Shown: in pieces, positions 1 through 64,000 of the stretch
Layout: the number at the start of each line of letters is the position of its first letter
Numbering within the stretch: the stretch's first letter is position 1
Source: an uncultured Clostridia bacterium
GTDB taxonomy: Bacteria; Bacillota; Clostridia; Christensenellales; Borkfalkiaceae
NCBI GenBank assembly: GCA_905235815.1
Contig: CAJOMT010000003.1
Coordinates: forward strand, 190-64,189
DNA length: 64,000 bases
Direction: 5' to 3'
Position numbers and translations under genes: made by a program
The notes under the pieces: model-generated
Told to the model about the DNA's origin: nothing
Seen by the model: the letters and a program-made list of their open reading frames with translations, nothing else
The model's database searches: none

Positions 1-566
1 TAATTCCGGTCACTGTCGTCGAAGCCGGACCTTGTCCGGTCGTCCAGATCAAAACTAAGGAAAAAGACGGCTACGAGGCATTAAAAGTCGCTTTCGGCGA
101 AGTTAGCGAAAAAGCCATCAACAAACCCGAAGCGGGACAATTTAAGAAAGCGGGCGTAGCGCCGCACAAAGTGCTTAAAGAATTCAGACTCGACGATTTG
201 TCGGGATACAGCGTAGGACAAGTACTCACCGTTGAAACTTTCAGCGAGGGAGACAAGGTAGACGTTGTAGGTATAACGAAAGGTCACGGATTTTCGGGCG
301 TAATCAAGAGATGGAATCAACAGAGACTCAAGATGACGCACGGTGTCGGACCGGTTCACAGAGAAGTCGGTTCTATGGGCGCAAACAGTACTCCGTCGAG
401 AGTATTTAAGAACAAGCATATGCCGGGACAATACGGAAACGAGAGAGTTACCGTACAGAACCTCGAAGTCGTAAAAGTCGATACGGCGAGAAACGTACTT
501 TTGATAAAAGGTGCGATCCCCGGTCCCAAGGGCGGCATAATAACCGTAACCGATACGGTGAAGTAA
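1..566 (+). CDS. rplC: 50S ribosomal protein L3 (5' end outside window; codon phase starts at nt 3)
   Basis: Frame is open from nt 3 ([32 protein letters not shown]...) and continues into track ORF 171-566. Typical L3 sequence, directly upstream of rplD. Confidence 0.95.
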
Positions 567-577
567 GGAGCATTATT

Positions 578-1240
578 ATGGCAAGCGTAAAAGTATACAA
601 TATGAACGGACAAGAAACCGGAACGCTCGAACTTTCCGCAGACTTGTTTGAGATGGAATATAACGAACCGCTTATACATCAAGCGGTAGTAACGAGACTT
701 GCGAACGACCGTCAGGGAACGAAGGGTACTTTAACGAGAACCGAAGTTCGCGGCGGCGGTAAAAAGCCTTGGAGACAGAAAGGAACGGGTAATGCCCGTC
801 AAGGCTCGATAAGAGCGCCTCAATGGATAAAGGGCGGCGTCGTCTTTGCACCGAAGTCGAGAGATTTCTCCAAAAAGATGAACAAGACCGCAAAGCGTAC
901 CGCGCTTTTCTCGGCGATATCCAAAAAGATTGCCGACGGAGAATTTTACGTAATAGACGAAGTTGCGGTAAAGGACGGAAAGACGAAAGAGATGATAGCG
1001 TTTTTAAATGCGTTCAAATTCGATTCGACCGTGCTTTTGGTTATGAACGACAACGATGCGCTCGTAATAAGAGCTGCTCGCAACATTCACGGATTAAATA
1101 CTATGTCGATAGATTTACTCAATACTTACGACGTTGTTAAGAATTCCGTATTGGTAGTTGCGAAAGACGCTATACTCAAATTGCAAGAGGCTTACGAGGT
1201 ATACAGCGACGAAGACGTGAAGGAGGCTGAGGAAGAATAA
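578..1240 (+). CDS. rplD: 50S ribosomal protein L4
   Basis: RGGGKKPWRQKGTGNARQGS motif; operon position; acidic C-terminal tail (DEDVKEAEEE). Confidence 0.97.
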   Translation: MASVKVYNMNGQETGTLELSADLFEMEYNEPLIHQAVVTRLANDRQGTKGTLTRTEVRGGGKKPWRQKGTGNARQGSIRAPQWIKGGVVFAPKSRDFSKKMNKTAKRTALFSAISKKIADGEFYVIDEVAVKDGKTKEMIAFLNAFKFDSTVLLVMNDNDALVIRAARNIHGLNTMSIDLLNTYDVVKNSVLVVAKDAILKLQEAYEVYSDEDVKEAEEE

Positions 1241-1527
1241 TGGAAAGAGAAGTAATAATAAAGCCAATTCTTTCCGAAAAGAGTTATTCCATGATAAAGG
1301 ATAAGAAATACACCTTTGTCGTAGCGAAAGACGCCAACAAGACGGAAATCAAACTCGAAGTGGAAAAGAGATTCGACGTACAAGTCGAGAAGGTAAACAC
1401 TGCAAATTGTCACGGAAAATTAAAGAGAATGGGTAGAAACGAAGGTTATACGCCCGACTACAAAAAGGCTATCGTGACGCTTAAAAAAGACAGCAAGGGA
1501 ATTGCTTTCTTTGATTCGTTGCAATAA
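1240..1527 (+). CDS. rplW: 50S ribosomal protein L23
   Basis: KPILSEKSYSM... L23-like; TAATG stop/start overlap with rplD. Confidence 0.96.
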   Translation: MEREVIIKPILSEKSYSMIKDKKYTFVVAKDANKTEIKLEVEKRFDVQVEKVNTANCHGKLKRMGRNEGYTPDYKKAIVTLKKDSKGIAFFDSLQ

Positions 1528-1542
1528 TCGGAGGAACAACAA

Positions 1543-2370
1543 ATGGGTATTAAGAGATATAAACCTACTTCCTCGGCTCGCCGTTTTATGACGGTAAGCA
1601 CGTTCGAAGAAATAACGACTACCACTCCGGAGAAGTCGCTACTCGAAGATCAGAGGCATAAGGCGGGCAGAAATGCTCAAGGAAAGATAACCGTTCGTCA
1701 CAGAGGCGGCGGCAACAAGAGAAAATATCGTGTTATCGATTACAGAAGAAATAAAGACGGGATCCCCGCAACTGTAAAGTCAATCGAGTACGATCCGAAC
1801 AGATCTGCTAACATTGCGCTTTTGGTGTATGCGGACGGCGAAAAGAGATACATCTTGGCGCCTCTCGGATTGTCGGTCGGAGACAAGCTTGAATCCGGTG
1901 CGGACGCCGATATCAAGGTAGGCAATGCGTTGCCGCTTGAGAATATTCCCGTAGGTCAGTTAGTTCACAACATCGAACTTCAACCGGGCAAAGGCGGACA
2001 GCTCGTAAGGGCTGCCGGAATGGCTGCTCAACTTATGGCGAGAGAGAACGGAATGGCGACGTTGAAATTACCGAGCGGTGAAATGAGATACGTTTCCGCA
2101 AAGTGTAAAGCGACCGTCGGTCAAGTCGGCAACCTCGATCACGAGATCATAAGGATAGGTAAAGCGGGAAAGACCAGACACATGGGTATCAGACCGACTG
2201 TAAGAGGTTCTGTCATGAACCCGAACGATCACCCGCACGGCGGTGGTGAAGGTCGTGCTCCGGTAGGTCATGCCGGTCCTATGACGCCGTGGGGCAAGCC
2301 CGCTCTCGGATATAAGACGAGAAAGAAGAAGAACAAGACCAACAAGTTTATTATAAAGAGAGTAAATTGA
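1543..2370 (+). CDS. rplB: 50S ribosomal protein L2
   Basis: [16 protein letters not shown] and [17 protein letters not shown] motifs. Confidence 0.98.
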
Positions 2371-2385
2371 GGAGGTTAGGAGAAT

Positions 2386-2658
2386 ATGTCAAGAAGTGTA
2401 AAGAAAGGACCTTACGTTCAACCGAAGTTGCTTCAAAGAGTAGAGGCTCTCAATGCGGAGAACAAGAAAGTTGTCTTAAAAACTTGGTCGAGAAGTTCGA
2501 CTATATTTCCTCAAATGGTCGGTCACACTATCGCCGTACACGACGGCAGAAAGCACGTTCCGGTATATATAACCGAAGATATGGTAGGTTGCAAACTCGG
2601 CGAGTTCGCTCCGACCAGAACGTTCAAGGGTCATGCCGGTTCAAAGACTACGGGCTGA
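2386..2658 (+). CDS. rpsS: 30S ribosomal protein S19
   Basis: [11 protein letters not shown]...[17 protein letters not shown]. Confidence 0.98.
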
Positions 2659-2673
2659 TGGAGGTAAGATACG

Positions 2674-3063
2674 ATGGCTAAGAATATGAAGATAAAGACT
2701 CAAAGAATTGAGGAAAATAAAGACAGAAGACCGAGAGCGGTTGCGAAATACGTTAGAATATCTCCTTATAAGGTAAGAGTTGTTCTCGACATTATAAGAG
2801 GAAAGAGCGTAGACGAGGCGATCGCAATACTCGAAAACGTATCTAAGGCAGGCGCCGATCCGATAAAGAAAGTGGTTAAATCCGCTGCGGCGAACGCCGA
2901 ACACAATTTAGGAATGAATTCTCACGATTTATACGTGGCTGAATGCTATGCCGATCAAGGGCCGACTTTAAAGAGAATGCAGCCGATGAGCAAGGGCAGA
3001 GGATACAGAATTCTCAAGAGAACCAGTCATATAACGGTAGTTCTCGACGTCGTGAATAAGTGA
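2674..3063 (+). CDS. rplV: 50S ribosomal protein L22 (with N-terminal extension)
   Basis: [17 protein letters not shown] core; operon position. Confidence 0.96.
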
Positions 3064-3073
3064 GGAGGACGAT

Positions 3074-3736
3074 ATGGGACAGAAAGTTAATCCACATGGT
3101 TTAAGAGTAGGAGTAATCAAAGGTTGGGATACTCAATGGTATGCCGACAAGAAGCAGTTCGGAGCTTTTCTTAAAGAGGACAACGAACTCAGAAAATTTA
3201 TCAAAAAGACATATTTTGCCGCTGCTATTTCGCGTATATATATTGAAAGAGCGGCAGGTAAGATAGCGATTACTATTCATACGGCGCGTCCCGGCGTTTT
3301 GATAGGAAAAGCCGGAGCGGAGATAGACGTTATGAAGAAACAACTTGCCAAGATAACCGGAGGCAAGCAAGTTTCCGTCAACATAATCGAAGTCAAGAAG
3401 CCTGACGCAGACGCACAGCTTATCGCCGAGTCCATAGCGGCTCAACTCGAAAAGAGAGCGTCGTTCAGAAGAAGTATGAAACAAGCGATATCCCGTTCTA
3501 TGAGAGTAGGGGTAAAAGGTATCAAAGTTATGGTAAGCGGCCGTTTGGACGGCGCTGAAATAGCGAGATCCGAACAATATCACGAGGGATCAATTCCCCT
3601 TCAGACTCTCAGAGCGGATATAGATTACGGATTTGCCGAGGCGCACACGACCTTTGGTATAATCGGTATAAAGGTATGGCTTTACAAAGGAGAGATCTTG
3701 GGCGAAGCCAAGAGATTTGAAGGAGGCGAAGCGTAA
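3074..3736 (+). CDS. rpsC: 30S ribosomal protein S3
   Basis: [24 protein letters not shown] start, KH-domain region. Confidence 0.98.
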
Positions 3737-3738
3737 TT

Positions 3739-4170
3739 ATGTTGATGCCTAAAAGAGTAAAGAGAAGAAAGCAGCATCGCGGTAGAATGACCGGAAAAGT
3801 AACCAAAGGCAATAAGATTGCTTACGGCGAATACGGACTTGTAGCGGAGAGTTCCGCATGGGTAACGTCAAACCAGATAGAGGCTGCAAGAATAGCGATG
3901 ACGAGATTTATTCGTCGTGGCGGTAAAGTATGGATAGACATATTCCCGCATAAACCCATAACGAAAAAACCTGCCGAAACCAGAATGGGTTCAGGAAAAG
4001 GTTCAGTAGAATATTGGGTAGCGGTTGTAAAACCCGGCAGAGTAATGTTTGAAATGGCGGGTGTATCCGAAGAAGTAGCGAGAGAGGCAATGCGCCTTGC
4101 CGGATATAAGCTTCCCGTAAAGACGAAGTTTATAAAGAAAGAAAATAATACAGAAGGAGTTGAAGGTTAA
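3739..4170 (+). CDS. rplP: 50S ribosomal protein L16
   Basis: [17 protein letters not shown] start; operon position. Confidence 0.98.
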
Positions 4171-4172
4171 TT

Positions 4173-4373
4173 ATGAAAGCGCAGGAAATTCACGGAATGA
4201 CCGATGACGAATTGTCCACAAAGTTGAACGATTTAAAAGAAGAACTTTTTAACCTTCATTTCCGCCACGCTACGGGCCAGCTCGAAAATCCCAACGTAAT
4301 CAACACTACGAAAAAGGATATAGCGAGAATTAAGACCGAGATTCGTGCCAGAGAACTTAGGGCGAATAATTAA
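4173..4373 (+). CDS. rpmC: 50S ribosomal protein L29
   Basis: [20 protein letters not shown]. Confidence 0.96.
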
Positions 4374-4387
4374 GCGGAGGAAAGAAG

Positions 4388-4642
4388 ATGGAAAGGAATT
4401 TAAGAAAAGAGAGAGTCGGAATCGTAACCTCCGATAAAATGGATAAGACAGTAGTCGTAACCGTTGCGCAGAGAGCGACTCATCCGCTTTATAAAAAGAC
4501 AATAAGTAAGTCCAAGAAATATAAGGCGCACGATGAGAACAACGAGTGCGGCATAGGCGATAAAGTCAGAATAGTCGAGACGAGAAAACTTTCCAAGGAT
4601 AAGAATTGGAGAGTCGCCGAAATAATCGAGAAGGCTAAATAA
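4388..4642 (+). CDS. rpsQ: 30S ribosomal protein S17
   Basis: [19 protein letters not shown]...; operon position. Confidence 0.97.
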
Positions 4643-4658
4643 TAAAGGAGGAGCGACA

Positions 4659-5027
4659 ATGATACAACCACAGACCAGATTAAAAGTGGCGGATAACTCC
4701 GGTGCAAAGGAAATAATGTGCATAAGAGTTTTAGGCGGTTCTTTCAGAAAGTACGGCAACATAGGCGACGTAATCGTTGCGAGTGTCAAGACGGCTACTC
4801 CGGGCGGAGCAGTTAAGAAAGGCGACGTTGTCAAGGCGGTAATAGTGAGATCGTCTAAGGGACTCAGAAGACAGGACGGCACGCATATAAGGTTCGACGA
4901 CAATGCGGCTGTTATAATAGACAATCAGAAACAACCGAGAGGTACCCGTATTTTCGGACCTGTCGCAAGGGAACTCAGAGAGAAAGATTATATGAAGATT
5001 GTTTCTCTTGCTCCCGAAGTGCTTTAA
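4659..5027 (+). CDS. rplN: 50S ribosomal protein L14
   Basis: [27 protein letters not shown]. Confidence 0.98.
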
Positions 5028-5039
5028 GGAGGACGAGAA

Positions 5040-5450
5040 ATGAAAGTTAAAAAGAATGATACCGTTTTAGTCTTGACGGGAAAAGACGCGGGCAAAACCG
5101 GTAAGGTGTTATCGTCCGATCCGAAAGCCGGCAAGGTTAAGGTAGACGGTGTAAACGTACAGAAGAAGAGCCAAAAGGCGAGAAGGGCGAATGAAACGAG
5201 TCAGATAGTTTCGCAAGTCGGAGCGATCGATGCGTCCAACGTAATGGTAGTTTGCCCGAAGTGTGACAAAGCGACGAGAATAACTTATAAAGAAGTAGAC
5301 GGCAAGAAAGTCAGAATTTGTAAGAAATGCGGAGCGAGTTTAGACTCCACGCCGGAAGCGAAGAAAGCGACTAAACAAGCCAAATCCGAAGCACCCGCAG
5401 AGGCGCCGAAGAAGAGGGCTACGAAAGCCAAAAAAGAGGCAAAAGCCTAA
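5040..5450 (+). CDS. rplX: 50S ribosomal protein L24 (Cys4 insert and Lys/Ala-rich C-terminal tail)
   Basis: KOW region KKNDTVLVLTGKDAGKTGKVL; CPKC...CKKC; 136 aa versus about 100 aa typical. Confidence 0.95.
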   Translation: MKVKKNDTVLVLTGKDAGKTGKVLSSDPKAGKVKVDGVNVQKKSQKARRANETSQIVSQVGAIDASNVMVVCPKCDKATRITYKEVDGKKVRICKKCGASLDSTPEAKKATKQAKSEAPAEAPKKRATKAKKEAKA

Positions 5451-5468
5451 AATTTAAGGAGATAAAAA

Positions 5469-6065
5469 ATGGCAAGCAAAAAGATTCAGGTTGCTAAAGA
5501 AACTGCAACCGATTCCAAGTATGTAGCGAGAAAGAGGAAACTCTACGAAGAAGAAGTTGTGCCTTATCTTATGAAGCGTTTCGGATATAAGAACGTTAAC
5601 GAATGTCCGAAAATGGTAAAGATAACCGTCAATAACGGACTGGGCGACAGCAAAGACAATGCCAAGAGCGTACAGATGGCTCAGCAAGAGATAGCGCTTA
5701 TAACGGGACAAAAGCCCGTCCTCACCAAAGCCAAGAAGTCGGTAGCGAGTTTCAAGGTAAGAGAGGGAATGAGCGTAGGAATAAAGGTTACTTTAAGAAA
5801 GGACAGAATGTACGAGTTTTTCGATAAACTCGTATCGATAGCACTTCCGAGAGTAAGGGATTTCAGAGGAGTTCCGACGAAGTCTTTTGACGGCAGAGGA
5901 AACTATGCTATGGGCGTAAAAGAGCAGCTTATTTTCCCGGAGATTCAATACGATCAAGTGGAAAAGATCAGAGGTTTCGACGTTTGTATAGTCACCACGG
6001 CTAAAACCGATGAAGAGGCGTTAGAACTTCTCAAGGCGATGGGAATGCCTTTCAAATCGAATTAA
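5469..6065 (+). CDS. rplE: 50S ribosomal protein L5 (about 18-aa N-terminal extension)
   Basis: [10 protein letters not shown] and [20 protein letters not shown] motifs; AAGGAG RBS 8 nt upstream of the ATG. Confidence 0.96.
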
Positions 6066-6078
6066 GGAGAGTGAGATC

Positions 6079-6264
6079 ATGGCAAAATTAGCAATGATAA
6101 ATAAACAGAAAAAGACACCGAAATACTCGACGAGAGGCTACACGAGATGTTCGATATGCGGCAGACCGCACGCTGTCTTAAGAAAATACGGTGTATGTCG
6201 TATTTGTTTTAGGGAGTTGGCGTACAAAGGCGAGATTCCCGGCGTAAAAAAGGCAAGTTGGTAA
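6079..6264 (+). CDS. rpsN: 30S ribosomal protein S14, short zinc-binding type Z
   Basis: 61 aa with [20 protein letters not shown] (CxxC...CxxC). Confidence 0.97.
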
Positions 6265-6277
6265 AGGAGGTAAAACT

Positions 6278-6670
6278 ATGACAGATCCTATTGCAGATAT
6301 GCTTACACGCATCAGAAATGCGCTTATGGTAAAGCATGAAACGGTTGAAATACCGGCATCTAATATGAAGAACTCAATAGCGAAGATCCTCCTTGACGAG
6401 GGCTATATTGCGAAATACGACATCGTTGAAAACGGGGTACAAAGCAATATAGTTATAACGCTTAAATACGGGCCCAAAGGAGAAAAAGTCATAAACGGAC
6501 TTAAAAGAGTATCCAAACCGGGACTTAGAATTTATTCGGGCGCACAAGAACTTCCGAAAGTATTGGGAGGACTCGGAATAGCGATAGTTTCTACTCCGAA
6601 GGGCGTAATGACGGATAAAGAGGCAAGAAAGACGAATAACGGCGGCGAAGTTCTCGCCTTCGTATGGTAA
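6278..6670 (+). CDS. rpsH: 30S ribosomal protein S8
   Basis: [15 protein letters not shown] start. Confidence 0.98.
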
Positions 6671-6683
6671 GGAGGTCGGAATT

Positions 6684-7226
6684 ATGTCGAGAATAGGCAG
6701 AGCGCCGGTCACTTTACCGGCAAACGTAACAGTTACTACCGAAAACGGAGTAATCACCGTAAAAGGACCTTTGGGTACGCTGAAACAAGACTATGATGCG
6801 GAGAATATTTCCATTTCCGTAGAGGGCAACGTTGCTCACGTAACGAGGGCAAACGACGAGGCGAATATCAGAGCGAAACACGGTTTATACAGAGCGCTCC
6901 TTCAAAATATGGTCGTAGGCGTAACTCAGGGCTATGAGAAAGGCCTTACGGTAAACGGCGTAGGTTGGAAAGTTGCTCAAACCGGCAAGGATATAACCTT
7001 ATCGGTAGGATTCAGCCATCCGGTAGTATTCAAGGCAAAAGAGGGAATAACTCTCACCGCCGTATCTCCAACGGAGATCACCGTAAAGGGAATAGATAAA
7101 GTAGCTGTCGGACAGACCGCTGCGACTATCAGATCGATCAGAGAGCCGGAACCTTACCACGGTTATGGTATCGCATATAAGGGCGAAGTAATCGAACGTA
7201 AGGAAGGAAAGACGGCGGGTAAATAA
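6684..7226 (+). CDS. rplF: 50S ribosomal protein L6
   Basis: MSRIGRAPVTLPANVTV start. Confidence 0.98.
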   Translation: MSRIGRAPVTLPANVTVTTENGVITVKGPLGTLKQDYDAENISISVEGNVAHVTRANDEANIRAKHGLYRALLQNMVVGVTQGYEKGLTVNGVGWKVAQTGKDITLSVGFSHPVVFKAKEGITLTAVSPTEITVKGIDKVAVGQTAATIRSIREPEPYHGYGIAYKGEVIERKEGKTAGK

Positions 7227-7239
7227 GGAGTAAAGCGTT

Positions 7240-7608
7240 ATGATATTAAAAGTAGATAAAAACACGGACAGAAAGAGAAGGCATCAAAGGGTAAGAAGAA
7301 AGATATCCGGAACTGCCGAATGTCCAAGACTTTGTGTTTATAGAAGTTTAAATCACATTTACGCGCAAATTATCGACGACGTTAAGGGAAATACTTTGGT
7401 TGCTTGCTCCACAATGGAGAAAGACGTAAAGAAACTCGTTGAAGGCAAGAACAAAGTAGAGCAAGCGAAAATCGTAGGTAACGAACTCGCAAAGAAAGCG
7501 ACTGCCAAGGGAATAGAGAACGTAGTGTTCGACAGAGGCGGTTACTTATATACCGGAAGGGTGCAAAGCCTTGCCGACGGCGCCAGAGAAGGCGGCTTAA
7601 AGTTTTAA
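7240..7608 (+). CDS. rplR: 50S ribosomal protein L18
   Basis: [36 protein letters not shown]. Confidence 0.97.
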
Positions 7609-7622
7609 AGGAGGAATGAAAA

Positions 7623-8144
7623 ATGGCAAGAGAAAATAACAGACCTCAAAGAAAGCAAGACCGTGACGAAGGCCTTTGCAAGAAACTCATAGCCGTAAAC
7701 CGTATAACAAAGGTTGTAAAAGGCGGACGTAAGATGCGTTTTTCGGCGCTTGTCGTAATCGGAGATGAGAACGGCAAGGTCGGTTGCGGAAGCGGAAAGG
7801 CTAACGAAGTACCGGAGGCAATCGAGAAAGCGACTGCACAAGCGAAGAAGGCTATGCGTCAGGTATCGCTCGTCGGAAATACCATACCTCATACGGTAAT
7901 CGGAAAATACGGCAGAGGCTCGGTTTTGATGATGCCGGCTGAAGAAGGTACCGGAGTTATAGCGGGCGGTCCCGTCCGTGCGGTAATGGAAGCGGCAGGA
8001 ATAAAGAATATCAGAACTAAATCTCACGGTTCGAACAATCCGATAAATATGGTAAAAGCGGTTATCAGCGGACTTAACGAACTTAAAACCGCAGAAGAAG
8101 TTGCGGCTCTTCGCGGCAAGAGCGTAGAAGAAGTTACGGCGTAA
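7623..8144 (+). CDS. rpsE: 30S ribosomal protein S5
   Basis: [27 protein letters not shown]. Confidence 0.98.
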
Positions 8145-8157
8145 GGAGGACTTTAAA

Positions 8158-8340
8158 ATGGCTAACGTAAAAGTAACACTTATAAAAAGTCCGATAGGCG
8201 CTATACCAAAGCAGAAGGCTGTGCTTGCTGCGCTTGGACTTAAAAAAATACATCAAACTAAGGTTTTTGCGGATAACGACGCTTTGCAGGGACAACTTGC
8301 ATTGGTTGCTCATCTCGTAAAAGTCGAAAAGGAAGGTTAA
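8158..8340 (+). CDS. rpmD: 50S ribosomal protein L30
   Basis: [25 protein letters not shown]. Confidence 0.96.
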
Positions 8341-8344
8341 AACT

Positions 8345-8794
8345 ATGAGACTTAATGATTTACATCCGGCGGAAGGATCGAGAACTTCCAAGAAAAGATT
8401 AGGTCGCGGTATCGGTTCCGGGCTCGGAAAGACGAGTGGCAAGGGCCACAAAGGTCAATGGGCGAGAAGCGGCGGCGGCGTAAGACCGGGATTTGAAGGC
8501 GGACAGATGCCTTTGACTCGTAGAGCACCCAAGCGTGGTTTTAACAATCACTTCAGAAAGGAATACGTAATTGTAAATCTTGAACAACTTGCAGGATTTG
8601 AGGCTGGTACGGTAGTTGATTTCGAACTTTTGTACGCTTGCGGACTTATAAGAGAAGTTAAGAATGCGGCAGGATTGAAAGTTCTCGGAAAAGGCGAATT
8701 AGACGTTGCGCTTACCGTTAAAGCCGAAAAGTTTTCCGCGTCGGCAAAAGAGGCTATTGAAAAAGCGGGCGGAACTGCGGAAGTTACGGCTTAA
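8345..8794 (+). CDS. rplO: 50S ribosomal protein L15
   Basis: [19 protein letters not shown] motif. Confidence 0.98.
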
Positions 8795-8820
8795 CATTTT
8801 ACTTAAAGCGGAGGTAGTAA

Positions 8821-10158
8821 ATGTTTAAAACATTAGCAAATGCGTGGAAAGTGAAAGAAATAAGACACAAAATTTACTGGACCGTGTTGTTTCTTGTATT
8901 ATACCGTATCGGTTGTTACATTCCGATACCGGGTATAGGAACTTCGCTCCTTACCAATTTGGAAGGTTCTGCGTCTTATTTAAACATAATGAATATGATG
9001 ACAGGTGGCTCGCTTGCGAACGGAACTCTGTTTGCTATGGGTATCGGCCCCTACATCAACGCTTCGATTATTATTCAACTTTTGGCTGTAGCGATCCCCT
9101 CGCTCGAACGTTTATCCAAGCAAGGTGAAGAAGGAAGAAAGAAGATAGCGAATTTAACGAGGTATTTGACCTTGTTTTTAGCGATCATTCAATCCATAGG
9201 TATTTTGGTCGGATTTGGCGGAGGTTCGCAGAACGGTAATTTTGCGTCGCTTTCGGCAATACTATCCGTAAGCGGCAATCCTACCGGATTCACGAATTTC
9301 TTAGCTTACGTAATCGAAATTTTATTCTTTACTGCCGGTACTTGTCTTACGGTATGGATCGGTGAAAGAATAACGGATTATGGCGTATCGAACGGTATAT
9401 CCTTGCTGATTTTTGCAGGTATATTGGCTACGGCGGCTACGAATACAATCGATCAAGTCAATTCAATTTTTGCCGGTGGAAGCTTACACAGAGACAAACT
9501 TTGGAGAATGCTCGGATACTTGTTGATAATTGTAGTCGTATTCGGCGCAATAGTATGGGTTGATTTGGCAGAGAGAAAAATTCCGGTTCAATATGCGAAA
9601 CAAGTAAAGGGCAATAAACTTTACGGCGGACAATCGACGGTTATTCCGATAAAGATAAATGCAAACGGCGTTATGCCGCTCATCTTTGCGTTTTCCATAA
9701 TGACTTTCCCCGAACTCATAATGACGCTTTTCCATTGGGAAAACGGATTGCTTTGGTGGAATACGTATTTAGGATCTGCGTCGAGTTACCCGTTCTATAC
9801 TATCGTTTTATGTCTGCTTATATTGTTCTTTGCGTTCTTCTATTCGCAGATACAATTCAATCCTGAAGATATATCCAAGACGATACAGCAAAACGGCGGA
9901 TTTATTCCGGGTATAAGACCGGGCAAACCCACGGCGGAATACTTGAAGAAGATATCGAACAGATTGACTTTGTTCGGTGCAATATTCTTAGCTATTTTAG
10001 CTCTTATTCCTTCGCTTTTGTTCAAATGGGTACTCGGTTCTTCGAGCGGCGCATTCACCGCAACGGGAATGCTCATCGTCGTATCGGTAGCGTTGGAATT
10101 CAATACTGCGCTTGAATCTCAGATAATGATGAAGAACTATAAAGGATTCTTAAAGTAA
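8821..10158 (+). CDS. secY: Preprotein translocase subunit SecY
   Basis: 445-aa polytopic protein, [15 protein letters not shown] motif, canonical position after rplO. Confidence 0.97.
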
Positions 10159-10159
10159 G

Positions 10160-10780
10160 ATGAACGTTATTTTGTTAGGCGCACCGGGAGCCGGAAAGGG
10201 TACTCAAGCGGTAAAACTTGCCGAAAAATATAAGATACCGCATATTTCGACGGGCGATATATTCAGAGCGAATATAAAAGGTCAAACGCCGATAGGAATT
10301 GTGGCTAAGTCTTATATAGATAAAGGGCAACTCGTTCCCGACGAGGTAACCGTTCAGATAGTGAAAGACAGATTAGAAGATGACGACTGCAAAGTCGGGT
10401 ATCTCCTCGACGGATTTCCGAGAACGGTAGCGCAAGCCGAGGCGCTGGAAAAAGTTTCAAAGGTAGATGCGGTGGTAAACATCGACGTCCCGCTTGAAAA
10501 ACTTTTAAGGCGTATAACCGGCAGGAGAGTATGTTCGAAATGCGGTATATCTTATCATATTGACTTTATAGGCGACGTGAAGAAATGTTCCGAATGTGAC
10601 GGAGAACTTATACAAAGGGCGGACGACAACGAGGATACCGTTAAGCAAAGACTTGACGTATACGTTAAGCAGACCGCACCGCTGATAGAGTTTTATAAGT
10701 CGAGGGGCGTACTCATAAACGTTGACGGAGATAAGAGCGTAGACGAGGTTTTTGAGTCGATATCGGAGAAGTTAGGTTAA
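10160..10780 (+). CDS. adk: Adenylate kinase (zinc-lid type)
   Basis: P-loop [10 protein letters not shown]; lid CSKCG...CSECDG. Confidence 0.97.
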
Positions 10781-11518
10781 ATGATATATATCAAGACCGA
10801 TGAAGAAATAGAACTTATGCGCAAACCTTGCCGAATAGTCAAAGACGTGTTAGAACTCGTCGGAGACAAGATAAAGGCGGGCATGACGACGAAGGAACTC
10901 GATAAAATTGCTTATGATTACATTACGTCTTGCGGGGCGAAACCGTCCTTTTTGGGGCTTTACGGTTTTCCCGCAACGACGTGTATATCCATCGACGAGC
11001 AAGTCGTACACGGCTTTCCGTCGGACAGGATAATAGAGGAAGATCAGATCGTAAGCGTAGACGTCGGGGCGTTTATAAACGGATTTCACGGCGACGGCGC
11101 AAGGAGTTTTTACGTTGGAAAGATATCTCCCGAAAAAAAGCGTCTTATAGACGTTACGAGGGAATGTTTTTTCGAGGGTATAAAAGGGATATGCGTCGGT
11201 AGCGCTTTGGGAGATATCGGAGCGCAAGTGCAAGAGCACGCCGAGAAAAACGGTTTCGGCGTTGTCCGAGAAATGGTAGGACACGGCGTCGGAAGGAAGT
11301 TACATGAAGACCCGTCCGTTCCGAATTACGGAAGGAGGGGTACGGGAGTTCGCTTAAAGCGGAATATGACTTTGGCGATAGAGCCTATGATAACGATGGG
11401 CAGTCACGAAGTCGAGATAGACGGTTGGAAATGCGTAACGAAAGACGGTTTACCGTCAGCGCATTATGAAAACACGGTGCTTATAGGCGACAATGGAGTA
11501 GAGATACTCACGTTATAG
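10781..11518 (+). CDS. map: Methionine aminopeptidase type I
   Basis: VVHGFPS, VDVGA, HGVGRKLHEDP metal-site motifs; position after adk. Confidence 0.96.
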   Translation: MIYIKTDEEIELMRKPCRIVKDVLELVGDKIKAGMTTKELDKIAYDYITSCGAKPSFLGLYGFPATTCISIDEQVVHGFPSDRIIEEDQIVSVDVGAFINGFHGDGARSFYVGKISPEKKRLIDVTRECFFEGIKGICVGSALGDIGAQVQEHAEKNGFGVVREMVGHGVGRKLHEDPSVPNYGRRGTGVRLKRNMTLAIEPMITMGSHEVEIDGWKCVTKDGLPSAHYENTVLIGDNGVEILTL

Positions 11519-11623
11519 GAAATAAGGCATATCGGCTGATGGGGTGTAAACTGTTTGTTGGTTTGCAAAAGGAAGAAGCTGAGGATATGTCGGATTTATA
11601 AAATAAAATCGGAGGGACGAACT

Positions 11624-11845
11624 GTGTCAAAGGACGACGTTATAGAGGCTGAGGGAGTGATAGAAGAGGCGTTACCGAATGCGACGTTTAAAGTTAAATT
11701 GTCGAACGGATACGTAATCACTGCTTACATTTCAGGAAAACTTCGTATGAATTATATAAAGATAATTCCGGGGGATTCCGTAAAGATAGAAATGAGCCCA
11801 TACGACTTAACAAAAGGTCGGATAGTCTGGCGTAGCAAGAACTGA
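11624..11845 (+). CDS. infA: Translation initiation factor IF-1
   Basis: GTG start after a GGAGGG RBS gives a 73-aa S1-fold protein ([25 protein letters not shown]...). The extra 23 aa of the track ORF (from 11555) are not IF-1-like. Confidence 0.93.
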
Positions 11846-11880
11846 AAATTTTAAAAAACAAAATCGGAGGATTGTAAAAA

Positions 11881-11997
11881 ATGAAAGTAAGACCATCAGT
11901 AAAACCTATGTGCGACAAGTGCAGAGTCATTAAGAGAGAAGGTAAGGTTATGGTTATTTGCTCAAAGAACAAGAACCATAAGCAAAGACAAGGTTAA
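11881..11997 (+). CDS. rpmJ: 50S ribosomal protein L36 (zinc-binding form)
   Basis: Hand-translated 38 aa: [46 protein letters not shown] upstream. Too short for the ORF track. Confidence 0.95.
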
Positions 11998-12061
11998 TTA
12001 CTTTTGAATCTAAAAATCTAAAAATCTAAATCTATAAAAAATTTCGGAGGATAATAGAAAA

Positions 12062-12439
12062 ATGGCTCGTATTGCCGGTGTAGATTTACCAAGAGAAAAA
12101 CGTGTGGAAATCGGAATAACCTATATATATGGAATAGGACTTCCGACCGCAAAGAAAATTTTAAAAGAAACAGGCGTTAATCCCGACACGAGAGTGAAGG
12201 ATTTAACCGAAGAAGACGTGGCGAAACTCAGAGAGTATATAGATCACAACCTCAAAGTTGAGGGTGAACTCAAGAGTGAAGTCAGCATGAACATCAAGAG
12301 ATTGATGGAAATCGGCTGCTATCGCGGCGTAAGGCACAGAAAAGGACTGCCCGTAAGAGGACAGAGCACTAAGCAGAATGCGAGGACCAGAAAAGGACCT
12401 CGTCGTACGGTCGCTAAGAAAAAGACCGCAGGCAAATAA
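12062..12439 (+). CDS. rpsM: 30S ribosomal protein S13
   Basis: [26 protein letters not shown]. Confidence 0.98.
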
Positions 12440-12458
12440 GATAAGGAGGATTTAAAAG

Positions 12459-12848
12459 ATGGCTGTTAAGAAAGTAGTTAAAAAGCGTAGAGAATTAAAA
12501 AACGTTGACAAAGGACAAGTTCATATAAAATCCTCGTTTAACAACACGATAGTAACCATAACCGATATGAACGGCAATGCGATCACGCAGTGCAGTGCGG
12601 GTGCGCTCGGATACAAAGGTTCGAGAAAGAGCACGCCGTTTGCCGCGCAACAAGCGTCGGAGACGGCAGCGAAAGCCGCTATGGAGCACGGACTTCGCAG
12701 TGTTGAAGTGTACGTAAAAGGTCCCGGACAAGGGAGAGAATCGGCAATAAGGGCATTAGGAGGGTGCGGACTCGAAGTTACGTTGATTTCGGACGTTTCG
12801 CCTATTCCTCATAACGGATGTCGTCCGCCCAAACGCCGTAGAGTATAA
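12459..12848 (+). CDS. rpsK: 30S ribosomal protein S11
   Basis: [18 protein letters not shown]...; operon position. Confidence 0.98.
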
Positions 12849-12862
12849 GGAGGTAACGGATA

Positions 12863-13489
12863 ATGGCTAAATATACAGATGCGAAATGTCGTTTATGCAG
12901 ACGTGAAGGCGGGAAACTTTTCTTAAAGGGCGATAAATGCTATAAGACTTCCTGTCCGTTTGAAAGAAGGCCCGTAGCCCCCGGACAACACGGTGCCGAC
13001 AGAAAGAAGGTATCCGAATACGGATTACAGCTTCGTGAAAAACAAAAGACAAAGAGAATATACGGTGTACTTGAAAGCCAATTCAGAGAGTATTATGAAA
13101 AGGCTGATAGAATGAAGGGTATAACCGGTGAAAATATGCTTTCGCTTTTAGAGAGAAGGCTTGACAACGTCGTTTACAGAATGGGTATAGCGAACTCGCG
13201 TTCGCAAGCGCGTCAACTTGTAACGCACTCGCATTTTACGGTAAACGGCAGGTCGGTAAACATAGCCTCCTATCAAGTAAAAGTCGGAGACGTAGTAGCG
13301 GTAAAAGAGACTAAAAAATCAACTCCTTATTTTGAGGCATTGAAAAATACCGCAAAGAGCAATAAAATGCCTAAATGGGTAGATTTCGATACCGAAAATC
13401 TCGTAGGAAAAATTCTTGCACTTCCGACAAGAGAGGATATAGATTCGCAGATAACCGAACAGATGATCGTCGAATTGTATTCTAAGTAA
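12863..13489 (+). CDS. rpsD: 30S ribosomal protein S4
   Basis: [26 protein letters not shown] start, S4 domain. Confidence 0.98.
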
Positions 13490-13526
13490 TATATACCAAA
13501 ATAAATAGAGGGAGGTATATTTTTCT

Positions 13527-14477
13527 ATGATGGAAATAGAAACGCCTAAAATCGAAGTAGAAGAGAGCGAAGACAGATGCTATGCCAAAATAGTAGCCGA
13601 GCCATTGGAAAAGGGATTCGGCTTAACGCTTGGCAATGCACTCAGGAGGACGTTGCTTTCATCGCTTCCGGGCGCTGCTGCGCAAGGTATAAAATTCGCA
13701 AGCGGTGTCAAACACGAATTTTCTACGGTTCCGGGAGTCAAAGAGGACGTAACGGAAATAATATTAAATATCAAGGGCATAGCGTTCAGAACGCTTGTTA
13801 CCGATGAGAGCTTCAAAAAAGTATTGACGCTTTATAAAGAAGGTCCGGCGGTAGTTACTGCGGGAGATATAACCGAAGATTCCGAAATCGAAGTATTGAA
13901 TAAAGACGCCTATATATGTTCGATAGACGAAGGCGGCGTACTCAATATGGAGATCACGGTCGGCAGAGGCAGGGGCTATAAAGGCGCCGAGCACAACAAG
14001 ACCGATGAGATTGACTATATAGCGATAGATTCTATCTATACGCCCGTAAAGAAAGTCTGTTATAACGTAGAGAGCACGAGAGTAGGTCAGAACACTGATT
14101 TTGACAAACTCACGTTGGAAGTATGGACTAACGGAGCGTTTTCGGGTAAAGAGATAGTAAGTTTAGCGGCGAAGATACTCGGCGAGCATATAGCGATATT
14201 TGCGGAACTGAGCGACGTTATGAACGGAGCGAGCATACTTGTTCAAGCCAAGCCGGATATGGGCAAGCAGATAAGAGAGATGAGCATAGAGGATATGGAA
14301 TTATCCGTACGTTCATACAACTGCTTAAAGAGGGCGAATATTCACACGTTAGGCGATTTAACGAAGAAGACGGAAGAAGATATGCTTAAAGTCAGGAATT
14401 TAGGTAAGAAGTCACTTGACGAAGTTATTTACAAATTAGGCACTTACGGTTTAGCATTAAAAGAAAAGGAGGACTAA
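13527..14477 (+). CDS. rpoA: DNA-directed RNA polymerase alpha subunit
   Basis: NTD GFGLTLGNALRRTLLSS; CTD LELSVRSYNCLKRANI. Confidence 0.98.
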   Translation: MMEIETPKIEVEESEDRCYAKIVAEPLEKGFGLTLGNALRRTLLSSLPGAAAQGIKFASGVKHEFSTVPGVKEDVTEIILNIKGIAFRTLVTDESFKKVLTLYKEGPAVVTAGDITEDSEIEVLNKDAYICSIDEGGVLNMEITVGRGRGYKGAEHNKTDEIDYIAIDSIYTPVKKVCYNVESTRVGQNTDFDKLTLEVWTNGAFSGKEIVSLAAKILGEHIAIFAELSDVMNGASILVQAKPDMGKQIREMSIEDMELSVRSYNCLKRANIHTLGDLTKKTEEDMLKVRNLGKKSLDEVIYKLGTYGLALKEKED

Positions 14478-14481
14478 AGAA

Positions 14482-14991
14482 ATGCCAAGAAAATTAGGTA
14501 TGACCGCAACGCAGAGAAAGGCGGTACTTAGAAATCAGGCATCTAATCTTTTATGGTATGGTAGGTTGGAAACCACTTTAATGAGAGCGAAAGAACTTCG
14601 TCCTTACGTCGAAAAGATTATAACGCTTGCAATTAACACGTATGATGACGTGGTAGAGACAACGATAACCACTAAAGATAAAAAAGGTAAAGAGGTAAAG
14701 ACTAAAGTATATAAAGACGGAGTCAAAAAACTCAATGCCAGAAGGAAGATATTCAAGCTCGTTTACGATTTGCAAGAGCAAAGAGGCGAGGGCGAGAGTA
14801 TGGCAGATTTCAAGAAGCGTACTGAAGGAGTAAAGCACCCGCTTATCGAGAAGATATTCGACGAGATAGCGCCAAAATATGCGCAACGTGCTGAAGAATT
14901 AAAGCAGAGAGGCGGATATACGCGTATATATAAACTCGGCGAAAGGAGAGGCGACGCAGCCGAAACCGCTATAATAGAGTTAGTAGATTGA
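14482..14991 (+). CDS. rplQ: 50S ribosomal protein L17 (with internal insertion of about 45 aa)
   Basis: RKLGMTATQRKAVLRNQ...GGYTRIYKLGERRGD; 169 aa. Confidence 0.96.
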   Translation: MPRKLGMTATQRKAVLRNQASNLLWYGRLETTLMRAKELRPYVEKIITLAINTYDDVVETTITTKDKKGKEVKTKVYKDGVKKLNARRKIFKLVYDLQEQRGEGESMADFKKRTEGVKHPLIEKIFDEIAPKYAQRAEELKQRGGYTRIYKLGERRGDAAETAIIELVD

Positions 14992-14997
14992 TTATGT

Positions 14998-15035
14998 CAA
15001 GGCATAGCAAAAATATTGCTATGCCTTGATTTTTG
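14998..15035 (+). terminator. Intrinsic terminator of the ribosomal super-operon
   Basis: 11-bp perfect stem CAAGGCATAGC/GCTATGCCTTG with a 9-nt loop, followed by ATTTTTG. Confidence 0.85.
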
Positions 15036-15259
15036 CCAATAAAATGTGCCGATATGAGTCTAAATAACGAAACTATAGGGGCACTTTTACTTTGGGTTAA
15101 TGTTTTCATTGCCGGCTTCTCGTTTGAATTTAAACGTCGGAAAATCGACCTATCGGTCGGTTTATCGCATATTTGACAGGCTGAATTTTGCCAAAATGAC
15201 AAATAAAGTAAAATTTTGAGTATAAATTTAAAAAAATAATAAAAATTTTTATTATTTAG

Positions 15260-15288
15260 TTGAAAAAATTTTAATATTATGTTATCAT
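15260..15288 (+). promoter_or_regulatory. Candidate sigma-A promoter (TTGAAA-17-TATCAT)
   Basis: -35 at 15260-15265 and -10 at 15283-15288, in an AT-rich region upstream of the 15348 gene. Confidence 0.4.
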
Positions 15289-15347
15289 AGGTTGTGTATA
15301 TATAATATACACAGAACCTTAACTTTATTGAGATGGGAGTTGGGAAT

Positions 15348-18230
15348 ATGGCAAAGAGCGTAAACAAGAGAATTCTTGTTATATTTATCGCTATTTTCAC
15401 CGCGGTTTTTGCTTTGTCTTTCGTTCGGTTTTCCTATGTTAAAGCCGACGAGGAGATCGAAGAGCCAAAGAGCGCAGAGGAGAGAATAGAAGATTTATGT
15501 GCTGCCGTAGAAGAATTATACGAATATTTGAGAGACAATGACGTTGAAATCGATGAGGGCTCGTTTGAACTCAAATATTCTTGCAATCAAATTTCTGAGG
15601 CAAACAATGAAGGTAAAGACGTTGAAGATTATCTCAGCGGCGACATCGGTTTAAGCGGCATAAAGGGTATTGCGGAATTAGCGGTCGAATTTTACGATGA
15701 GTATATTGGCGGTTATAATTCGTATTGCGAATACAAACTCAGCGATGCCAAGTCTTATATCGAGGGTTTTGCCATAAACCTTTACAGGAAATCGAATTAC
15801 GATAGCGCCGAGGCTCAGACTTATTACGATGAGTTTAACGCTCCTGCCTCGGACACGGATAAATATGCGTCATATAAAGACGATCTTCAGAAAGTTTACG
15901 ATAGGTACTTGCAAGATGAACATAGCGACTACGTAAATTACGTCAGAAGGAAATTACCTGACGTTGACAGAAAGTTGAATGATGCGAAATCTGCTCTTGA
16001 CGACTGTAAGGACGATGCGGAAGCAAATAGGATAGTCAGCAACTTCAATGCGGAATTCAACAACGTTTATTCGTATTTGCAGTATTTGAAGTATGAAGTC
16101 GTAGATACGGCATACAATAACTTCAAGAACGCATATACAAGTCAATACACGAGTATTCAGAGAGAATTGAATTATGCGTTCGAAGCGATGGAAGCTTGCG
16201 AGAACGCAATAGATTATTACTGTGCGGTATTAGTCCAAAACCCGGATAACGGCGAAGCGAAAAATATGGCGTCAGCCGTGCTCGGAACTTATAAAGACCA
16301 CTTGTGTCTCGAGGCGATAAAAGTCGTAGTGGAAAAGCGGGCGCCCGATTACGGTCCGAGCGCATTGGAAAAAATCAATGCTAACAGAAAAATTGCGGAG
16401 GAAATTATCAGGAGTATTACTTCTGAAGGTAAGATTGCATCTCCGTATACATACTGGAAATCGTCCGATACCTACCTCGTAAATAAAGCTAATGATTACA
16501 TTTCTGTTGAAAGAGGCAGTGACGTTGTGCAGGCGTTTGACGACAGTTACGAAGATTATGGCGCACTCAAAATCAACGGTAAAACTTCATCTGTACCGGC
16601 GGCGAGGAGTTCAACGATAGTCGGCAATTGCGATGGGTTTAAGATAACTATTACGAGTTACGAGGCGGACGGAATTACCGAGGCAAAGGAATTTGACCTT
16701 TCGACGACGAGGATAGAGGTCAGACAAGGAACAACGCCGTCAGTCAAGAGAAATATAAACACTATCTTAAACGGCAACAATTTGATCGATAAAATTTCGC
16801 GTTCTGTTCCGAACAGAGATGCGATAGCAGATGAATTAAAGGGCAAACATCTTCACTATTATTTTACGATAAAGATATATGAGTCGAACGTCGAAAGAAA
16901 CGACTTTAACGGAAATTACCGCGTCAAAATTGAGATTTTGGGCGATAATACGGCGGCTCAATATAAAGATAATCTCAATGTGATAAATTATTATCACACT
17001 CAGATAATCGGCGCAGTAGCCAAAGACAAAATAACGATGGATGGTAGTGTTATTATGTTCTATACTGATAGTTTTTCGCAATTTGCCTTGCTAAGCAATA
17101 TAGCTTGGACAGATATCGCTTTATGGGCACTAATCGGAATCATTGCACTGATAGCGATTCTTTGGTTGATAGTTCTTATCGTTTACTTGGTAAAGAACAG
17201 AAAATTCAAGATAGTATTCAATGCTAACGGCGGCGAACCGACAAAGTGTTTGAAAGTGAAGCATAAAGAGAAATTCTCGTATCCTGCGAACCCCGTAAGA
17301 GACGGTTACGTGTTTATGGGTTGGTATACGAGTGCCGAACTCGAAACTCGTTTTGCCTCCACCGAAATGCTTAACAAAGAGAATATAACGGTTTGGGCAA
17401 AATGGATAACATTAGAGGAGTACGAGGCTCTGAAAGCGGCCGAGCAAGCGAATGAAGACGATGAAGAAGTCGTAAGCGAGGAGCTTGTTGCGGCTACAGT
17501 CGCAGCGGTTGAAGACAGCGCATTTGATTTGGCGACCATATTTGCCAAAGTCAAGGCGGAAGCGGCGAGTTACGTCAAAGCGGACGATTTGCCTTACGGT
17601 TTGGATATCGATAAGACGATATGCAAGATAAGACTTACGTCTGACGCTGTCAAACTCGAAGTCGATATGTGCGGAAAGGCATTAGGAGCCAAAGGTTATA
17701 CAGTCGAAAAGGGCGAGACCTTAACTTCCGAATTTGCGGTAAGAAGTGAAGACGAATTGTCAGACGCATTTGAACTTATCGAAGAAGTTATGGCGGAAAA
17801 CGGATATATCAAGGGCGAGGCGAAAGAGCCTGACGATAATACCGACGAATTCGAGTTCAAAGTACATAACGACAGACTTGCCGAAACGGCTGACGAACTA
17901 TTAAAAGTATTGAGAGTAAAAGTCGGTTCTTATGCGCTTTGCGAGGGCGAGTTTAAAGAGGATAAGTCACTTGCAAAGATGTTTATAGCGCAAGGCAAAC
18001 TCAGCATATATCTTAACTATATAGCGGACGGCTTGTTTGAGTGCGATGAAGCGTTGAAAGCGGAAGGATATAAATCGTTTACTATCGTACATAACGCAGA
18101 AGAAGCAAAAGCGGTTTTGGCGCATATAAAAGCGATGATGGCGGAAAACGGACTTAACGTTTCTTTGACGGTTAAGAATATTTCCGAAGAAGAATCGGAT
18201 AAAGGGTTTAATTTTACGCTTAAAAAATAA
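15348..18230 (+). CDS. Large bitopic membrane protein, unknown function. Contains a signal-anchor, a ~550-aa helical ectodomain, a second TM, a Listeria-Bacteroides-type repeat and a duplicated C-terminal domain.
   Basis: Start moved to the ATG at 15348 (MAKSVNKRILVIFIAIFTAVFAL...) behind a GGGAG RBS. Second TM IALWALIGIIALIAILWLIVLIVYLV (~17112-17195). Repeat motif RDGYVFMGWYTS...ITVWAKW. Confidence 0.8.
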   Translation: MAKSVNKRILVIFIAIFTAVFALSFVRFSYVKADEEIEEPKSAEERIEDLCAAVEELYEYLRDNDVEIDEGSFELKYSCNQISEANNEGKDVEDYLSGDIGLSGIKGIAELAVEFYDEYIGGYNSYCEYKLSDAKSYIEGFAINLYRKSNYDSAEAQTYYDEFNAPASDTDKYASYKDDLQKVYDRYLQDEHSDYVNYVRRKLPDVDRKLNDAKSALDDCKDDAEANRIVSNFNAEFNNVYSYLQYLKYEVVDTAYNNFKNAYTSQYTSIQRELNYAFEAMEACENAIDYYCAVLVQNPDNGEAKNMASAVLGTYKDHLCLEAIKVVVEKRAPDYGPSALEKINANRKIAEEIIRSITSEGKIASPYTYWKSSDTYLVNKANDYISVERGSDVVQAFDDSYEDYGALKINGKTSSVPAARSSTIVGNCDGFKITITSYEADGITEAKEFDLSTTRIEVRQGTTPSVKRNINTILNGNNLIDKISRSVPNRDAIADELKGKHLHYYFTIKIYESNVERNDFNGNYRVKIEILGDNTAAQYKDNLNVINYYHTQIIGAVAKDKITMDGSVIMFYTDSFSQFALLSNIAWTDIALWALIGIIALIAILWLIVLIVYLVKNRKFKIVFNANGGEPTKCLKVKHKEKFSYPANPVRDGYVFMGWYTSAELETRFASTEMLNKENITVWAKWITLEEYEALKAAEQANEDDEEVVSEELVAATVAAVEDSAFDLATIFAKVKAEAASYVKADDLPYGLDIDKTICKIRLTSDAVKLEVDMCGKALGAKGYTVEKGETLTSEFAVRSEDELSDAFELIEEVMAENGYIKGEAKEPDDNTDEFEFKVHNDRLAETADELLKVLRVKVGSYALCEGEFKEDKSLAKMFIAQGKLSIYLNYIADGLFECDEALKAEGYKSFTIVHNAEEAKAVLAHIKAMMAENGLNVSLTVKNISEEESDKGFNFTLKK

Positions 18231-18246
18231 TTGTTAGTATCAGCGG

Positions 18247-18313
18247 AGAACCCGTATTAACCAAGGCAATAATACCTCTTTAACGGGTTACTTGGTTAGC
18301 GGGTTCTTCTTTT
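18247..18313 (+). terminator. Long-stem intrinsic terminator / possible greA leader structure
   Basis: AGAACCCG..TTAACCAAG / CTTGGTTA.CGGGTTCT stem followed by TCTTTT. An alternative partner ACGGGTT lies at 18283-18289. Confidence 0.5.
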
Positions 18314-18344
18314 GGAAATAATATAAAAAGCAGAGGTAAGAGTA

Positions 18345-18818
18345 ATGAGTGAAAAGGTTATTTTAACCGAAGAAGGCTATCAAGAATTATTAAAAAGGCT
18401 TGACGATTTGAAATTTAAAAAGCGTCCGGAGATAACCGAGCGCATCAAAATTGCGAGGGATTTCGGCGACTTATCAGAAAATGCCGAGTACGACGCGGCG
18501 AAGAACGAGCAGGCTCGAATAGAGGGCGAAATCGTAGAACTTGAGGCGAAACTCAAGGTTGCGGAAATTATCAAGCATAGCGAAGATAAAGACATAATAT
18601 CCGTAGGTATGAAGGTCAAAATTCTCGACCTTGAATTAGGCGAAGAAGAAGTGTATGAGATAGTCGGAACTACCGAGGCAAACATTGCCGAAGGCAGAAT
18701 ATCCAACGAGTGTCCTTTGGGTAAGGCGCTTGTAGGCGGTAAAGTGGGAACGTCCGTTACCGTTCAGACTCCGTCGAAAGAAGACGAATATCAAATCAAG
18801 ATTCTCGAAATTCTTTAA
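18345..18818 (+). CDS. greA: Transcription elongation factor GreA
   Basis: LTEEGYQELLKRLDDLK...RPEITERIKIARDFGDLSENAEYDAAKNEQ. Confidence 0.97.
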   Translation: MSEKVILTEEGYQELLKRLDDLKFKKRPEITERIKIARDFGDLSENAEYDAAKNEQARIEGEIVELEAKLKVAEIIKHSEDKDIISVGMKVKILDLELGEEEVYEIVGTTEANIAEGRISNECPLGKALVGGKVGTSVTVQTPSKEDEYQIKILEIL

Positions 18819-18820
18819 CT

Positions 18821-18845
18821 AAAAAAGGGCAAAAGCCCTTTTTTT
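18821..18845 (+). terminator. Intrinsic terminator after greA
   Basis: AAAAAAGGGC-AAAA-GCCCTTTTTTT. Confidence 0.85.
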
Positions 18846-18863
18846 AGCAAAAACAAATAGGTT

Positions 18864-19841
18864 ATGGATATAAAAATCACCAAAAAGAGATTAGCCAACG
18901 TATTGAACTACGAATGGCTATTGTCGATAGTTTGTATAATCGGCGCCATAGTTTTATGGTCGCTGTTGTATACTATGCTTGCTACCAGGTTGACGGACGG
19001 ACAGCAATTTTACTTTGTAAAATACGAAGGGGTATATACTAATTCTGCAGATGCCGATTCCAAATTTATTGAAAATTTGCGAAATGGCGGCGGCAGAGAC
19101 GGCAAGAGCGTACTTTCATACGACGTATATGCGGTTAACTTGACGGAAATAATGAGCGCAGGCGGTTATTCGGCGTATGCAATGCTCGATTTAAGGCTGA
19201 CGACCGGCGAGGGCGACGTAATAGTTATCGGCGGAGGAAATAAGGAATACGTCGAGGGCGAAAGTATGAGTGATTTATTGAGTCTTGTTTCGAGCAGACG
19301 CTTAATGACTATAGACGAATTACTGAGCGGAGCATACGAATATACCGTAGGTAATGGTTTTATATCCGAAACCGGCGAAATACAAGAGGAAAAAATAGAG
19401 GACTATTTCAGAAACGTAAGGATAAAGAGCGCCCGTAATTACAGACGGATGTATAATAGCGAGGAGAAAATCCGCGAGGGCGTAAAAAATGAGATAGACA
19501 GAATCCATTCGATATATCAAAACTATATAGTGGTTTCTTCGGCAATAGAAGCGGCTAAGGAAGCCGGCGAAGATTTTCTTTGGTATTCTAAGCCCGTATA
19601 TGTCAATTCGTCTGAAGTAAGTTACGGTGACCAAGCGGCATACGGCATAGATTTAAGTAAATTAAAAGAATATAAGATCGGCAACGGTATATGGCATACT
19701 TATGACGAAAGCGGCAATTCGACAGTTGACGGACTCGTTTTCGCCGTTATTAACGATTCGGCAATTGAACAGTATGATTTACGATATGAATCGCTTGCCG
19801 TTATCGAATATATAATAAGGACGTACAGCGAATATGCATAA
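18864..19841 (+). CDS. Single-pass membrane protein, unknown function
   Basis: 325-aa ORF, N-terminal TM (WLLSIVCIIGAIVLWSLLYTML), 8-nt overlap with tmk. No motif recognised. Confidence 0.7.
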   Translation: MDIKITKKRLANVLNYEWLLSIVCIIGAIVLWSLLYTMLATRLTDGQQFYFVKYEGVYTNSADADSKFIENLRNGGGRDGKSVLSYDVYAVNLTEIMSAGGYSAYAMLDLRLTTGEGDVIVIGGGNKEYVEGESMSDLLSLVSSRRLMTIDELLSGAYEYTVGNGFISETGEIQEEKIEDYFRNVRIKSARNYRRMYNSEEKIREGVKNEIDRIHSIYQNYIVVSSAIEAAKEAGEDFLWYSKPVYVNSSEVSYGDQAAYGIDLSKLKEYKIGNGIWHTYDESGNSTVDGLVFAVINDSAIEQYDLRYESLAVIEYIIRTYSEYA

Positions 19842-20466
19842 GGGAAGCGGATATTTTATAACATTAGAGGGCTGCGAAGGCTCGGGCAAGTCAACGCAGC
19901 TGAAAATGCTATGTGCGTATCTTGAAGAAAAGGGCATAGACGCCGTCTATACGAGGGAACCGGGCGGGACTGTTATATCCGAAAAGATCCGCTCGATAAT
20001 ACTCGATAACGAAAACAAAATAATGAGTGATGAGGCCGAGGCGCTTTTATATGCTGCGTCCCGTATACAGAATGTAAAGGAGAAGATTTTACCGGCATTA
20101 GAGAGCGGTAAAACGGTTATTTGCGACAGGTACGTGGATTCTTCTTTTGCGTATCAGGCGTATGCGAGGGGTTTAGGCTACGATTTTATATATAACATAA
20201 ATGAATTTGCCATAAAGACTTGTATGCCGGATATGACCTTATTTTTTGACATATCACCCGAAAGGGCGTTCGAACGCAAAGGCGGCGTAGATACGGGAGA
20301 TAGGATAGAACTCAGCGGACTCGATTTTCATAAATCGGTCTATAACGGGTATAATAAATTGGCGGAAAAATTTTCGGACAGAATAGTCAGAATAGACGCT
20401 ACAAAGAGCAAAGCCGAAATTTTTGCGAATGTAAAAGCAAATCTTAACCGATTGGGAATAGTGTGA
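19834..20466 (+). CDS. tmk: Thymidylate kinase
   Basis: P-loop EGCEGSGKSTQ; DRYVDSSFAYQ. Confidence 0.96.
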   Translation: MHKGSGYFITLEGCEGSGKSTQLKMLCAYLEEKGIDAVYTREPGGTVISEKIRSIILDNENKIMSDEAEALLYAASRIQNVKEKILPALESGKTVICDRYVDSSFAYQAYARGLGYDFIYNINEFAIKTCMPDMTLFFDISPERAFERKGGVDTGDRIELSGLDFHKSVYNGYNKLAEKFSDRIVRIDATKSKAEIFANVKANLNRLGIV

Positions 20467-20467
20467 T

Positions 20468-21409
20468 ATGACGTTTGCCGAAATCGTTAAAACAACGAAT
20501 GCATATAAGATTATGGCGGGAGAAAAGCGCAACGACGTTTTAAGTCATGCTTATCTCATAATCTGTGATGACGGCAAGGCGCTAAGGGACTACCTTAAAA
20601 TATTTGCCAAGCTTATAATGTGCGACGGCGATGAATTTTGCGGCGAGTGCAGAACTTGTCGGCTTATAGATAAAGAGGTGTATCCCGACTGCACTTTTTA
20701 TCCGCAAGAAAAGGATAAAATTTTGGTGTCGGATATAGACGATTTAGTCTCTCAAACATACGTCAGACCGCTCGAAAATAAGCGTAGATTATTCGTATTA
20801 TGCGGAGCGGAGAATATGAATACTTCCGCACAGAATAAACTGTTAAAGACGCTTGAAGAGCCGCCCGAAAACGTTGTGATTTTGATGGGCGCAACGTCAG
20901 AGTATCCGTTGCTTGCTACGATAAAATCGAGAGTTAAAAAGCTTGAAATACCGCCTATTCATTCGGAAATATTGTTTGACGTTTTAAAGAGTGAATTGAC
21001 CGACGAGGATAGGTTAAAGCGTGCTATTGCGTTGAGCGGCGGCAGAGTAGGCGAAGCCATAAGTTCGTATAACAGCGGCAAGGGCGAAGAACTGTTTATA
21101 AAATGCCGTAAAATCTTAAATGAGATGAAGACTTCGAGAGACGTGTTATCGTTTGTAGGAGATATAGATAAAGACGATATATCCGATTTTATAACCGCAA
21201 TGAAGATTGAAGCAGGCGAGATTCAGCGAAGAATAATAAGGGAAAACGTCAAGGAAATAAACGGATATACGGTAGGTGCGCTCGTAGCGATAGAAGAATT
21301 ACTCGATAAAAAATGCGACGCATTAAACTTTAATGCGAACGGAAATATGACTATTGACAGGATCCTGCTCGGCATTTTGGAGGAAAAGCATAAATGGCAA
21401 CAATTGTAG
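20468..21409 (+). CDS. holB: DNA polymerase III delta-prime subunit
   Basis: SHAYLI..., CGECRTC zinc module, NKLLKTLEEPP; follows tmk as in Bacillus. Confidence 0.93.
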   Translation: MTFAEIVKTTNAYKIMAGEKRNDVLSHAYLIICDDGKALRDYLKIFAKLIMCDGDEFCGECRTCRLIDKEVYPDCTFYPQEKDKILVSDIDDLVSQTYVRPLENKRRLFVLCGAENMNTSAQNKLLKTLEEPPENVVILMGATSEYPLLATIKSRVKKLEIPPIHSEILFDVLKSELTDEDRLKRAIALSGGRVGEAISSYNSGKGEELFIKCRKILNEMKTSRDVLSFVGDIDKDDISDFITAMKIEAGEIQRRIIRENVKEINGYTVGALVAIEELLDKKCDALNFNANGNMTIDRILLGILEEKHKWQQL

Positions 21410-22272
21410 GAATAAAATTCAAACATACCGGAAAGATATATTATTTTGACCCGACGGGCAAAAATTACCGAAAAGGCAGCGGCGTTATAGTAGAAACGGC
21501 GAGAGGCGTTGAATACGGTACGGTCGTCATAGAGAAAAAGGAAGTAGCCGATGACAAGATCGTTCAGCCCTTAAAGCCTATTTTGCGGCCGGCTAGTGCC
21601 GATGACGAGGCGAAAGTAAAGAAGAACGAAGAAAGAGTTCCGGAGGCCTTAAAGATTGCGACTGAAAAGAGCAAGGCGAGGGGCTTGGATATGAAGTTTA
21701 TCGACGCAGAATACACTTTCGACGGCAGCAAAATAATATTTTATTTTACGGCAGCGAGCCGAATTGATTTCAGAGAACTCGTAAAAGATATGGCGGCGGC
21801 GCTTCATAACAGAATAGAACTAAGACAAATCGGAATAAGGGACGAAACGAGGCTTATCGGAGGAATTGCTCCGTGTGGCAGAGTGTGTTGTTGTGCGGCG
21901 GGGGTTGCGGACTTTAAAAAGTCGTCTATAAAAATGGCGAAAACGCAAGGCTTATCGTTGAACCCATCGAAGATCAGCGGACTTTGCGGCAGATTGATGT
22001 GCTGTTTGGAATATGAAAATAATCATTACAGCGAAACGTTCAAGAAGATGCCGAAAGTCGGAAGCGAAGTGACTACGCCGGACGGCAAAGCGACGGTAGT
22101 ATCTAATAATATGCTTAAAATGCTTGTCAAGACCAAGTTTGAGGCGAGCGACGGAAGTTTGAGTTATAAAGAGTATAATTTATCGGATATAAAAGTCAAA
22201 AATGCGAACAACATTGCGGACATAGACGATTCCGCAGACGATTCCGAGATAAAAGAACTTTTGGACGACTGA
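21394..22272 (+). CDS. ricT: PSP1-domain protein RicT/YaaT
   Basis: PSP1 C-terminal region FTAASRIDFRELVKDMAAALHNRIELRQIG and Cys cluster CGRVCCC...CGRLMCCLEYE; synteny after holB. Confidence 0.9.
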   Translation: MATIVGIKFKHTGKIYYFDPTGKNYRKGSGVIVETARGVEYGTVVIEKKEVADDKIVQPLKPILRPASADDEAKVKKNEERVPEALKIATEKSKARGLDMKFIDAEYTFDGSKIIFYFTAASRIDFRELVKDMAAALHNRIELRQIGIRDETRLIGGIAPCGRVCCCAAGVADFKKSSIKMAKTQGLSLNPSKISGLCGRLMCCLEYENNHYSETFKKMPKVGSEVTTPDGKATVVSNNMLKMLVKTKFEASDGSLSYKEYNLSDIKVKNANNIADIDDSADDSEIKELLDD

Positions 22273-22343
22273 AAATAGTTTAATAAAAAAGCGTTATAAA
22301 AATAAAAAAGTTATAGAAAAATATATACAAATCCAAAAATTTG

Positions 22344-22352
22344 TGATATAAT
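22344..22352 (+). promoter_or_regulatory. Candidate extended -10 promoter (TGaTATAAT) for the ferredoxin gene
   Basis: TGATATAAT about 50 nt upstream of the ATG at 22402. Confidence 0.4.
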
Positions 22353-22401
22353 AAAAACAAGCAGTAGTGCGATAATAAAAAACTTACGGAGGTTTAGAAA
22401 A

Positions 22402-22572
22402 ATGGCTTATAAAATTACAGACGCATGTGTTTCTTGCGGCGCTTGTGCGGAGAATTGTCCCGTAGCGGCGATATCTCAAGGAGATACTCAATACGTAATC
22501 GATCCGGACACCTGTATAGGTTGCGGCGCTTGTGCGGAAATTTGTCCTGTGGGCGCGCCCGTAGAAGATTAA
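22402..22572 (+). CDS. fdx: Clostridial-type 2x[4Fe-4S] ferredoxin (56 aa)
   Basis: Hand-translated: MAYKITDACVSCGACAENCPVAAISQGDTQYVIDPDTCIGCGACAEICPVGAPVED. Two CxxCxxCxxxCP motifs; GGAGG RBS. The track instead shows an out-of-frame ORF at 22425-22619. Confidence 0.93.
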   Translation: MAYKITDACVSCGACAENCPVAAISQGDTQYVIDPDTCIGCGACAEICPVGAPVED

Positions 22573-22581
22573 AAAGAGAAA

Positions 22582-22612
22582 GGGCTGCCTTTAAGCGGCC
22601 CTTTTGTTTTTT
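22582..22612 (+). terminator. Intrinsic terminator after ferredoxin
   Basis: GGGCTGC-CTTTAA-GCGGCCC followed by TTTTGTTTTTT. Confidence 0.75.
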
Positions 22613-23305
22613 ATGTTGAGAGACGGAGAACGCTATGAGGAATTGCTCATCGGCGGTTATAAAATAATACAGAACGAAAATCTGTACAGATTTTCGAGCG
22701 ACGCTATAATATTATCCCGTTTTGCGCCGAAAATAAGCGGTAGAGTGGCAGATTTTTGTGCGGGTTCGGGAATAGTCGGAATACATTATTTTGCGCTTTT
22801 AGACGAAAATAAGCAAGTTAAAGAGGGAACGCAAATCGACGAGTTCGAGTTGCAGGCTTCGCTTGCGGATATGTGCGAGAGAAGTATAGAGTATAACGGG
22901 CTGGGCGACCATATTAAATGTTATAATACGGCATTGCAGGATATCGGAAGCGATTTTAACAATAAGTATTCGCTGATACTCTGTAATCCTCCCTATAAAA
23001 AAAAGGACTCGGGCGAGCAAAATACGGAAGATCATATTACAATATGCCGCCACGAAGTGCGTATTACTTTGGAAGAAATCGTTTTAATTTCTTCAAAGAA
23101 ATTAAAAGTCGGCGGTAGACTTTGTATTTGCCAAAGAACCGAACGGCTTACCGATCTGCTCGTAGCGCTCAGAAATTGCGGATTAGAGCCGTCGAGAATG
23201 CAGTTTGTAACGTCAGGAAAGTCAAAAATGCCGTATCTTGTTTTAGTTGAGGCGGCAAAAGGCGTAAAGCCGCAACTGAAAGTTTTACCGAATTACGAGA
23301 ACTGA
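22613..23305 (+). CDS. SAM-dependent N6-adenine methyltransferase, YabB/TrmN6-like
   Basis: DFCAGSGIVG SAM motif and LILCNPPYKKK (NPPY). Sits between ricT and rsmI, as yabB does in Bacillus. ATG at 22613 preferred over the TTG at 22604. Confidence 0.85.
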   Translation: MLRDGERYEELLIGGYKIIQNENLYRFSSDAIILSRFAPKISGRVADFCAGSGIVGIHYFALLDENKQVKEGTQIDEFELQASLADMCERSIEYNGLGDHIKCYNTALQDIGSDFNNKYSLILCNPPYKKKDSGEQNTEDHITICRHEVRITLEEIVLISSKKLKVGGRLCICQRTERLTDLLVALRNCGLEPSRMQFVTSGKSKMPYLVLVEAAKGVKPQLKVLPNYEN

Positions 23306-23307
23306 TT

Positions 23308-24104
23308 ATGTTTTATTTTGTTTCCACGCCTATCGGCAACTTGAAAGACATAACTTTAAGGGCACCCTTAAAGAAGTAGACGTCATCGCTTGTGAAGATA
23401 CGAGAACGTCTTTAAAATTATTAAACTTCTACGGAATAAAAAAGCCGCTTGTCGCATATCACAAGTTTAATGAACGAACTTCGGCGGAAGGTCTTATAGC
23501 GCTTCACGAGCAAGGAAAGAGCGTTGCGATTATAACAGATGCGGGAACGCCCGTCATATCCGATCCCGGGAACGTTTTGACGGAGATGCTCATCGAAAGG
23601 GGAATACCGTTTACGGTTGTACCGGGAGCGACTGCGTTTACGTCGGCGCTTATATTATCCGGTATGGATGCGTCGAGATTTGCCTTTATCGGATTTTTAC
23701 CCGAGAAAAAGAAGGATGCAAAAGAGGTTTTGGAAAAGTATAAAGATCTCGATATGACCTTGATATTTTACAGTGCGCCGCACGATTTAAAGAAAAATCT
23801 GGAATTACTGTATTCTGTTTTTGGAGACAGAAAAGCGGCTACCGTCAAAGAGATAACCAAAATGTTTGAAAAGACCGTCAGGCTAAGTCTATCGGATTAT
23901 GAAGCGGTAGAGGAGCCGAAGGGCGAATACGTCATAGTAGTCGAGGGCGGAAAAGGAAAGTTGTCAGACTTTACGGAACTTTCGGTCGAGGAACATTTAT
24001 CGAAATATCTCGATGAAGGTATGGATAAAAAAGAAGCAATTAAATTAGTTGCGAAAGAGCGAGGAATACCGAAAAACGAAGTATATAAATTTACGATAAA
24101 ATAA
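23308..24104 (+). pseudogene. rsmI: 16S rRNA (cytidine1402-2'-O)-methyltransferase RsmI, frameshifted
   Basis: Frame 0 reads MFYFVSTPIGNLKDITLRA, then PLKK-stop at 23377-23379. The +2 frame continues TLKEVDVIACEDTRTSLKLLNFYGIKKPLVAYHKFNE...ITDAGTPVISDPG... to 24104. Confidence 0.85.
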
Positions 24105-24146
24105 CGAACGGAATAATAAAAGTTTTGATATTTTTCTAAAATATCA

Positions 24147-24175
24147 TTGACAAAACGACGAATTTACATTATACT
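24147..24175 (+). promoter_or_regulatory. Sigma-A promoter TTGACA-17-TATACT
   Basis: Exact -35, 17-nt spacer, -10 TATACT; about 25 nt upstream of the LRR lipoprotein start. Confidence 0.65.
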
Positions 24176-24199
24176 GTATATAATGTGAGGAGTATTATT

Positions 24200-24871
24200 A
24201 TGAAAGGTAAAATTATTTCTCTTTTAATGTCGACAATGCTTGCCGTTTTGGCATTGGCGTCGTGCGATATAGGAATAACAAATAAAGAATACAAACCTAC
24301 GCCCGACAGTTATTTTACTTTTACTTATATTGAAGAATCGGACGCATATTCGATAGCGGCGAAAGACGGCGTAACCTTGCCGAGCGAATTAAAATTGCCG
24401 GCAAAATATAGCGGAAAGGATATAGTATCGATTTCTTACGAGGGCTTTATCGGCGATGAAAACGTAACGAGGGTTACTATTCCGGCAGGATATGAAAAAA
24501 TCGGTGTGAGTGCGTTTAAGGACTGTAAAAATCTGAAAAGCGTAACGATAAATGCGGATATCACGGCGATAGGCTCGATGGCGTTTTCGGAATGTAAGGT
24601 GCTTAGGACCGTTACTTTCCCCGCCTCGCTTAAAGAGATAGGGGCGTATGCGTTTTATGACACGGCGATATATTCGGCGAAATTCAAAGCGCTTGAGAAA
24701 ATTGACGAATATGCGTTTTATGGTTGTGAATATTTAAAGAACGTATATATACCCGAAACCACTTCGCAGATAGGAGATTTTGCGTTTGGCGGATGCGGAA
24801 TCGTGAATTTCGACGTTGCGGCGGCAAATCCTTATTATACCGTCAGAAACGGTGAAATAGTAAATAAATAA
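24200..24871 (+). CDS. BspA-type leucine-rich-repeat lipoprotein
   Basis: MKGKIISLLMSTMLAVLALASC lipobox. Repeats of the type VTIPAGYEKIGVSAFKDCKNLKSVTI / ITAIGSMAFSECKVLRTVTFP. Confidence 0.85.
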   Translation: MKGKIISLLMSTMLAVLALASCDIGITNKEYKPTPDSYFTFTYIEESDAYSIAAKDGVTLPSELKLPAKYSGKDIVSISYEGFIGDENVTRVTIPAGYEKIGVSAFKDCKNLKSVTINADITAIGSMAFSECKVLRTVTFPASLKEIGAYAFYDTAIYSAKFKALEKIDEYAFYGCEYLKNVYIPETTSQIGDFAFGGCGIVNFDVAAANPYYTVRNGEIVNK

Positions 24872-24878
24872 TTATATT

Positions 24879-24905
24879 AAAGCCGCTACTAAAGCGGCTT
24901 TTTTA
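24879..24905 (+). terminator. Intrinsic terminator
   Basis: AAAGCCGCT-ACTAA-AGCGGCTTT followed by TTTT. Confidence 0.85.
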
Positions 24906-24917
24906 AAGGGATAATAT

Positions 24918-25496
24918 ATGTACGGAGATTTTTACGCATATCTTGCGAGAATGAAATATATCAAGCGTTGGGCGCTTATGCGTTCGCAAAGCGAAGAAAA
25001 CGTAATGGAACACAGTTGGGAGGTTGCGGCGGTTGCCCATGCGCTTGCGCTAATAAAAAATACGATGTTCGGCGGCAAAGTCGACGAATATAAAGTTGTG
25101 TGCATGGCGCTCTATCACGAGACGAGCGAGGTAATAACGGGAGATTTGCCTACTCCGATAAAATATTTCAATTCCGAGATAAATTCGGCGTACAAAGACT
25201 TGGAGAAACTTGCCGGCGAGAAACTCATAAAGAGATTACCGGAAGAATTGCAGGGGAAATATGCGGAGTTTATTTTCTGCGACGCAAATTCAGAGGAATA
25301 TAAACTTATGAAGGCGGCGGATAAAATTTCCGCATATATAAAATGCGTAGAAGAGATTAAAGGCGGAAACAGCGAATTCAAGTCGGCGAAGGAAAGTATC
25401 GGAAAAGATATATACGGCAATGCCGATCCTGCGGTAAAATATTTCGTAGAGAATATATTGCCGTCTTTCGAAAAAACCCTCGACGAATTGGAATAA
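24918..25496 (+). CDS. HD-domain 5'-deoxynucleotidase, YfbR-like
   Basis: RWALMRSQSEENVMEHSWEVAAVAHALA...YHETSEVITGDLPTPIKY (H..HD..D pattern). Confidence 0.85.
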   Translation: MYGDFYAYLARMKYIKRWALMRSQSEENVMEHSWEVAAVAHALALIKNTMFGGKVDEYKVVCMALYHETSEVITGDLPTPIKYFNSEINSAYKDLEKLAGEKLIKRLPEELQGKYAEFIFCDANSEEYKLMKAADKISAYIKCVEEIKGGNSEFKSAKESIGKDIYGNADPAVKYFVENILPSFEKTLDELE

Positions 25497-25540
25497 AAAA
25501 TTTTCAAGGTGGAATAATTATATCGTCAAGGAGGTATTTT

Positions 25541-25696
25541 ATGCAGAAATTAAATCCGGGCGATATAGCCCCGACTACCGGACGCTATAAGGTTGTCGAT
25601 TCTCATGGTAACAAATTAGACGTTGTCGAAGTACAAGAGGGTAACAGACTTCCTCCCACGCAAAGTTCGGAGTACTATTACGTTTACGAAGATTAA
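25541..25696 (+). CDS. YjzC-like small protein (51 aa)
   Basis: Hand-translated: MQKLNPGDIAPTTGRYKVVDSHGNKLDVVEVQEGNRLPPTQSSEYYYVYED. AGGAGG RBS. The PG..AP..G.Y...G....v..G..lPPT pattern matches the YjzC family from memory. Confidence 0.7.
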   Translation: MQKLNPGDIAPTTGRYKVVDSHGNKLDVVEVQEGNRLPPTQSSEYYYVYED

Positions 25697-25712
25697 AATT
25701 CAGATTATATGT

Positions 25713-25748
25713 GAGCAGTCGGCTATTTGAGTCGGCTGCTCTCATTTT
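25713..25748 (+). terminator. Intrinsic terminator/attenuator after the small ORF
   Basis: 11-bp stem GAGCAGTCGGC/GTCGGCTGCTC (two G-U pairs), then TCATTTT. Confidence 0.7.
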
Positions 25749-25767
25749 AAAAAGAATATGAAATATG

Positions 25768-25796
25768 TTGACTTATTTTTCGGTTGAATGTATAAT
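25768..25796 (+). promoter_or_regulatory. Sigma-A promoter TTGACT-17-TATAAT
   Basis: Near-consensus hexamers with a 17-nt spacer, 18 nt upstream of the 25814 ATG. Confidence 0.75.
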
Positions 25797-25813
25797 TAAA
25801 TAGGTAGAGGAAG

Positions 25814-26527
25814 ATGATATATAAAATTGCCGGACTGAAAATACAAATAAACAATAAATACAAATATACGGAGCGTTTTTGCGAAAAATATCTCACCGAC
25901 GAAACGACTTGCGACTTGATAGCGGACGTAACCGATGAGGAGTTTGAGAGAGAGAAACTCGCATCAAAAGATTTTTCGGACGGCTACGTAGAGAATATTT
26001 GTCTGTACCGTTCGCTATGCAGACAACTTCCCGATTTTGACAGATTTTTATTGCATTCTGCGGTTTTGGAATACGACGGTAAAGCGTATGCTTTTTTAGG
26101 GCATAGCGGAGCGGGTAAATCCACGCATACGAGTTTATGGCTTGAATACGTACAGGGCTCAAAAATAATAAACGGCGATAAGCCGATAATCGAATACAAT
26201 GGCGGTAAATTTATCGCTTACGGCACGCCATGGAACGGCAAAGAGGGCAGAGGATATAACGGAAATGCCGAAATAGCGGGGCTATGCTTTATCGAACAAG
26301 CAAAGGATAACAGAATCGAAAAACTTTCGATTGCGGAAACCGCTAATCGTATTTTTACGCAAGTATTGCTTCCGACTGACGAGAGCAATGCGGTAAAGAC
26401 GTTGGAACTTATAGATAAACTTGTGCGCAGCGTTCCGTCTTACGTTTTATATTGCGACGTGTCCGAAGATGCTGTAAAGACGTCATACGAGGCGCTTGTC
26501 GGTAAAAATTATAGGAGAAATATATGA
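25814..26527 (+). CDS. HPr-kinase-C-terminal-like P-loop protein (RiPP-associated kinase-like)
   Basis: LLHSAVLEYDGKAYAFLGHSGAGKSTHTS Walker-A in an HprK-like context; 4-nt overlap with the PqqD-like gene. Confidence 0.65.
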   Translation: MIYKIAGLKIQINNKYKYTERFCEKYLTDETTCDLIADVTDEEFEREKLASKDFSDGYVENICLYRSLCRQLPDFDRFLLHSAVLEYDGKAYAFLGHSGAGKSTHTSLWLEYVQGSKIINGDKPIIEYNGGKFIAYGTPWNGKEGRGYNGNAEIAGLCFIEQAKDNRIEKLSIAETANRIFTQVLLPTDESNAVKTLELIDKLVRSVPSYVLYCDVSEDAVKTSYEALVGKNYRRNI

Positions 26528-26790
26528 AAATAAAGAAAGGGTTTGTGGTAAGAGAGGTCGGCGGCGAGAATATAGCCGTACCAATCGGCGAAATGGCGAA
26601 AGAATTTCACGGAATGATAAAACTCAATGATTCGGCGTTGTTTTTATGGAATTTTTTCAATGACGACAGAACGAGGGACGAAGCGGTAGCGGCTCTTATG
26701 GGCGAGTATGAAATTACTGAAGAAGAAGCGATAAAGGGCGTAGACTCTTTTATAAAACTCGTAACGGACAACGGCTTTGCAGATAGATGA
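26524..26790 (+). CDS. PqqD-family protein (RiPP recognition element-like)
   Basis: 88 aa. FVVREVGGENIAVPIG...IKLNDSALFLWNFF....TRDEAVAALMGEYEITEEEAIKGVDSFIKLVTDNGF is the typical PqqD/RRE pattern. Confidence 0.8.
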   Translation: MKIKKGFVVREVGGENIAVPIGEMAKEFHGMIKLNDSALFLWNFFNDDRTRDEAVAALMGEYEITEEEAIKGVDSFIKLVTDNGFADR

Positions 26791-27236
26791 ATATAGAAGA
26801 GTTGCTTTTAACCGAGGGTAAATACGTCGGCCCGACGTTCGGCGTCAGTATGTTGCCGATGCTGAAAAGCGGACGGGACAGCGTGGTAATATACCCGAAG
26901 AAATCCAGACTGTCAATATACGACGTCGCATTGTATAAGCGAGGCGACGATTATGTTTTGCACCGAGTGATCGGATTGACCGATTCGGGATACATAATAA
27001 GGGGAGATAATTGTTATTCCGACGAAAACGTATCCGAAGAAAGGGTGATAGGCGTATTGACTGAATATTTCAAAAAAGATAAGAGGATAGCACTTACGGA
27101 TAAAAAGTATATGCGTTACGTAAAGAGGCGTGTAAAATATTATCCGATAAGGCGTTTTTTTGTACTTACAAAGTTAAAAATAAAGGGCTTTGCGGCAAAG
27201 ATTTTAGGGCGCGGCAAAAAATCCGAGAAACAATAA
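26787..27236 (+). CDS. S24/S26-family peptidase, SipW/ER-type Ser-His variant, no N-terminal TM
   Basis: GVSMLPML (nucleophile Ser box) and YVLHRVIG (His where bacterial SPase I has KR). Basic C-terminal tail. Confidence 0.7.
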   Translation: MNIEELLLTEGKYVGPTFGVSMLPMLKSGRDSVVIYPKKSRLSIYDVALYKRGDDYVLHRVIGLTDSGYIIRGDNCYSDENVSEERVIGVLTEYFKKDKRIALTDKKYMRYVKRRVKYYPIRRFFVLTKLKIKGFAAKILGRGKKSEKQ

Positions 27237-27252
27237 AAGGATAAGGATAAAT

Positions 27253-30096
27253 ATGAACGAAAATTTTACAATGCTTAAAAATGCAATCTGTAATGAGGAT
27301 AACATTAAAGCATACAGAGCGATTCCATTTTGGAGTTGGAATAACGAACTCGACGAAAAGTATTTGGTAAAACAAATAGAGGAAATGAAAGAGGTTGGAA
27401 TCGGCGGATTCATAATGCACGCAAGGACCGGACTCAAAGACGAATATCTGGGCGAAAAATGGTTTGATTGTATAGGCGCTTGCCTCAAAAAAGCAAAAGA
27501 ACTCGGAATGTCGGCTTGGGTATACGATGAGAACGGTTGGCCGTCCGGTTTTGTCGGGGGCAAACTGCTCGAAAACGAGGAATATCGGGCAAGATTTTTA
27601 GAATATCAAGTAAAAGATTACTTTGATGAAAGTGCGGAATGTGTATTTGAAAAGACCGAAAACGGCTTCGAGAGAATATATTCCGCAAAAGATAATATAA
27701 AAGAATATCATTGCGTTTACATAAGGGTAAGCCCTGCCAATTCAGATATTTTAAAAGCGGAAGTGGTAGACGAATTTATCCGTTTGACACACGAAGAATA
27801 TTATAAGCGTTTTAAAGACAGTTTCGGCAAAGAATTAGTGGGTTTTTTCACCGACGAGCCGCAATATTACAGATGGGCTACTCCGTATACTCCCGCTATG
27901 GACGGAATATTCTTTGAAAGATATGGCGAAAAAGTAAGAGATTATCTTGTCTATCTTTTCGTATCTGACGCGAGGGGATATGAATTTCGTTACAGATATT
28001 TTTGTCTGTTAAACGAAATGTACGTGAACGTATATTATAAAAAATTATACGACTGGTGCGAGGCGCATAATTGTAAATTGACCGGACATTCGGTTGAAGA
28101 GGGCGGTCTTGTATGTCAGATGCTCGGCGGTGCGGCGGTGATGCCGACTTACGAATGCGAGCATATTCCGGCTATCGATGCGCTTGCAAGAGTATGCGGC
28201 AACGATTTAGCCCCCAAACAAGTCGGCAGCGTTGCAAGTCAACTCGGTAAAAAGCAGGTTTTAACCGAAACTTTCGGTTGTAGCGGCAACGACGCTACTC
28301 CGAAAGAATTAAAGGCGATCGCCGAATGGCAATATTTTAACGGCGTAAATTTAATGTGCCAACATTTATTGCCTATATCCGTTGCGGCTCAAGGAAAAGT
28401 CGACCATCCGCCGGTTTTTTCAAAACACAGTAATTGGTGGGAAGACAGTAAAGAATTTTACGATCATTTTGCAAAACTCGGGTATATTATAGCGAATACT
28501 ACCGAGACTTACGACATCGGAATCATTCACCCGATGAGAAGTATTTATCTCGATTATCAGAGAGATTTATATTATGACAGTGTAAAAGAACTCGAAGATT
28601 CGTTTAATAAACTGATTTCCGATTTAAGAGCGAACGGCGTTCGCTATCAACTGATAGACGAAACGATACTTGCAAAATATGGCAGAAACGAAGGGGATAA
28701 ACTGATAGTCGGCAACTCGTCTTATGATAAGATAATCGTTCCCGATATGAAATGTATTGCCTCTCATACGCTCGAATTGCTTAGCGGGTATCACGGTAAA
28801 CTCCTATGTTTAGGAAAAATCGAATGCGTTGACGGTAAAAAGAAAGAAGTCGGATTGAAATCGAACGTTACGTGGGACGATATATTAAACGATAGGGGAA
28901 TTAAATTCAGGTGCGACGACGGCAAGACGTTTATAACTTCGAGAAAAGGGGAATTGGGAGAGTTTATTTTCGTTCTTAACAAGTCGCTTACCGAAAGCAG
29001 TGAAATTGAATTTGAAAACGTAGCGAATAGCTTTGCGTCCTTGGATTTGCAATCTTTAAAACTTGACGCAATAAATGATAAAACTACGCTCAAAAAATGC
29101 GAGTCGCTCATACTCGTAAAGACGGACAAAGTTGCACCTGAACTTGAAAGAAGTAGCGAAATCGAAGATATTACTTCCTCGTTTAAAGTTACAGGCATAA
29201 CCGAAAACTTTCTCGTTCTGGATTGTGCGTCGTATAGTTTTGACGGTGTAAAATATAGCGATAATCAACCTATACCGAGGCTTTTTGAAGAACTTTTGCG
29301 AATGGACTATAAAGGAAAGGTATATATAAAGCAAGGGTTTACGGTAAAAGATAAGGTGCCTGCCACGTTCATAATCGAAAAGGGGCGTTTCGAATTTATA
29401 AAAGTAAACGGCAGAGAATTAAGCCTTAAAGATAACGATTTCGATATATTTTTCGGCGAGGCGGACATATCGGATAAATTGGTCGTAGGCGAAAACGAGA
29501 TAGTATACTGCGTGAACTACTACCAGCACGAAGGAGTGCATTTTGCCTTGTTCGATCCGCTTGCGACAGAGAGTTTAAGGAATTGTCTCTACTACGATAC
29601 GCATATTGAGAATACTTACATCAAGGGCAATTTCAGAGTAGATGCGGATATGAATATATGTGCGCCCGAGCAGATAGGGATAACGTCTGAAATGTACAAA
29701 AACGGCTATCCGTTCTTTAAAGGCACTATGACTGTTTCCGGCGAATATTATTACGACGGAGTCGGCAAGCGCATTTTGTCGTTAGACGACGGTAGGTTTT
29801 TGGTTGCTGACGCCTTGATAAACGGTAAACGGGAGAGTTTGGTTCTCGCAACCGAAAAGGATATAACGGACCTGCTCGTAAGGGGCAACAATAAAATCGA
29901 GATAAAACTCAATTCGAGCCTGAGAAATTTACTCGGCCCGCATCATTTCAAGTCCGATTCGGATCCGCTCGGCGTTTCGCCGTATTGTTTTAATTTCAGA
30001 GGTTGTTGGGGCGATAAAATCCCGAAAGATTATACGCCGGAATATAAACTTGTTCCGTTCGGTTTGAATTCGATAAAACTAAAAATAATCAAATAA
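27253..30096 (+). CDS. Large glycoside-hydrolase-like protein (family unassigned), no signal peptide
   Basis: N-terminus RAIPFWSWNNELDEKYLVKQIEEMKEVGIGGFIMHARTGL...AWVYDENGWPSGF. From memory this resembles proteins annotated as glycosyl hydrolase / jelly-roll GH-like. Only 16 nt after the peptidase gene. Confidence 0.55.
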   Translation: MNENFTMLKNAICNEDNIKAYRAIPFWSWNNELDEKYLVKQIEEMKEVGIGGFIMHARTGLKDEYLGEKWFDCIGACLKKAKELGMSAWVYDENGWPSGFVGGKLLENEEYRARFLEYQVKDYFDESAECVFEKTENGFERIYSAKDNIKEYHCVYIRVSPANSDILKAEVVDEFIRLTHEEYYKRFKDSFGKELVGFFTDEPQYYRWATPYTPAMDGIFFERYGEKVRDYLVYLFVSDARGYEFRYRYFCLLNEMYVNVYYKKLYDWCEAHNCKLTGHSVEEGGLVCQMLGGAAVMPTYECEHIPAIDALARVCGNDLAPKQVGSVASQLGKKQVLTETFGCSGNDATPKELKAIAEWQYFNGVNLMCQHLLPISVAAQGKVDHPPVFSKHSNWWEDSKEFYDHFAKLGYIIANTTETYDIGIIHPMRSIYLDYQRDLYYDSVKELEDSFNKLISDLRANGVRYQLIDETILAKYGRNEGDKLIVGNSSYDKIIVPDMKCIASHTLELLSGYHGKLLCLGKIECVDGKKKEVGLKSNVTWDDILNDRGIKFRCDDGKTFITSRKGELGEFIFVLNKSLTESSEIEFENVANSFASLDLQSLKLDAINDKTTLKKCESLILVKTDKVAPELERSSEIEDITSSFKVTGITENFLVLDCASYSFDGVKYSDNQPIPRLFEELLRMDYKGKVYIKQGFTVKDKVPATFIIEKGRFEFIKVNGRELSLKDNDFDIFFGEADISDKLVVGENEIVYCVNYYQHEGVHFALFDPLATESLRNCLYYDTHIENTYIKGNFRVDADMNICAPEQIGITSEMYKNGYPFFKGTMTVSGEYYYDGVGKRILSLDDGRFLVADALINGKRESLVLATEKDITDLLVRGNNKIEIKLNSSLRNLLGPHHFKSDSDPLGVSPYCFNFRGCWGDKIPKDYTPEYKLVPFGLNSIKLKIIK

Positions 30097-30101
30097 TTTT
30101 T

Positions 30102-30133
30102 AAGGCGTTCCGAAATGCGGACGCCTTTTTTTG
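30102..30133 (+). terminator. Intrinsic terminator
   Basis: AAGGCGTTCCG-AAATG-CGGACGCCTT followed by TTTTTTTG. Confidence 0.85.
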
Positions 30134-30215
30134 TTGTCAATTTTAATATCAAAATTACTTATCTGTGGTATAACTAAAACTAATATCACAATTTAACACA
30201 ATGTTCACAATGCAA

Positions 30216-30244
30216 TTGACAATTTGCAGTCTTTTTATTATAAT
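30216..30244 (+). promoter_or_regulatory. Perfect consensus sigma-A promoter TTGACA-17-TATAAT
   Basis: TTGACA at 30216-30221, 17-nt spacer, TATAAT at 30239-30244. Confidence 0.8.
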
Positions 30245-30287
30245 ATTATAGTTTAATAGTATAATAAGGCGAATATCGGTTTTCGGG

Positions 30288-30330
30288 AAGAACAAGCTTG
30301 TTCTTTCGGCGTTTTTGCAAAAACGCCGAA
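30288..30330 (+). promoter_or_regulatory. Two abutting perfect palindromes in the 5' leader (hairpins or operators)
   Basis: AAGAACAAGCTTGTTCTT (30288-30305) and TTCGGCGTTTTTGCAAAAACGCCGAA (30305-30330). Confidence 0.6.
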
Positions 30331-30365
30331 TACCTAAATGCCGATAAGAGGACGTTTGATATTTT

Positions 30366-31490
30366 ATGGCAAAAAACTTAAAAAAAGAAAAATTTATTTT
30401 GGTTCTTTGTCTGCTTGCGGCGCTTATAATGGCGCTTGCGGCTGCGGGGTGCGCTGAAAATACCGAGAATGACAGCAGAATCAAGGTCGTATACGAACTC
30501 GAAGGAGGTAAGTACTTAAACAGCGAACTTCCGATAGTTGTGTATTACAATTTCGGAGATAAGGGCGAAACTCACAGGATAAGAGAGCTGACCGAAGTAA
30601 CCGCCGAATCTCTGACGAGAGCGGGCTATACCTTTGACGGTTGGTATCGCCAAAAGTCGGGCGATGGCGATGAGGCGGTGTATTCCGAAATGTGGAATTT
30701 CGAGACCGATCTCATCGGAAAAGAGGGCGTAACGCTTTACGCTAAATGGCAGCCCAATATCGAGTATAAGTATTCGATGTATTATAGGGACGGCGACGAA
30801 CTCGTCTTTTACAAGAGTGAAATCCTATACAAAGGCGAACAATTCGATAACGACAAGGCAAAGCGTACGGGATATACGGTGCTGGCCTGCTACGACGAAA
30901 ACTCAGATCCGTGGGATTACAGTTTTGAAAACGACGTGGGCGACGTAAAAGTCATAGTCGATTACATCGAGGGCGAATATAAATTGGTTGGCAGCTATGC
31001 AGAATTAAAGTCGTCGGTAACGAAGAACATTTATCTGACTGCGGATATCGATTGCGATGGCGAAGACTTTAATTTCGGAGATTATTCTGGCAAGACGTTA
31101 AAGGGTAACGGATATACGATATCGAACTTTGCGCTCGGAGGCGATCAAACCTTAAAGACCGATCCGTTCGGAAATCAGAACGCTTTGCTCATAAGTCTGT
31201 TTGGCAGTATGAAAAATACTGTAATAGAGGACGTAAATTTCAAAGACGTAAAGATAACCGTTTCCGCCAGACTTCAAAAGACGCGAAAAGTTTACGTTTC
31301 GCCGATTGCGATTATGGCTGAAAATTGTAAGATAAGCGGTGTAACGTTCAAAGGAACGGTTGAACTCGGCAAATTTTACGACGGCTTTGATATGAGCGAT
31401 TTGACAGTCGTAACTGACAGTGAGTGCGTGGATAGTAAAAATTCTGAATTTTTCGGAAACGAAATCGAACTTGAAAAAATAAATTTCTAA
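30366..31490 (+). CDS. Lipoprotein with Listeria-Bacteroides-type repeat and beta-helix-like C-terminal region
   Basis: Lipobox LAAAGC; AGYTFDGWYRQ...VTLYAKW repeat; 12 nt upstream of the SBP gene. Confidence 0.8.
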   Translation: MAKNLKKEKFILVLCLLAALIMALAAAGCAENTENDSRIKVVYELEGGKYLNSELPIVVYYNFGDKGETHRIRELTEVTAESLTRAGYTFDGWYRQKSGDGDEAVYSEMWNFETDLIGKEGVTLYAKWQPNIEYKYSMYYRDGDELVFYKSEILYKGEQFDNDKAKRTGYTVLACYDENSDPWDYSFENDVGDVKVIVDYIEGEYKLVGSYAELKSSVTKNIYLTADIDCDGEDFNFGDYSGKTLKGNGYTISNFALGGDQTLKTDPFGNQNALLISLFGSMKNTVIEDVNFKDVKITVSARLQKTRKVYVSPIAIMAENCKISGVTFKGTVELGKFYDGFDMSDLTVVTDSECVDSKNSEFFGNEIELEKINF

Positions 31491-31502
31491 AAGGAAGATA
31501 TT

Positions 31503-34151
31503 ATGACTAAGAAAAAGAAACTTGTGGAACTTAATAGCATTGTTCTGGCCTTGGTATTAGCAATGGTCGGAACGCTTATGGCACTGACCGGCTGCGGTCA
31601 AGACAATGGCGATACGTCAAATCAGGGTGGCGGAAAGAAACAGTATTTCAACAATGAGGAAGATCCTCTCGTATTTTCGACGCTCGAACTCGATAAGGTA
31701 TTCAATCCTTTCTATTCGACTTCCGGAACGGATTCGACCGTAGTCGGAATGACGCAGATCGGAATGATGGCAAACGACGCTAACGGCAATCCGAGTTACG
31801 GCGCAAACGAGGCGGTAATGACTCTCGACTATGAGAGCAAGGAAGAAGGCGCTGGCGAAGATAAGACGACGACGTATTATTTCGTATTGAAAAATAACGT
31901 CAGATGTTCGGACGGTTCGTACCTTACGATGAAAGACGTACTCTTTAATTTGTACGTATATCTCGATCCCGCATATACCGGATCGTCTACCATATATTCG
32001 ACGGATATAGTCGGACTTCAGGAATACCGTACACAGCAAGCGAGCGAAATCGAGCAGAAAAACGCAATGAACGGCTTCAGATTAGATGCGACGGCGAGAA
32101 TAACCGCTCTCATCGAAGTATTTGAAGAATACGCCGACGAAAATACTATTATATTTAAAGACGAATTCGAGGAGTATTTGCAAAACTATAACGGCGGAAC
32201 TGTTTACGACCACGTTTACGAGGACTATCTGAAAGCGGAATCTCTTTTCAAAGAGGAATTGAACGACGATTATTCTAATTCGATGGACTCTTATGAAAAC
32301 ATAATATTTACCGATAAGAACAAGGTTAATCACCCGAACTTATTGACGACCGACGTCGAGGTATTTTTATATAACGAAGGCTACCTTAAATGGAATAAGG
32401 ACGACGCTAAACTCGAATGTGTCTTTGAAAACGACGTCAGCAAACTGAAAAATTACACGAAAGAGCAAGCAATCAATAGCGTGTTTAACGGAGAATTCCC
32501 GAAAAATCTCGACTTGATATTGCAATATTGGAACACGGCGACAACTCTCCACGAGTATCTTACTAATTTGGCGATGGAAGAGTATTATCAATCGACCGAA
32601 TTGAGATACGAAAACATTTCCGGAATAAAATTCGCGAACAGAACCGCACCCGTAACCGTAAACGGTAAAACCTATGCGGCGGTTGGCGATCATTATCAGC
32701 CAAGCGGCGCACCTGAGAACGGGTATAACGAAGTACTTTCCATAACCATAAAAGGAATCGATCCCAAAGCGATTTGGAACTTTGCGTTTACGGTAGCGCC
32801 GATGAGTTATTATTCTGACGCAGAGCATATAAACAAATTCGATTATGAAACCAATTTCGGCGTAGAGTATGCTTCGCAGAGTTTCCAGAGCGACGTAATT
32901 AAGGACCCGAATAAGATAGGCGTTCCGAGAGGAGCGGGCGCATATGCCGCAAGCAAGTCGAGCGGCGGCTTAAACAACGTATCATCCGGAGATTTCTACG
33001 ATAAAGGCGTAGTATACTTCGAGCGCAATCCGTACTTTATGTTGGGCGCTCCGAAGATTAAAAAAGTTCGTTTCCAAGTTGTATCTTCGGCGCAGATGCT
33101 CACGACTCTTTATAATAATGAAACGGACTATGCGGAACCGAATGCTACCACGAAGATCATTTCCGAACTGAACGGAAAAATTTCCGAAGGCATAGGCAAT
33201 AAATCCGTTAAAACTCTCGGCTACGGCTACATAGGAATCAACGCCGGCAAAGTACCGGAAATGAAGATTCGTCAACTCATAATGCATTGTATCAACACTC
33301 AAGAGTGCGTAAACTATTACGGCACCGAGGCTACGGCAATATACCGTCCTATGTCGACGGAGAGTTGGGCTTATCCGAAAGATGCAACGCCTTATTATCC
33401 TTATATTGATGATAAAATTCCCGAAAATCTCGACGTTGTGAACCCCGATTACAGAAACTTCGTCAATAAAAAAGGCAAAAAGGCAGGAGATAAATTTACC
33501 GAAGCAGAGAAGAAGGAGTTTATAGAACAATTGCTCGAAGAGGCAGGATTTACTTCCACTAACAGCGAAGGCGTTCTGACTAATTCGAGAGGCGAGTCGT
33601 TAAAATATACGTTTACGGTAGCCGGTCAAGAGACCGATCACCCCGCATACAGAGCGATGGTACACGCTGCCGAAATTCTCAACAAGTACGGATTTGCGGT
33701 AACCGTAACGACCGACGCAAACGCTTTATCGAAACTGTCCACCGGTTCTTTGACGGTATGGGCTGCTGCGTGGGGCGCAACGATCGATCCGGATATGTAT
33801 CAGGTATATCATAAAGATTCTACTGCGACCTCTACTTTGAACTGGGGATACAGACAGATACTTTTAAATAGCGGAAACAGATACAGCGAAGAACTTGCAT
33901 TAGTCGAAGAACTTTCCGATATAATAGAGAAAGCAAGGGAGACGAACAACCAAGCGGCGAGAGCGAAAGAGTATTCCAAAGCGCTCGATCTCGTAATGCA
34001 ACTTGCGGTAGAACTTCCGACGTATCAAAGAAAAGACTTGTTTGCCTACAATTCCAATAAGATAGACACGTCTACTTTCTTTGCGAACCCGACTTCGTTC
34101 AAGGGACTTACGAGCGATATGTGGAATTTGTCCTTAAACGTGGAGAGATAA
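31503..34151 (+). CDS. ABC transporter substrate-binding lipoprotein, family 5 (Opp/Dpp type), oversized (882 aa)
   Basis: Lipobox MALTGC. Family-5-like stretches (VKFSDGSxLT-type: VRCSDGSYLTMKDVLFNL; GIDPKAIWNFAFTVAPMSYY; GYGYIGINAG; AAAWGATIDPDMYQVYH). Confidence 0.8.
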   Translation: MTKKKKLVELNSIVLALVLAMVGTLMALTGCGQDNGDTSNQGGGKKQYFNNEEDPLVFSTLELDKVFNPFYSTSGTDSTVVGMTQIGMMANDANGNPSYGANEAVMTLDYESKEEGAGEDKTTTYYFVLKNNVRCSDGSYLTMKDVLFNLYVYLDPAYTGSSTIYSTDIVGLQEYRTQQASEIEQKNAMNGFRLDATARITALIEVFEEYADENTIIFKDEFEEYLQNYNGGTVYDHVYEDYLKAESLFKEELNDDYSNSMDSYENIIFTDKNKVNHPNLLTTDVEVFLYNEGYLKWNKDDAKLECVFENDVSKLKNYTKEQAINSVFNGEFPKNLDLILQYWNTATTLHEYLTNLAMEEYYQSTELRYENISGIKFANRTAPVTVNGKTYAAVGDHYQPSGAPENGYNEVLSITIKGIDPKAIWNFAFTVAPMSYYSDAEHINKFDYETNFGVEYASQSFQSDVIKDPNKIGVPRGAGAYAASKSSGGLNNVSSGDFYDKGVVYFERNPYFMLGAPKIKKVRFQVVSSAQMLTTLYNNETDYAEPNATTKIISELNGKISEGIGNKSVKTLGYGYIGINAGKVPEMKIRQLIMHCINTQECVNYYGTEATAIYRPMSTESWAYPKDATPYYPYIDDKIPENLDVVNPDYRNFVNKKGKKAGDKFTEAEKKEFIEQLLEEAGFTSTNSEGVLTNSRGESLKYTFTVAGQETDHPAYRAMVHAAEILNKYGFAVTVTTDANALSKLSTGSLTVWAAAWGATIDPDMYQVYHKDSTATSTLNWGYRQILLNSGNRYSEELALVEELSDIIEKARETNNQAARAKEYSKALDLVMQLAVELPTYQRKDLFAYNSNKIDTSTFFANPTSFKGLTSDMWNLSLNVER

Positions 34152-34196
34152 AGAATAAAAGATAAATTATAACTCAAAAGCAACAAACGATAATTT

Positions 34197-35531
34197 ATGT
34201 TTAAATATATTGTTAAAAGAATTTTGATATCGATATTGATACTGTTCGGGGTGTCCGTAATCATATATACTATGGTTCGGCTCATGCCCTCAGACTACGT
34301 AGATACGAAATTCGCTTCACAACTTCAAAATAATGCGATAAGTCAGGACGATATCGACCATTTTAAAGAGCTTTACGGAATAAATATGCCCGAAGCGTAT
34401 TTAAATATAACGATAGAGGGCGGCGACTATGCAGGTAAATATACCGCCAACGCAAGGAAAAACGACTACGAATATGCTATTTTAAGTAGAGAGTTTTCTG
34501 AAACGTGGATACAAAAATCGTATAAAAAAGGCTCCTTGGTTCTCGTTTTATCAAAAGACGGTTTAGCGCAGATATCAGAGGGTACGAAAGTACTTGCCGT
34601 AGGCAATTATAACGTAAACTTTAATATAGACGAAACTAATTTCAATGCCGAATTGCTTTTGAATATCGGCGGCGGAACGGCGTCCAAGATAGAATACAAG
34701 GTTGCCGGTTTTTGGAGTAAGGCAGGCTCGGTGCTCGGCGGATATTTCAACTGGGTAGGCAGATTATTGCAAGGAGATCTCGGCAATTCGTTCTTATATG
34801 AAAAGCCGGTTGCGCAAGTTATAACCGAAAACATGTGGATATCGTTTGCGATAGCGGTTATCGCCACTATTTTGCAGTTCCTCATAGCAATACCTCTCGG
34901 AATATCGAGCGCAACGCACCAATATTCGGTCAGAGATTATACCGTTACGGTTCTTACGATGATAGGTATATCTTTCCCGACGTTCTTCTTTGCGGCGATA
35001 GTAATAAAGATTTTCGCACTGCAACTCGGTTGGTTCCCGTCGCAAGGTCTTATAAGCGCAACTGCGAGTTATCCCGCAACGTTTGCGGGCGGAATGATGA
35101 AATTCGGCGACATAGTCAAGCACCTTGTATTGCCGATTTTCGTAAGCGTCGTACTTTCGATAGGCGGACTTATGCGTTATACCCGTACTAATACGCTCGA
35201 AGTACTGAGCGCCGACTATATTCGTACTGCGAGGGCAAAGGGACTTTCCGAAAATAAAGTAATATACAAACATGCATTCAGAAACACGTTGATTCCTTTG
35301 GCTACGCTTCTTGCCGGAATATTGCCGTCGCTTTTTGGCGGAATGATGATTACGGAAAAAGTTTTCGCAATCGACGGTATCGGTAATCTGGCGTATAAGG
35401 CGCTGATGAGCGGCGATATACCGTTTATTATGGGATACAATATGTTTTTGGCAGTACTTACGGTAATAGGCACACTTCTCTCGGATATTATGTATTCGAT
35501 AGTCGATCCGAGAGTTAAACTCGGCAGGTGA
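34197..35531 (+). CDS. ABC permease, OppB/DppB type, with ~115-aa extracytoplasmic insertion
   Basis: MFKYIVKRILISILILFGVSVIIY start; EAA-loop region YIRTARAKGLSENKVIYKHAFRN; 444 aa. Confidence 0.9.
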   Translation: MFKYIVKRILISILILFGVSVIIYTMVRLMPSDYVDTKFASQLQNNAISQDDIDHFKELYGINMPEAYLNITIEGGDYAGKYTANARKNDYEYAILSREFSETWIQKSYKKGSLVLVLSKDGLAQISEGTKVLAVGNYNVNFNIDETNFNAELLLNIGGGTASKIEYKVAGFWSKAGSVLGGYFNWVGRLLQGDLGNSFLYEKPVAQVITENMWISFAIAVIATILQFLIAIPLGISSATHQYSVRDYTVTVLTMIGISFPTFFFAAIVIKIFALQLGWFPSQGLISATASYPATFAGGMMKFGDIVKHLVLPIFVSVVLSIGGLMRYTRTNTLEVLSADYIRTARAKGLSENKVIYKHAFRNTLIPLATLLAGILPSLFGGMMITEKVFAIDGIGNLAYKALMSGDIPFIMGYNMFLAVLTVIGTLLSDIMYSIVDPRVKLGR

Positions 35532-36601
35532 TTATGGAAGAAAAAGAATTGAATAACGAAACTTGCGATGAAGTAATCGAAAATAATGCCGAATCGACAA
35601 GCGAGGAATTTCATAATTATAAGGAAATGAGCCCGATGGGTTTGGTTATGCGGAGATTTTTCCGCTCCAAACTGTCTATTGTTGGACTTGTGATGATCGT
35701 ATTTTTGTTTTTGTTTTCCTTTTTAGGCCCCGTTTTTTATAAGGCGTGGGGCGAGTCGGAGGCGGATAGAGGCGATTATACGTATTCGACTTCCAAGTAT
35801 AGCGAATACAACGATGACGGGACGATTGTTTCCGTCGAAACCGTAATACAAATAGAAGATACAATAAACGTATATGCGGCGCCGAGCAGCAAGCATTTGC
35901 TCGGTACGGACGACCAAGGTTACGACGTTTTCGTAAGGCTTATGTACGGCGGAAGAATATCGCTTACGATAGGTTTCATAGTCGTCATACTCGAAACGGT
36001 GATAGGCGTAATACTCGGCGGAATATCCGGTTACTTCGGCGGTTGGGTAGATCAGGTCATAATGCGTATAGTCGATATATTCAACTGTATACCCACATTG
36101 CCTATTCTATTGATTGCGTCTGCGGTTTTGGACTCGTGGGCGGTAAAAGAGATAATATCTCCGGATCAGCGAATATACTTTTTGATGGCGATACTTACTT
36201 TGTTCAGTTGGAGCGGAGTGGCGAGGCTCGTCAGAGGTCAGATTTTGGCACTCAGAGAACAAGAGTATATGACGGCAACCGAAGTAATGGGCCTTTCGAC
36301 GTGGAGAAAAATATTCGTACATTTGATTCCAAACGTTATGCCGCAACTGATAGTATCTATGACTTTGGGACTCGGCAGCGTAATACTGTATGAATCCACG
36401 TTAAGTTATTTAGGACTCGGAGTTCAGCCTCCGCATGCGGCGTGGGGAACGATGATCGCTTCGGCGGATAAGATAGAAGTGCTGAATTATCACGTTAATA
36501 TGTGGTTACCGGCAGGTATAATGATAGTAATAGCGGTATTAGGGTTCAACTTTGTAGGCGACGGCTTAAGAGACGCAATGGATCCGAAATCCAAAAAATA
36601 A
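35528..36601 (+). CDS. ABC permease, OppC/DppC type
   Basis: HLLGTDDQGYDVFVRLMYGGRISL motif; EYMTATEVMGLSTWRKIFVHLIPN; ATGA overlap with the preceding gene. Confidence 0.9.
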   Translation: MIMEEKELNNETCDEVIENNAESTSEEFHNYKEMSPMGLVMRRFFRSKLSIVGLVMIVFLFLFSFLGPVFYKAWGESEADRGDYTYSTSKYSEYNDDGTIVSVETVIQIEDTINVYAAPSSKHLLGTDDQGYDVFVRLMYGGRISLTIGFIVVILETVIGVILGGISGYFGGWVDQVIMRIVDIFNCIPTLPILLIASAVLDSWAVKEIISPDQRIYFLMAILTLFSWSGVARLVRGQILALREQEYMTATEVMGLSTWRKIFVHLIPNVMPQLIVSMTLGLGSVILYESTLSYLGLGVQPPHAAWGTMIASADKIEVLNYHVNMWLPAGIMIVIAVLGFNFVGDGLRDAMDPKSKK

Positions 36602-36617
36602 TCGCACGGACAAAATA

Positions 36618-37781
36618 ATGAGCGAACAGAAAAAATCATCAAATTACATATCCATAAAAGAAAGTCGCAAGATAATAAAAGAAAATCTTCGTCAAATGAA
36701 GTATTACGAGAGTTTGAAGAGGAAAAATCTCGATCCGAAAAGTTTTACTTGCGCTATGCACGATGAAAACAATATTATAGAAATCGACGACTTGCATACT
36801 TGTTTTTTCACGGATACGGGAACGGTTAAAAGCGTAAACGGCGTTTCGTTCGACATACCTAAAAACAAGATAGTCGGCGTTGTCGGCGAGTCCGGTTGCG
36901 GCAAGAGCGTTACGTCGCTCTCGATAATGCAACTCGTGCAAGCCCCGCAAGGACAGGTTGTCGGCGGAGAAATACGTTTCAATTCGGACGAACTCGGAAT
37001 TGACGAAAACGGAAAAAAACTCGGCTATAACATAGCGAAGATGCCGACAAAAGAGATGTATAAAATCAGAGGCAAGGATATCACGATGATATTCCAAGAG
37101 CCGATGACAAGTCTGAATCCGGTATTTACGATAGGTTACCAACTCGACGAAGTATCTTTCGTGCATACTCCGGATATCGCCAAGGAAGACGCTAAGAAAA
37201 AGAGTATAGAAATGCTCGAAAAGGTCGGAATAGCGATGCCGGAACACGTTTATAAGAGTTATCCGCACGAACTTTCGGGCGGTATGCGCCAAAGGGTAAT
37301 GATAGCGATGGCGCTTGCCGGAAATCCGAAACTCATAATAGCCGACGAACCGACGACGGCTCTCGACGTTACTATTCAGGCGCAGATACTCGAACTTTTG
37401 AAAGACCTTCAAAAAAGTCAAGGCTGTTCGATAATGCTTATAACGCACGACTTAGGCGTAATTGCGGAAATGGCGGACGAAGTCGTAGTTATGTATGCCG
37501 GGAGAGTAATAGAAAAGGGAACGGCGCACGAGATATTCCATGATCCCAAGCACCCCTATACGATAGGACTGCAAAAGAGCAAACCGCTCTTGACTTCGCC
37601 GTCCGACGAACCGTTATTTTCCATACCCGGGCAAGTTCCCAATCCCATAAATTTGCCTAACGCTTGCTATTTTAAAAACAGATGCGATAAGTGCTTTAAT
37701 AAGTGCGACGGCGAATATCCGCCTGTTATCAAAATAAGCGAAACACATTATGTTTCCTGCTATTTATACGGAGAACAATGA
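36618..37781 (+). CDS. ABC ATPase, OppD type (N-terminal extension and insert)
   Basis: Walker [12 protein letters not shown], signature LSGGMRQR, Walker [14 protein letters not shown]-terminal oligopeptide-type Cys motif. Confidence 0.93.
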
Positions 37782-38839
37782 TAGAAACGATAAATGCGAA
37801 TACTGCGGAAGAAAAAGAAGAACCCGCACATTTGCTCGAAGTCAAAAATTTAAAAAAATATTTCCCGATCAAAACTGATTTTTTCGGCAGGCCGGTCGAA
37901 TATTTAAGGGCGGTTGACGACGTGAGTTTTACGCTCGATCGCGGTACGACGATAGGAATTGTCGGCGAATCCGGTTGCGGAAAGACTACGCTCGGCAGAA
38001 CGATATTAAAGTTATATGAACCCGACGGCGGCGAAGTTATATATAACGGCGTAAATCTTACGGGAATTTACAAAAAGGAAATGCGAAAGTACCGTACTGA
38101 AATACAACTTATATTCCAGGATCCGTATTCGAGTTTACCGCCGAGAATGACGGTCGGAAATATCATAGCCGAAGCGGTCAAGACTCATAAGATAGTTCCC
38201 AAGTCCTCACTTCGCTCATACGTTTACGATATAATGAAAAAGTGTGGACTTCAAGAGCAGTATTACGACCGTTATCCGCACGAGTTTTCGGGCGGACAGC
38301 GTCAAAGGATATGTATTGCGAGGGCGTTGGCGGTAAAACCCAAACTCGTCGTTTGCGACGAGCCGGTATCCGCACTCGACGTTTCCATACAAGCCCAGAT
38401 AATAAATTTGCTCAAAGAATTGCAAAACACGATGGGACTTACGTACGTATTTATTTCGCACGATTTGTCGGTCGTAAAGTATATAACTGACAGCATTTTA
38501 GTAATGTATCTCGGGAATATGATGGAAAAAGGCGATACGGACGAGATATTCGATAATCCGTTGCACCCGTATACGCAAGCGCTTTTTTCAGCGGTACCGC
38601 AGTCCGATCCGGATACGAAGATGAAAAGGATCATCTTAAACGGAGATATACCGTCTCCTGCGAATCCGCCGAAAGGCTGTAAATTCCATACGAGATGTTC
38701 CAAATGTATGGGAATATGCGAAAACGTCGTACCGAGATATATCGAGGTCAAAAAGAATCACTTTGTTGCGTGTCATCTTTACGACAGTGAAGCGATGAAT
38801 AATTATTTCGTCGGAGACGCGGAAAATGGCGAAAAATAA
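37778..38839 (+). CDS. ABC ATPase, OppF type
   Basis: ATG at 37778 (ATGA overlap with oppD-like stop). GESGCGKTTLG, FSGGQRQR, LVVCDEPVSALD. The track's 25-aa upstream extension is rejected. Confidence 0.93.
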   Translation: MIETINANTAEEKEEPAHLLEVKNLKKYFPIKTDFFGRPVEYLRAVDDVSFTLDRGTTIGIVGESGCGKTTLGRTILKLYEPDGGEVIYNGVNLTGIYKKEMRKYRTEIQLIFQDPYSSLPPRMTVGNIIAEAVKTHKIVPKSSLRSYVYDIMKKCGLQEQYYDRYPHEFSGGQRQRICIARALAVKPKLVVCDEPVSALDVSIQAQIINLLKELQNTMGLTYVFISHDLSVVKYITDSILVMYLGNMMEKGDTDEIFDNPLHPYTQALFSAVPQSDPDTKMKRIILNGDIPSPANPPKGCKFHTRCSKCMGICENVVPRYIEVKKNHFVACHLYDSEAMNNYFVGDAENGEK

Positions 38840-39062
38840 AAAAGAAAAGAAAAAAAACGTTTATATCGACGACGGGCATACCGTATACGATATGAGCGGT
38901 TTAGATAAAAGCAAGTCTAAATCGGACGACGGCGTTCAAATGACTAAAAAAGAAAAGAGAGCGGCGGTAAGGGCGGCTTTCGAAAGGTTTTTACCCATAT
39001 TTATAGGTGTATTACTGTGCTTTACGGCGACAATGCTGTTGATACGACTTTGGCTGAGCTAA
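38826..39062 (+). CDS. Tail-anchored small membrane protein (78 aa), unknown
   Basis: Lys-rich N-terminus, C-terminal TM FLPIFIGVLLCFTATMLLIRLWL; overlaps the ATPase gene by 14 nt. Confidence 0.6.
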   Translation: MAKNKKEKKKNVYIDDGHTVYDMSGLDKSKSKSDDGVQMTKKEKRAAVRAAFERFLPIFIGVLLCFTATMLLIRLWLS

Positions 39063-39091
39063 CGACTAATCTTTATGTTCAAGGAAGAAAT

Positions 39092-42000
39092 ATGAAAAAA
39101 TTTATATCACTGTTTTTAACTTTAATTATGTTTTTTGCGGTATCTTGCGCACAATTTGCGGAGGATAATTCTGATATTGCCGCAAAAACCGAAATCGGTC
39201 AAACTATTGAGAGCGAAAACGTATCTCAAAATCTAAGGCTGATAAAGAGCGACATTAAATTTACCCAAGAAGAAGCGGTGTCCAGAATAAAGGCGGAATA
39301 TCTGCTTGAAAACGGCGGATACAAACCCGAAGATACCGTCAGAGTAATGATAGTTCTGGACGGAAATTCTTTAATTGACGATTATAATGCGGGAAATTCG
39401 GGGGCGGAAAGCGTATCCGAATACGTTGCGTCTACTGCCGGTAAATACGGTATAACGAGAATTAAAACCGCTCAGAACAGACTTATAAGTTCTTTAACGT
39501 CAAGCGGACTTATCGAAAAGGCGGACAATACGTTATTTACGATTACCAATGCGATAATTGCAGACGTAAAATATAAAAATTTAGCGGCAATCAACTCTTT
39601 TGGCGGAGTTAGTCATACGATACTCAGCGATACTTATAACAAGCCGCAAGCGACGAATGGAGACGCTTCCGCAATAAATAATGCGGTAGATATTTACGAG
39701 ACGGGTATTTATGATTCTTCGTCCGTAGAATATACGGGAAAGGGCACGTCCGTTGCTATTCTGGATTCGGGATTCGATTGCAGTCATAAAGTATTCGCCC
39801 GTCAGCCGGAAGGCGAAATCGCATATACGCAAGACGATATCAGCGAATTGTTAGGCGATATGAGGGCAGCTTCATTTACTTCCGACCTGGACGTTATGGA
39901 CGTATATTACAGCAGAAAGATTCCGTTTACTTACGATTATGCCGATAAAGACGCCAACGTTTTCCCGTACGACAGCGAACACGGTACGCACGTTGCCGGT
40001 ATAATAGGCGGCTATTGCGAAGAGGACGATTTCAAGGGCGTTGCGATAGATACGCAGCTCGTACTTATGAAAGTTTTCCCCGATCTTAACGAGGGCGCCG
40101 ATACGGACGATATATTGCTTGCTTTGGAAGATGCGGTAATACTCGGCGTAGACGCTATAAATATGTCGCTCGGTTCTTCTTGCGGATTTTCGACCGAGGC
40201 GGACGAGGAAAACGTAAATGAAATTTATAAAAGTATTAACGATGCAGGCATAAGCCTTATAACTGCCGGTAGCAATAACTACACTTCGGGCTTCGGCGGT
40301 GCACAGGGAAATACGAGTTTCGTTACCAATCCGGATTCGGGCACGGTCGGTTCTCCGTCAACGTATGACGCCGCTTTATCGGTAGCGTCGATAAGCGGAA
40401 CGAAGAGCAGATATTTTGTTGCGAACGGTTCGGAAGTCGTATTTTACAAGGAATCGAACAATATAAATTCAAAAGAAAACGACTTTTATGCCGAATTATA
40501 TAACTATTTGTTAGATAACGGAATGGTTGATGAAGTCGGAGAGGAGATAACTCTCGATTACGTTACGGTTCCCGGCACGGGTTCTCAACAAAGTTACGGT
40601 GCAATCGACGTAAAGGGCAAAGTAGCGCTCATCAAACGTGGCGACAATACGTTTGAGGAGAAAGCGCAACTCGCTCGCCGCTACGGAGCGATAGCGTGCA
40701 TAATATACAATAATATAGACGGCGATATAGCGATGTCAATGGGTAAGTCGGAGCATATTCCCACCGTTTCCATATCGAAAGATAAAGGCATGTCGCTTGC
40801 GGCGTCGGATACGGGAACGATAACGATAAGCGGCAGTCAACAAGCAGGCCCGTTTATCAGCGACTTTTCGAGTTGGGGACCGACTCCGTCGCTCGGCATT
40901 AAGCCGGAAATTACGGCTCACGGCGGAAACATCAAGTCGGCTGTTCCGGGCGGCGGTTACGATTTGCTCAGCGGAACGAGTATGGCATCGCCTAACCTCT
41001 GCGGTATGACTTTGCTCATAAGACAATACGTAAAAGACGAATACGAGATCGATAATTGGGTAGACGTAATGAATTTGACCAATCAACTGATGATGTCTAC
41101 CGCCACCATAGCGAAAAACGAAGATGGCAATCCGTATTCGCCGAGAAAGCAGGGCGCAGGACTTGCGGCGCTTGCAAATTCGGTAAACACGAAGGCGTAT
41201 ATAAGCGTTGACGGAATAGACAGAACAAAACTCGAACTCGGCGACGACAAGAACAGAACCGGCGTTTATGAGATGGTGTTTAACGTAGTCAATCTTTCGG
41301 GAGACGCCGTTTCGTACAACTTGGGAGTTATAGGTATGACCGAGAGCGTATCGAAATACGATACGAAACACGTTGCCGAAACCCCGTATATGCTCGGCGG
41401 CGGATTCAAAGCGGAATATCTCGGCGGTGAAGGAGCGTTAAGCGGAAACGACGTAACCGTAAACGCAAAAGGCAGCGTAAAGGTAAAAGTAACCTATACT
41501 TTGACTGCCGATGATAAGAATTATATCGAAAGTTTATTCCCGTACGGAATGTACGTAGAGGGATTTGTAACGTTAAAGGCAAATTACGATAAAGGCGTAG
41601 ACTTGAATTGTCCGTTCCTCGCTTTCTACGGCGATTGGACGGAACCGCCGTTGTTCGATAAGACTTATTATGAAGTGGAATCCGAAGCGCACGATGCGTC
41701 TATCGATTACGAAGATAAGATAAAGGCAGATTATTACGCTACGACGCCTTACGGTTCATATTATTATAACTATTTGATTCCGCTCGGCACCTACCTTTAC
41801 GATCTCGACACCACTCAATATGATTATATACCGGCGTCGGAGGAGCATATAGCGGTATCGAATATACTCGGTACGATCGACGGATTTGCCGCCGTGTATG
41901 CCGGACTTTTGAGAAACGCAAAAGAGATGAAGTTCTCTATAACCGATAAGGTTACGGGCGAAGTGTTATGGGAGTACGTCGATTACAATGCGACCAAGGC

Positions 42001-45000
42001 TTATTCTTACGGCGGAACGCCCATACCGTATTATGATTATTTAAGACTCAGATCCACTTCGATAGGCGAGCAAGGACTTATAAATAACAGGACTTACGAG
42101 TTCAAGATGAGCGGACTTTTGGATTACGGCGACGGCGGAGTAGCGGCAAATAAGAGAAATACTTTCTCGTTTGATTTTTACTTTGACGACGAGGCACCCG
42201 TAATTAAGGAAGTCAATTACGAAAAAGTATACGATAAAACGCTTAAAAAAGATCGTTACTATATGAATATGACGGTTTACGATAACCATTACGTAATGGC
42301 TATCACCCCGATTATTTTCAGTAATGCGTCCTCGTATACCTATCTTACCAAAAACCCGATACCCGTATACGGAGAAAAGGGCAGCGATACGACGGTAAGA
42401 ATAGAGATAACCGATTATTTGGAAGATATCCATAAGAACGTTTTCGCAACAAGCGGCTATGAATTCCCGTTATTTGACTCGTTAGGTTTTTCGATAGAGG
42501 ACTATGCGTTGAATTCGAATATATATCTTTGTCCGCTTCCCGGCGTTCAAGGCGATTTCAAGTTCACCGACGACGGCGAAGTTAAAGGCAAGGAGATAGA
42601 TCTTATAACCGTAGGTATAGGCGAAGTTGTAGACCTAACTAAATATTTAGCTACTTCCGACATTACGGTCGATAAAGATAAAGACTATCTGAAATATCTT
42701 GAATGGACTTCTTCAAACGAAAACGTTGCGGAAGTCAGCGAGGGTTTAGTAAAGGCGAAAGCGAGCGGCAGAATAAAGATAACGGTTTCGGACGTATACA
42801 GTAGCAGTATACTCGGAATAGATAAAAAAGCGACGGTATATTTAAGTGTAAGAGAAACGAATACCGCCCGTGAAATCGTTACCACGGTAGACGACGCCGC
42901 ACTCGAATCTTTAAGGATATCGCATTTCGATACTTTGTTTGCATATTCGAGGGCGGGGCAAAACAGTTCGATAGGTTCGACCGGTTCGACGATGTTTACT
43001 TCGTCAATGACTTCTATCAGTATGTATCCGGGCGAAAAAATAAAATTATTTACCGATTTAGATCCGTGGTATGCGGAAGATAAATATGAACTCGTATATA
43101 CTTCGACCAATCCGGATACGGCAATGGTTGCGGAGGACGGCACCGTTACGGCTCTTAAAAAGGGAACGGTAAGAATAACGGTAGGAGTCGGCAGCAGTTC
43201 GAGAATTACCGATACGATAAGTATAACAGTCAACAGCCCGTTTATAATTCAGGACAGGACGCTTGTTGCATATAAAGGACTCGGCGGAACTGTCGAGATA
43301 CCCGACGATGAAGGTATATTATACATAGGATCGTATTCGTTCTGTCTGTACGATACGGATTACTCGATAGAACTTTCCGACGACGATTACGACGCTAATA
43401 AAATACCTGCGGCAAATACGGCAATAACGAAAGTTATAATACCCGAAGGCGTAGAGGAAATACAGAAATATGCGTTCTATAACTGTTCTTCATTAAAGGA
43501 AGTAGTTATACCGGAGAGCCTCAGGTTTATACGTGAATACGCCTTTTACAATGACGAATCTCTTGAAAGCGTCGACATTAAAAATACTGAAGTTATCGGC
43601 GCCAACGCATTCTTCGGTTGCGTAAAATTACAATCGATAGGGCTTGGAAAAGTTTATGCTATCGGTAAAGCGGCGTTTAAAGGTTGTTCTGCGCTTAGCG
43701 GTGTGGATTTAAGAGCGCTCAGAAATTCGGGCGACGAGATATTCTACGACTGTACTTCATTAAAAGACGTAATATTCGACGAGGAAGGGAATACTCAACT
43801 CTCGTATTCGATGTTCAGAAATACGGCAATCGAGGAGCTTACGCTTTACGGAAGAAAGAGCGGACTCGGCACGAAACTGAATTTTGATTTGCCGGAAAGG
43901 TGTTTCCTTGACTGTAAGAATTTAAAGACTGTCAATTTACCCGATTGCGACATAACGTTCGGCGACCTCTGTTTCTACGGTTGCGAGAGTTTGGAAAAAG
44001 TCGTATTCAGCGCTAATACTCATATAACCGATATAGAGGGCTCAACCTTTGAAGGTACGGCTTTGAAAACGTTTGAGGTGGCGGCAGGAAATAATGAGTA
44101 TGCAGTCGGCAGAGACAATAGGCTTTTACTTTCCGGAGACGGCAAAACTATAATTTTTGCGGCAATATACGCCGACTACGGCAATTTGACTATAAGCGGT
44201 CGAGACTACGACGTAATAGGCAAGAGTGCATTTATCGGAGCGAACATAAAAAATCTTACGATCGTAGGTCCGATAGTTATTTCCGATTATGCGTTTGCTA
44301 AATGCGAAACGATTGAGACTTTAACGTTTGAAAATGCGGAAAATATCACAATAGGCAGAAATGCGTTCTTCTATAACAGAGGACTTACTACAGTAAATAA
44401 CCTCGACGCTTTGAGTGAAATAAGCGACTATGCGTTTTCATATACGACGGCGCTTGAACGTGTTTCGATAGGCGAAGGCGTAAAAGTCGGAGAGGGTAGT
44501 TTCTACAATTCCGGAATAGAGTATGCCGAAATAGGCAGCGGCGCCGAATTGGGAGTCGGAGCGTTTGAGAATTGTTCTAAATTGACTGTTGTAAGACTCG
44601 GAGACAACGTTAAATTAGAAATGGGAACGTTTATGTACGATTCGAAGCTTGCGAGTATCAATTTGGAAGGAGTTCCGGAGATACCCGACCAGACGTTCTA
44701 TCGTTGCAGTGCGCTCACGAAATTGGATATGTCCTCTGCGACGAAAATAGGTAATTACGCATTTGCGGATTGCGGGGCAATAAAGGAAGTTAAACTTTCT
44801 GCAAATCTTAAATCGATAGGCGAGGGCGCATTTGCGGGCATTTCGGAATACGTTTACGGCGGATTGTTTGAAACGATAGACCTTCCCGAAGGTTTGGAAT
44901 ATATAGGCGACGGTGCGTTTTTGGGTTGTAAAGAACTTAAATCCGTAACTATACCGAGCACGGTAAAGACTGAGCCGGGCAAGTTCAACTACGTATTCTA

Positions 45001-46465
45001 TTACTGTTCGGAACTTAAAGACGTAACGCTTAATAACGTAGACGTAATAGGTAATTATTGTTTTGCAGGTTGCTATGCGCTTAAAAATATAGATTTAAGC
45101 AAAGTTAAAGAAATAGGCGAAGGTGCGTTTTACGTTTCCTCTCAGCAAGACGAGATGTCGTTGACTTCAATCGATATTTCCGGCGCAGAGAAGATAGGCG
45201 ACGGCGCATTCTTCGGCAGACACGAACTCACGGGCGATATAGTTGCCGACAACCTTACCGAAATAGGAATTGCGGCATTCCGCGAAACTTCGCTGAACTC
45301 TTTCGAGGCGAAAAACCTTGAAATACTCGGCGATATGGCATTCTACGGAAACGAATCGCTCGCCGAATTCAAAGTTTCGGATAAAATAAAGAAAATCGGC
45401 GCAAGGGCTTTCGTCGATTGTAAGGATTTGACAACGTTTAAGACCTTCGACGGAGAAACGAACGTAGATATCAACGAATACGCCAAACTTATCGACGGCG
45501 TGCTGTACGTCGTGTTGGAGTCGGGACATTTACAACTTTCGGCTGTTCCGTCAAATTATAAGGTCGACGACAAAGTCGTTACCGAACTCATCGTTGCGGA
45601 CGATACTTATAGAATTGAAGAATATGCCGGCAATGCGAACGAGAACATAACGAAGATAATTTTACCCGATTCGCTTAAACTTATCGGCAATTACGCTTTC
45701 TACGGTTACGAAAATCTGGAAGCGGTAGAGTTCAAGTCGTTTACCGCACCGGCGCTCGAAGATTATTATAATTCGACCACCGTACTCAGCGAAGACGCAC
45801 CGGGCAGAAATTTACTTCATAACCAATACGACTTGTTCGGATTTGAATTGTATTATTATACGTTTATAGATTTGGCTGGCGAAAGAGAGCCTATCAAAAT
45901 GATATTGCCGAAGAACGAAAACGTCGAAGGCTACGATTCTCTCGTATACGAAGTGTATTTCGGAAAAGTCGAAAATGCGGAGAGAAGCGATTACGTTGCG
46001 ATGGATAAGAATCTTATCAACTTCATTTCTTACGCCGAGCAATTACAGAAGATATCCGTAATATCTTACAGCGACGAAGCGCTCATAAACAAAGCGACGA
46101 TTGCCTATAACGCAACGAATCAAGTCGCGACCGATTACGGTTATTCGGCAGACGTTTGGAATTCGCTTGTCGAAACTTATCAGAAAGCGAAGCAAGATCT
46201 CTTTGAGTTAAAACTTGCGGGAGCGAGCGAAGAAGTAAGGACGTTGCAAGAGGATATTTACAATATGTCGAAAAAGTTCTCGATAGATAAACTCGACGAA
46301 CTTAAAGCGATAACTGCGAGGATAAACAATCTTGCGGCAAGCGACAAAGTTCTTTTGGATCTTACTAACTACAACGAATTCGTCGCATCGTATAACGAAT
46401 ATATCGAAAAGATAAATTCGGAGATATATCCGATAGTCGACCGTATGGATAAAATATTTGGGTGA
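39092..46465 (+). CDS. Giant lipoprotein: S8 subtilase with PA-domain insert (cell-envelope proteinase / C5a-peptidase class) + Fn3-like + Big_2 + long BspA-type LRR array + helical C-terminus (2457 aa)
   Basis: Start MKKFISLFLTLIMFFAVSC (lipobox) behind an AAGGAAG RBS. Catalytic D in VAILDSGFD (39764), H in EHGTHVAG (39980), S in SGTSMASP (40979). PA-like VKGKVALIKRGDNTFEEKA. CPFLAFYGDWTEPP Fn3-like. Confidence 0.9.
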   Translation: MKKFISLFLTLIMFFAVSCAQFAEDNSDIAAKTEIGQTIESENVSQNLRLIKSDIKFTQEEAVSRIKAEYLLENGGYKPEDTVRVMIVLDGNSLIDDYNAGNSGAESVSEYVASTAGKYGITRIKTAQNRLISSLTSSGLIEKADNTLFTITNAIIADVKYKNLAAINSFGGVSHTILSDTYNKPQATNGDASAINNAVDIYETGIYDSSSVEYTGKGTSVAILDSGFDCSHKVFARQPEGEIAYTQDDISELLGDMRAASFTSDLDVMDVYYSRKIPFTYDYADKDANVFPYDSEHGTHVAGIIGGYCEEDDFKGVAIDTQLVLMKVFPDLNEGADTDDILLALEDAVILGVDAINMSLGSSCGFSTEADEENVNEIYKSINDAGISLITAGSNNYTSGFGGAQGNTSFVTNPDSGTVGSPSTYDAALSVASISGTKSRYFVANGSEVVFYKESNNINSKENDFYAELYNYLLDNGMVDEVGEEITLDYVTVPGTGSQQSYGAIDVKGKVALIKRGDNTFEEKAQLARRYGAIACIIYNNIDGDIAMSMGKSEHIPTVSISKDKGMSLAASDTGTITISGSQQAGPFISDFSSWGPTPSLGIKPEITAHGGNIKSAVPGGGYDLLSGTSMASPNLCGMTLLIRQYVKDEYEIDNWVDVMNLTNQLMMSTATIAKNEDGNPYSPRKQGAGLAALANSVNTKAYISVDGIDRTKLELGDDKNRTGVYEMVFNVVNLSGDAVSYNLGVIGMTESVSKYDTKHVAETPYMLGGGFKAEYLGGEGALSGNDVTVNAKGSVKVKVTYTLTADDKNYIESLFPYGMYVEGFVTLKANYDKGVDLNCPFLAFYGDWTEPPLFDKTYYEVESEAHDASIDYEDKIKADYYATTPYGSYYYNYLIPLGTYLYDLDTTQYDYIPASEEHIAVSNILGTIDGFAAVYAGLLRNAKEMKFSITDKVTGEVLWEYVDYNATKAYSYGGTPIPYYDYLRLRSTSIGEQGLINNRTYEFKMSGLLDYGDGGVAANKRNTFSFDFYFDDEAPVIKEVNYEKVYDKTLKKDRYYMNMTVYDNHYVMAITPIIFSNASSYTYLTKNPIPVYGEKGSDTTVRIEITDYLEDIHKNVFATSGYEFPLFDSLGFSIEDYALNSNIYLCPLPGVQGDFKFTDDGEVKGKEIDLITVGIGEVVDLTKYLATSDITVDKDKDYLKYLEWTSSNENVAEVSEGLVKAKASGRIKITVSDVYSSSILGIDKKATVYLSVRETNTAREIVTTVDDAALESLRISHFDTLFAYSRAGQNSSIGSTGSTMFTSSMTSISMYPGEKIKLFTDLDPWYAEDKYELVYTSTNPDTAMVAEDGTVTALKKGTVRITVGVGSSSRITDTISITVNSPFIIQDRTLVAYKGLGGTVEIPDDEGILYIGSYSFCLYDTDYSIELSDDDYDANKIPAANTAITKVIIPEGVEEIQKYAFYNCSSLKEVVIPESLRFIREYAFYNDESLESVDIKNTEVIGANAFFGCVKLQSIGLGKVYAIGKAAFKGCSALSGVDLRALRNSGDEIFYDCTSLKDVIFDEEGNTQLSYSMFRNTAIEELTLYGRKSGLGTKLNFDLPERCFLDCKNLKTVNLPDCDITFGDLCFYGCESLEKVVFSANTHITDIEGSTFEGTALKTFEVAAGNNEYAVGRDNRLLLSGDGKTIIFAAIYADYGNLTISGRDYDVIGKSAFIGANIKNLTIVGPIVISDYAFAKCETIETLTFENAENITIGRNAFFYNRGLTTVNNLDALSEISDYAFSYTTALERVSIGEGVKVGEGSFYNSGIEYAEIGSGAELGVGAFENCSKLTVVRLGDNVKLEMGTFMYDSKLASINLEGVPEIPDQTFYRCSALTKLDMSSATKIGNYAFADCGAIKEVKLSANLKSIGEGAFAGISEYVYGGLFETIDLPEGLEYIGDGAFLGCKELKSVTIPSTVKTEPGKFNYVFYYCSELKDVTLNNVDVIGNYCFAGCYALKNIDLSKVKEIGEGAFYVSSQQDEMSLTSIDISGAEKIGDGAFFGRHELTGDIVADNLTEIGIAAFRETSLNSFEAKNLEILGDMAFYGNESLAEFKVSDKIKKIGARAFVDCKDLTTFKTFDGETNVDINEYAKLIDGVLYVVLESGHLQLSAVPSNYKVDDKVVTELIVADDTYRIEEYAGNANENITKIILPDSLKLIGNYAFYGYENLEAVEFKSFTAPALEDYYNSTTVLSEDAPGRNLLHNQYDLFGFELYYYTFIDLAGEREPIKMILPKNENVEGYDSLVYEVYFGKVENAERSDYVAMDKNLINFISYAEQLQKISVISYSDEALINKATIAYNATNQVATDYGYSADVWNSLVETYQKAKQDLFELKLAGASEEVRTLQEDIYNMSKKFSIDKLDELKAITARINNLAASDKVLLDLTNYNEFVASYNEYIEKINSEIYPIVDRMDKIFG
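43260..45800 (+). repeat. Array of about 30 BspA-type leucine-rich repeats inside the protease gene (protein-level repeats)
   Basis: Recurring units such as IPEGVEEIQKYAFYNCSSLKEVVIPESLRFIREYAFYNDESLESVDI, IGKAAFKGCSALSGVDL, IGNYAFADCGAIKEVKL. Confidence 0.8.
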
Positions 46466-47040
46466 AAGCTATGAAGAAAAAGACGATTATAAAACCGGCT
46501 GCAACGGGATTTGTAGTGGGAATAATTATTGCGCTTGCTTTGATAATAACGGGTTGTGGCGGCAATAACATCAGTAAAAGTTATAAGATAATGCAGGATT
46601 CGATGAATAAAGTCGTATCTTCCACAATGGATTTAAAAGTGTACGATAAAGATGTGGAGATATCCGGTTATACGATGACTTGCGAAATCAAAGACGGAAA
46701 GCTTGTAGTAGGTCGTGCGAGGACTACTCTTAATGCAAATTACGAACTCGAAACCGAACTTCCTACTTTTACGACTTATGACGAGTTTAAAAGAGAGGAT
46801 CTTCTTTACGTCGATTTAAGCGAAAATCTCGTATCATCTTATAACAATAAGAAGAACGTAACGACTTGCGTTGTCAAAGAAGAAAATATTGCCAAAGTTA
46901 TTTCCGTAGTGAGCGTTGACGCCAAAGGCGACGCCACGGTAGAATTTACTATTGAAAATGACAAAGTTATCGATATTTCCGTAAAATACGATACCGAAAG
47001 CGGCAACAGAGTTGTTATTGCAATAACTTACAATTACTGA
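46462..47040 (+). CDS. Lipoprotein, unknown function (192 aa)
   Basis: Signal peptide + lipobox LIITGC. GTG at 46462 overlaps the protease stop (alternative ATG at 46471). Beta-rich sequence, no family recognised. Confidence 0.75.
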   Translation: MKAMKKKTIIKPAATGFVVGIIIALALIITGCGGNNISKSYKIMQDSMNKVVSSTMDLKVYDKDVEISGYTMTCEIKDGKLVVGRARTTLNANYELETELPTFTTYDEFKREDLLYVDLSENLVSSYNNKKNVTTCVVKEENIAKVISVVSVDAKGDATVEFTIENDKVIDISVKYDTESGNRVVIAITYNY

Positions 47041-47053
47041 GAGGTAAATATAG

Positions 47054-49381
47054 ATGAAAAGATTTATATGTGCGATTTTAGTTTTAGCGATGTCGTTTTC
47101 ATTGTTTGCTTGTAACAATTCAGGAGACCAATCCGGTAGCGAAAGCGGCGCAGTATCGGGCAGAACGCTTTCTACGCCTGAAAACGTGAAAATATCCGAA
47201 AGCGGACTTATTACTTGGGACGCAGTAAAAAATGCGACGGGATATATAGTTACTATAAACGGTTCGGCGGTCGCAAGGCTTGCGGAAACCGAATATCAGG
47301 CTGACTCGGCGTTGGCGTTTACGTTCAAGGTTGCGGCTACTGCCGACGGATATACCGATTCGGCGGCGTCTCAGTTGCAGACGTTTACTCCAAAGGCGGT
47401 TGCCGATGAAGTAATAATCGGAATTGAAGGTCAGAGCGAAGTCAAGAGCGGAAAGAGCATACAACTTACCGCAAACGTGTTTGGCACGAGCAATAAAGAA
47501 GTTACATGGTCTGTAAAGTCGGGTGCTGAAAACGTAACTATAAGCGATAGCGGCAAGCTTACGGCGAGCAACGTGAATTCGGACAGCTACGCCGTAGTCG
47601 TAGCGACGAGTAAAGAAGATCCGACCGCTTACGCCGAAAAATTAGTATATATTACAGCAAAGCCGATATTAAATCAAGCAATGCTCGACGAACTCGGCGA
47701 ATCGGAAAAATCCGAATTTTTAGGAACTCTCGGCATATCGGTTTATAACATAACGGGGCATTCTTCGGTCGTTGAAAGTTATACGCTTGATGTTTATACC
47801 GCTATGAAAGAAAACGTCTGGTATGCGGAATATCAAGACAATGCAGGTAATTCTTCTGCGCTCTATTACAAAGAGCACGACGGGTTGGCTAGCGAAGTCG
47901 GATTGAGTTTTATGAACGAAGAAGAATACGTCCCGATGGAGGACGGCGGTAAATACGTTACGTGGGAAGATTCGGGATTGTATAACAATTTCAAGGGACT
48001 TAAAGTCGAAGATTTTACTTTCAACGAAGATACGTGGCTATACGAGTATACCGGCAGAGATGAAAAATTGCCGGAGAGAATGGTTGCGTCTGCGAACCCG
48101 TACGATTTCGGAAAAGTCGAGAATTTCTCGCTCTATATTTCACAGGGCGAATTGATGGGATTTTATGCGACGAGCGCTTACGATTATTCGCTTGTTGACG
48201 GGTATAGATCGGTGTATAATCTCGTTGCGGTAATGAACTACGGCGACGACACGATAATCGTTCCCGAAATAAATAAATATTCTTATAGCGAAGAATTTCA
48301 TGCGCCGCTTAAAGAGGCGATTGAAAATATGCGCACTCTCGAAAGTTATACGACCGATTATATGGATCTTTCCGCTTCTGTACTTATAAGCGGCTATATA
48401 ATGGAAGGTTATAAAGAAACGGTTACGGCTAACGAATGTCACTACATACCTTACGATTATACGTTTAATTCGTATGGCAGAGAGGTAAAGACGTATCACG
48501 AAGAAGGCGCTTATGGGTATAAAAAGATAAACGACAAACTGTACAATACTTACATGTTTGACGCAAAAGAGAACGGATACGTTGCCACGAGGGCTTACGA
48601 AACCGATTTCAATGAGATAAAACCGTCGTTTATGTACGCTCCCGAAATATTCAGAGAATCTTACGTTGACGAAGACGACGGAACTATAACTTATTACGTA
48701 GACGACGCTATGGCGCAAGTTGCATCTTTGTTCTATCACGGCGTCGGAAACGATATTCAGCTATACGGCTTATTTGCGACGAGAGGGTATACGTCCTCGA
48801 CATCGTCGTTTACTCCGTTCGTAGTAGTGAAAGACGGACATATAATAGAGGCATGTTTCTATTACAATATGGTGTATATGTACGGCGTTGTCGATATTAC
48901 GTATTCTGATTTTAATTCGGCTACAATACAAGATGAAGCAGAGTTTGCGGTCAGAAACGTTCCTTCAACCTGGGATGAGGTTACGATATTCGTTTCCGAA
49001 GAAAGTGTGAGTACGGACGACGACGAGGAAGTCAATGCGGCGGAGGAACTGAAAGTATTCTTCAATGACGAAGATATTCTCGATAAATTGCCGTATTTCG
49101 GAAATGCGTTGGGCGATACTTACGGATTCGGACTTACCACTTCAAGGATACAGTCCGGAACGAACAGAAACGTATTTGCGATAGTGTTCTACTTTGACGT
49201 TCCGTTAGACGACGATTATACGATAAATAAGTCTATGGCAAAGGTAGAAGATTACTTGGTAGAGTGCGGTTTTGAAAAGAACAGATACGGCGAATACGAA
49301 AACGAATACGGAATAATGGTAGCCGTCGTGGATAATGCGCTCGACCTACTCGTATACGCTTGGAAAGACGTTAATTATTAA
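47054..49381 (+). CDS. Lipoprotein with Fn3-like and Big_2-like domains plus a large unknown region (775 aa)
   Basis: Lipobox SLFAC, S/G/E stalk, LITWDAVKNATGYIVTING (Fn3-like), VTWSVKSGAENVTISDSGKLTA (Big_2-like). Confidence 0.8.
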   Translation: MKRFICAILVLAMSFSLFACNNSGDQSGSESGAVSGRTLSTPENVKISESGLITWDAVKNATGYIVTINGSAVARLAETEYQADSALAFTFKVAATADGYTDSAASQLQTFTPKAVADEVIIGIEGQSEVKSGKSIQLTANVFGTSNKEVTWSVKSGAENVTISDSGKLTASNVNSDSYAVVVATSKEDPTAYAEKLVYITAKPILNQAMLDELGESEKSEFLGTLGISVYNITGHSSVVESYTLDVYTAMKENVWYAEYQDNAGNSSALYYKEHDGLASEVGLSFMNEEEYVPMEDGGKYVTWEDSGLYNNFKGLKVEDFTFNEDTWLYEYTGRDEKLPERMVASANPYDFGKVENFSLYISQGELMGFYATSAYDYSLVDGYRSVYNLVAVMNYGDDTIIVPEINKYSYSEEFHAPLKEAIENMRTLESYTTDYMDLSASVLISGYIMEGYKETVTANECHYIPYDYTFNSYGREVKTYHEEGAYGYKKINDKLYNTYMFDAKENGYVATRAYETDFNEIKPSFMYAPEIFRESYVDEDDGTITYYVDDAMAQVASLFYHGVGNDIQLYGLFATRGYTSSTSSFTPFVVVKDGHIIEACFYYNMVYMYGVVDITYSDFNSATIQDEAEFAVRNVPSTWDEVTIFVSEESVSTDDDEEVNAAEELKVFFNDEDILDKLPYFGNALGDTYGFGLTTSRIQSGTNRNVFAIVFYFDVPLDDDYTINKSMAKVEDYLVECGFEKNRYGEYENEYGIMVAVVDNALDLLVYAWKDVNY

Positions 49382-49447
49382 GTTAAAAACGAAAAATAGG
49401 TAGTTTATTTTTCGAAAAAATTTAAAATTTTTATGGAGGTAACAAAA

Positions 49448-51991
49448 ATGGCAAAATCAAGAAGAGTATTAAACGTACTCGTCTCATTGATGTTGGTATT
49501 GTGCTTGTCGCTGTTTGCCGCTTGCGGTAACGGAGCAGACAACGGCAGTGAAAGCAGTACCGAAAGTAGCTCAGAAAGCGGTAGTGATACGCCTGTTGTA
49601 CATCCTGTTGGAATAAACGCCACAGTAGAAGGCAACAAGTATTCATTAAAACTCGGCGATACGGCTACGATAAAAGTAGAGGTAACCAATACCGAAAATA
49701 TAGGTTACACGCTTAAATCGTCCAACGAATCTATTTTAAGAGTATCGGCGAACGGTTTGGTAGAAGTTGTAGCAGATCCGGACTATACTACGTATATAGT
49801 AGTAACTGCGACTGCGAATGCGGACAAGACTAAAACGGCGAACGTAGAATTTAAAGTAAATTCGTCTAAAGTAACGCCGGGACAGATCAACGGCGCTAAC
49901 GGAAGTAAGCTTACTTCCGAAATGATAGCGGCGCTCGGCAATGAAAGTATTACCGTAAGCGGAACTGTCGAGGATATATACGACATTTATTCGACTGATG
50001 GTATCGAAAGCAGTCAGGTTTACGAATACGAAGTAAAGATGGAGCCTGATAAGTGGTACGGCTATTGGAAAGCTGCCGAAGAAGACGGCGAGCCTGTTGA
50101 AGGCGCTGAACCGATGATGAACTTCTATCAAAGAGGCGACACGATGGTAGTAACTCAGGTAGAAGACGAATACGGCACGGCGAGCAAAGCTGAAGGCTAT
50201 CCTCTCCAAGAGTTATACATAAATATGAAGAATGAAGTCGTTGCGGAAAACGTAACCGACTATCTCAGCCGCGCTGCGCTTTGGTCTAATCAACACCTTT
50301 GGAATCACCTTTCCGAACTCGTAGCGAACGAAAATTGGACTGAAAAAGCCGAGTATATCGAGGAAGACGACGTATATGTTTATACTGCGGACTTAAATTC
50401 GAGCGAATGGTATTTAATGGCTTATTTAGCAGTTTCGTTCACACCGATATTAGGTGGTGCAGATGCGTTTTCTTCTTTGGAATTCTACGTTGAAGACGGC
50501 GAAATTACGCGAATAATCGCTTACAGTGAAGTAAACAACTATTATGGCGAAGATGATGAAGTTTTAGCGGGCGAATATACCGTTACCACTCTTAATTTCT
50601 CAAACGTTGGAACTACTAAAGTTCCGGCTCCTGCGGCTTACACCGTACCCGAAGACGAGGCTGAAGAATATGCGGCGTTAACTTCCGCACTTGGCAAGAT
50701 GAAGAATGCAAACAGTTATTATTTCAAGACCAGTGACAGAACGACTTACGCAATGCAGGGCGATCCCGATGATTATTCGATAGTCAACGATTCTGTAAAC
50801 AGAGAAATTTACGCTTTGGCTAAAACTTCTCCGGACGTATATCAATATGCTGCTTCTTCGAGCGGCACTGTCGGATTGGAAGGCTATGTAACCAATGACG
50901 GTATATATCTTATAAAGACCGGCGAATATACTTACACGATGGACGGCAATAATTATTTCAAAGAAGTTTCCGGTTACAGACAGTTCACCGTAGAAGGCGG
51001 AGACGACTATTTCGAATATTTCGAACCTCACTATGATAGCGATAAAGGAAGATATTATTTCGAGGGCAAGACTCGTACTTACGGTACTCTTAAAGATAAA
51101 ATCATACCCGGCTTTGACTTTGCGCCTGAAATATTCGAATACAGAGGCACTACGAAAGTAAACGGAGCGAATATGTATCAATTTGCATTGAGAGCTGCAA
51201 ACGTAACGTCTGAAGTTGCTCAGCAGATAAGTATGTATTCTTATGCTAAAGACGCTACGGCTTTGGCTAATTCGATTCTTACGATAACCGTAACCAAGAA
51301 CGGCGAACTCTATTCGACGTCTTATCCTTATAGTATTTACGATATATACAGAGGAATTTGCACGACCACTTATTCGAATATAAACGATACCGAAATTGAT
51401 CCCGACGTATTCAGCGACGAAAACTATATTTCCAAAAATTATAGTTTTGACTGGGCTGATTATAAGGTAAAATACTACGATTATTATCATGAATATGAAG
51501 ATGCGAACGGCAATAAGACTCATAACTGGCTCCGTAATGACAATTATACCGGTGCTCAGCTTATAGCCGAAATTGCCAGTGACAGACACAACAATTTCGA
51601 CAAGGATATGCCGGATCTCGAATTCGCTTATAATGCGTTCGGCAACTTCTACGGTCCGTTCTTCGATTATGATTATGATCTTACTACGGATGCAAACGGT
51701 ATAAGTTATTATGAGAAGTCGTTCACGCTTACCGCATCTACCGATAAGTGCGACTCCAACAGTCAGATAACCACTAAGACTTTCTTAGAGATAGTAGACG
51801 GAATTACAACTGATTTGGCGAAATTCGGCTTTGTTTTGGATGAAAACAATTCCCGTCTTGACGGCGGTACGACCGGTAGACAGACAAACTATGCAACGTT
51901 CGTACATGGCGACGTTATGATAGTTGTCGAAAACAACTTCACCAAGAATTTCTGGATCAATTTCTACGTCAACGGCGACTGGTCTCTTTAA
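49448..51991 (+). CDS. Lipoprotein, distant paralog of the preceding gene (847 aa)
   Basis: ATG at 49448 behind GGAGG. Lipobox LFAAC, S/E-rich stalk, Ig-like N-domain. Shares IIPGFDFAPEIF with IKPSFMYAPEIF of the 47054 gene. Confidence 0.8.
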   Translation: MAKSRRVLNVLVSLMLVLCLSLFAACGNGADNGSESSTESSSESGSDTPVVHPVGINATVEGNKYSLKLGDTATIKVEVTNTENIGYTLKSSNESILRVSANGLVEVVADPDYTTYIVVTATANADKTKTANVEFKVNSSKVTPGQINGANGSKLTSEMIAALGNESITVSGTVEDIYDIYSTDGIESSQVYEYEVKMEPDKWYGYWKAAEEDGEPVEGAEPMMNFYQRGDTMVVTQVEDEYGTASKAEGYPLQELYINMKNEVVAENVTDYLSRAALWSNQHLWNHLSELVANENWTEKAEYIEEDDVYVYTADLNSSEWYLMAYLAVSFTPILGGADAFSSLEFYVEDGEITRIIAYSEVNNYYGEDDEVLAGEYTVTTLNFSNVGTTKVPAPAAYTVPEDEAEEYAALTSALGKMKNANSYYFKTSDRTTYAMQGDPDDYSIVNDSVNREIYALAKTSPDVYQYAASSSGTVGLEGYVTNDGIYLIKTGEYTYTMDGNNYFKEVSGYRQFTVEGGDDYFEYFEPHYDSDKGRYYFEGKTRTYGTLKDKIIPGFDFAPEIFEYRGTTKVNGANMYQFALRAANVTSEVAQQISMYSYAKDATALANSILTITVTKNGELYSTSYPYSIYDIYRGICTTTYSNINDTEIDPDVFSDENYISKNYSFDWADYKVKYYDYYHEYEDANGNKTHNWLRNDNYTGAQLIAEIASDRHNNFDKDMPDLEFAYNAFGNFYGPFFDYDYDLTTDANGISYYEKSFTLTASTDKCDSNSQITTKTFLEIVDGITTDLAKFGFVLDENNSRLDGGTTGRQTNYATFVHGDVMIVVENNFTKNFWINFYVNGDWSL

Positions 51992-51997
51992 TAATTG

Positions 51998-52032
51998 TGC
52001 GGTATCGCATGCATTTTGCAAGCGATACCGCA
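51998..52032 (+). other. Intercistronic stem-loop without U-tract
   Basis: TGCGGTATCGC ... GCGATACCGCA, 11 bp perfect plus 3 inner pairs. Confidence 0.6.
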
Positions 52033-52045
52033 AATAGGAGAAATT

Positions 52046-53632
52046 ATGAAAAAAAAGATATTGGCGATTTTATTTTCGATCGCAATGATATCCGTTTTGG
52101 TGTTTGCTGCGTCTTGTGCGAGCGGAGAAAAAACTCCTAAAGGCAATTCTTCAAGTGCCGGCACGGAAGTAACGTCTGATACTCAATCGGGTTCGGAAAA
52201 TAACGACGAAACGGATAGCGGTTCGGAAACAGAAACAGATCCGGTAGATGACAGACCGGATTATACGGGCAACGACATTGTCGGCGAATACAGAGTATTT
52301 ATGAACAATATGACCGGCGTACATACTAATCCGTACACTTTGAAAATCAACAGTAAATTGGAAGTAAGCGGAACTACTTTCGGTGAAACCGAAGTTACGG
52401 GTTTCAGAGGCGGTGCAGGCGTAGTCTGGATAGACGGCAAATATACGTACTATAACGGCAACGGTTTAATCGTTTCGGTAGTAAACAAAAACTATGCGTC
52501 TTTGTCGGCAACCGACTGCGTATATATCGGAGTTAAAAACGGTGATTCGATAAGCGAGTATACAAACTTTAACTCGCATAGAACCAAACTCGTCAAATGG
52601 ACTATGGCAGACAGGTCTACGCTTACGGTTTTCGTATACGGCAACTCGGTTTACACAAACGTTACGTTTGAATCCGATCCGTCGGTCAAGAGCATTTCTT
52701 CCATTTGGAATGTCGATGAAGATAACGGCAGATTTACATATAAAGTAAATACTCTTACCGTTTATGACAGTAACGGCAAAAAAATTGAGACTTTTGCGAA
52801 TAATGGTTCCGATCTTAAAGTATCTGACGGCTATAACGGCACTTATGCGTTTTTGAGTAACGGAATGTTAAATACCGAAGGTAAAACCGATATTTACTTA
52901 AACGGCGTAGGCGGCATAACCGTAAACGACAAGGAGTATTCCTATACGATAGATAAGGACAGACTCACCTTTAACGGTCAAACCGTTATATTGGATAAAG
53001 AGAATATGACTTATCACTACGTTTCTGACGGATTCGGCGGCACGTATAAAAACGGCGACGATACTCTTACGTTGGACGGATACGGCACGGCTATTTTGCC
53101 TGACGGTAATATGGCTACTTACGAAATAGTGTCCGGTATGGCGAAAATAATATCGGGCGGTGTAACTTATCGTTATAATCTTGACGTAGACGCTTTAACG
53201 TATTCAGAGTACGATCCGTCTAAGCTTCCGGCGTTTGCGGGTTGGAGTTTTACGGGACATGCTATTCCTTCTTCATTCATTTACGATTCGGATAGTGAAG
53301 ACGATGAGGAGTACTATGGCGACGAATCCGTAGTGACGAGTATAACCTTTTCGACCGAAGATCAGACTTTAACCATAGTTAGCACGCATTGGAGCGGATA
53401 TAAATATATAGATATAACCGCAAGTTATACTTATGACGTTGATAATAAGACGATAGAGTTTACTCATCAAGGCAAAACGGTCAAGATGAAATTTTCTTCT
53501 ACGCTTGCGTCATTGGTGGCTTATGATGCCGATTATGCGAGCGTATACGGAACCGGTTCCAGCCCGACTACTTATTGTTTCTATCATATAGATTCGGGAA
53601 AAACCATATATTACGTATTTTCAAAGCAATAA
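52046..53632 (+). CDS. Lipoprotein carrying one copy of the novel GTY/LDGxG module (528 aa)
   Basis: ATG at 52046 behind AGGAG. Lipobox FAASC; S/T/E/D stalk. Motifs SDGYNGTYAF...IYLNGVGGITV and SDGFGGTYKNGDDTLTLDGYGTAIL. Confidence 0.8.
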   Translation: MKKKILAILFSIAMISVLVFAASCASGEKTPKGNSSSAGTEVTSDTQSGSENNDETDSGSETETDPVDDRPDYTGNDIVGEYRVFMNNMTGVHTNPYTLKINSKLEVSGTTFGETEVTGFRGGAGVVWIDGKYTYYNGNGLIVSVVNKNYASLSATDCVYIGVKNGDSISEYTNFNSHRTKLVKWTMADRSTLTVFVYGNSVYTNVTFESDPSVKSISSIWNVDEDNGRFTYKVNTLTVYDSNGKKIETFANNGSDLKVSDGYNGTYAFLSNGMLNTEGKTDIYLNGVGGITVNDKEYSYTIDKDRLTFNGQTVILDKENMTYHYVSDGFGGTYKNGDDTLTLDGYGTAILPDGNMATYEIVSGMAKIISGGVTYRYNLDVDALTYSEYDPSKLPAFAGWSFTGHAIPSSFIYDSDSEDDEEYYGDESVVTSITFSTEDQTLTIVSTHWSGYKYIDITASYTYDVDNKTIEFTHQGKTVKMKFSSTLASLVAYDADYASVYGTGSSPTTYCFYHIDSGKTIYYVFSKQ

Positions 53633-53645
53633 AACTTGTTTTCTA

Positions 53646-53677
53646 AATATTCCGCTTTTCGCCGAAAGCGGAATATT
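53646..53677 (+). other. Intercistronic stem-loop
   Basis: AATATTCCGCTTT-TCGCCG-AAAGCGGAATATT, 13 bp perfect. Confidence 0.6.
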
Positions 53678-53719
53678 CGGATAAATATTTAAAAATTAAT
53701 ATTTTATGGAGGTAAAACA

Positions 53720-56700
53720 ATGAAACTTAAAAAGAGTGCAATTGTAATGTTAATTGCAATTTTCTCTCTTGCAACGGTTTTAATGGCGAGCTGCGGCACG
53801 GTAGAACAGATCATGCCGCCGGATCATTCGATAACAATCGAAGCGCCCGATCCGATCGCCCACAATAAAACTGTTGCGCTCGTACCCGCAATTGACGGTT
53901 TAGAAGACGTTGAATTCAATTTTTCGTCTGATAACGAAGACGTTGCGACGGTAGATGAAGACGGCGTTGTGAAGGGTTTAGCAGTCGGAACTGCAAACAT
54001 TACTATCACCGCTACCGTTTTGGGAGTAAGAACAGAGGAACTTTCCGCTACGGTAAAGGTTACCGTTACACATTCATACGGCGAATATGAATACGTAACC
54101 GTGCCTGATTTCGAACATGACGGCGTTGCAAGCAGAGTGTGCGAATATGACGGCGATATCGAATATGCCACCGTACCTGATTTAAACGATGAGTCGTGGA
54201 CTGTATCTGCGGAAAAGTCTATTGCTCCCACGTATTTAGATAATGGTACCGACGTGTACGTACACGATGAATTCCCCGATGTGGAAATTTCGACCGATAC
54301 AGTGGCAATGCCGGCATACGTTGGTCAACATTACACCATTACTACGCTTTATGAAAGCGGCAATATGGATCTTTACAGAATGAATGATTTTATCGTTTCC
54401 GAAATGGCAGCGAATTTCGACTGCACGGCGGAAATGATTGCCGACGACTCGCGTGTGGTTGATTGCTTCGGCAGCGGCGCTGCGTTTCACGATCATTCGG
54501 CTGAAGATGGTTCGTTTACGATATCTTATGTCGGAAAAGATTATACGGCGTATATCGATGCGGCTACCGGAATAATCGTTGAAGTCGAGAGCAAAAATCA
54601 TTATGTAAACATTGCATTTCCGACTACGCGTGATAATGGCGCTTCTACCGATTATCTCAGTTCAAAGAGGAGAGAGGGTGATTATGCCTTTGGCGTATTT
54701 AACGGCGGAAAGGACTATTTTGTCGAATTTAAATTTGACAACGATGGTGTGATAAGTATTTACGCCAACGAAGAATTAGTCGTATTCGGCGCAGAACTTA
54801 AAGCTGACGGAGAAGATATCCATGTTGCCGATTTGGCGGATAATAACTTTGTCGACGTACTGTTCGACGGTAAATATTTGGCTAATTACGGCAGAAAAGA
54901 TGGCAATTTAATTTCTCTCGATGGCTTAGAAGGCGAATATGCGTCGCATCTTGAAGTTATAGACGAACAATACGATGCATATACCGTTGCATTGGACGGT
55001 ATCGGCGGTATTTGTATCTTTGACGACGGCGAATTAAAATATAAAGGTACGTATGAGTTGACAGAAAATGCCGACTATATTGCCGACGTATATCTTGCAA
55101 ACGGCACAACTTATTTACGTCTCGTATCATTTGATAACGGAACGGTAAATTTAGTATATCCTTATGCAAGCTTGATATTAGAGTTGAACGGCGGAGAAGT
55201 TGTAGGTTCATCGACATTTAATGTAAATATAAACGTGCCGGCTGAAATAGAAACTCCGACTAAAGAGGGGTATGAATTCGTAGGCTGGTATGCGGATGAA
55301 AACTTTGAAACGCTTATCGGAAACAAGATAACTGTAGAAGAAGCTGGCGCAAATGTACATGTTTATGCTAAATATTTACCCAAAGTTACTCTTACAGTAT
55401 ATTTTGCGGTAGATGAAGGTAATGAAGAACCAAGAGTTTACGAGCATGGTCAAATTGCAGTTATTGAAACATATGATTTATACAACGAACTCGTAAGAGT
55501 TACCGGCTATAAAGAAAATTACTATGATTCTGAGCTTTACTACGCTTTTGATGCTTTCGCTTATGGCGACTCTGACAAAATAGCAGAGGGTGATTTTGCG
55601 GTCACTTCGGATATGGAAGCAATAACCGTCGCATGGACGTTTGCTCCTCCTTATGTGGGCTCTTTTTACGGTACTGAAGTGTGGTCTGCGTCGAGTGGCA
55701 ACAGTGGCAAATCTACGTTAACTATTGCAAAGTCTGGTTCTATAAGCGGACTTGTTACCGGGTATGTCTATAGATACGATGCCGCATCTCAAAAGATTTA
55801 TTGGACAAAAAACAAAGATGACGAAACTCCGAAAGGGTATTTCTTCTTTGATGCTGATTCCGGTATAATAGCAGGCGTATATTCTTCTATGGATAAAGAT
55901 ATCGGCTATGACGCTTACGTGCTTAGCAGAAATAACACCGATACGAACTATAAGTTTGCAGCAGCATACGGCGTATATGGTCCTGCTGTCGGTGATATGT
56001 CGGCAAATTATCTTGCTCACTTCTTTACGGTGCCGACGCCGGACGGCGGTACTGAAGAAGTCCTCGTATATGTAAATCACATTTATAGCGGTATAACTAT
56101 CAAAGATACCGCCGGCAACGAGTATAATACTTCGACAATCAAGAACGCAAAGACGCTTTTGGTTTACGATAAAGACGGAAATATCGTGTACACGGCAGCT
56201 ACGTCTGCAAATACGTTTAATGCGGGTAACGGCTCGAGTTATTACCTCATTTTAGACCTTTATTTCGGTACGTACACAAGTGATGGCGGCAAAGATATTA
56301 TTCTCGACGGCGTTGGTGGAATTTCTTACGACGGCAAGAACGGTACTTATGCTCTTTCCGACGGCGAGGATGATACTTTCGACGTATATTTGAATAACAG
56401 AACCGAATATTATCAGTTAACTATCGGCGACAATCATACTTATACCGCTATGGAAAAGGTTATGGTAAATCTTGCGTTTGATACGAACGCCGCCGTTACG
56501 AATGTTAACGTTGAAGCGGTTAGTGCAAATAAAAACATATCCATTGATCTACCATCGGTTGAAGATACTTCCGATTATGTATTCCGCGGCTGGTATGCGG
56601 ATGCAGAATTTGAAACCAAGTTAGAAAACGCTTATGTTCCGACTGAAAATGCGACTATTTACGGTAAATTCTTAGAAAGAGTAGATATAACCGTAAATTA

Positions 56701-59032
56701 CAACGGCGGCGCAGATGTTAGTGGCAATATAACCGTTTATGGCAAAGGCGAAACTACCGTGATAGGTAATCCGAAACTTGCAGGTCAAAAGTTTGCCGGT
56801 TGGTTCACTTCTGAAACCTTTGATGAAGGCACAGAATGGGTTAGCGGCGAAGCAATTTATGCTGACGTTGAAATCTTCGCTAAGTGGGTAGAGGCTCCGG
56901 CTTACTATCATACTTACGGCAACGTTCAGGTTTACGAAACTACCGGACTCGGTGGGGTTTCGTCAAAATACAGTTACAGTAGTGACGGCGCAATACTTGA
57001 TGTCAGTGCCGAAGGTACGGCTACCGCTACGGCATATCCGTTCAGGGGAGATGTAACCGTTTATTATACTGACGAAGACGCAGGACAACTTATTATAAAG
57101 GTTGGCTCATCGTCATACTATAAAGGGTATATTGACAAACCTACCGGTTTGATCGTAATGGCTTACAGTTCAAGTACTTCCGAAAGCGATGCTTTAGCGG
57201 CTCAGATTGGTCAAGTAACGTTACTTTCTCCATTTGAAACCGGAAGTTTAACGTCGCATATCTCGTCCTCATATTGGAATGGCGGAAATACGAGAGCTAT
57301 CGAGTATACTTATAATGATCATGTTTACGGTATATTAGTTCATGAAGGCGCAGTCTACTTCAACGTGGCGTTTGTTGATGAAAACGGTGATGCAATACCG
57401 GCGATAGATTGCTATGATGGTGATAAAGCCCCGTATATCAACGTTGTCGACGCAGGCGGAGAGAGTATTGTAGAACTCTATCATCTCCGCTTCGAGGTTA
57501 CGATAAACTATGGCGATAATAGTGGTTTAGAATCTAAGACATTCAACGCTCAAGACGGTGAGGTTTTGCAGGAAAGTGTTTACAAACCGTCAGGTTTAAA
57601 CACAGAAGGCAAAGCGTTTGCATATTGGTATCTCGACGACAGTAGTGTCGAATATGATTTTTCAACTCCTATTACTGGCGCATTAACAATTAATGCTGCG
57701 TGGAAAGACGCTGCCGCTCAATTCGGTGATTGGAAAGGTTGGAACTTCTATGGTTCAAATGCGGGTACAGCTTCACTTAGTGATAGCTATGCGTTCTCTG
57801 TGAACGCAGACGGCGTTATTTATCAAGGTATCGGAAGTAAGTTTAAAGATTATCATATTATAAATACCGAACTTCTCGACGGACCGGTAAATATTGCGAG
57901 CGGCTCTACTACGTACTATATGTATTACAATCAAGAAGCCGGTGTATTGTGGTCGCAATATAGTGGTAATTCTACGGGTGTTGGAACCGATACTGCGTTG
58001 TTCTTCTTACAATCCAATTTTAAATCTGCAACGTATGCAGGTAAGATTTGGAACAGTCATTACTTTGGTTTTGTAAATATCGTTTACAAAGATGACAGTA
58101 GTAAGACGATAATGTGTTATAACGATCGTATTTACGTTGTTACGTTCTTGACTGATGCTCGTGACAAGGAACTTACACTTTATAACGCTGACGGCACGAA
58201 GGTTTTCGCAGTCAAGAATGGTAGTACGATATTGTTTAACGACGGCCTTGGAGGTACATATACAAGCGGCGACGATCAACTTGTTGTAGACGGTTTTGGC
58301 ATAATGACTTTAAACGACGATGATTTTAATTACAATAAGTGTGGCGATAACGTTATCTCTTATGTTGTCGAAGGAATATATCACGAAATAGTTCTTAACG
58401 GCGATACTTTTGAGGACGAAGTTGCAAATTGTACGGTAAGTTTTAATCTCGGCGATGTCGAGGGTTCTGTGGATCCGATAATTGCGAATAAGACTTCCTC
58501 AATAGTTTTGCCGGGCGCGGACGGCGGAGATTTGATTTTCTCCGGTTGGTATGAAGACGAAGATTTGACGATTTTTGCAGGCGCTGATGGGGCTTCTTAT
58601 ACGGTAAACTCTGATATAGTCTTATATGCTAAGTGGTCCACGGAAGCATACGCTATTGCTACGAGCAGTCGGTATCCTTGGACTTATAATGAAGAAAATG
58701 CAGAATGGACTTGCGGTAATCACAATGTTCATTCTTCTGAGTCAACCATAACCATTACTGCCTATACGGCTATTACCATTACGTTCGATTATGCTTGTGA
58801 TTCCGAGAATGCAGAGAAATGGGATTATTTCTCAATTACATTAAACAATTCAGAGCTATTGAAAGCCGGTGGTAAGGTCGGTGCATTGAATTATAAAGAT
58901 TATTCGGTGACATTGGCTGCTGGGGACAAATTAGTTCTTAAATACCAGAAAGATAGTTCTACCAATAGTGATTTGGATATTGCTAAGATTAAAAACTTTA
59001 AAATCAACGGACAATTGATTGTCGAGATTTAA
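53720..59032 (+). CDS. Giant lipoprotein (1770 aa): Big_2 domain, four copies of the novel module alternating with five Listeria-Bacteroides-type repeats, C-terminal jelly-roll-like domain
   Basis: Lipobox LMASC. Big_2-like VATVDEDGVVKGLAVGTANITITA. LB-type repeats end in EGYEFVGWYAD...VYAKY, YVFRGWYAD...IYGKF, QKFAGWFTS...IFAKW, KAFAYWYLD...INAAW, LIFSGWYED...LYAKW. Confidence 0.85.
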   Translation: MKLKKSAIVMLIAIFSLATVLMASCGTVEQIMPPDHSITIEAPDPIAHNKTVALVPAIDGLEDVEFNFSSDNEDVATVDEDGVVKGLAVGTANITITATVLGVRTEELSATVKVTVTHSYGEYEYVTVPDFEHDGVASRVCEYDGDIEYATVPDLNDESWTVSAEKSIAPTYLDNGTDVYVHDEFPDVEISTDTVAMPAYVGQHYTITTLYESGNMDLYRMNDFIVSEMAANFDCTAEMIADDSRVVDCFGSGAAFHDHSAEDGSFTISYVGKDYTAYIDAATGIIVEVESKNHYVNIAFPTTRDNGASTDYLSSKRREGDYAFGVFNGGKDYFVEFKFDNDGVISIYANEELVVFGAELKADGEDIHVADLADNNFVDVLFDGKYLANYGRKDGNLISLDGLEGEYASHLEVIDEQYDAYTVALDGIGGICIFDDGELKYKGTYELTENADYIADVYLANGTTYLRLVSFDNGTVNLVYPYASLILELNGGEVVGSSTFNVNINVPAEIETPTKEGYEFVGWYADENFETLIGNKITVEEAGANVHVYAKYLPKVTLTVYFAVDEGNEEPRVYEHGQIAVIETYDLYNELVRVTGYKENYYDSELYYAFDAFAYGDSDKIAEGDFAVTSDMEAITVAWTFAPPYVGSFYGTEVWSASSGNSGKSTLTIAKSGSISGLVTGYVYRYDAASQKIYWTKNKDDETPKGYFFFDADSGIIAGVYSSMDKDIGYDAYVLSRNNTDTNYKFAAAYGVYGPAVGDMSANYLAHFFTVPTPDGGTEEVLVYVNHIYSGITIKDTAGNEYNTSTIKNAKTLLVYDKDGNIVYTAATSANTFNAGNGSSYYLILDLYFGTYTSDGGKDIILDGVGGISYDGKNGTYALSDGEDDTFDVYLNNRTEYYQLTIGDNHTYTAMEKVMVNLAFDTNAAVTNVNVEAVSANKNISIDLPSVEDTSDYVFRGWYADAEFETKLENAYVPTENATIYGKFLERVDITVNYNGGADVSGNITVYGKGETTVIGNPKLAGQKFAGWFTSETFDEGTEWVSGEAIYADVEIFAKWVEAPAYYHTYGNVQVYETTGLGGVSSKYSYSSDGAILDVSAEGTATATAYPFRGDVTVYYTDEDAGQLIIKVGSSSYYKGYIDKPTGLIVMAYSSSTSESDALAAQIGQVTLLSPFETGSLTSHISSSYWNGGNTRAIEYTYNDHVYGILVHEGAVYFNVAFVDENGDAIPAIDCYDGDKAPYINVVDAGGESIVELYHLRFEVTINYGDNSGLESKTFNAQDGEVLQESVYKPSGLNTEGKAFAYWYLDDSSVEYDFSTPITGALTINAAWKDAAAQFGDWKGWNFYGSNAGTASLSDSYAFSVNADGVIYQGIGSKFKDYHIINTELLDGPVNIASGSTTYYMYYNQEAGVLWSQYSGNSTGVGTDTALFFLQSNFKSATYAGKIWNSHYFGFVNIVYKDDSSKTIMCYNDRIYVVTFLTDARDKELTLYNADGTKVFAVKNGSTILFNDGLGGTYTSGDDQLVVDGFGIMTLNDDDFNYNKCGDNVISYVVEGIYHEIVLNGDTFEDEVANCTVSFNLGDVEGSVDPIIANKTSSIVLPGADGGDLIFSGWYEDEDLTIFAGADGASYTVNSDIVLYAKWSTEAYAIATSSRYPWTYNEENAEWTCGNHNVHSSESTITITAYTAITITFDYACDSENAEKWDYFSITLNNSELLKAGGKVGALNYKDYSVTLAAGDKLVLKYQKDSSTNSDLDIAKIKNFKINGQLIVEI

Positions 59033-59050
59033 TATTTTAGCAATCTATTA

Positions 59051-64000: not shown

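Follow-up and report, generated by a model that had tools for sequence, protein, structure and literature searches.

A kinase–RRE–peptidase gene trio resembling the core of linear polyphosphorylated peptide clusters, located next to a GH106-like gene in an uncultured Clostridia bacterium

Four tightly packed open reading frames (orf1–orf4) lie between a strong promoter and an intrinsic terminator in the window, i.e., the whole 64-kb stretch of DNA analysed here (Table 1). The orf1/orf2 and orf2/orf3 junctions are 4-nt ATGA overlaps, and orf3 and orf4 are separated by a 16-nt gap. The promoter is well positioned, being located 18 nt upstream of the start codon of orf1 (the first ATG) and its ribosome-binding site (GGTAGAGGAAG); as a class, promoter-like sites are not enriched in the window (17 versus 13.3 expected in shuffles). 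On the 5′ side, a second terminator ends a YjzC-like ORF, and the unit therefore has clean borders. The hairpin of the 3′ terminator occupies positions 30102–30127, from which the T-run continues. The ORF coordinates and the element scan thus reproduced the unit as first described, with its promoter, overlapping or closely spaced ORFs, and terminator.

Table 1. Genes and control elements of the four-gene transcription unit (positions in the window).
Feature	Position	Strand	Size	Characteristics
Terminator of upstream YjzC-like ORF, left border of unit	25713..25741	+		12-bp stem, 7 GC pairs, T-run
Promoter, sigma-70-type	25768..25796	+		TTGACT-17-TATAAT, 11/12 matches
orf1, LppK-like HprK/PEPCK-fold P-loop protein, presumed peptide kinase	25814..26527	+	237 aa	Fold, motifs, family models
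orf2, discrete PqqD-type RiPP recognition element (RRE), putative LppB-like role	26524..26790	+	88 aa	PF05402
orf3, soluble archaeal/SipW-type S26 peptidase, putative LppS-like leader peptidase	26787..27236	+	149 aa	S21, H59, D79 catalytic
orf4, cytoplasmic GH106-like glycoside hydrolase	27253..30096	+	947 aa	PF17132
Intrinsic terminator ending the unit	30102..30133	+		9-bp stem, 5 GC pairs, then TTTTTGTTGT

The orf1 product contains the P-loop GHSGAGKST, and its AF2 model (pLDDT, 93) has ATP-dependent PEPCK and the catalytic domain of HprK/P as the best PDB folds (E, 1.6e-6 to 1e-4). The precomputed Pfam family covering orf1 is PF27840 'ScmC'. Among 20 members of the orf1 family, TIGR04249 was matched by 19, HprK_rel_A by 10, and PEPCK by 8, all far below the curated cut-offs. 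The motifs GxSGxGKSTH, NGDKP, and GTPWxGKE are invariant in the family, and the Asp of NGDKP would, judging from its position, be the counterpart of the catalytic Asp of HprK/P. The orf2 product matches PqqD (PF05402; E, 5.5e-12; 46 bits; cut-off, 23) and, weakly, ScmD; over its full length it is 35–38% identical to RREs encoded beside SpI-like peptidases in Dehalobacter, Anaerocolumna, and an uncultured Ruminococcus. In orf3, the motifs SMLP, HRV, and GDN are invariant, and the best folds are those of the signal peptidases SpsB and SipA, followed by UmuD′ and LexA, in support of the S24/S26 fold. Its model has a helix at the N-terminus and a long, basic one at the C-terminus (residues 106–145). 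No transmembrane or hydrophobic segment was found in orf3, which is not a bona fide type I signal peptidase, as it lacks the anchor that would hold the active site on the outer side of the membrane. The orf4 product scores above the cut-off against GH106 (PF17132; 36.2 bits; cut-off, 29), with model positions 269–537 of 743 alone being covered, and also matches an alpha-L-rhamnosidase model and, weakly, a jelly-roll C-terminal domain; a 35%-identical homologue reaches 74 bits with PF17132. These searches bear out the initial annotation, which had taken the four products for a P-loop protein in an HprK-C-like context, a PqqD-like RRE, a Ser/His peptidase of the S24/S26 type, and a cytoplasmic GH-like protein.

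The first three genes recall the RiPP clusters for linear polyphosphorylated peptides (LPPs), lppA-K-B-S-D-N, of Paenibacillus alginolyticus and other Bacilli (Popov et al., Nat Commun 2026, PMC13381572), in which an RRE-guided signal-peptidase homologue cuts the leader off a peptide polyphosphorylated by an HprK-like kinase, the product being a linear peptide with several phosphates on one Ser (PMC13381572). Profile comparison of orf3 with LppS (hhalign) gave a probability of 92% (E, 6e-7), in which S21, H59, and D79 aligned with S29, H68, and D93 of LppS, residues whose mutation kills the enzyme (PMC13381572). An LppS-homologous Ser/His/Asp leader peptidase is thus represented, orf3 being closest to the SSN cluster 9 peptidases of the LPP paper (37%), not to cluster 1. 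In addition to its fold, orf1 belongs with the HprK-like kinases by family models, since the three 'HprK kinase' models of the LPP paper (TIGR04249, TIGR04352, and TIGR04355) are matched by 19, 10, and 7 of the 20 family members, respectively. As in LPP clusters, a discrete RRE is encoded beside the peptidase, orf2 overlapping both neighbours. It falls outside the LppB clade, with only 24% identity to LppB over 49 aa (about half the length of orf2) versus the 35–38% to the RREs named above, which the LPP paper assigns to 'RRE others' in its SSN clusters 4 and 9; by the same scheme, orf2 too would count among the 'RRE others'. In the orf2/LppB alignment, a Gly stands opposite D70, the Asp of the LppB Tyr-binding pocket that forms a hydrogen bond with the Tyr of the leader (PMC13381572). 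The MsbA-like exporter and LppN of LPP clusters have no counterpart in the window, where no match to an LppN-type NTP transferase was obtained. Because gene content and order match, together with the orf3/LppS profile, the orf1 fold, and the PqqD-type RRE, we consider it likely that the trio is a reduced relative of the LPP machinery, consisting of kinase, RRE, and leader peptidase (lppK-lppB-lppS).

By analogy with the Paenibacillus system, we infer kinase activity for orf1, RRE-dependent cleavage by orf3, and an unlinked substrate. The PqqD-type adaptor orf2 would bind a ribosomally made precursor peptide and hand it to the HprK-fold orf1, which would phosphorylate a hydroxyl side chain, and also to orf3, whose Ser/His/Asp site would remove the leader. 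The precursor and an ABC exporter, not being part of the operon, would have to be encoded elsewhere in the genome. Since neither a precursor nor an exporter was found within the 64-kb window, the action of the trio on a peptide is putative here. It is rather unlikely that orf1, instead of being a peptide kinase, is an ATP-dependent partner of some other type (scaffold, nucleotide-dependent chaperone, or phosphorylase), a role that ScmC may have in the radical-SAM SynChlorMet cassettes. If so, the module would merely cleave and hand over a peptide. The best family match of orf1 is indeed ScmC (TIGR04249), and HprK/P itself is bifunctional; however, TIGR04249-type proteins are counted as lpp kinases and deletion of lppK abolishes phosphorylation (PMC13381572), the P-loop and the invariant NGDKP Asp are conserved, and the HprK-like enzymes of lasso peptide clusters phosphorylate precursor peptides. 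The central idea of the initial annotation, a lasso-like set for recognition, phosphorylation, and leader cleavage with a serine peptidase in place of the B2 protease and no cyclase, was therefore correct, whereas the pathway it regarded as undescribed has the LPP architecture established experimentally in 2026 (PMC13381572).

A search with orf1 found 85 related loci in uncultured gut and rumen Clostridia. An MsbA-like ABC exporter gene directly follows the peptidase gene in 79 of them, and an LppN-like NTP_transf_5 gene comes after the exporter in eight (L037, L043, L061, L064, L069, L070, L106, and L107). The order K-B-S-D-N characterizes one clade, and a small upstream ORF in L043 extends it to A-K-B-S-D-N. 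The cassettes are embedded in housekeeping genes (after purB), not in capsule loci, and this sister system is spread over thousands of 90%-identity protein clusters from gut and rumen Clostridia. The RRE is missing from six related loci; as LppS needs LppB (PMC13381572), the mechanism may therefore differ in detail. The absence of the exporter is peculiar to the lineage of the window, the exporter-less clade comprising the window, L006, and L017, whose genomes are just 56–77% identical. That this clade alone lacks the exporter, while sister loci lost the RRE instead, suggests erosion, and no substrate is visible in the 64 kb. Nevertheless, a functionless, decaying remnant of a K-B-S-D cluster, deprived of exporter and precursor, is an unlikely description of the trio, in which all three genes are intact, all family-invariant residues are present, the ATGA overlaps are kept, and a strong promoter of its own precedes orf1. 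Moreover, dN/dS is 0.07–0.31 for the computable pairs in the exporter-less clade, dS being saturated for two of the three orf3 pairs. The low dN/dS and the intact invariant motifs thus indicate that the trio is maintained under purifying selection.

The glycosidase gene shows no such association. No GH homologue was found beside the trio at any of the 85 loci or in further cassette loci, and the trio was found at none of ten loci of GH homologues; the link is therefore a local accident. Of the four-gene linkage sought in other genomes, the trio recurs and the GH gene never accompanies it. L017, which shares the upstream synteny of the window and is the closest relative whose downstream sequence is complete, carries the trio without the GH gene. 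Homologues of orf4 adjoin a GH78 rhamnosidase, sugar ABC permeases, a GH99-like protein, and DUF5107. These findings bear on the earlier proposals that a glycosidase is attached to the pathway and that the RRE, kinase, and peptidase may control the hydrolase, neither of which is supported by linkage elsewhere. A single functional unit, in which the trio would recognise, phosphorylate, or cleave the N-terminus of the GH protein, or otherwise control it, could be argued from the 16-nt gap and the lack of a terminator between orf3 and orf4, so that co-transcription is likely, and from the superficial likeness of the N-terminal YRAIPFWSWNN to YxxP...SWN of LppA. Yet YRAIPFWSWN is conserved in all GH homologues that occur without the trio and so is part of the GH fold, and the rhamnoside and glycan-utilisation contexts of these homologues point away from a peptide pathway. 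With the linkage missing, this explanation is largely refuted and extremely improbable. As part of the preferred reading, a reduced LPP-like trio, orf4 is probably read from the trio promoter but stands outside the peptide module; it likely serves carbohydrate breakdown, occupying the place that the exporter gene has in the relatives. Genome annotation should not carry forward the 'RiPP-plus-glycosidase' operon, a local juxtaposition, as a functional unit.

We surveyed the window and the related loci for candidate precursors. The leader of LPP precursors reads YxxPxVLxHQxIxFETxxS (Px9Fx[T/A]) (PMC13381572); a six-frame scan of the window and all loci for [YW]xxPx9Fx[TA] gave chance matches in non-coding frames alone, and none of the related loci has the canonical motif YxxP...FxT. 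In 24 of 76 related loci, a small ORF lies immediately 5′ of the kinase gene; its product begins with a signal peptide, in many cases resembling that of a lipoprotein, and has a conserved W-T-x-N-Y tail at the C-terminus. This ORF is a candidate for a new type of precursor. In the window, the place upstream of the trio is taken by the YjzC-like 51-aa ORF (25541–25696), which would be a very improbable substrate. It directly precedes the unit in the window, as does a 76%-identical counterpart in L006, and its acidic C-terminus is rich in Ser and Tyr. However, a terminator of its own and the promoter stand between it and orf1, it is absent from L017, where the trio is present, and from all other loci, and it has neither a YxxP motif nor the signal-peptide/W-T-x-N-Y architecture. 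It appears to be of an independent small-protein family (Pfam match, E 1e-3, below the cut-off).

It is conceivable, although we would put it forward only tentatively, that the K-B-S-D(-N) cassette of Clostridia, represented in the window by its K-B-S core, matures a precursor class undescribed for LPPs. The precursors would then be pro-peptides of 40–80 aa with a Sec- or lipoprotein-type signal, an acidic spacer, and the near-invariant W-T-x-N-Y tail, encoded exactly at the lppA position, and in genomes like that of the window these enzymes would act on the product of an unlinked W-T-x-N-Y-type gene. Such precursors would yield a phosphorylated peptide, perhaps with further decorations, that is either secreted or anchored in the membrane. 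The system making it would be nearly universal, present in a single copy, and embedded in housekeeping genes in an abundant uncultured lineage of the gut, a profile more in keeping with a role in signalling or at the cell surface than with a sporadic antibiotic. LPP clusters constitute a new RiPP-making route for which the 2026 work was confined to Bacilli, the Clostridial relatives being given merely as "other RREs, precursor not determined" (PMC13381572). The sister system in Clostridia is far more widespread, and the candidate precursors in about a third of its loci offer a testable entry to its products.

Among known systems, orf4 resembles the GH106 alpha-L-rhamnosidases in its above-threshold PF17132 match and in the rhamnosidase and sugar-permease neighbours of its homologues, with only the central part of the model matched. 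orf3 shares the SMxP, HRV, and GDN/xDE motifs and the S24/S26 fold with SipW/Sec11-type (S26B) signal peptidases but differs from them in being unanchored, cytoplasmic, and coupled to an RRE. The small upstream ORFs presumably resemble Phr/RRNPP-type secreted pro-peptides (40–80 aa, signal peptide, variable spacer, and conserved C-terminal tail), whereas they share an operon with kinase, RRE, peptidase, and ABC exporter genes rather than with a gene for a Rap/RRNPP receptor. The SynChlorMet cassette (ScmC, TIGR04249; ScmD, TIGR04248; two radical-SAM/SPASM enzymes) supplies the best family model of orf1 and a weak match of orf2, but the window has no radical-SAM genes nearby and its ScmC equivalog score is too low (20 bits for orf1; cut-off, 125). 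With the paeninodin-type lasso clusters of Bacillota (K, B1, B2, C, exporter D, and nucleotidyltransferase N), the HprK-like kinase and the discrete PqqD-type B1 are shared, and an ABC exporter and an NTP_transf_5-type enzyme are also in common. The trio is not a lasso peptide cluster, having no macrolactam synthetase (C) and, in place of the transglutaminase-like B2, a serine peptidase. Neither a cyclase nor a radical-SAM enzyme was found in or adjoining the operon, nor was an exporter or a recognisable precursor, in agreement with the initial annotation; a scan of the operon and of ORFs from 15 to 59 kb of the window showed no Asn-synthetase-like macrolactam cyclase or transglutaminase-like B2 protease, and the gene tables of the related loci contain no lasso cyclase or B2 protease domains. 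Compared with LPP clusters, the window copy is without A, D, and N, and the Clostridial cassettes differ in their RRE clade, in having no YxxPxVLxHQxIxFETxxS leader, in their uncultured Clostridia hosts, and in their non-capsule context. In common with LPP clusters, which likewise have neither a cyclase nor a B2 protease, the trio has the HprK-like kinase, the discrete RRE, and the soluble archaeal-type signal-peptidase-I leader peptidase with aligned catalytic residues, in the order K-B-S, with the MsbA-like exporter as an additional component in its relatives and the NTP transferase as another in one clade.

The four genes form a unit with its own promoter and terminator at 25768–30133 of the window, as the initial annotation had described, and all ORFs, the promoter, and the hairpin were located. 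The unit encodes an LppK-like P-loop protein (orf1), a PqqD-type RRE (orf2), a soluble S26 peptidase (orf3), and a GH106-like protein (orf4, hereafter GH). The orf1/orf2 and orf2/orf3 junctions are ATGA overlaps, and orf3 and orf4 lie 16 nt apart, with a ribosome-binding site in the gap. PADLOC and Rfam scans yielded nothing relevant; a weak Trp_leader match at 24811–24907 (25.9 bits, gathering score 41; E, 0.063), between the genes for an LRR_5 lipoprotein and a YfbR-like HD hydrolase, is probably due to chance.

Coordinates of the four-gene unit and its borders in the window
Feature	Position	Strand	Remark
Promoter-like site, TTGACT-17-TATAAT	25768–25796	+	11 of 12 matches
orf1	25814–26527	+	ORF
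orf2	26524–26790	+	ORF
orf3	26787–27236	+	ORF
orf4	27253–30096	+	ORF
Hairpin and T-run, right border	30102–30127	+	terminator-like
Terminator ending the 51-aa YjzC-like ORF	25713–25741		separate, 5' of the promoter
Promoter of the next unit	30216–30244		perfect, 12 of 12

Family models, folds, and motifs agreed with the component assignments made earlier for all four proteins. The orf2 product is a PqqD-family RRE (PF05402; E, 5.5e-12). The orf1 product gives only weak matches to the models TIGR04249 (ScmC), HprK-related kinases A and B, and PEPCK, and its Pfam family is PF27840 ('ScmC'), a newer family. For orf1 and orf3, PDB sequences returned only P-loop noise or nothing in both sequence and profile searches, so that predicted structures were needed. 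The AF2 model of orf1 is confident (pLDDT, 93), with ATP-dependent PEPCK and the HprK/P catalytic domain as the nearest folds; GxSGxGKSTH, NGDKP, and GTPWxGKE are invariant throughout the family. The best folds for orf3 are the signal peptidases SpsB and SipA, followed by UmuD' and LexA, and its S26 boxes (SMLP, HRV, and GDN) are all invariant. No membrane segment was found in orf3, the model of which shows an N-terminal and a C-terminal helix, the latter long and basic. The GH lacks a signal peptide; TALE-repeat matches, the only ones obtained for it among PDB sequences, are spurious. Literature searches for ScmC, SynChlorMet, and combinations of HPr kinase, PqqD, and S24 found nothing.

Relatives of orf1 and orf3 number 3737 and 2424, respectively, at the 90%-cluster level, and nearly all of them stem from uncultured Clostridia in metagenomes of the gut and rumen (labeled 'Clostridia bacterium', 'Candidatus Scatosoma', or Christensenellaceae). 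Among the loci fetched for comparison, mostly via orf1 (L001 and so on), orf1 and orf3 homologues are adjacent in 85, with an RRE gene between them in 79; in 79 of the 85, the next gene encodes an ABC_membrane plus ABC_tran half-transporter of ~555 residues. Of the six loci without a visible exporter, three are cut off by contig edges and L006 has only ~0.5 kb of sequence beyond the peptidase gene; absence of the exporter from a complete downstream region is thus known for L004 and L017 alone. In L004, a 363-residue protein without a Pfam match (L004:9618–10709) occupies the usual position of the exporter. The window, L006, and L017 constitute a basal exporter-less clade in the orf1 tree, and the missing exporter in the window is a quirk of this lineage. 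The RRE gene is absent in six loci (L044, L053, L065, L076, L080, and L081) that keep the kinase, peptidase, and exporter genes; there, the kinase gene abuts or overlaps the peptidase gene, and these loci are sister to the clade of the window. In one clade (L037, L043, L061, L064, L069, L070, L106, and L107), an NTP_transf_5 gene follows the exporter gene. The usual site of the cassette is after purB, among housekeeping genes. In purB-context loci (L001:11214–13353 and about 27–36 others), the cassette is regularly followed by a divergent AraC-family regulator gene and an APH-family phosphotransferase gene, and in L103, an NTP_transferase (PF00483) and APH pair directly follows the exporter gene; these neighbors may take part in tailoring as well, or may only be syntenic.

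The initial annotation attached the GH to the RiPP-like system and took linkage in other genomes as decisive; on that evidence, the attachment is refuted. A GH homologue stands beside the trio (orf1–orf3) in none of the 85 orf1-derived loci, and trio genes occur in none of 10 metagenome loci with GH homologues (26–59% identity), the neighbors of which are GH78 rhamnosidase, sugar permeases, a GH99-like protein, and DUF5107. L017 and the window share upstream synteny (PSP1, methyltransferase, LRR_5 lipoprotein, and YfbR-like HD hydrolase), and the L017 trio precedes an unrelated ORF of sigma-factor-like type. The association of the GH with the trio is thus spurious. A likeness between YRAIPFWSWNN at the GH N-terminus and the YxxP...SWN region of LppA, the precursor in clusters for linear polyphosphorylated peptides (LPPs), was rejected, since every GH homologue without the trio conserves this stretch; YRAIPFWSWN is, by this conservation, part of the GH fold. 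A LexA-like repressor (HTH plus Peptidase_S24; L094:1647–2258), unrelated to orf3, is encoded ~2.7 kb 5' of a GH homologue; its association with that homologue is coincidental. Adjoining the GH in the window, the unit at 30216–46465 encodes a List_Bact_rpt lipoprotein, an 882-residue SBP_bac_5 lipoprotein, Opp-type permeases and ATPases, and then a 2482-residue secreted S8 subtilase with PA, Big_2, and eight LRR_5 stretches, and looks like a protein/peptide foraging locus. Four consecutive ORFs at 46462–53632 (192, 775, 852, and 545 residues), without a Pfam match at E 1e-5, are flanked by this giant subtilase and a 1770-residue List_Bact_rpt/Big_2 protein.

Where space allows, a small ORF lies between purB and the kinase gene of the relatives, in 24 of the 76 genome loci with enough upstream sequence (40–80 residues, within L007–L084 and L103; for example, L020:7839–7997, L032:2763–2921, L043:7823–7963, and L103:4207–4422). 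The 26 distinct sequences are alike in layout: the N-terminus is basic, a hydrophobic signal-like segment follows, and a spacer, variable and often acidic, leads to the C-terminal tail. A lipobox-like xxGC or xxAC occurs in 16, and the tail of 21 reads W-[TS]-x-x-[YH]-stop, most commonly as EWTNNY. The distance to the kinase start is a few to about 40 bases in most loci (~145 bases in L042, the exception). The ORF occurs with the cassette in other contexts, too: that of L043 precedes a complete kinase–RRE–peptidase–exporter–NTP transferase (K-B-S-D-N) set, and that of L103, with the tail GWTGFY, follows a lacto-N-biose phosphorylase gene. A profile search of the protein collection gave 24 clusters only, short ORFs often not being called as genes; the two looked up (seven contigs) are both directly before ScmC–PqqD–peptidase–ABC. 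All-against-all clustering of small intergenic ORFs from the loci then collected and from window positions 17001–36000 revealed no other conserved small ORF. The peptide-bearing loci fall mostly in one large clade of the orf1 tree, mixed with loci without the peptide, and on two distant branches, a scatter that points to repeated loss or relocation. The small ORF may be the substrate, and it is about as likely as not that the W-T-x-N-Y peptides act as cognate precursors in the related loci.

In the 64-kb window, no W-T-x-N-Y-ending ORF, LppA-type leader or ORF, or exporter was found. The trio genes are nevertheless intact, with every invariant residue and the overlaps kept, and the proteins of the window, L006, and L017 are 56–77% identical under purifying selection (dN/dS, 0.07–0.31 for computable pairs, with dS saturated and no estimate for two of the three orf3 pairs). 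From these features, we conclude that the trio is likely functional and would serve a precursor encoded elsewhere; that a gene of the W-T-x-N-Y type fills this role is conceivable, if rather doubtful. The YjzC-like ORF (25541–25696; Pfam E, 1e-3, below the cut-off), which ends in SSEYYYVYED and is conserved 5' of the trio in L006 and not in L017, is an unlikely substrate, being closed by its own terminator, missing from L017, and without a motif in common with either precursor type.

The closest described system is the LPP clusters of Bacilli (Popov et al., Nat Commun 2026, PMC13381572), the conserved core of which comprises lppA (precursor), lppK (HprK-like kinase), lppB (discrete RRE), lppS (SpI-like peptidase), lppD (MsbA-like exporter), and lppN (NTP transferase). 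LppK places up to four phosphates on core Ser3, and LppS (catalytic residues S29, H68, and D93) cuts the leader after Thr-1 only with LppB present (PMC13381572); the RRE-less cassettes are odd because of this requirement. By analogy with this system and with the kinases of lasso-peptide clusters, orf2 would bind the precursor and orf1 would phosphorylate a hydroxyl side chain of it; as in LPP clusters, orf3 may remove the leader in an RRE-dependent manner, and export would proceed via an ABC transporter presumably unlinked in the genome of the window. This frame of binding, phosphorylation, leader cleavage, and export is probably right for the trio.

The trio has the composition and order K-B-S of LPP clusters, the NTP_transf_5 clade reproduces K-B-S-D-N, and the small ORF takes the position of lppA. 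The orf3 profile matches LppS (probability, 92%; E, 6e-7), with S21, H59, and D79 aligned to its S29, H68, and D93, and the orf1 family matches the same models (TIGR04249, TIGR04352, and TIGR04355) that define the 'HprK kinase' group (PMC13381572). In contrast, orf2 and LppB share only 24% identity over 49 residues, neither the window nor any related locus contains the leader motif YxxP...FxT, the Clostridial cassette usually lies beside purB and housekeeping genes and not in capsule loci, and six related loci miss the RRE gene. Over its full length, orf2 is 35–38% identical to RREs beside SpI-like peptidases of Dehalobacter, Anaerocolumna, and uncultured Ruminococcus, which Supplementary Data 1 of PMC13381572 assigns to SSN clusters 4 and 9, classed as 'RRE others' and with 'ND' for the precursor; the nearest relative of orf3 is a cluster-9 peptidase (37%). 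The core idea of the initial annotation was sound, as were its component assignments; the pathway is not undescribed, its type having been known since 2026 (PMC13381572). Altogether, the Clostridial cassette is a sister variant outside the LPP family as its authors delimit it. The novelty lies in a large sister family of LPP-like cassettes in Clostridia, the RREs of which form another clade and for which a precursor of signal-peptide type is a candidate.

Follow-up and report, generated by a model that had tools for sequence, protein, structure and literature searches.

Repeat structure of the two lipoproteins

Two neighbouring genes of an uncultured Clostridia bacterium, located within the window (the whole stretch of 64,000 nucleotides that was analyzed), raise the question of whether their lipoprotein products are built from a domain family of their own and what this family may do on the cell surface. 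The original prediction had described a module of about 300 amino acids (aa) that occurs once in a 528-aa and four times in a 1770-aa protein. Both open reading frames were confirmed on the + strand (52046-53632 and 53720-59032), and each of the 17 quoted motif strings was present exactly once, at positions consistent with that description. A jackhmmer family search and independent profiles agreed on four copies of the module in the large and one in the small protein. The following features were identified:

52046..53632, + strand: 528-aa lipoprotein gene (open reading frame), in the order lipobox (Cys24), A, B, B and an orphan C-terminal tail
52277..52804, + strand: A domain in the 528-aa protein (aa 78-253; independent A profile 42 bits, E 6e-15)
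52817..53209, + strand: two B domains in tandem in the 528-aa protein (aa 258-326 and 327-388; independent B profile 30.5 and 33.0 bits)
53210..53629, + strand: orphan C-terminal tail in the 528-aa protein (aa 389-528; only the ortholog P0002 found by jackhmmer)
53720..59032, + strand: 1770-aa lipoprotein gene (open reading frame), in the order lipobox (Cys25), Big_2, C, A-B-F-(F?), A-B-F-F, A-F, A-B-F and J (F, Flg_new)
54068..54304, + strand: N-terminal Cys/His-containing "C" repeat, one degenerate copy (aa 117-195; C-repeat profile E 1.6e-15)
54308..55162, + strand: module copy 1, A (aa 197-393) and B (aa 397-481) (independent profiles, A 45 and B 35 bits)
55178..55378, + strand: Flg_new repeat 1 (aa 487-553; Pfam PF09479 and local Flg profile)
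55643..56458, + strand: module copy 2, A (aa 642-828) and B (aa 844-913) (independent profiles, A 119 and B 65 bits)
56459..56890, + strand: Flg_new repeats 2 and 3 (aa 914-985 and 988-1057; Pfam and local Flg profile)
56894..57472, + strand: module copy 3, A alone (aa 1059-1251; independent A profile 116 bits, B profile without match)
57494..57706, + strand: Flg_new repeat 4 (aa 1259-1329; Pfam and local Flg profile)
57710..58423, + strand: module copy 4, A (aa 1331-1501) and B (aa 1505-1568) (independent profiles, A 75 and B 33.5 bits)
58430..58636, + strand: Flg_new repeat 5 (aa 1571-1639; Pfam and local Flg profile)
58637..59029, + strand: domain J, predicted CBM-like beta-jelly-roll (aa 1640-1770; AlphaFold2 pLDDT 92.9, Foldseek against PDB)

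Pairwise self-comparison gave only marginal results, since the A copies are 16-34% identical to each other (blastp E 5e-7 to >0.1) and phmmer comparisons between module copies were mostly non-significant. Profile searches were therefore used instead. Profiles of A and B were made from distant homologs, with the window sequences and their close orthologs excluded. In the 1770-aa protein, the four A copies scored 45, 119, 116 and 75 bits and the three B copies 35, 65 and 34 bits; in the 528-aa protein, the scores were 42 bits (A) and 31 and 33 bits (B). In the controls (1000 shuffled and reversed sequences), the A profile did not exceed 9.9 bits and the B profile 10.6 bits. An A1 profile in which copy 3 was not included detected this copy at E 5e-24. 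One might suspect from the weak phmmer scores that a beta-protein sequence rich in Thr, Gly, Tyr and Asp merely mimics a repeat, through its composition or by chance. This is refuted, as each copy reached 30-119 bits with profiles free of window sequences, compared to the control values given above, and as the copies align in register, share their motifs and belong to a module common to 321 protein clusters. Thus, the internal repeats are significant at the profile level. From the module alignment, segments composed of a jelly-roll and B (P0006_817 and three others), which had entered by jackhmmer drift, were removed by hand.

While the repeat itself held true, its size and unity did not. The module measures approximately 255-285 aa, and besides linkers it contains two domains that can be separated, A (about 185 aa, motifs Y.D..TGIIV and VY.NVTF) and B (about 70 aa, motif DG..GTY...LDG.G...GTY). 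Likewise, the count of four copies plus one applies to A but not to B, which is present three times in the 1770-aa protein and twice in the 528-aa protein. In module copy 3, B is missing and Flg_new follows directly after A. A and B are independent evolutionary units; B is also encountered after a jelly-roll or another B and A also without B. A derivation of B from the N-terminal part of A by duplication was rejected on the basis of hhalign (probability ≤4%), as was a trefoil- or propeller-like internal symmetry in A (probabilities ≤4%).

In the small protein, YYNGNGLIVSVVNK and VYTNVTFESD both lie inside domain A, and the tandem B pair is marked by the motifs SDGYNGTY...LNGVGG and SDGFGGTY...LDGYG. 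Its only relative found is P0002 (62% identity). The C-terminal tail gave zero matches against PDB sequences, and a relationship with the C-terminal tails of P0006-P0012 was unsupported on comparison. The 1770-aa protein has an ortholog (P0003) of identical architecture and 60% identity. As predicted, its modules alternate with Listeria-Bacteroides (Flg_new) repeats, five according to Pfam, whose borders deviate by no more than about 10 nt from those proposed. Flg_new was recognized by Pfam at E 7e-33 (113 bits, cut-off 27) in five stretches and by TIGR02543 with 46.5 bits (cut-off 20.95); a Big_2 domain was also detected by Pfam. The segment aa 554-641 (55379-55642) scored 2.4 bits with the Flg profile and may be a degenerate second Flg_new. 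Within this protein, copies of A share on average 25% identity, those of B 36% and those of Flg_new 29%, values that rule out a periscope-type protein with near-identical tandem repeats.

Domain order in the A-B family

An exhaustive HMMER search with the A-B family recovered 321 clusters when the limit was E<=1e-3 and 174 when it was E<=1e-30; each protein has two to six stretches. Nearly all of the 321 clusters represent lipoproteins of 1300-4400 aa. They follow a common grammar, in which a Cys-repeat in variable number (n) precedes three to five A-B-Flg_new-Flg_new units and a terminal J. Among 156 non-redundant proteins, 512 A, 532 B, 875 Flg_new and 104 J copies were counted and a lipobox was found in 116. 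B comes next after 460 of the 512 A copies and Flg_new after 434 of the 532 B copies, and the complete order A-B-Flg_new-Flg_new was seen 328 times. In 37 cases, J occupies the place of A before B(-Flg-Flg). A is the last domain in 35 proteins and B in 59, all of them devoid of J. Judged from these sequences, the repeating super-unit of the family is A-B-Flg_new-Flg_new with a length of about 400 aa. Copies at orthologous positions are 45-71% identical, compared to 16-34% between paralogous A copies. The module copies are thus ancient, each of them being maintained individually. A scan of genome contigs with the 1770-aa protein returned a single Clostridiales MAG (L002), in which Flg_new is present and the module absent.

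Search for a known family or fold

The original prediction could not place the module in any family, and this was borne out by all searches performed. With whole proteins, Pfam-A (2025) and NCBIfam 20 left the modules without assignment. When 21 module copies and 37 B copies were submitted to Pfam singly, the best E-values ranged from 0.001 to 0.008, all below the curated cut-offs. Profiles of A-B revealed nothing significant among PDB sequences (best E of the B profile 0.03). The A-B pair of copy 2 was modelled by AlphaFold2 as an all-beta structure (pLDDT 82, pTM 0.75). Using the whole two-domain model, Foldseek found no PDB structure at E<=1e-3 (best E 4.7e-3, TM 0.15), and the best match in BFVD had an E-value of 0.12. 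With both domains searched as one model, a known fold may have escaped notice. A and B are also not divergent forms of Flg_new, since hhalign of the deep alignments against the Flg_new alignment gave a probability of 0.1% and no Pfam Flg_new match falls on A or B modules. The profiles of both domains contain no catalytic-looking conserved residues; conservation mainly concerns G, Y, D, T and V. A tblastn search against plasmids and phages and an Rfam scan across the window were without match. Searches of the literature on the Flg_new/Listeria-Bacteroides repeat and related surface proteins yielded no account of the A-B module or of the cassette treated below. A and B, which are probably extracellular all-beta domains, could therefore not be assigned to any family in Pfam-A 2025, NCBIfam 20, PDB or BFVD.

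The terminal domain J

A jelly-roll-like C-terminus had likewise been foreseen, and the AlphaFold2 model of J (pLDDT 93) agrees with it. Foldseek retrieved 20 PDB matches at E<=1e-3 (2.7e-5 to 1e-3, TM 0.35-0.63). The best one was 6bqm, the C-terminal domain of VesC (E 2.7e-5, TM 0.63); others were CBM35 (2w3j, 4qb2, 2w47), CBM61 (2xom), CBM70 (4d0q), MAM/CUB domains and the gingipain K1 adhesin 4itc. According to the model, J has a CBM-like beta-jelly-roll (galactose-binding-domain-like) fold, which it shares with CBM35, CBM61, CBM70 and the VesC domain. By sequence, however, J had no match in Pfam or PDB and is outside every CBM family of CAZy, and the A-B module bears no resemblance to these domains. 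Because the lipid anchor is at the N-terminus, J would form the membrane-distal tip.

The gene cassette

Three further genes precede the two module genes on the same strand:

39017..46465, + strand: cassette gene 1, giant S8 subtilase, predicted lipoprotein (Pfam: PA insert, fn3_5, Big_2 and BspA-type LRR_5)
47054..51991, + strand: cassette genes 2 and 3, paralogous lipoproteins of 775 and 852 aa (mutual E 1e-14)

For the subtilase, Pfam E-values were 3e-37 (S8), 6.5e-16 (PA) and 5.7e-7 (fn3_5). The triad D250/H322/S655 is intact (VAILD250SG, H322GTHVAG, GTS655MASP), and the protein is predicted to be an S8 protease of the cell-envelope proteinase type with a catalytically intact triad. The same subtilase was found upstream of the module gene at three other loci (L003, L006 and L007). 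At L003, cassette genes 2 and 3 also have orthologs, with 38% (E 1e-121) and 31% (E 3e-87) identity; neither of the two proteins had a match in Pfam or PDB. Lipoboxes were called by the expression [LVI][ASTVI][GAS]C within the first 45-50 residues and are predicted for all five cassette proteins: MASC at Cys25 (1770 aa), AASC at Cys24 (528 aa), AVSC after Met26 (subtilase), FAAC (p3) and LFAC (p4, by eye). The genes form a conserved cassette of five lipoproteins, which opens with the intact S8 subtilase, continues with the two paralogous proteins and closes with a variable lipoprotein followed by the module protein. The cassette is still kept where the identity of the module protein is 27%. 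The four lipoprotein genes are separated by 51-87 nt. Between the subtilase and these genes there is a gap of 588 nt with promoter-like matches, so that co-transcription with the protease is not established. Directly upstream of the cassette lies an Opp ABC transporter operon, a linkage observed in this window. When metagenomes were scanned with the subtilase, the outcome was a single weak LRR match (L009).

Possible function of the A-B module

Since an all-beta module without family match resides in a conserved cassette with a giant surface protease, a multi-headed binding array appears to be the most likely explanation. We estimate at roughly 55% the probability that A-B is a new extracellular head-plus-neck domain pair which forms a multivalent binding array. 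The product would be a giant cell-surface lipoprotein of an endospore-forming, Clostridia-like Firmicute, in which three to five A-B-Flg-Flg super-repeats extend from a lipid anchor at the N-terminus and are often capped by the CBM-like jelly-roll. A, with about 185 aa, would be the head and B, with about 70 aa, the neck, while B-Flg-Flg may act as a spacer or stalk segment. In the literature, Flg_new is regarded as a domain that builds the stalks of fibrillar adhesin-like proteins (bioRxiv 10.1101/2021.12.07.471604). A ligand-binding role of A is suggested because the CBM-like J takes exactly the position of A (J-B-F-F), even though such positional equivalence is a circumstantial sign. If A is a binding head, several different heads would be displayed along one tether, as the paralogous copies are about 25% identical, yet each is conserved to 45-71% in the ortholog. 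It is conceivable, and this is the most speculative step, that macromolecules (glycoprotein, protein or polysaccharide) are caught by the array, or brought into position, as substrates of the subtilase encoded with it. The peptides released could then, in this window, enter the cell via the Opp transporter encoded immediately upstream.

The same architecture could also be explained by a purely structural role, in which A-B is a stalk or spacer that lengthens the tether and binding is restricted to the terminal J or to partner proteins. The regular alternation of A-B with a known stalk domain, the structural type of the conserved residues (Gly, Tyr, hydrophobics) and the family proteins ending in A or B without J are consistent with this explanation. 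On the other hand, the stalk repeats of periscope proteins and fibrillar adhesins tend to be small (70-100 aa) and are often highly alike, while A has about 185 aa and its copies are only 16-34% identical but conserved position by position in orthologs. Moreover, J fills the slot of A at 37 J-B junctions, and in the many family members lacking J, A would be the sole candidate head. A mere spacer function of A-B is therefore possible, though rather unlikely.

Two further explanations would place the domains in known superfamilies or among enzymes. B, and perhaps also the N-terminal part of A, might be a divergent lipocalin-like (calycin) barrel for small hydrophobic ligands and thus a remote member of a known superfamily. 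A G-x-W motif at the first strand is a feature of lipocalins, which the G-x-Y in the first strand of B resembles. Bacterial lipocalin-like domains (Lipocalin_4 PF13648, GH43_C PF16369, DUF5640 PF18692) are similar to B in that they form a short beta-strand meander with G-x-aromatic in the first strand and are found in lipoproteins. A few sub-threshold HMM matches were indeed obtained, to the "lipocalin-like" GH43_C in four of 21 module copies (best E 0.008) and to Lipocalin_4, AOC_like and DUF5640 in four of 37 B copies (E 0.001-0.007). However, these matches lie far below the gathering thresholds and concern a minority of the copies, B with its 70 aa or so amounts to half a lipocalin barrel, its profile did not exceed E 0.03 against PDB sequences, and no structure of a lipocalin or calycin reached E<=1e-3 when the confident two-domain model was compared with PDB by Foldseek. 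A lipocalin relationship is thus quite improbable. It is in our view very unlikely that A is a cryptic enzyme, e.g. a glycoside hydrolase, lyase or peptidase, of which a surface scaffold carries several copies. Catalytic domains are sometimes located on large Flg_new surface proteins (cluster 9, bioRxiv 10.1101/2021.12.07.471604), and two of 21 copies gave a weak Glyco_hydro_46 match (E 0.004). By contrast, the alignment of 439 copies reveals no conserved acidic pair, Ser/His or metal-binding motif, its best-conserved residues being G, Y, D, V and T. Pfam, PDB and Foldseek lend no support, and three to five divergent tandem copies per protein are unusual for catalytic domains.

The proposed binding array has counterparts in known systems. 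Like fibrillar adhesin-like Flg_new (PF09479) proteins, the module protein is very long, secreted, Thr/Gly-rich and all-beta, with Flg_new stalk repeats, a terminal membrane anchor and, at the opposite end, a putative binding domain (J). Of the features by which Monzon et al. describe these proteins, length, Flg_new stalk and an anchor, here a lipobox, are present and a known adhesive domain is absent. What separates the module protein from them is the N-terminal lipobox in place of a C-terminal LPXTG anchor, a stalk made of a four-domain A-B-Flg-Flg super-repeat and not of a homogeneous array, and candidate heads (A) along the whole length and not only at the tip, with A and B outside known adhesive or stalk families. 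The subtilase combines S8, a PA insert and Fn3_5, the typical set of cell-envelope proteinases such as PrtP/lactocepin, which acts with Opp in lactic acid bacteria, and streptococcal C5a peptidase-type subtilases. In this window it also follows an Opp operon, gene order being what suggests a functional link. Contrary to PrtP/PrtM, it has a size of about 2500 aa, BspA-type LRRs and a lipobox and is followed by four large lipoproteins without counterpart there; a PrtM-like maturase was not seen. A far-reaching interpretation is that A and B are new folds or at least superfamilies of ligand-binding domains and that the cassette is an unrecognised surface machine by which uncultured Clostridia capture and degrade macromolecules (protein/glycoprotein foraging), a monoderm analogue of Sus-like/PUL systems or of PrtP-Opp. 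We consider this combination unlikely.

If the domain assignments are true, A, B, the Cys/His repeat C and the CBM-like J, all of them absent from Pfam-A 2025, NCBIfam and PDB, account for about 85% of two large surface proteins and also explain more than 300 related clusters, corresponding to hundreds of thousands of unannotated metagenomic residues. They would also reveal a regular A-B-Flg-Flg super-repeat grammar, and the alignments of A (439 copies) and B (426 copies) are ready seeds for new domain entries. The biological principle itself is not new, since repetitive beta-domain surface proteins are well known. The association of the module proteins with a conserved cassette that includes an intact giant subtilase would provide a testable hypothesis on the attachment of uncultured spore-forming anaerobes to macromolecules or their foraging on them. 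As indirect clues to the taxonomy, Spo0A is present in L003, and SigF/G-like sigma genes adjoin the locus.

Detection of the repeats

Two genes of the window encode the proteins analyzed here:

52046-53632, + strand, ORF of 528 aa (small protein)
53720-59032, + strand, ORF of 1770 aa (large protein)

Both products start with a predicted signal peptide and a lipobox (Cys24 in the small, Cys25 in the large protein). Pfam-A detected Big_2 (aa 64-99) and five Flg_new repeats (Listeria-Bacteroides type; E 7e-33) in the large protein and nothing else; the small protein received no assignment, and NCBIfam contributed only the TIGR02543 repeat.

The original prediction proposed a novel module present four times in the large and once in the small protein. 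The motif strings quoted for it each occur exactly once, where implied, and the coordinates proposed for the Flg_new repeats and the C-terminal domain differ from ours by no more than about 10 nt. Compared in pairs, the copies resemble each other only weakly: blastp E values range from 5e-7 to above 0.1, most phmmer scores are non-significant, and copies of the larger part, domain A, share 16-34% identity. Therefore, homologs were collected for profile tests. For the small protein the only relative was P0002 (62% identity); for the large protein an ortholog of equal length (P0003, 60%) and nine further relatives of 2000-2400 aa (27-31%) were found, in which Pfam sees only Flg_new. A jackhmmer search seeded with aa 640-915 of the large protein converged, yielding four copies in this protein and one full copy plus an additional C-terminal piece in the small one. 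A curated alignment of 21 copies (A1), to which copy 3 of the large protein did not contribute, recovered this copy with E 5e-24 over its first 175 positions only. Independent profiles were built from 429 A and 417 B copies (B being the smaller domain) of distant homologs, leaving out the window sequences and close orthologs. In the large protein, the A profile scored 45, 119, 116 and 75 bits and the B profile 35, 65 and 34 bits; the corresponding scores for the small protein were 42 bits (A) and 31 and 33 bits (B). With 1000 shuffled and reversed sequences, the maxima were 9.9 bits (A) and 10.6 bits (B), confirming that the predicted repeat lies far above chance; an origin as a chance artefact is refuted by scores of 31-119 bits.

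Domain organization

The repeated unit comprises two separable domains. A has a length of about 185 aa (5th-95th percentile 167-212), and its consensus includes ...Y.GtY.G...ltiD..G...G...y.gy.D...Giiv..Ys...S.w...ifvyn..vY.nVtftd..G...l.Vkd..G, covering the first two signatures of the prediction. The third signature corresponds to B (about 70 aa, consensus V.lDGy.GTYT..G..tlvldG.G..T.gg..GTYt...eYYe.TLd....TyT.vKP). Together with an N-terminal Cys/His repeat (C) and a C-terminal jelly-roll (J), the domains are arranged as follows (F, Flg_new):

Large protein: lipobox, Big_2, C (117-195), A (197-393), B (397-481), F (487-553), 554-641 without domain assignment, A (642-828), B (844-913), F, F, A (1059-1251), F, A (1331-1501), B (1505-1568), F, J (1640-1770)
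Small protein: lipobox, A (78-253), B (258-326), B (327-388), 140-aa tail

The small protein thus carries two B domains, and B is missing from copy 3 of the large protein. In profile-profile comparisons, A, B, C, J and Flg_new were mutually unrelated (every probability below 1%), and no internal symmetry was detectable in A. In the window, none of the domains A, B, C and J occurs outside the two genes. Two more Flg_new-containing proteins, encoded at 15333-18230 (965 aa) and 30366-31490 (374 aa), lack all four. The tail of the small protein (aa 389-528, window 53210-53629) is an orphan whose sole detectable relative is the tail of P0002.

Family size and domain succession

When A1 was run with HMMER exhaustively against 1.84 billion representatives, 321 clusters matched with E<=1e-3, of which 235 reached E<=1e-10 and 174 E<=1e-30; almost all of them are 1300-4400 aa long and contain two to six matched stretches. 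Among 156 non-redundant members, 116 with a lipobox, 512 A, 532 B, 875 Flg_new, 104 J and 439 C domains were counted. Of the 512 A domains, 460 were followed by B, and of the 532 B domains, 434 by Flg_new; the string A-B-F-F occurred 328 times. Thus, the true repeating unit is a super-repeat A-B-Flg-Flg of about 400 aa. B was directly preceded by J in 37 cases and by another B in 32, and J can stand in for A within the super-repeat. No source examined gave a protein name for any member, and no member was found in plasmid or phage records.

The C repeat (about 85 aa, consensus h.HtYG.W...PT.t..G.A.r.C..CG...vPaLtDtsVWT...ATht..G..vYTS.YGtVtV...H.y.) occurs one to ten times per protein, also at the N-termini of P0004-P0012 and most family members, and is absent from Pfam. 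Its His/Cys pattern hints at metal binding; the copy in the window (54068-54304) is degenerate, with one Cys.

Relation to known families and folds

None of the 21 module copies and 37 B copies reached the Pfam cut-off. The sole recurrent signals were sub-threshold, to lipocalin-like families (E 0.001-0.008): GH43_C in 4 of the 21 module copies, and Lipocalin_4, AOC_like and DUF5640 in 4 of the 37 B copies. Neither the A1 nor the B-alone profile matched PDB sequences significantly. AlphaFold2 yielded a confident all-beta model of copy 2 with A1 (pLDDT 82, pTM 0.75, about 23 strands). With this whole two-domain A-B model as query, Foldseek returned no match at E<=1e-3 in either the PDB or BFVD; the best hits had E 4.7e-3 (PDB; TM 0.15, generic propellers) and 0.12 (BFVD), and the model has no detectable fold relative there. 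That the module could not be assigned to a known family, as stated in the prediction, therefore holds for Pfam-A, NCBIfam and PDB, and for these Foldseek searches.

J has no sequence relative in Pfam or PDB. Its model (pLDDT 93) matched best the C-terminal domain of VesC (E 2.7e-5, TM 0.63), as well as CBM35, CBM61, CBM70, MAM/CUB and the gingipain K1 adhesin domain, all beta-jelly-roll binding domains, which supports the predicted jelly-roll-like C-terminus. None of the principal domains (A, B, C and J) is contained in Pfam-A 2025, NCBIfam 20 or PDB; the kind of protein, a giant surface protein of repeated beta domains with Flg_new as stalk, is already familiar. Neither the A-B-Flg-Flg succession nor the five-lipoprotein subtilase cassette described below was found in the searchable literature.

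Gene neighbourhood

The window is chromosomal and opens with a ribosomal-protein/SecY/RpoA operon (first 14.5 kb). Upstream of the two genes lie:

31503-38839, + strand, complete Opp-type oligopeptide ABC transporter, directly upstream of the subtilase
39017-46465, + strand, S8 subtilase of 2482 aa with PA insert, fn3_5, Big_2 and BspA-type LRR_5
47054-49381 and 49433-51991, + strand, lipoproteins of 775 aa and 852 aa, paralogs of one another (E 1e-14)

The subtilase triad is intact by sequence (Asp250/His322/Ser655), and a lipobox of its own is predicted after Met26. For the two paralogs (p4 and p3), sequence searches of Pfam, NCBIfam and PDB gave no match. Gaps of 51-87 nt separate the four lipoprotein genes from one another, and a 588-nt gap with promoter-like matches lies between them and the subtilase gene. 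The transporter comprises an unusually long SBP_bac_5 protein (882 aa), two permeases and two ATPases; since the ATPase ORFs as listed overlap by 79 nt, the second probably starts further downstream.

Around distant family members this gene order is kept: subtilase, p4-like lipoprotein, p3-like lipoprotein, a third and variable lipoprotein (528-1591 aa, in some cases with a B domain), module protein. The subtilase is visible in loci L003 (P0005), L006 (P0004) and L007 (P0034); in L004/L005 (P0012) and L008 (P0031), three genes lacking a Pfam assignment were seen upstream, the protease lying beyond the retrieved flank. The comparison covering L004 identified its first two upstream genes as p4-like and p3-like orthologs; the L003 orthologs are 38% (p4, E 1e-121) and 31% (p3, E 3e-87) identical. 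This five-gene cassette (window 39017-59032; L003, L004, L006, L007, L008) is kept at a module-protein identity of only 27%.

Possible function

In the literature, Flg_new counts among the stalk domains of fibrillar adhesin-like proteins (10.1101/2021.12.07.471604). Because of this, because B nearly always follows one of the larger domains A and J and precedes Flg-Flg, and because the CBM-like J substitutes for A, the most economical reading is that B-Flg-Flg would be neck and spacer, A a binding head, and the whole protein a lipid-tethered chain with three to five different heads, often with a CBM-like tip. The heads are ancient and maintained copy by copy: paralogs are about 25% identical, compared to 45-71% at orthologous positions. 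Length-variable stalks, in contrast, consist of near-identical repeats, and the difference argues for distinct roles of the individual copies. A-B might instead act purely as a spacer, which is rather unlikely. A divergent lipocalin-like binder, to which the recurrent sub-threshold signals would point, is improbable, and a cryptic enzyme very much so. As to the binding-head array, its conserved partnership with an intact cell-envelope-type subtilase suggests, speculatively, that it may capture or position substrates for proteolysis by this enzyme; the adjacent Opp transporter adds to this idea, in the window only.

Spo0A beside L003 and SigF/G-like sigma genes beside the window genes and L001 would place the carriers among endospore-forming Firmicutes. 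The sigma gene of the window (59162-59470), downstream of the large-protein gene, is truncated: over residues 1-103 it is 88% identical to the 258-aa homolog of L001 (7003-7779), which is intact, and it ends with ...FSTYAVP, the rest being absent from the window. The block behind it has a lower GC content (0.34-0.36) and contains PglE/PglC/PglD-like genes and a glycosyltransferase gene (59923-63587). Possible explanations are an insertion or, as with skin, an element that interrupts a sporulation sigma gene. A 947-aa protein (27253-30096) revealed only a weak partial match to alpha-L-rhamnosidase (GH106; E 3.5e-9). All genuine-looking ORFs of at least 200 aa across positions 1-64000 are on the + strand, and in each 2-kb bin both GC skew (0.04-0.23) and AT skew (0.02-0.31) are above zero, which fits a Firmicute chromosome segment read along the leading strand.
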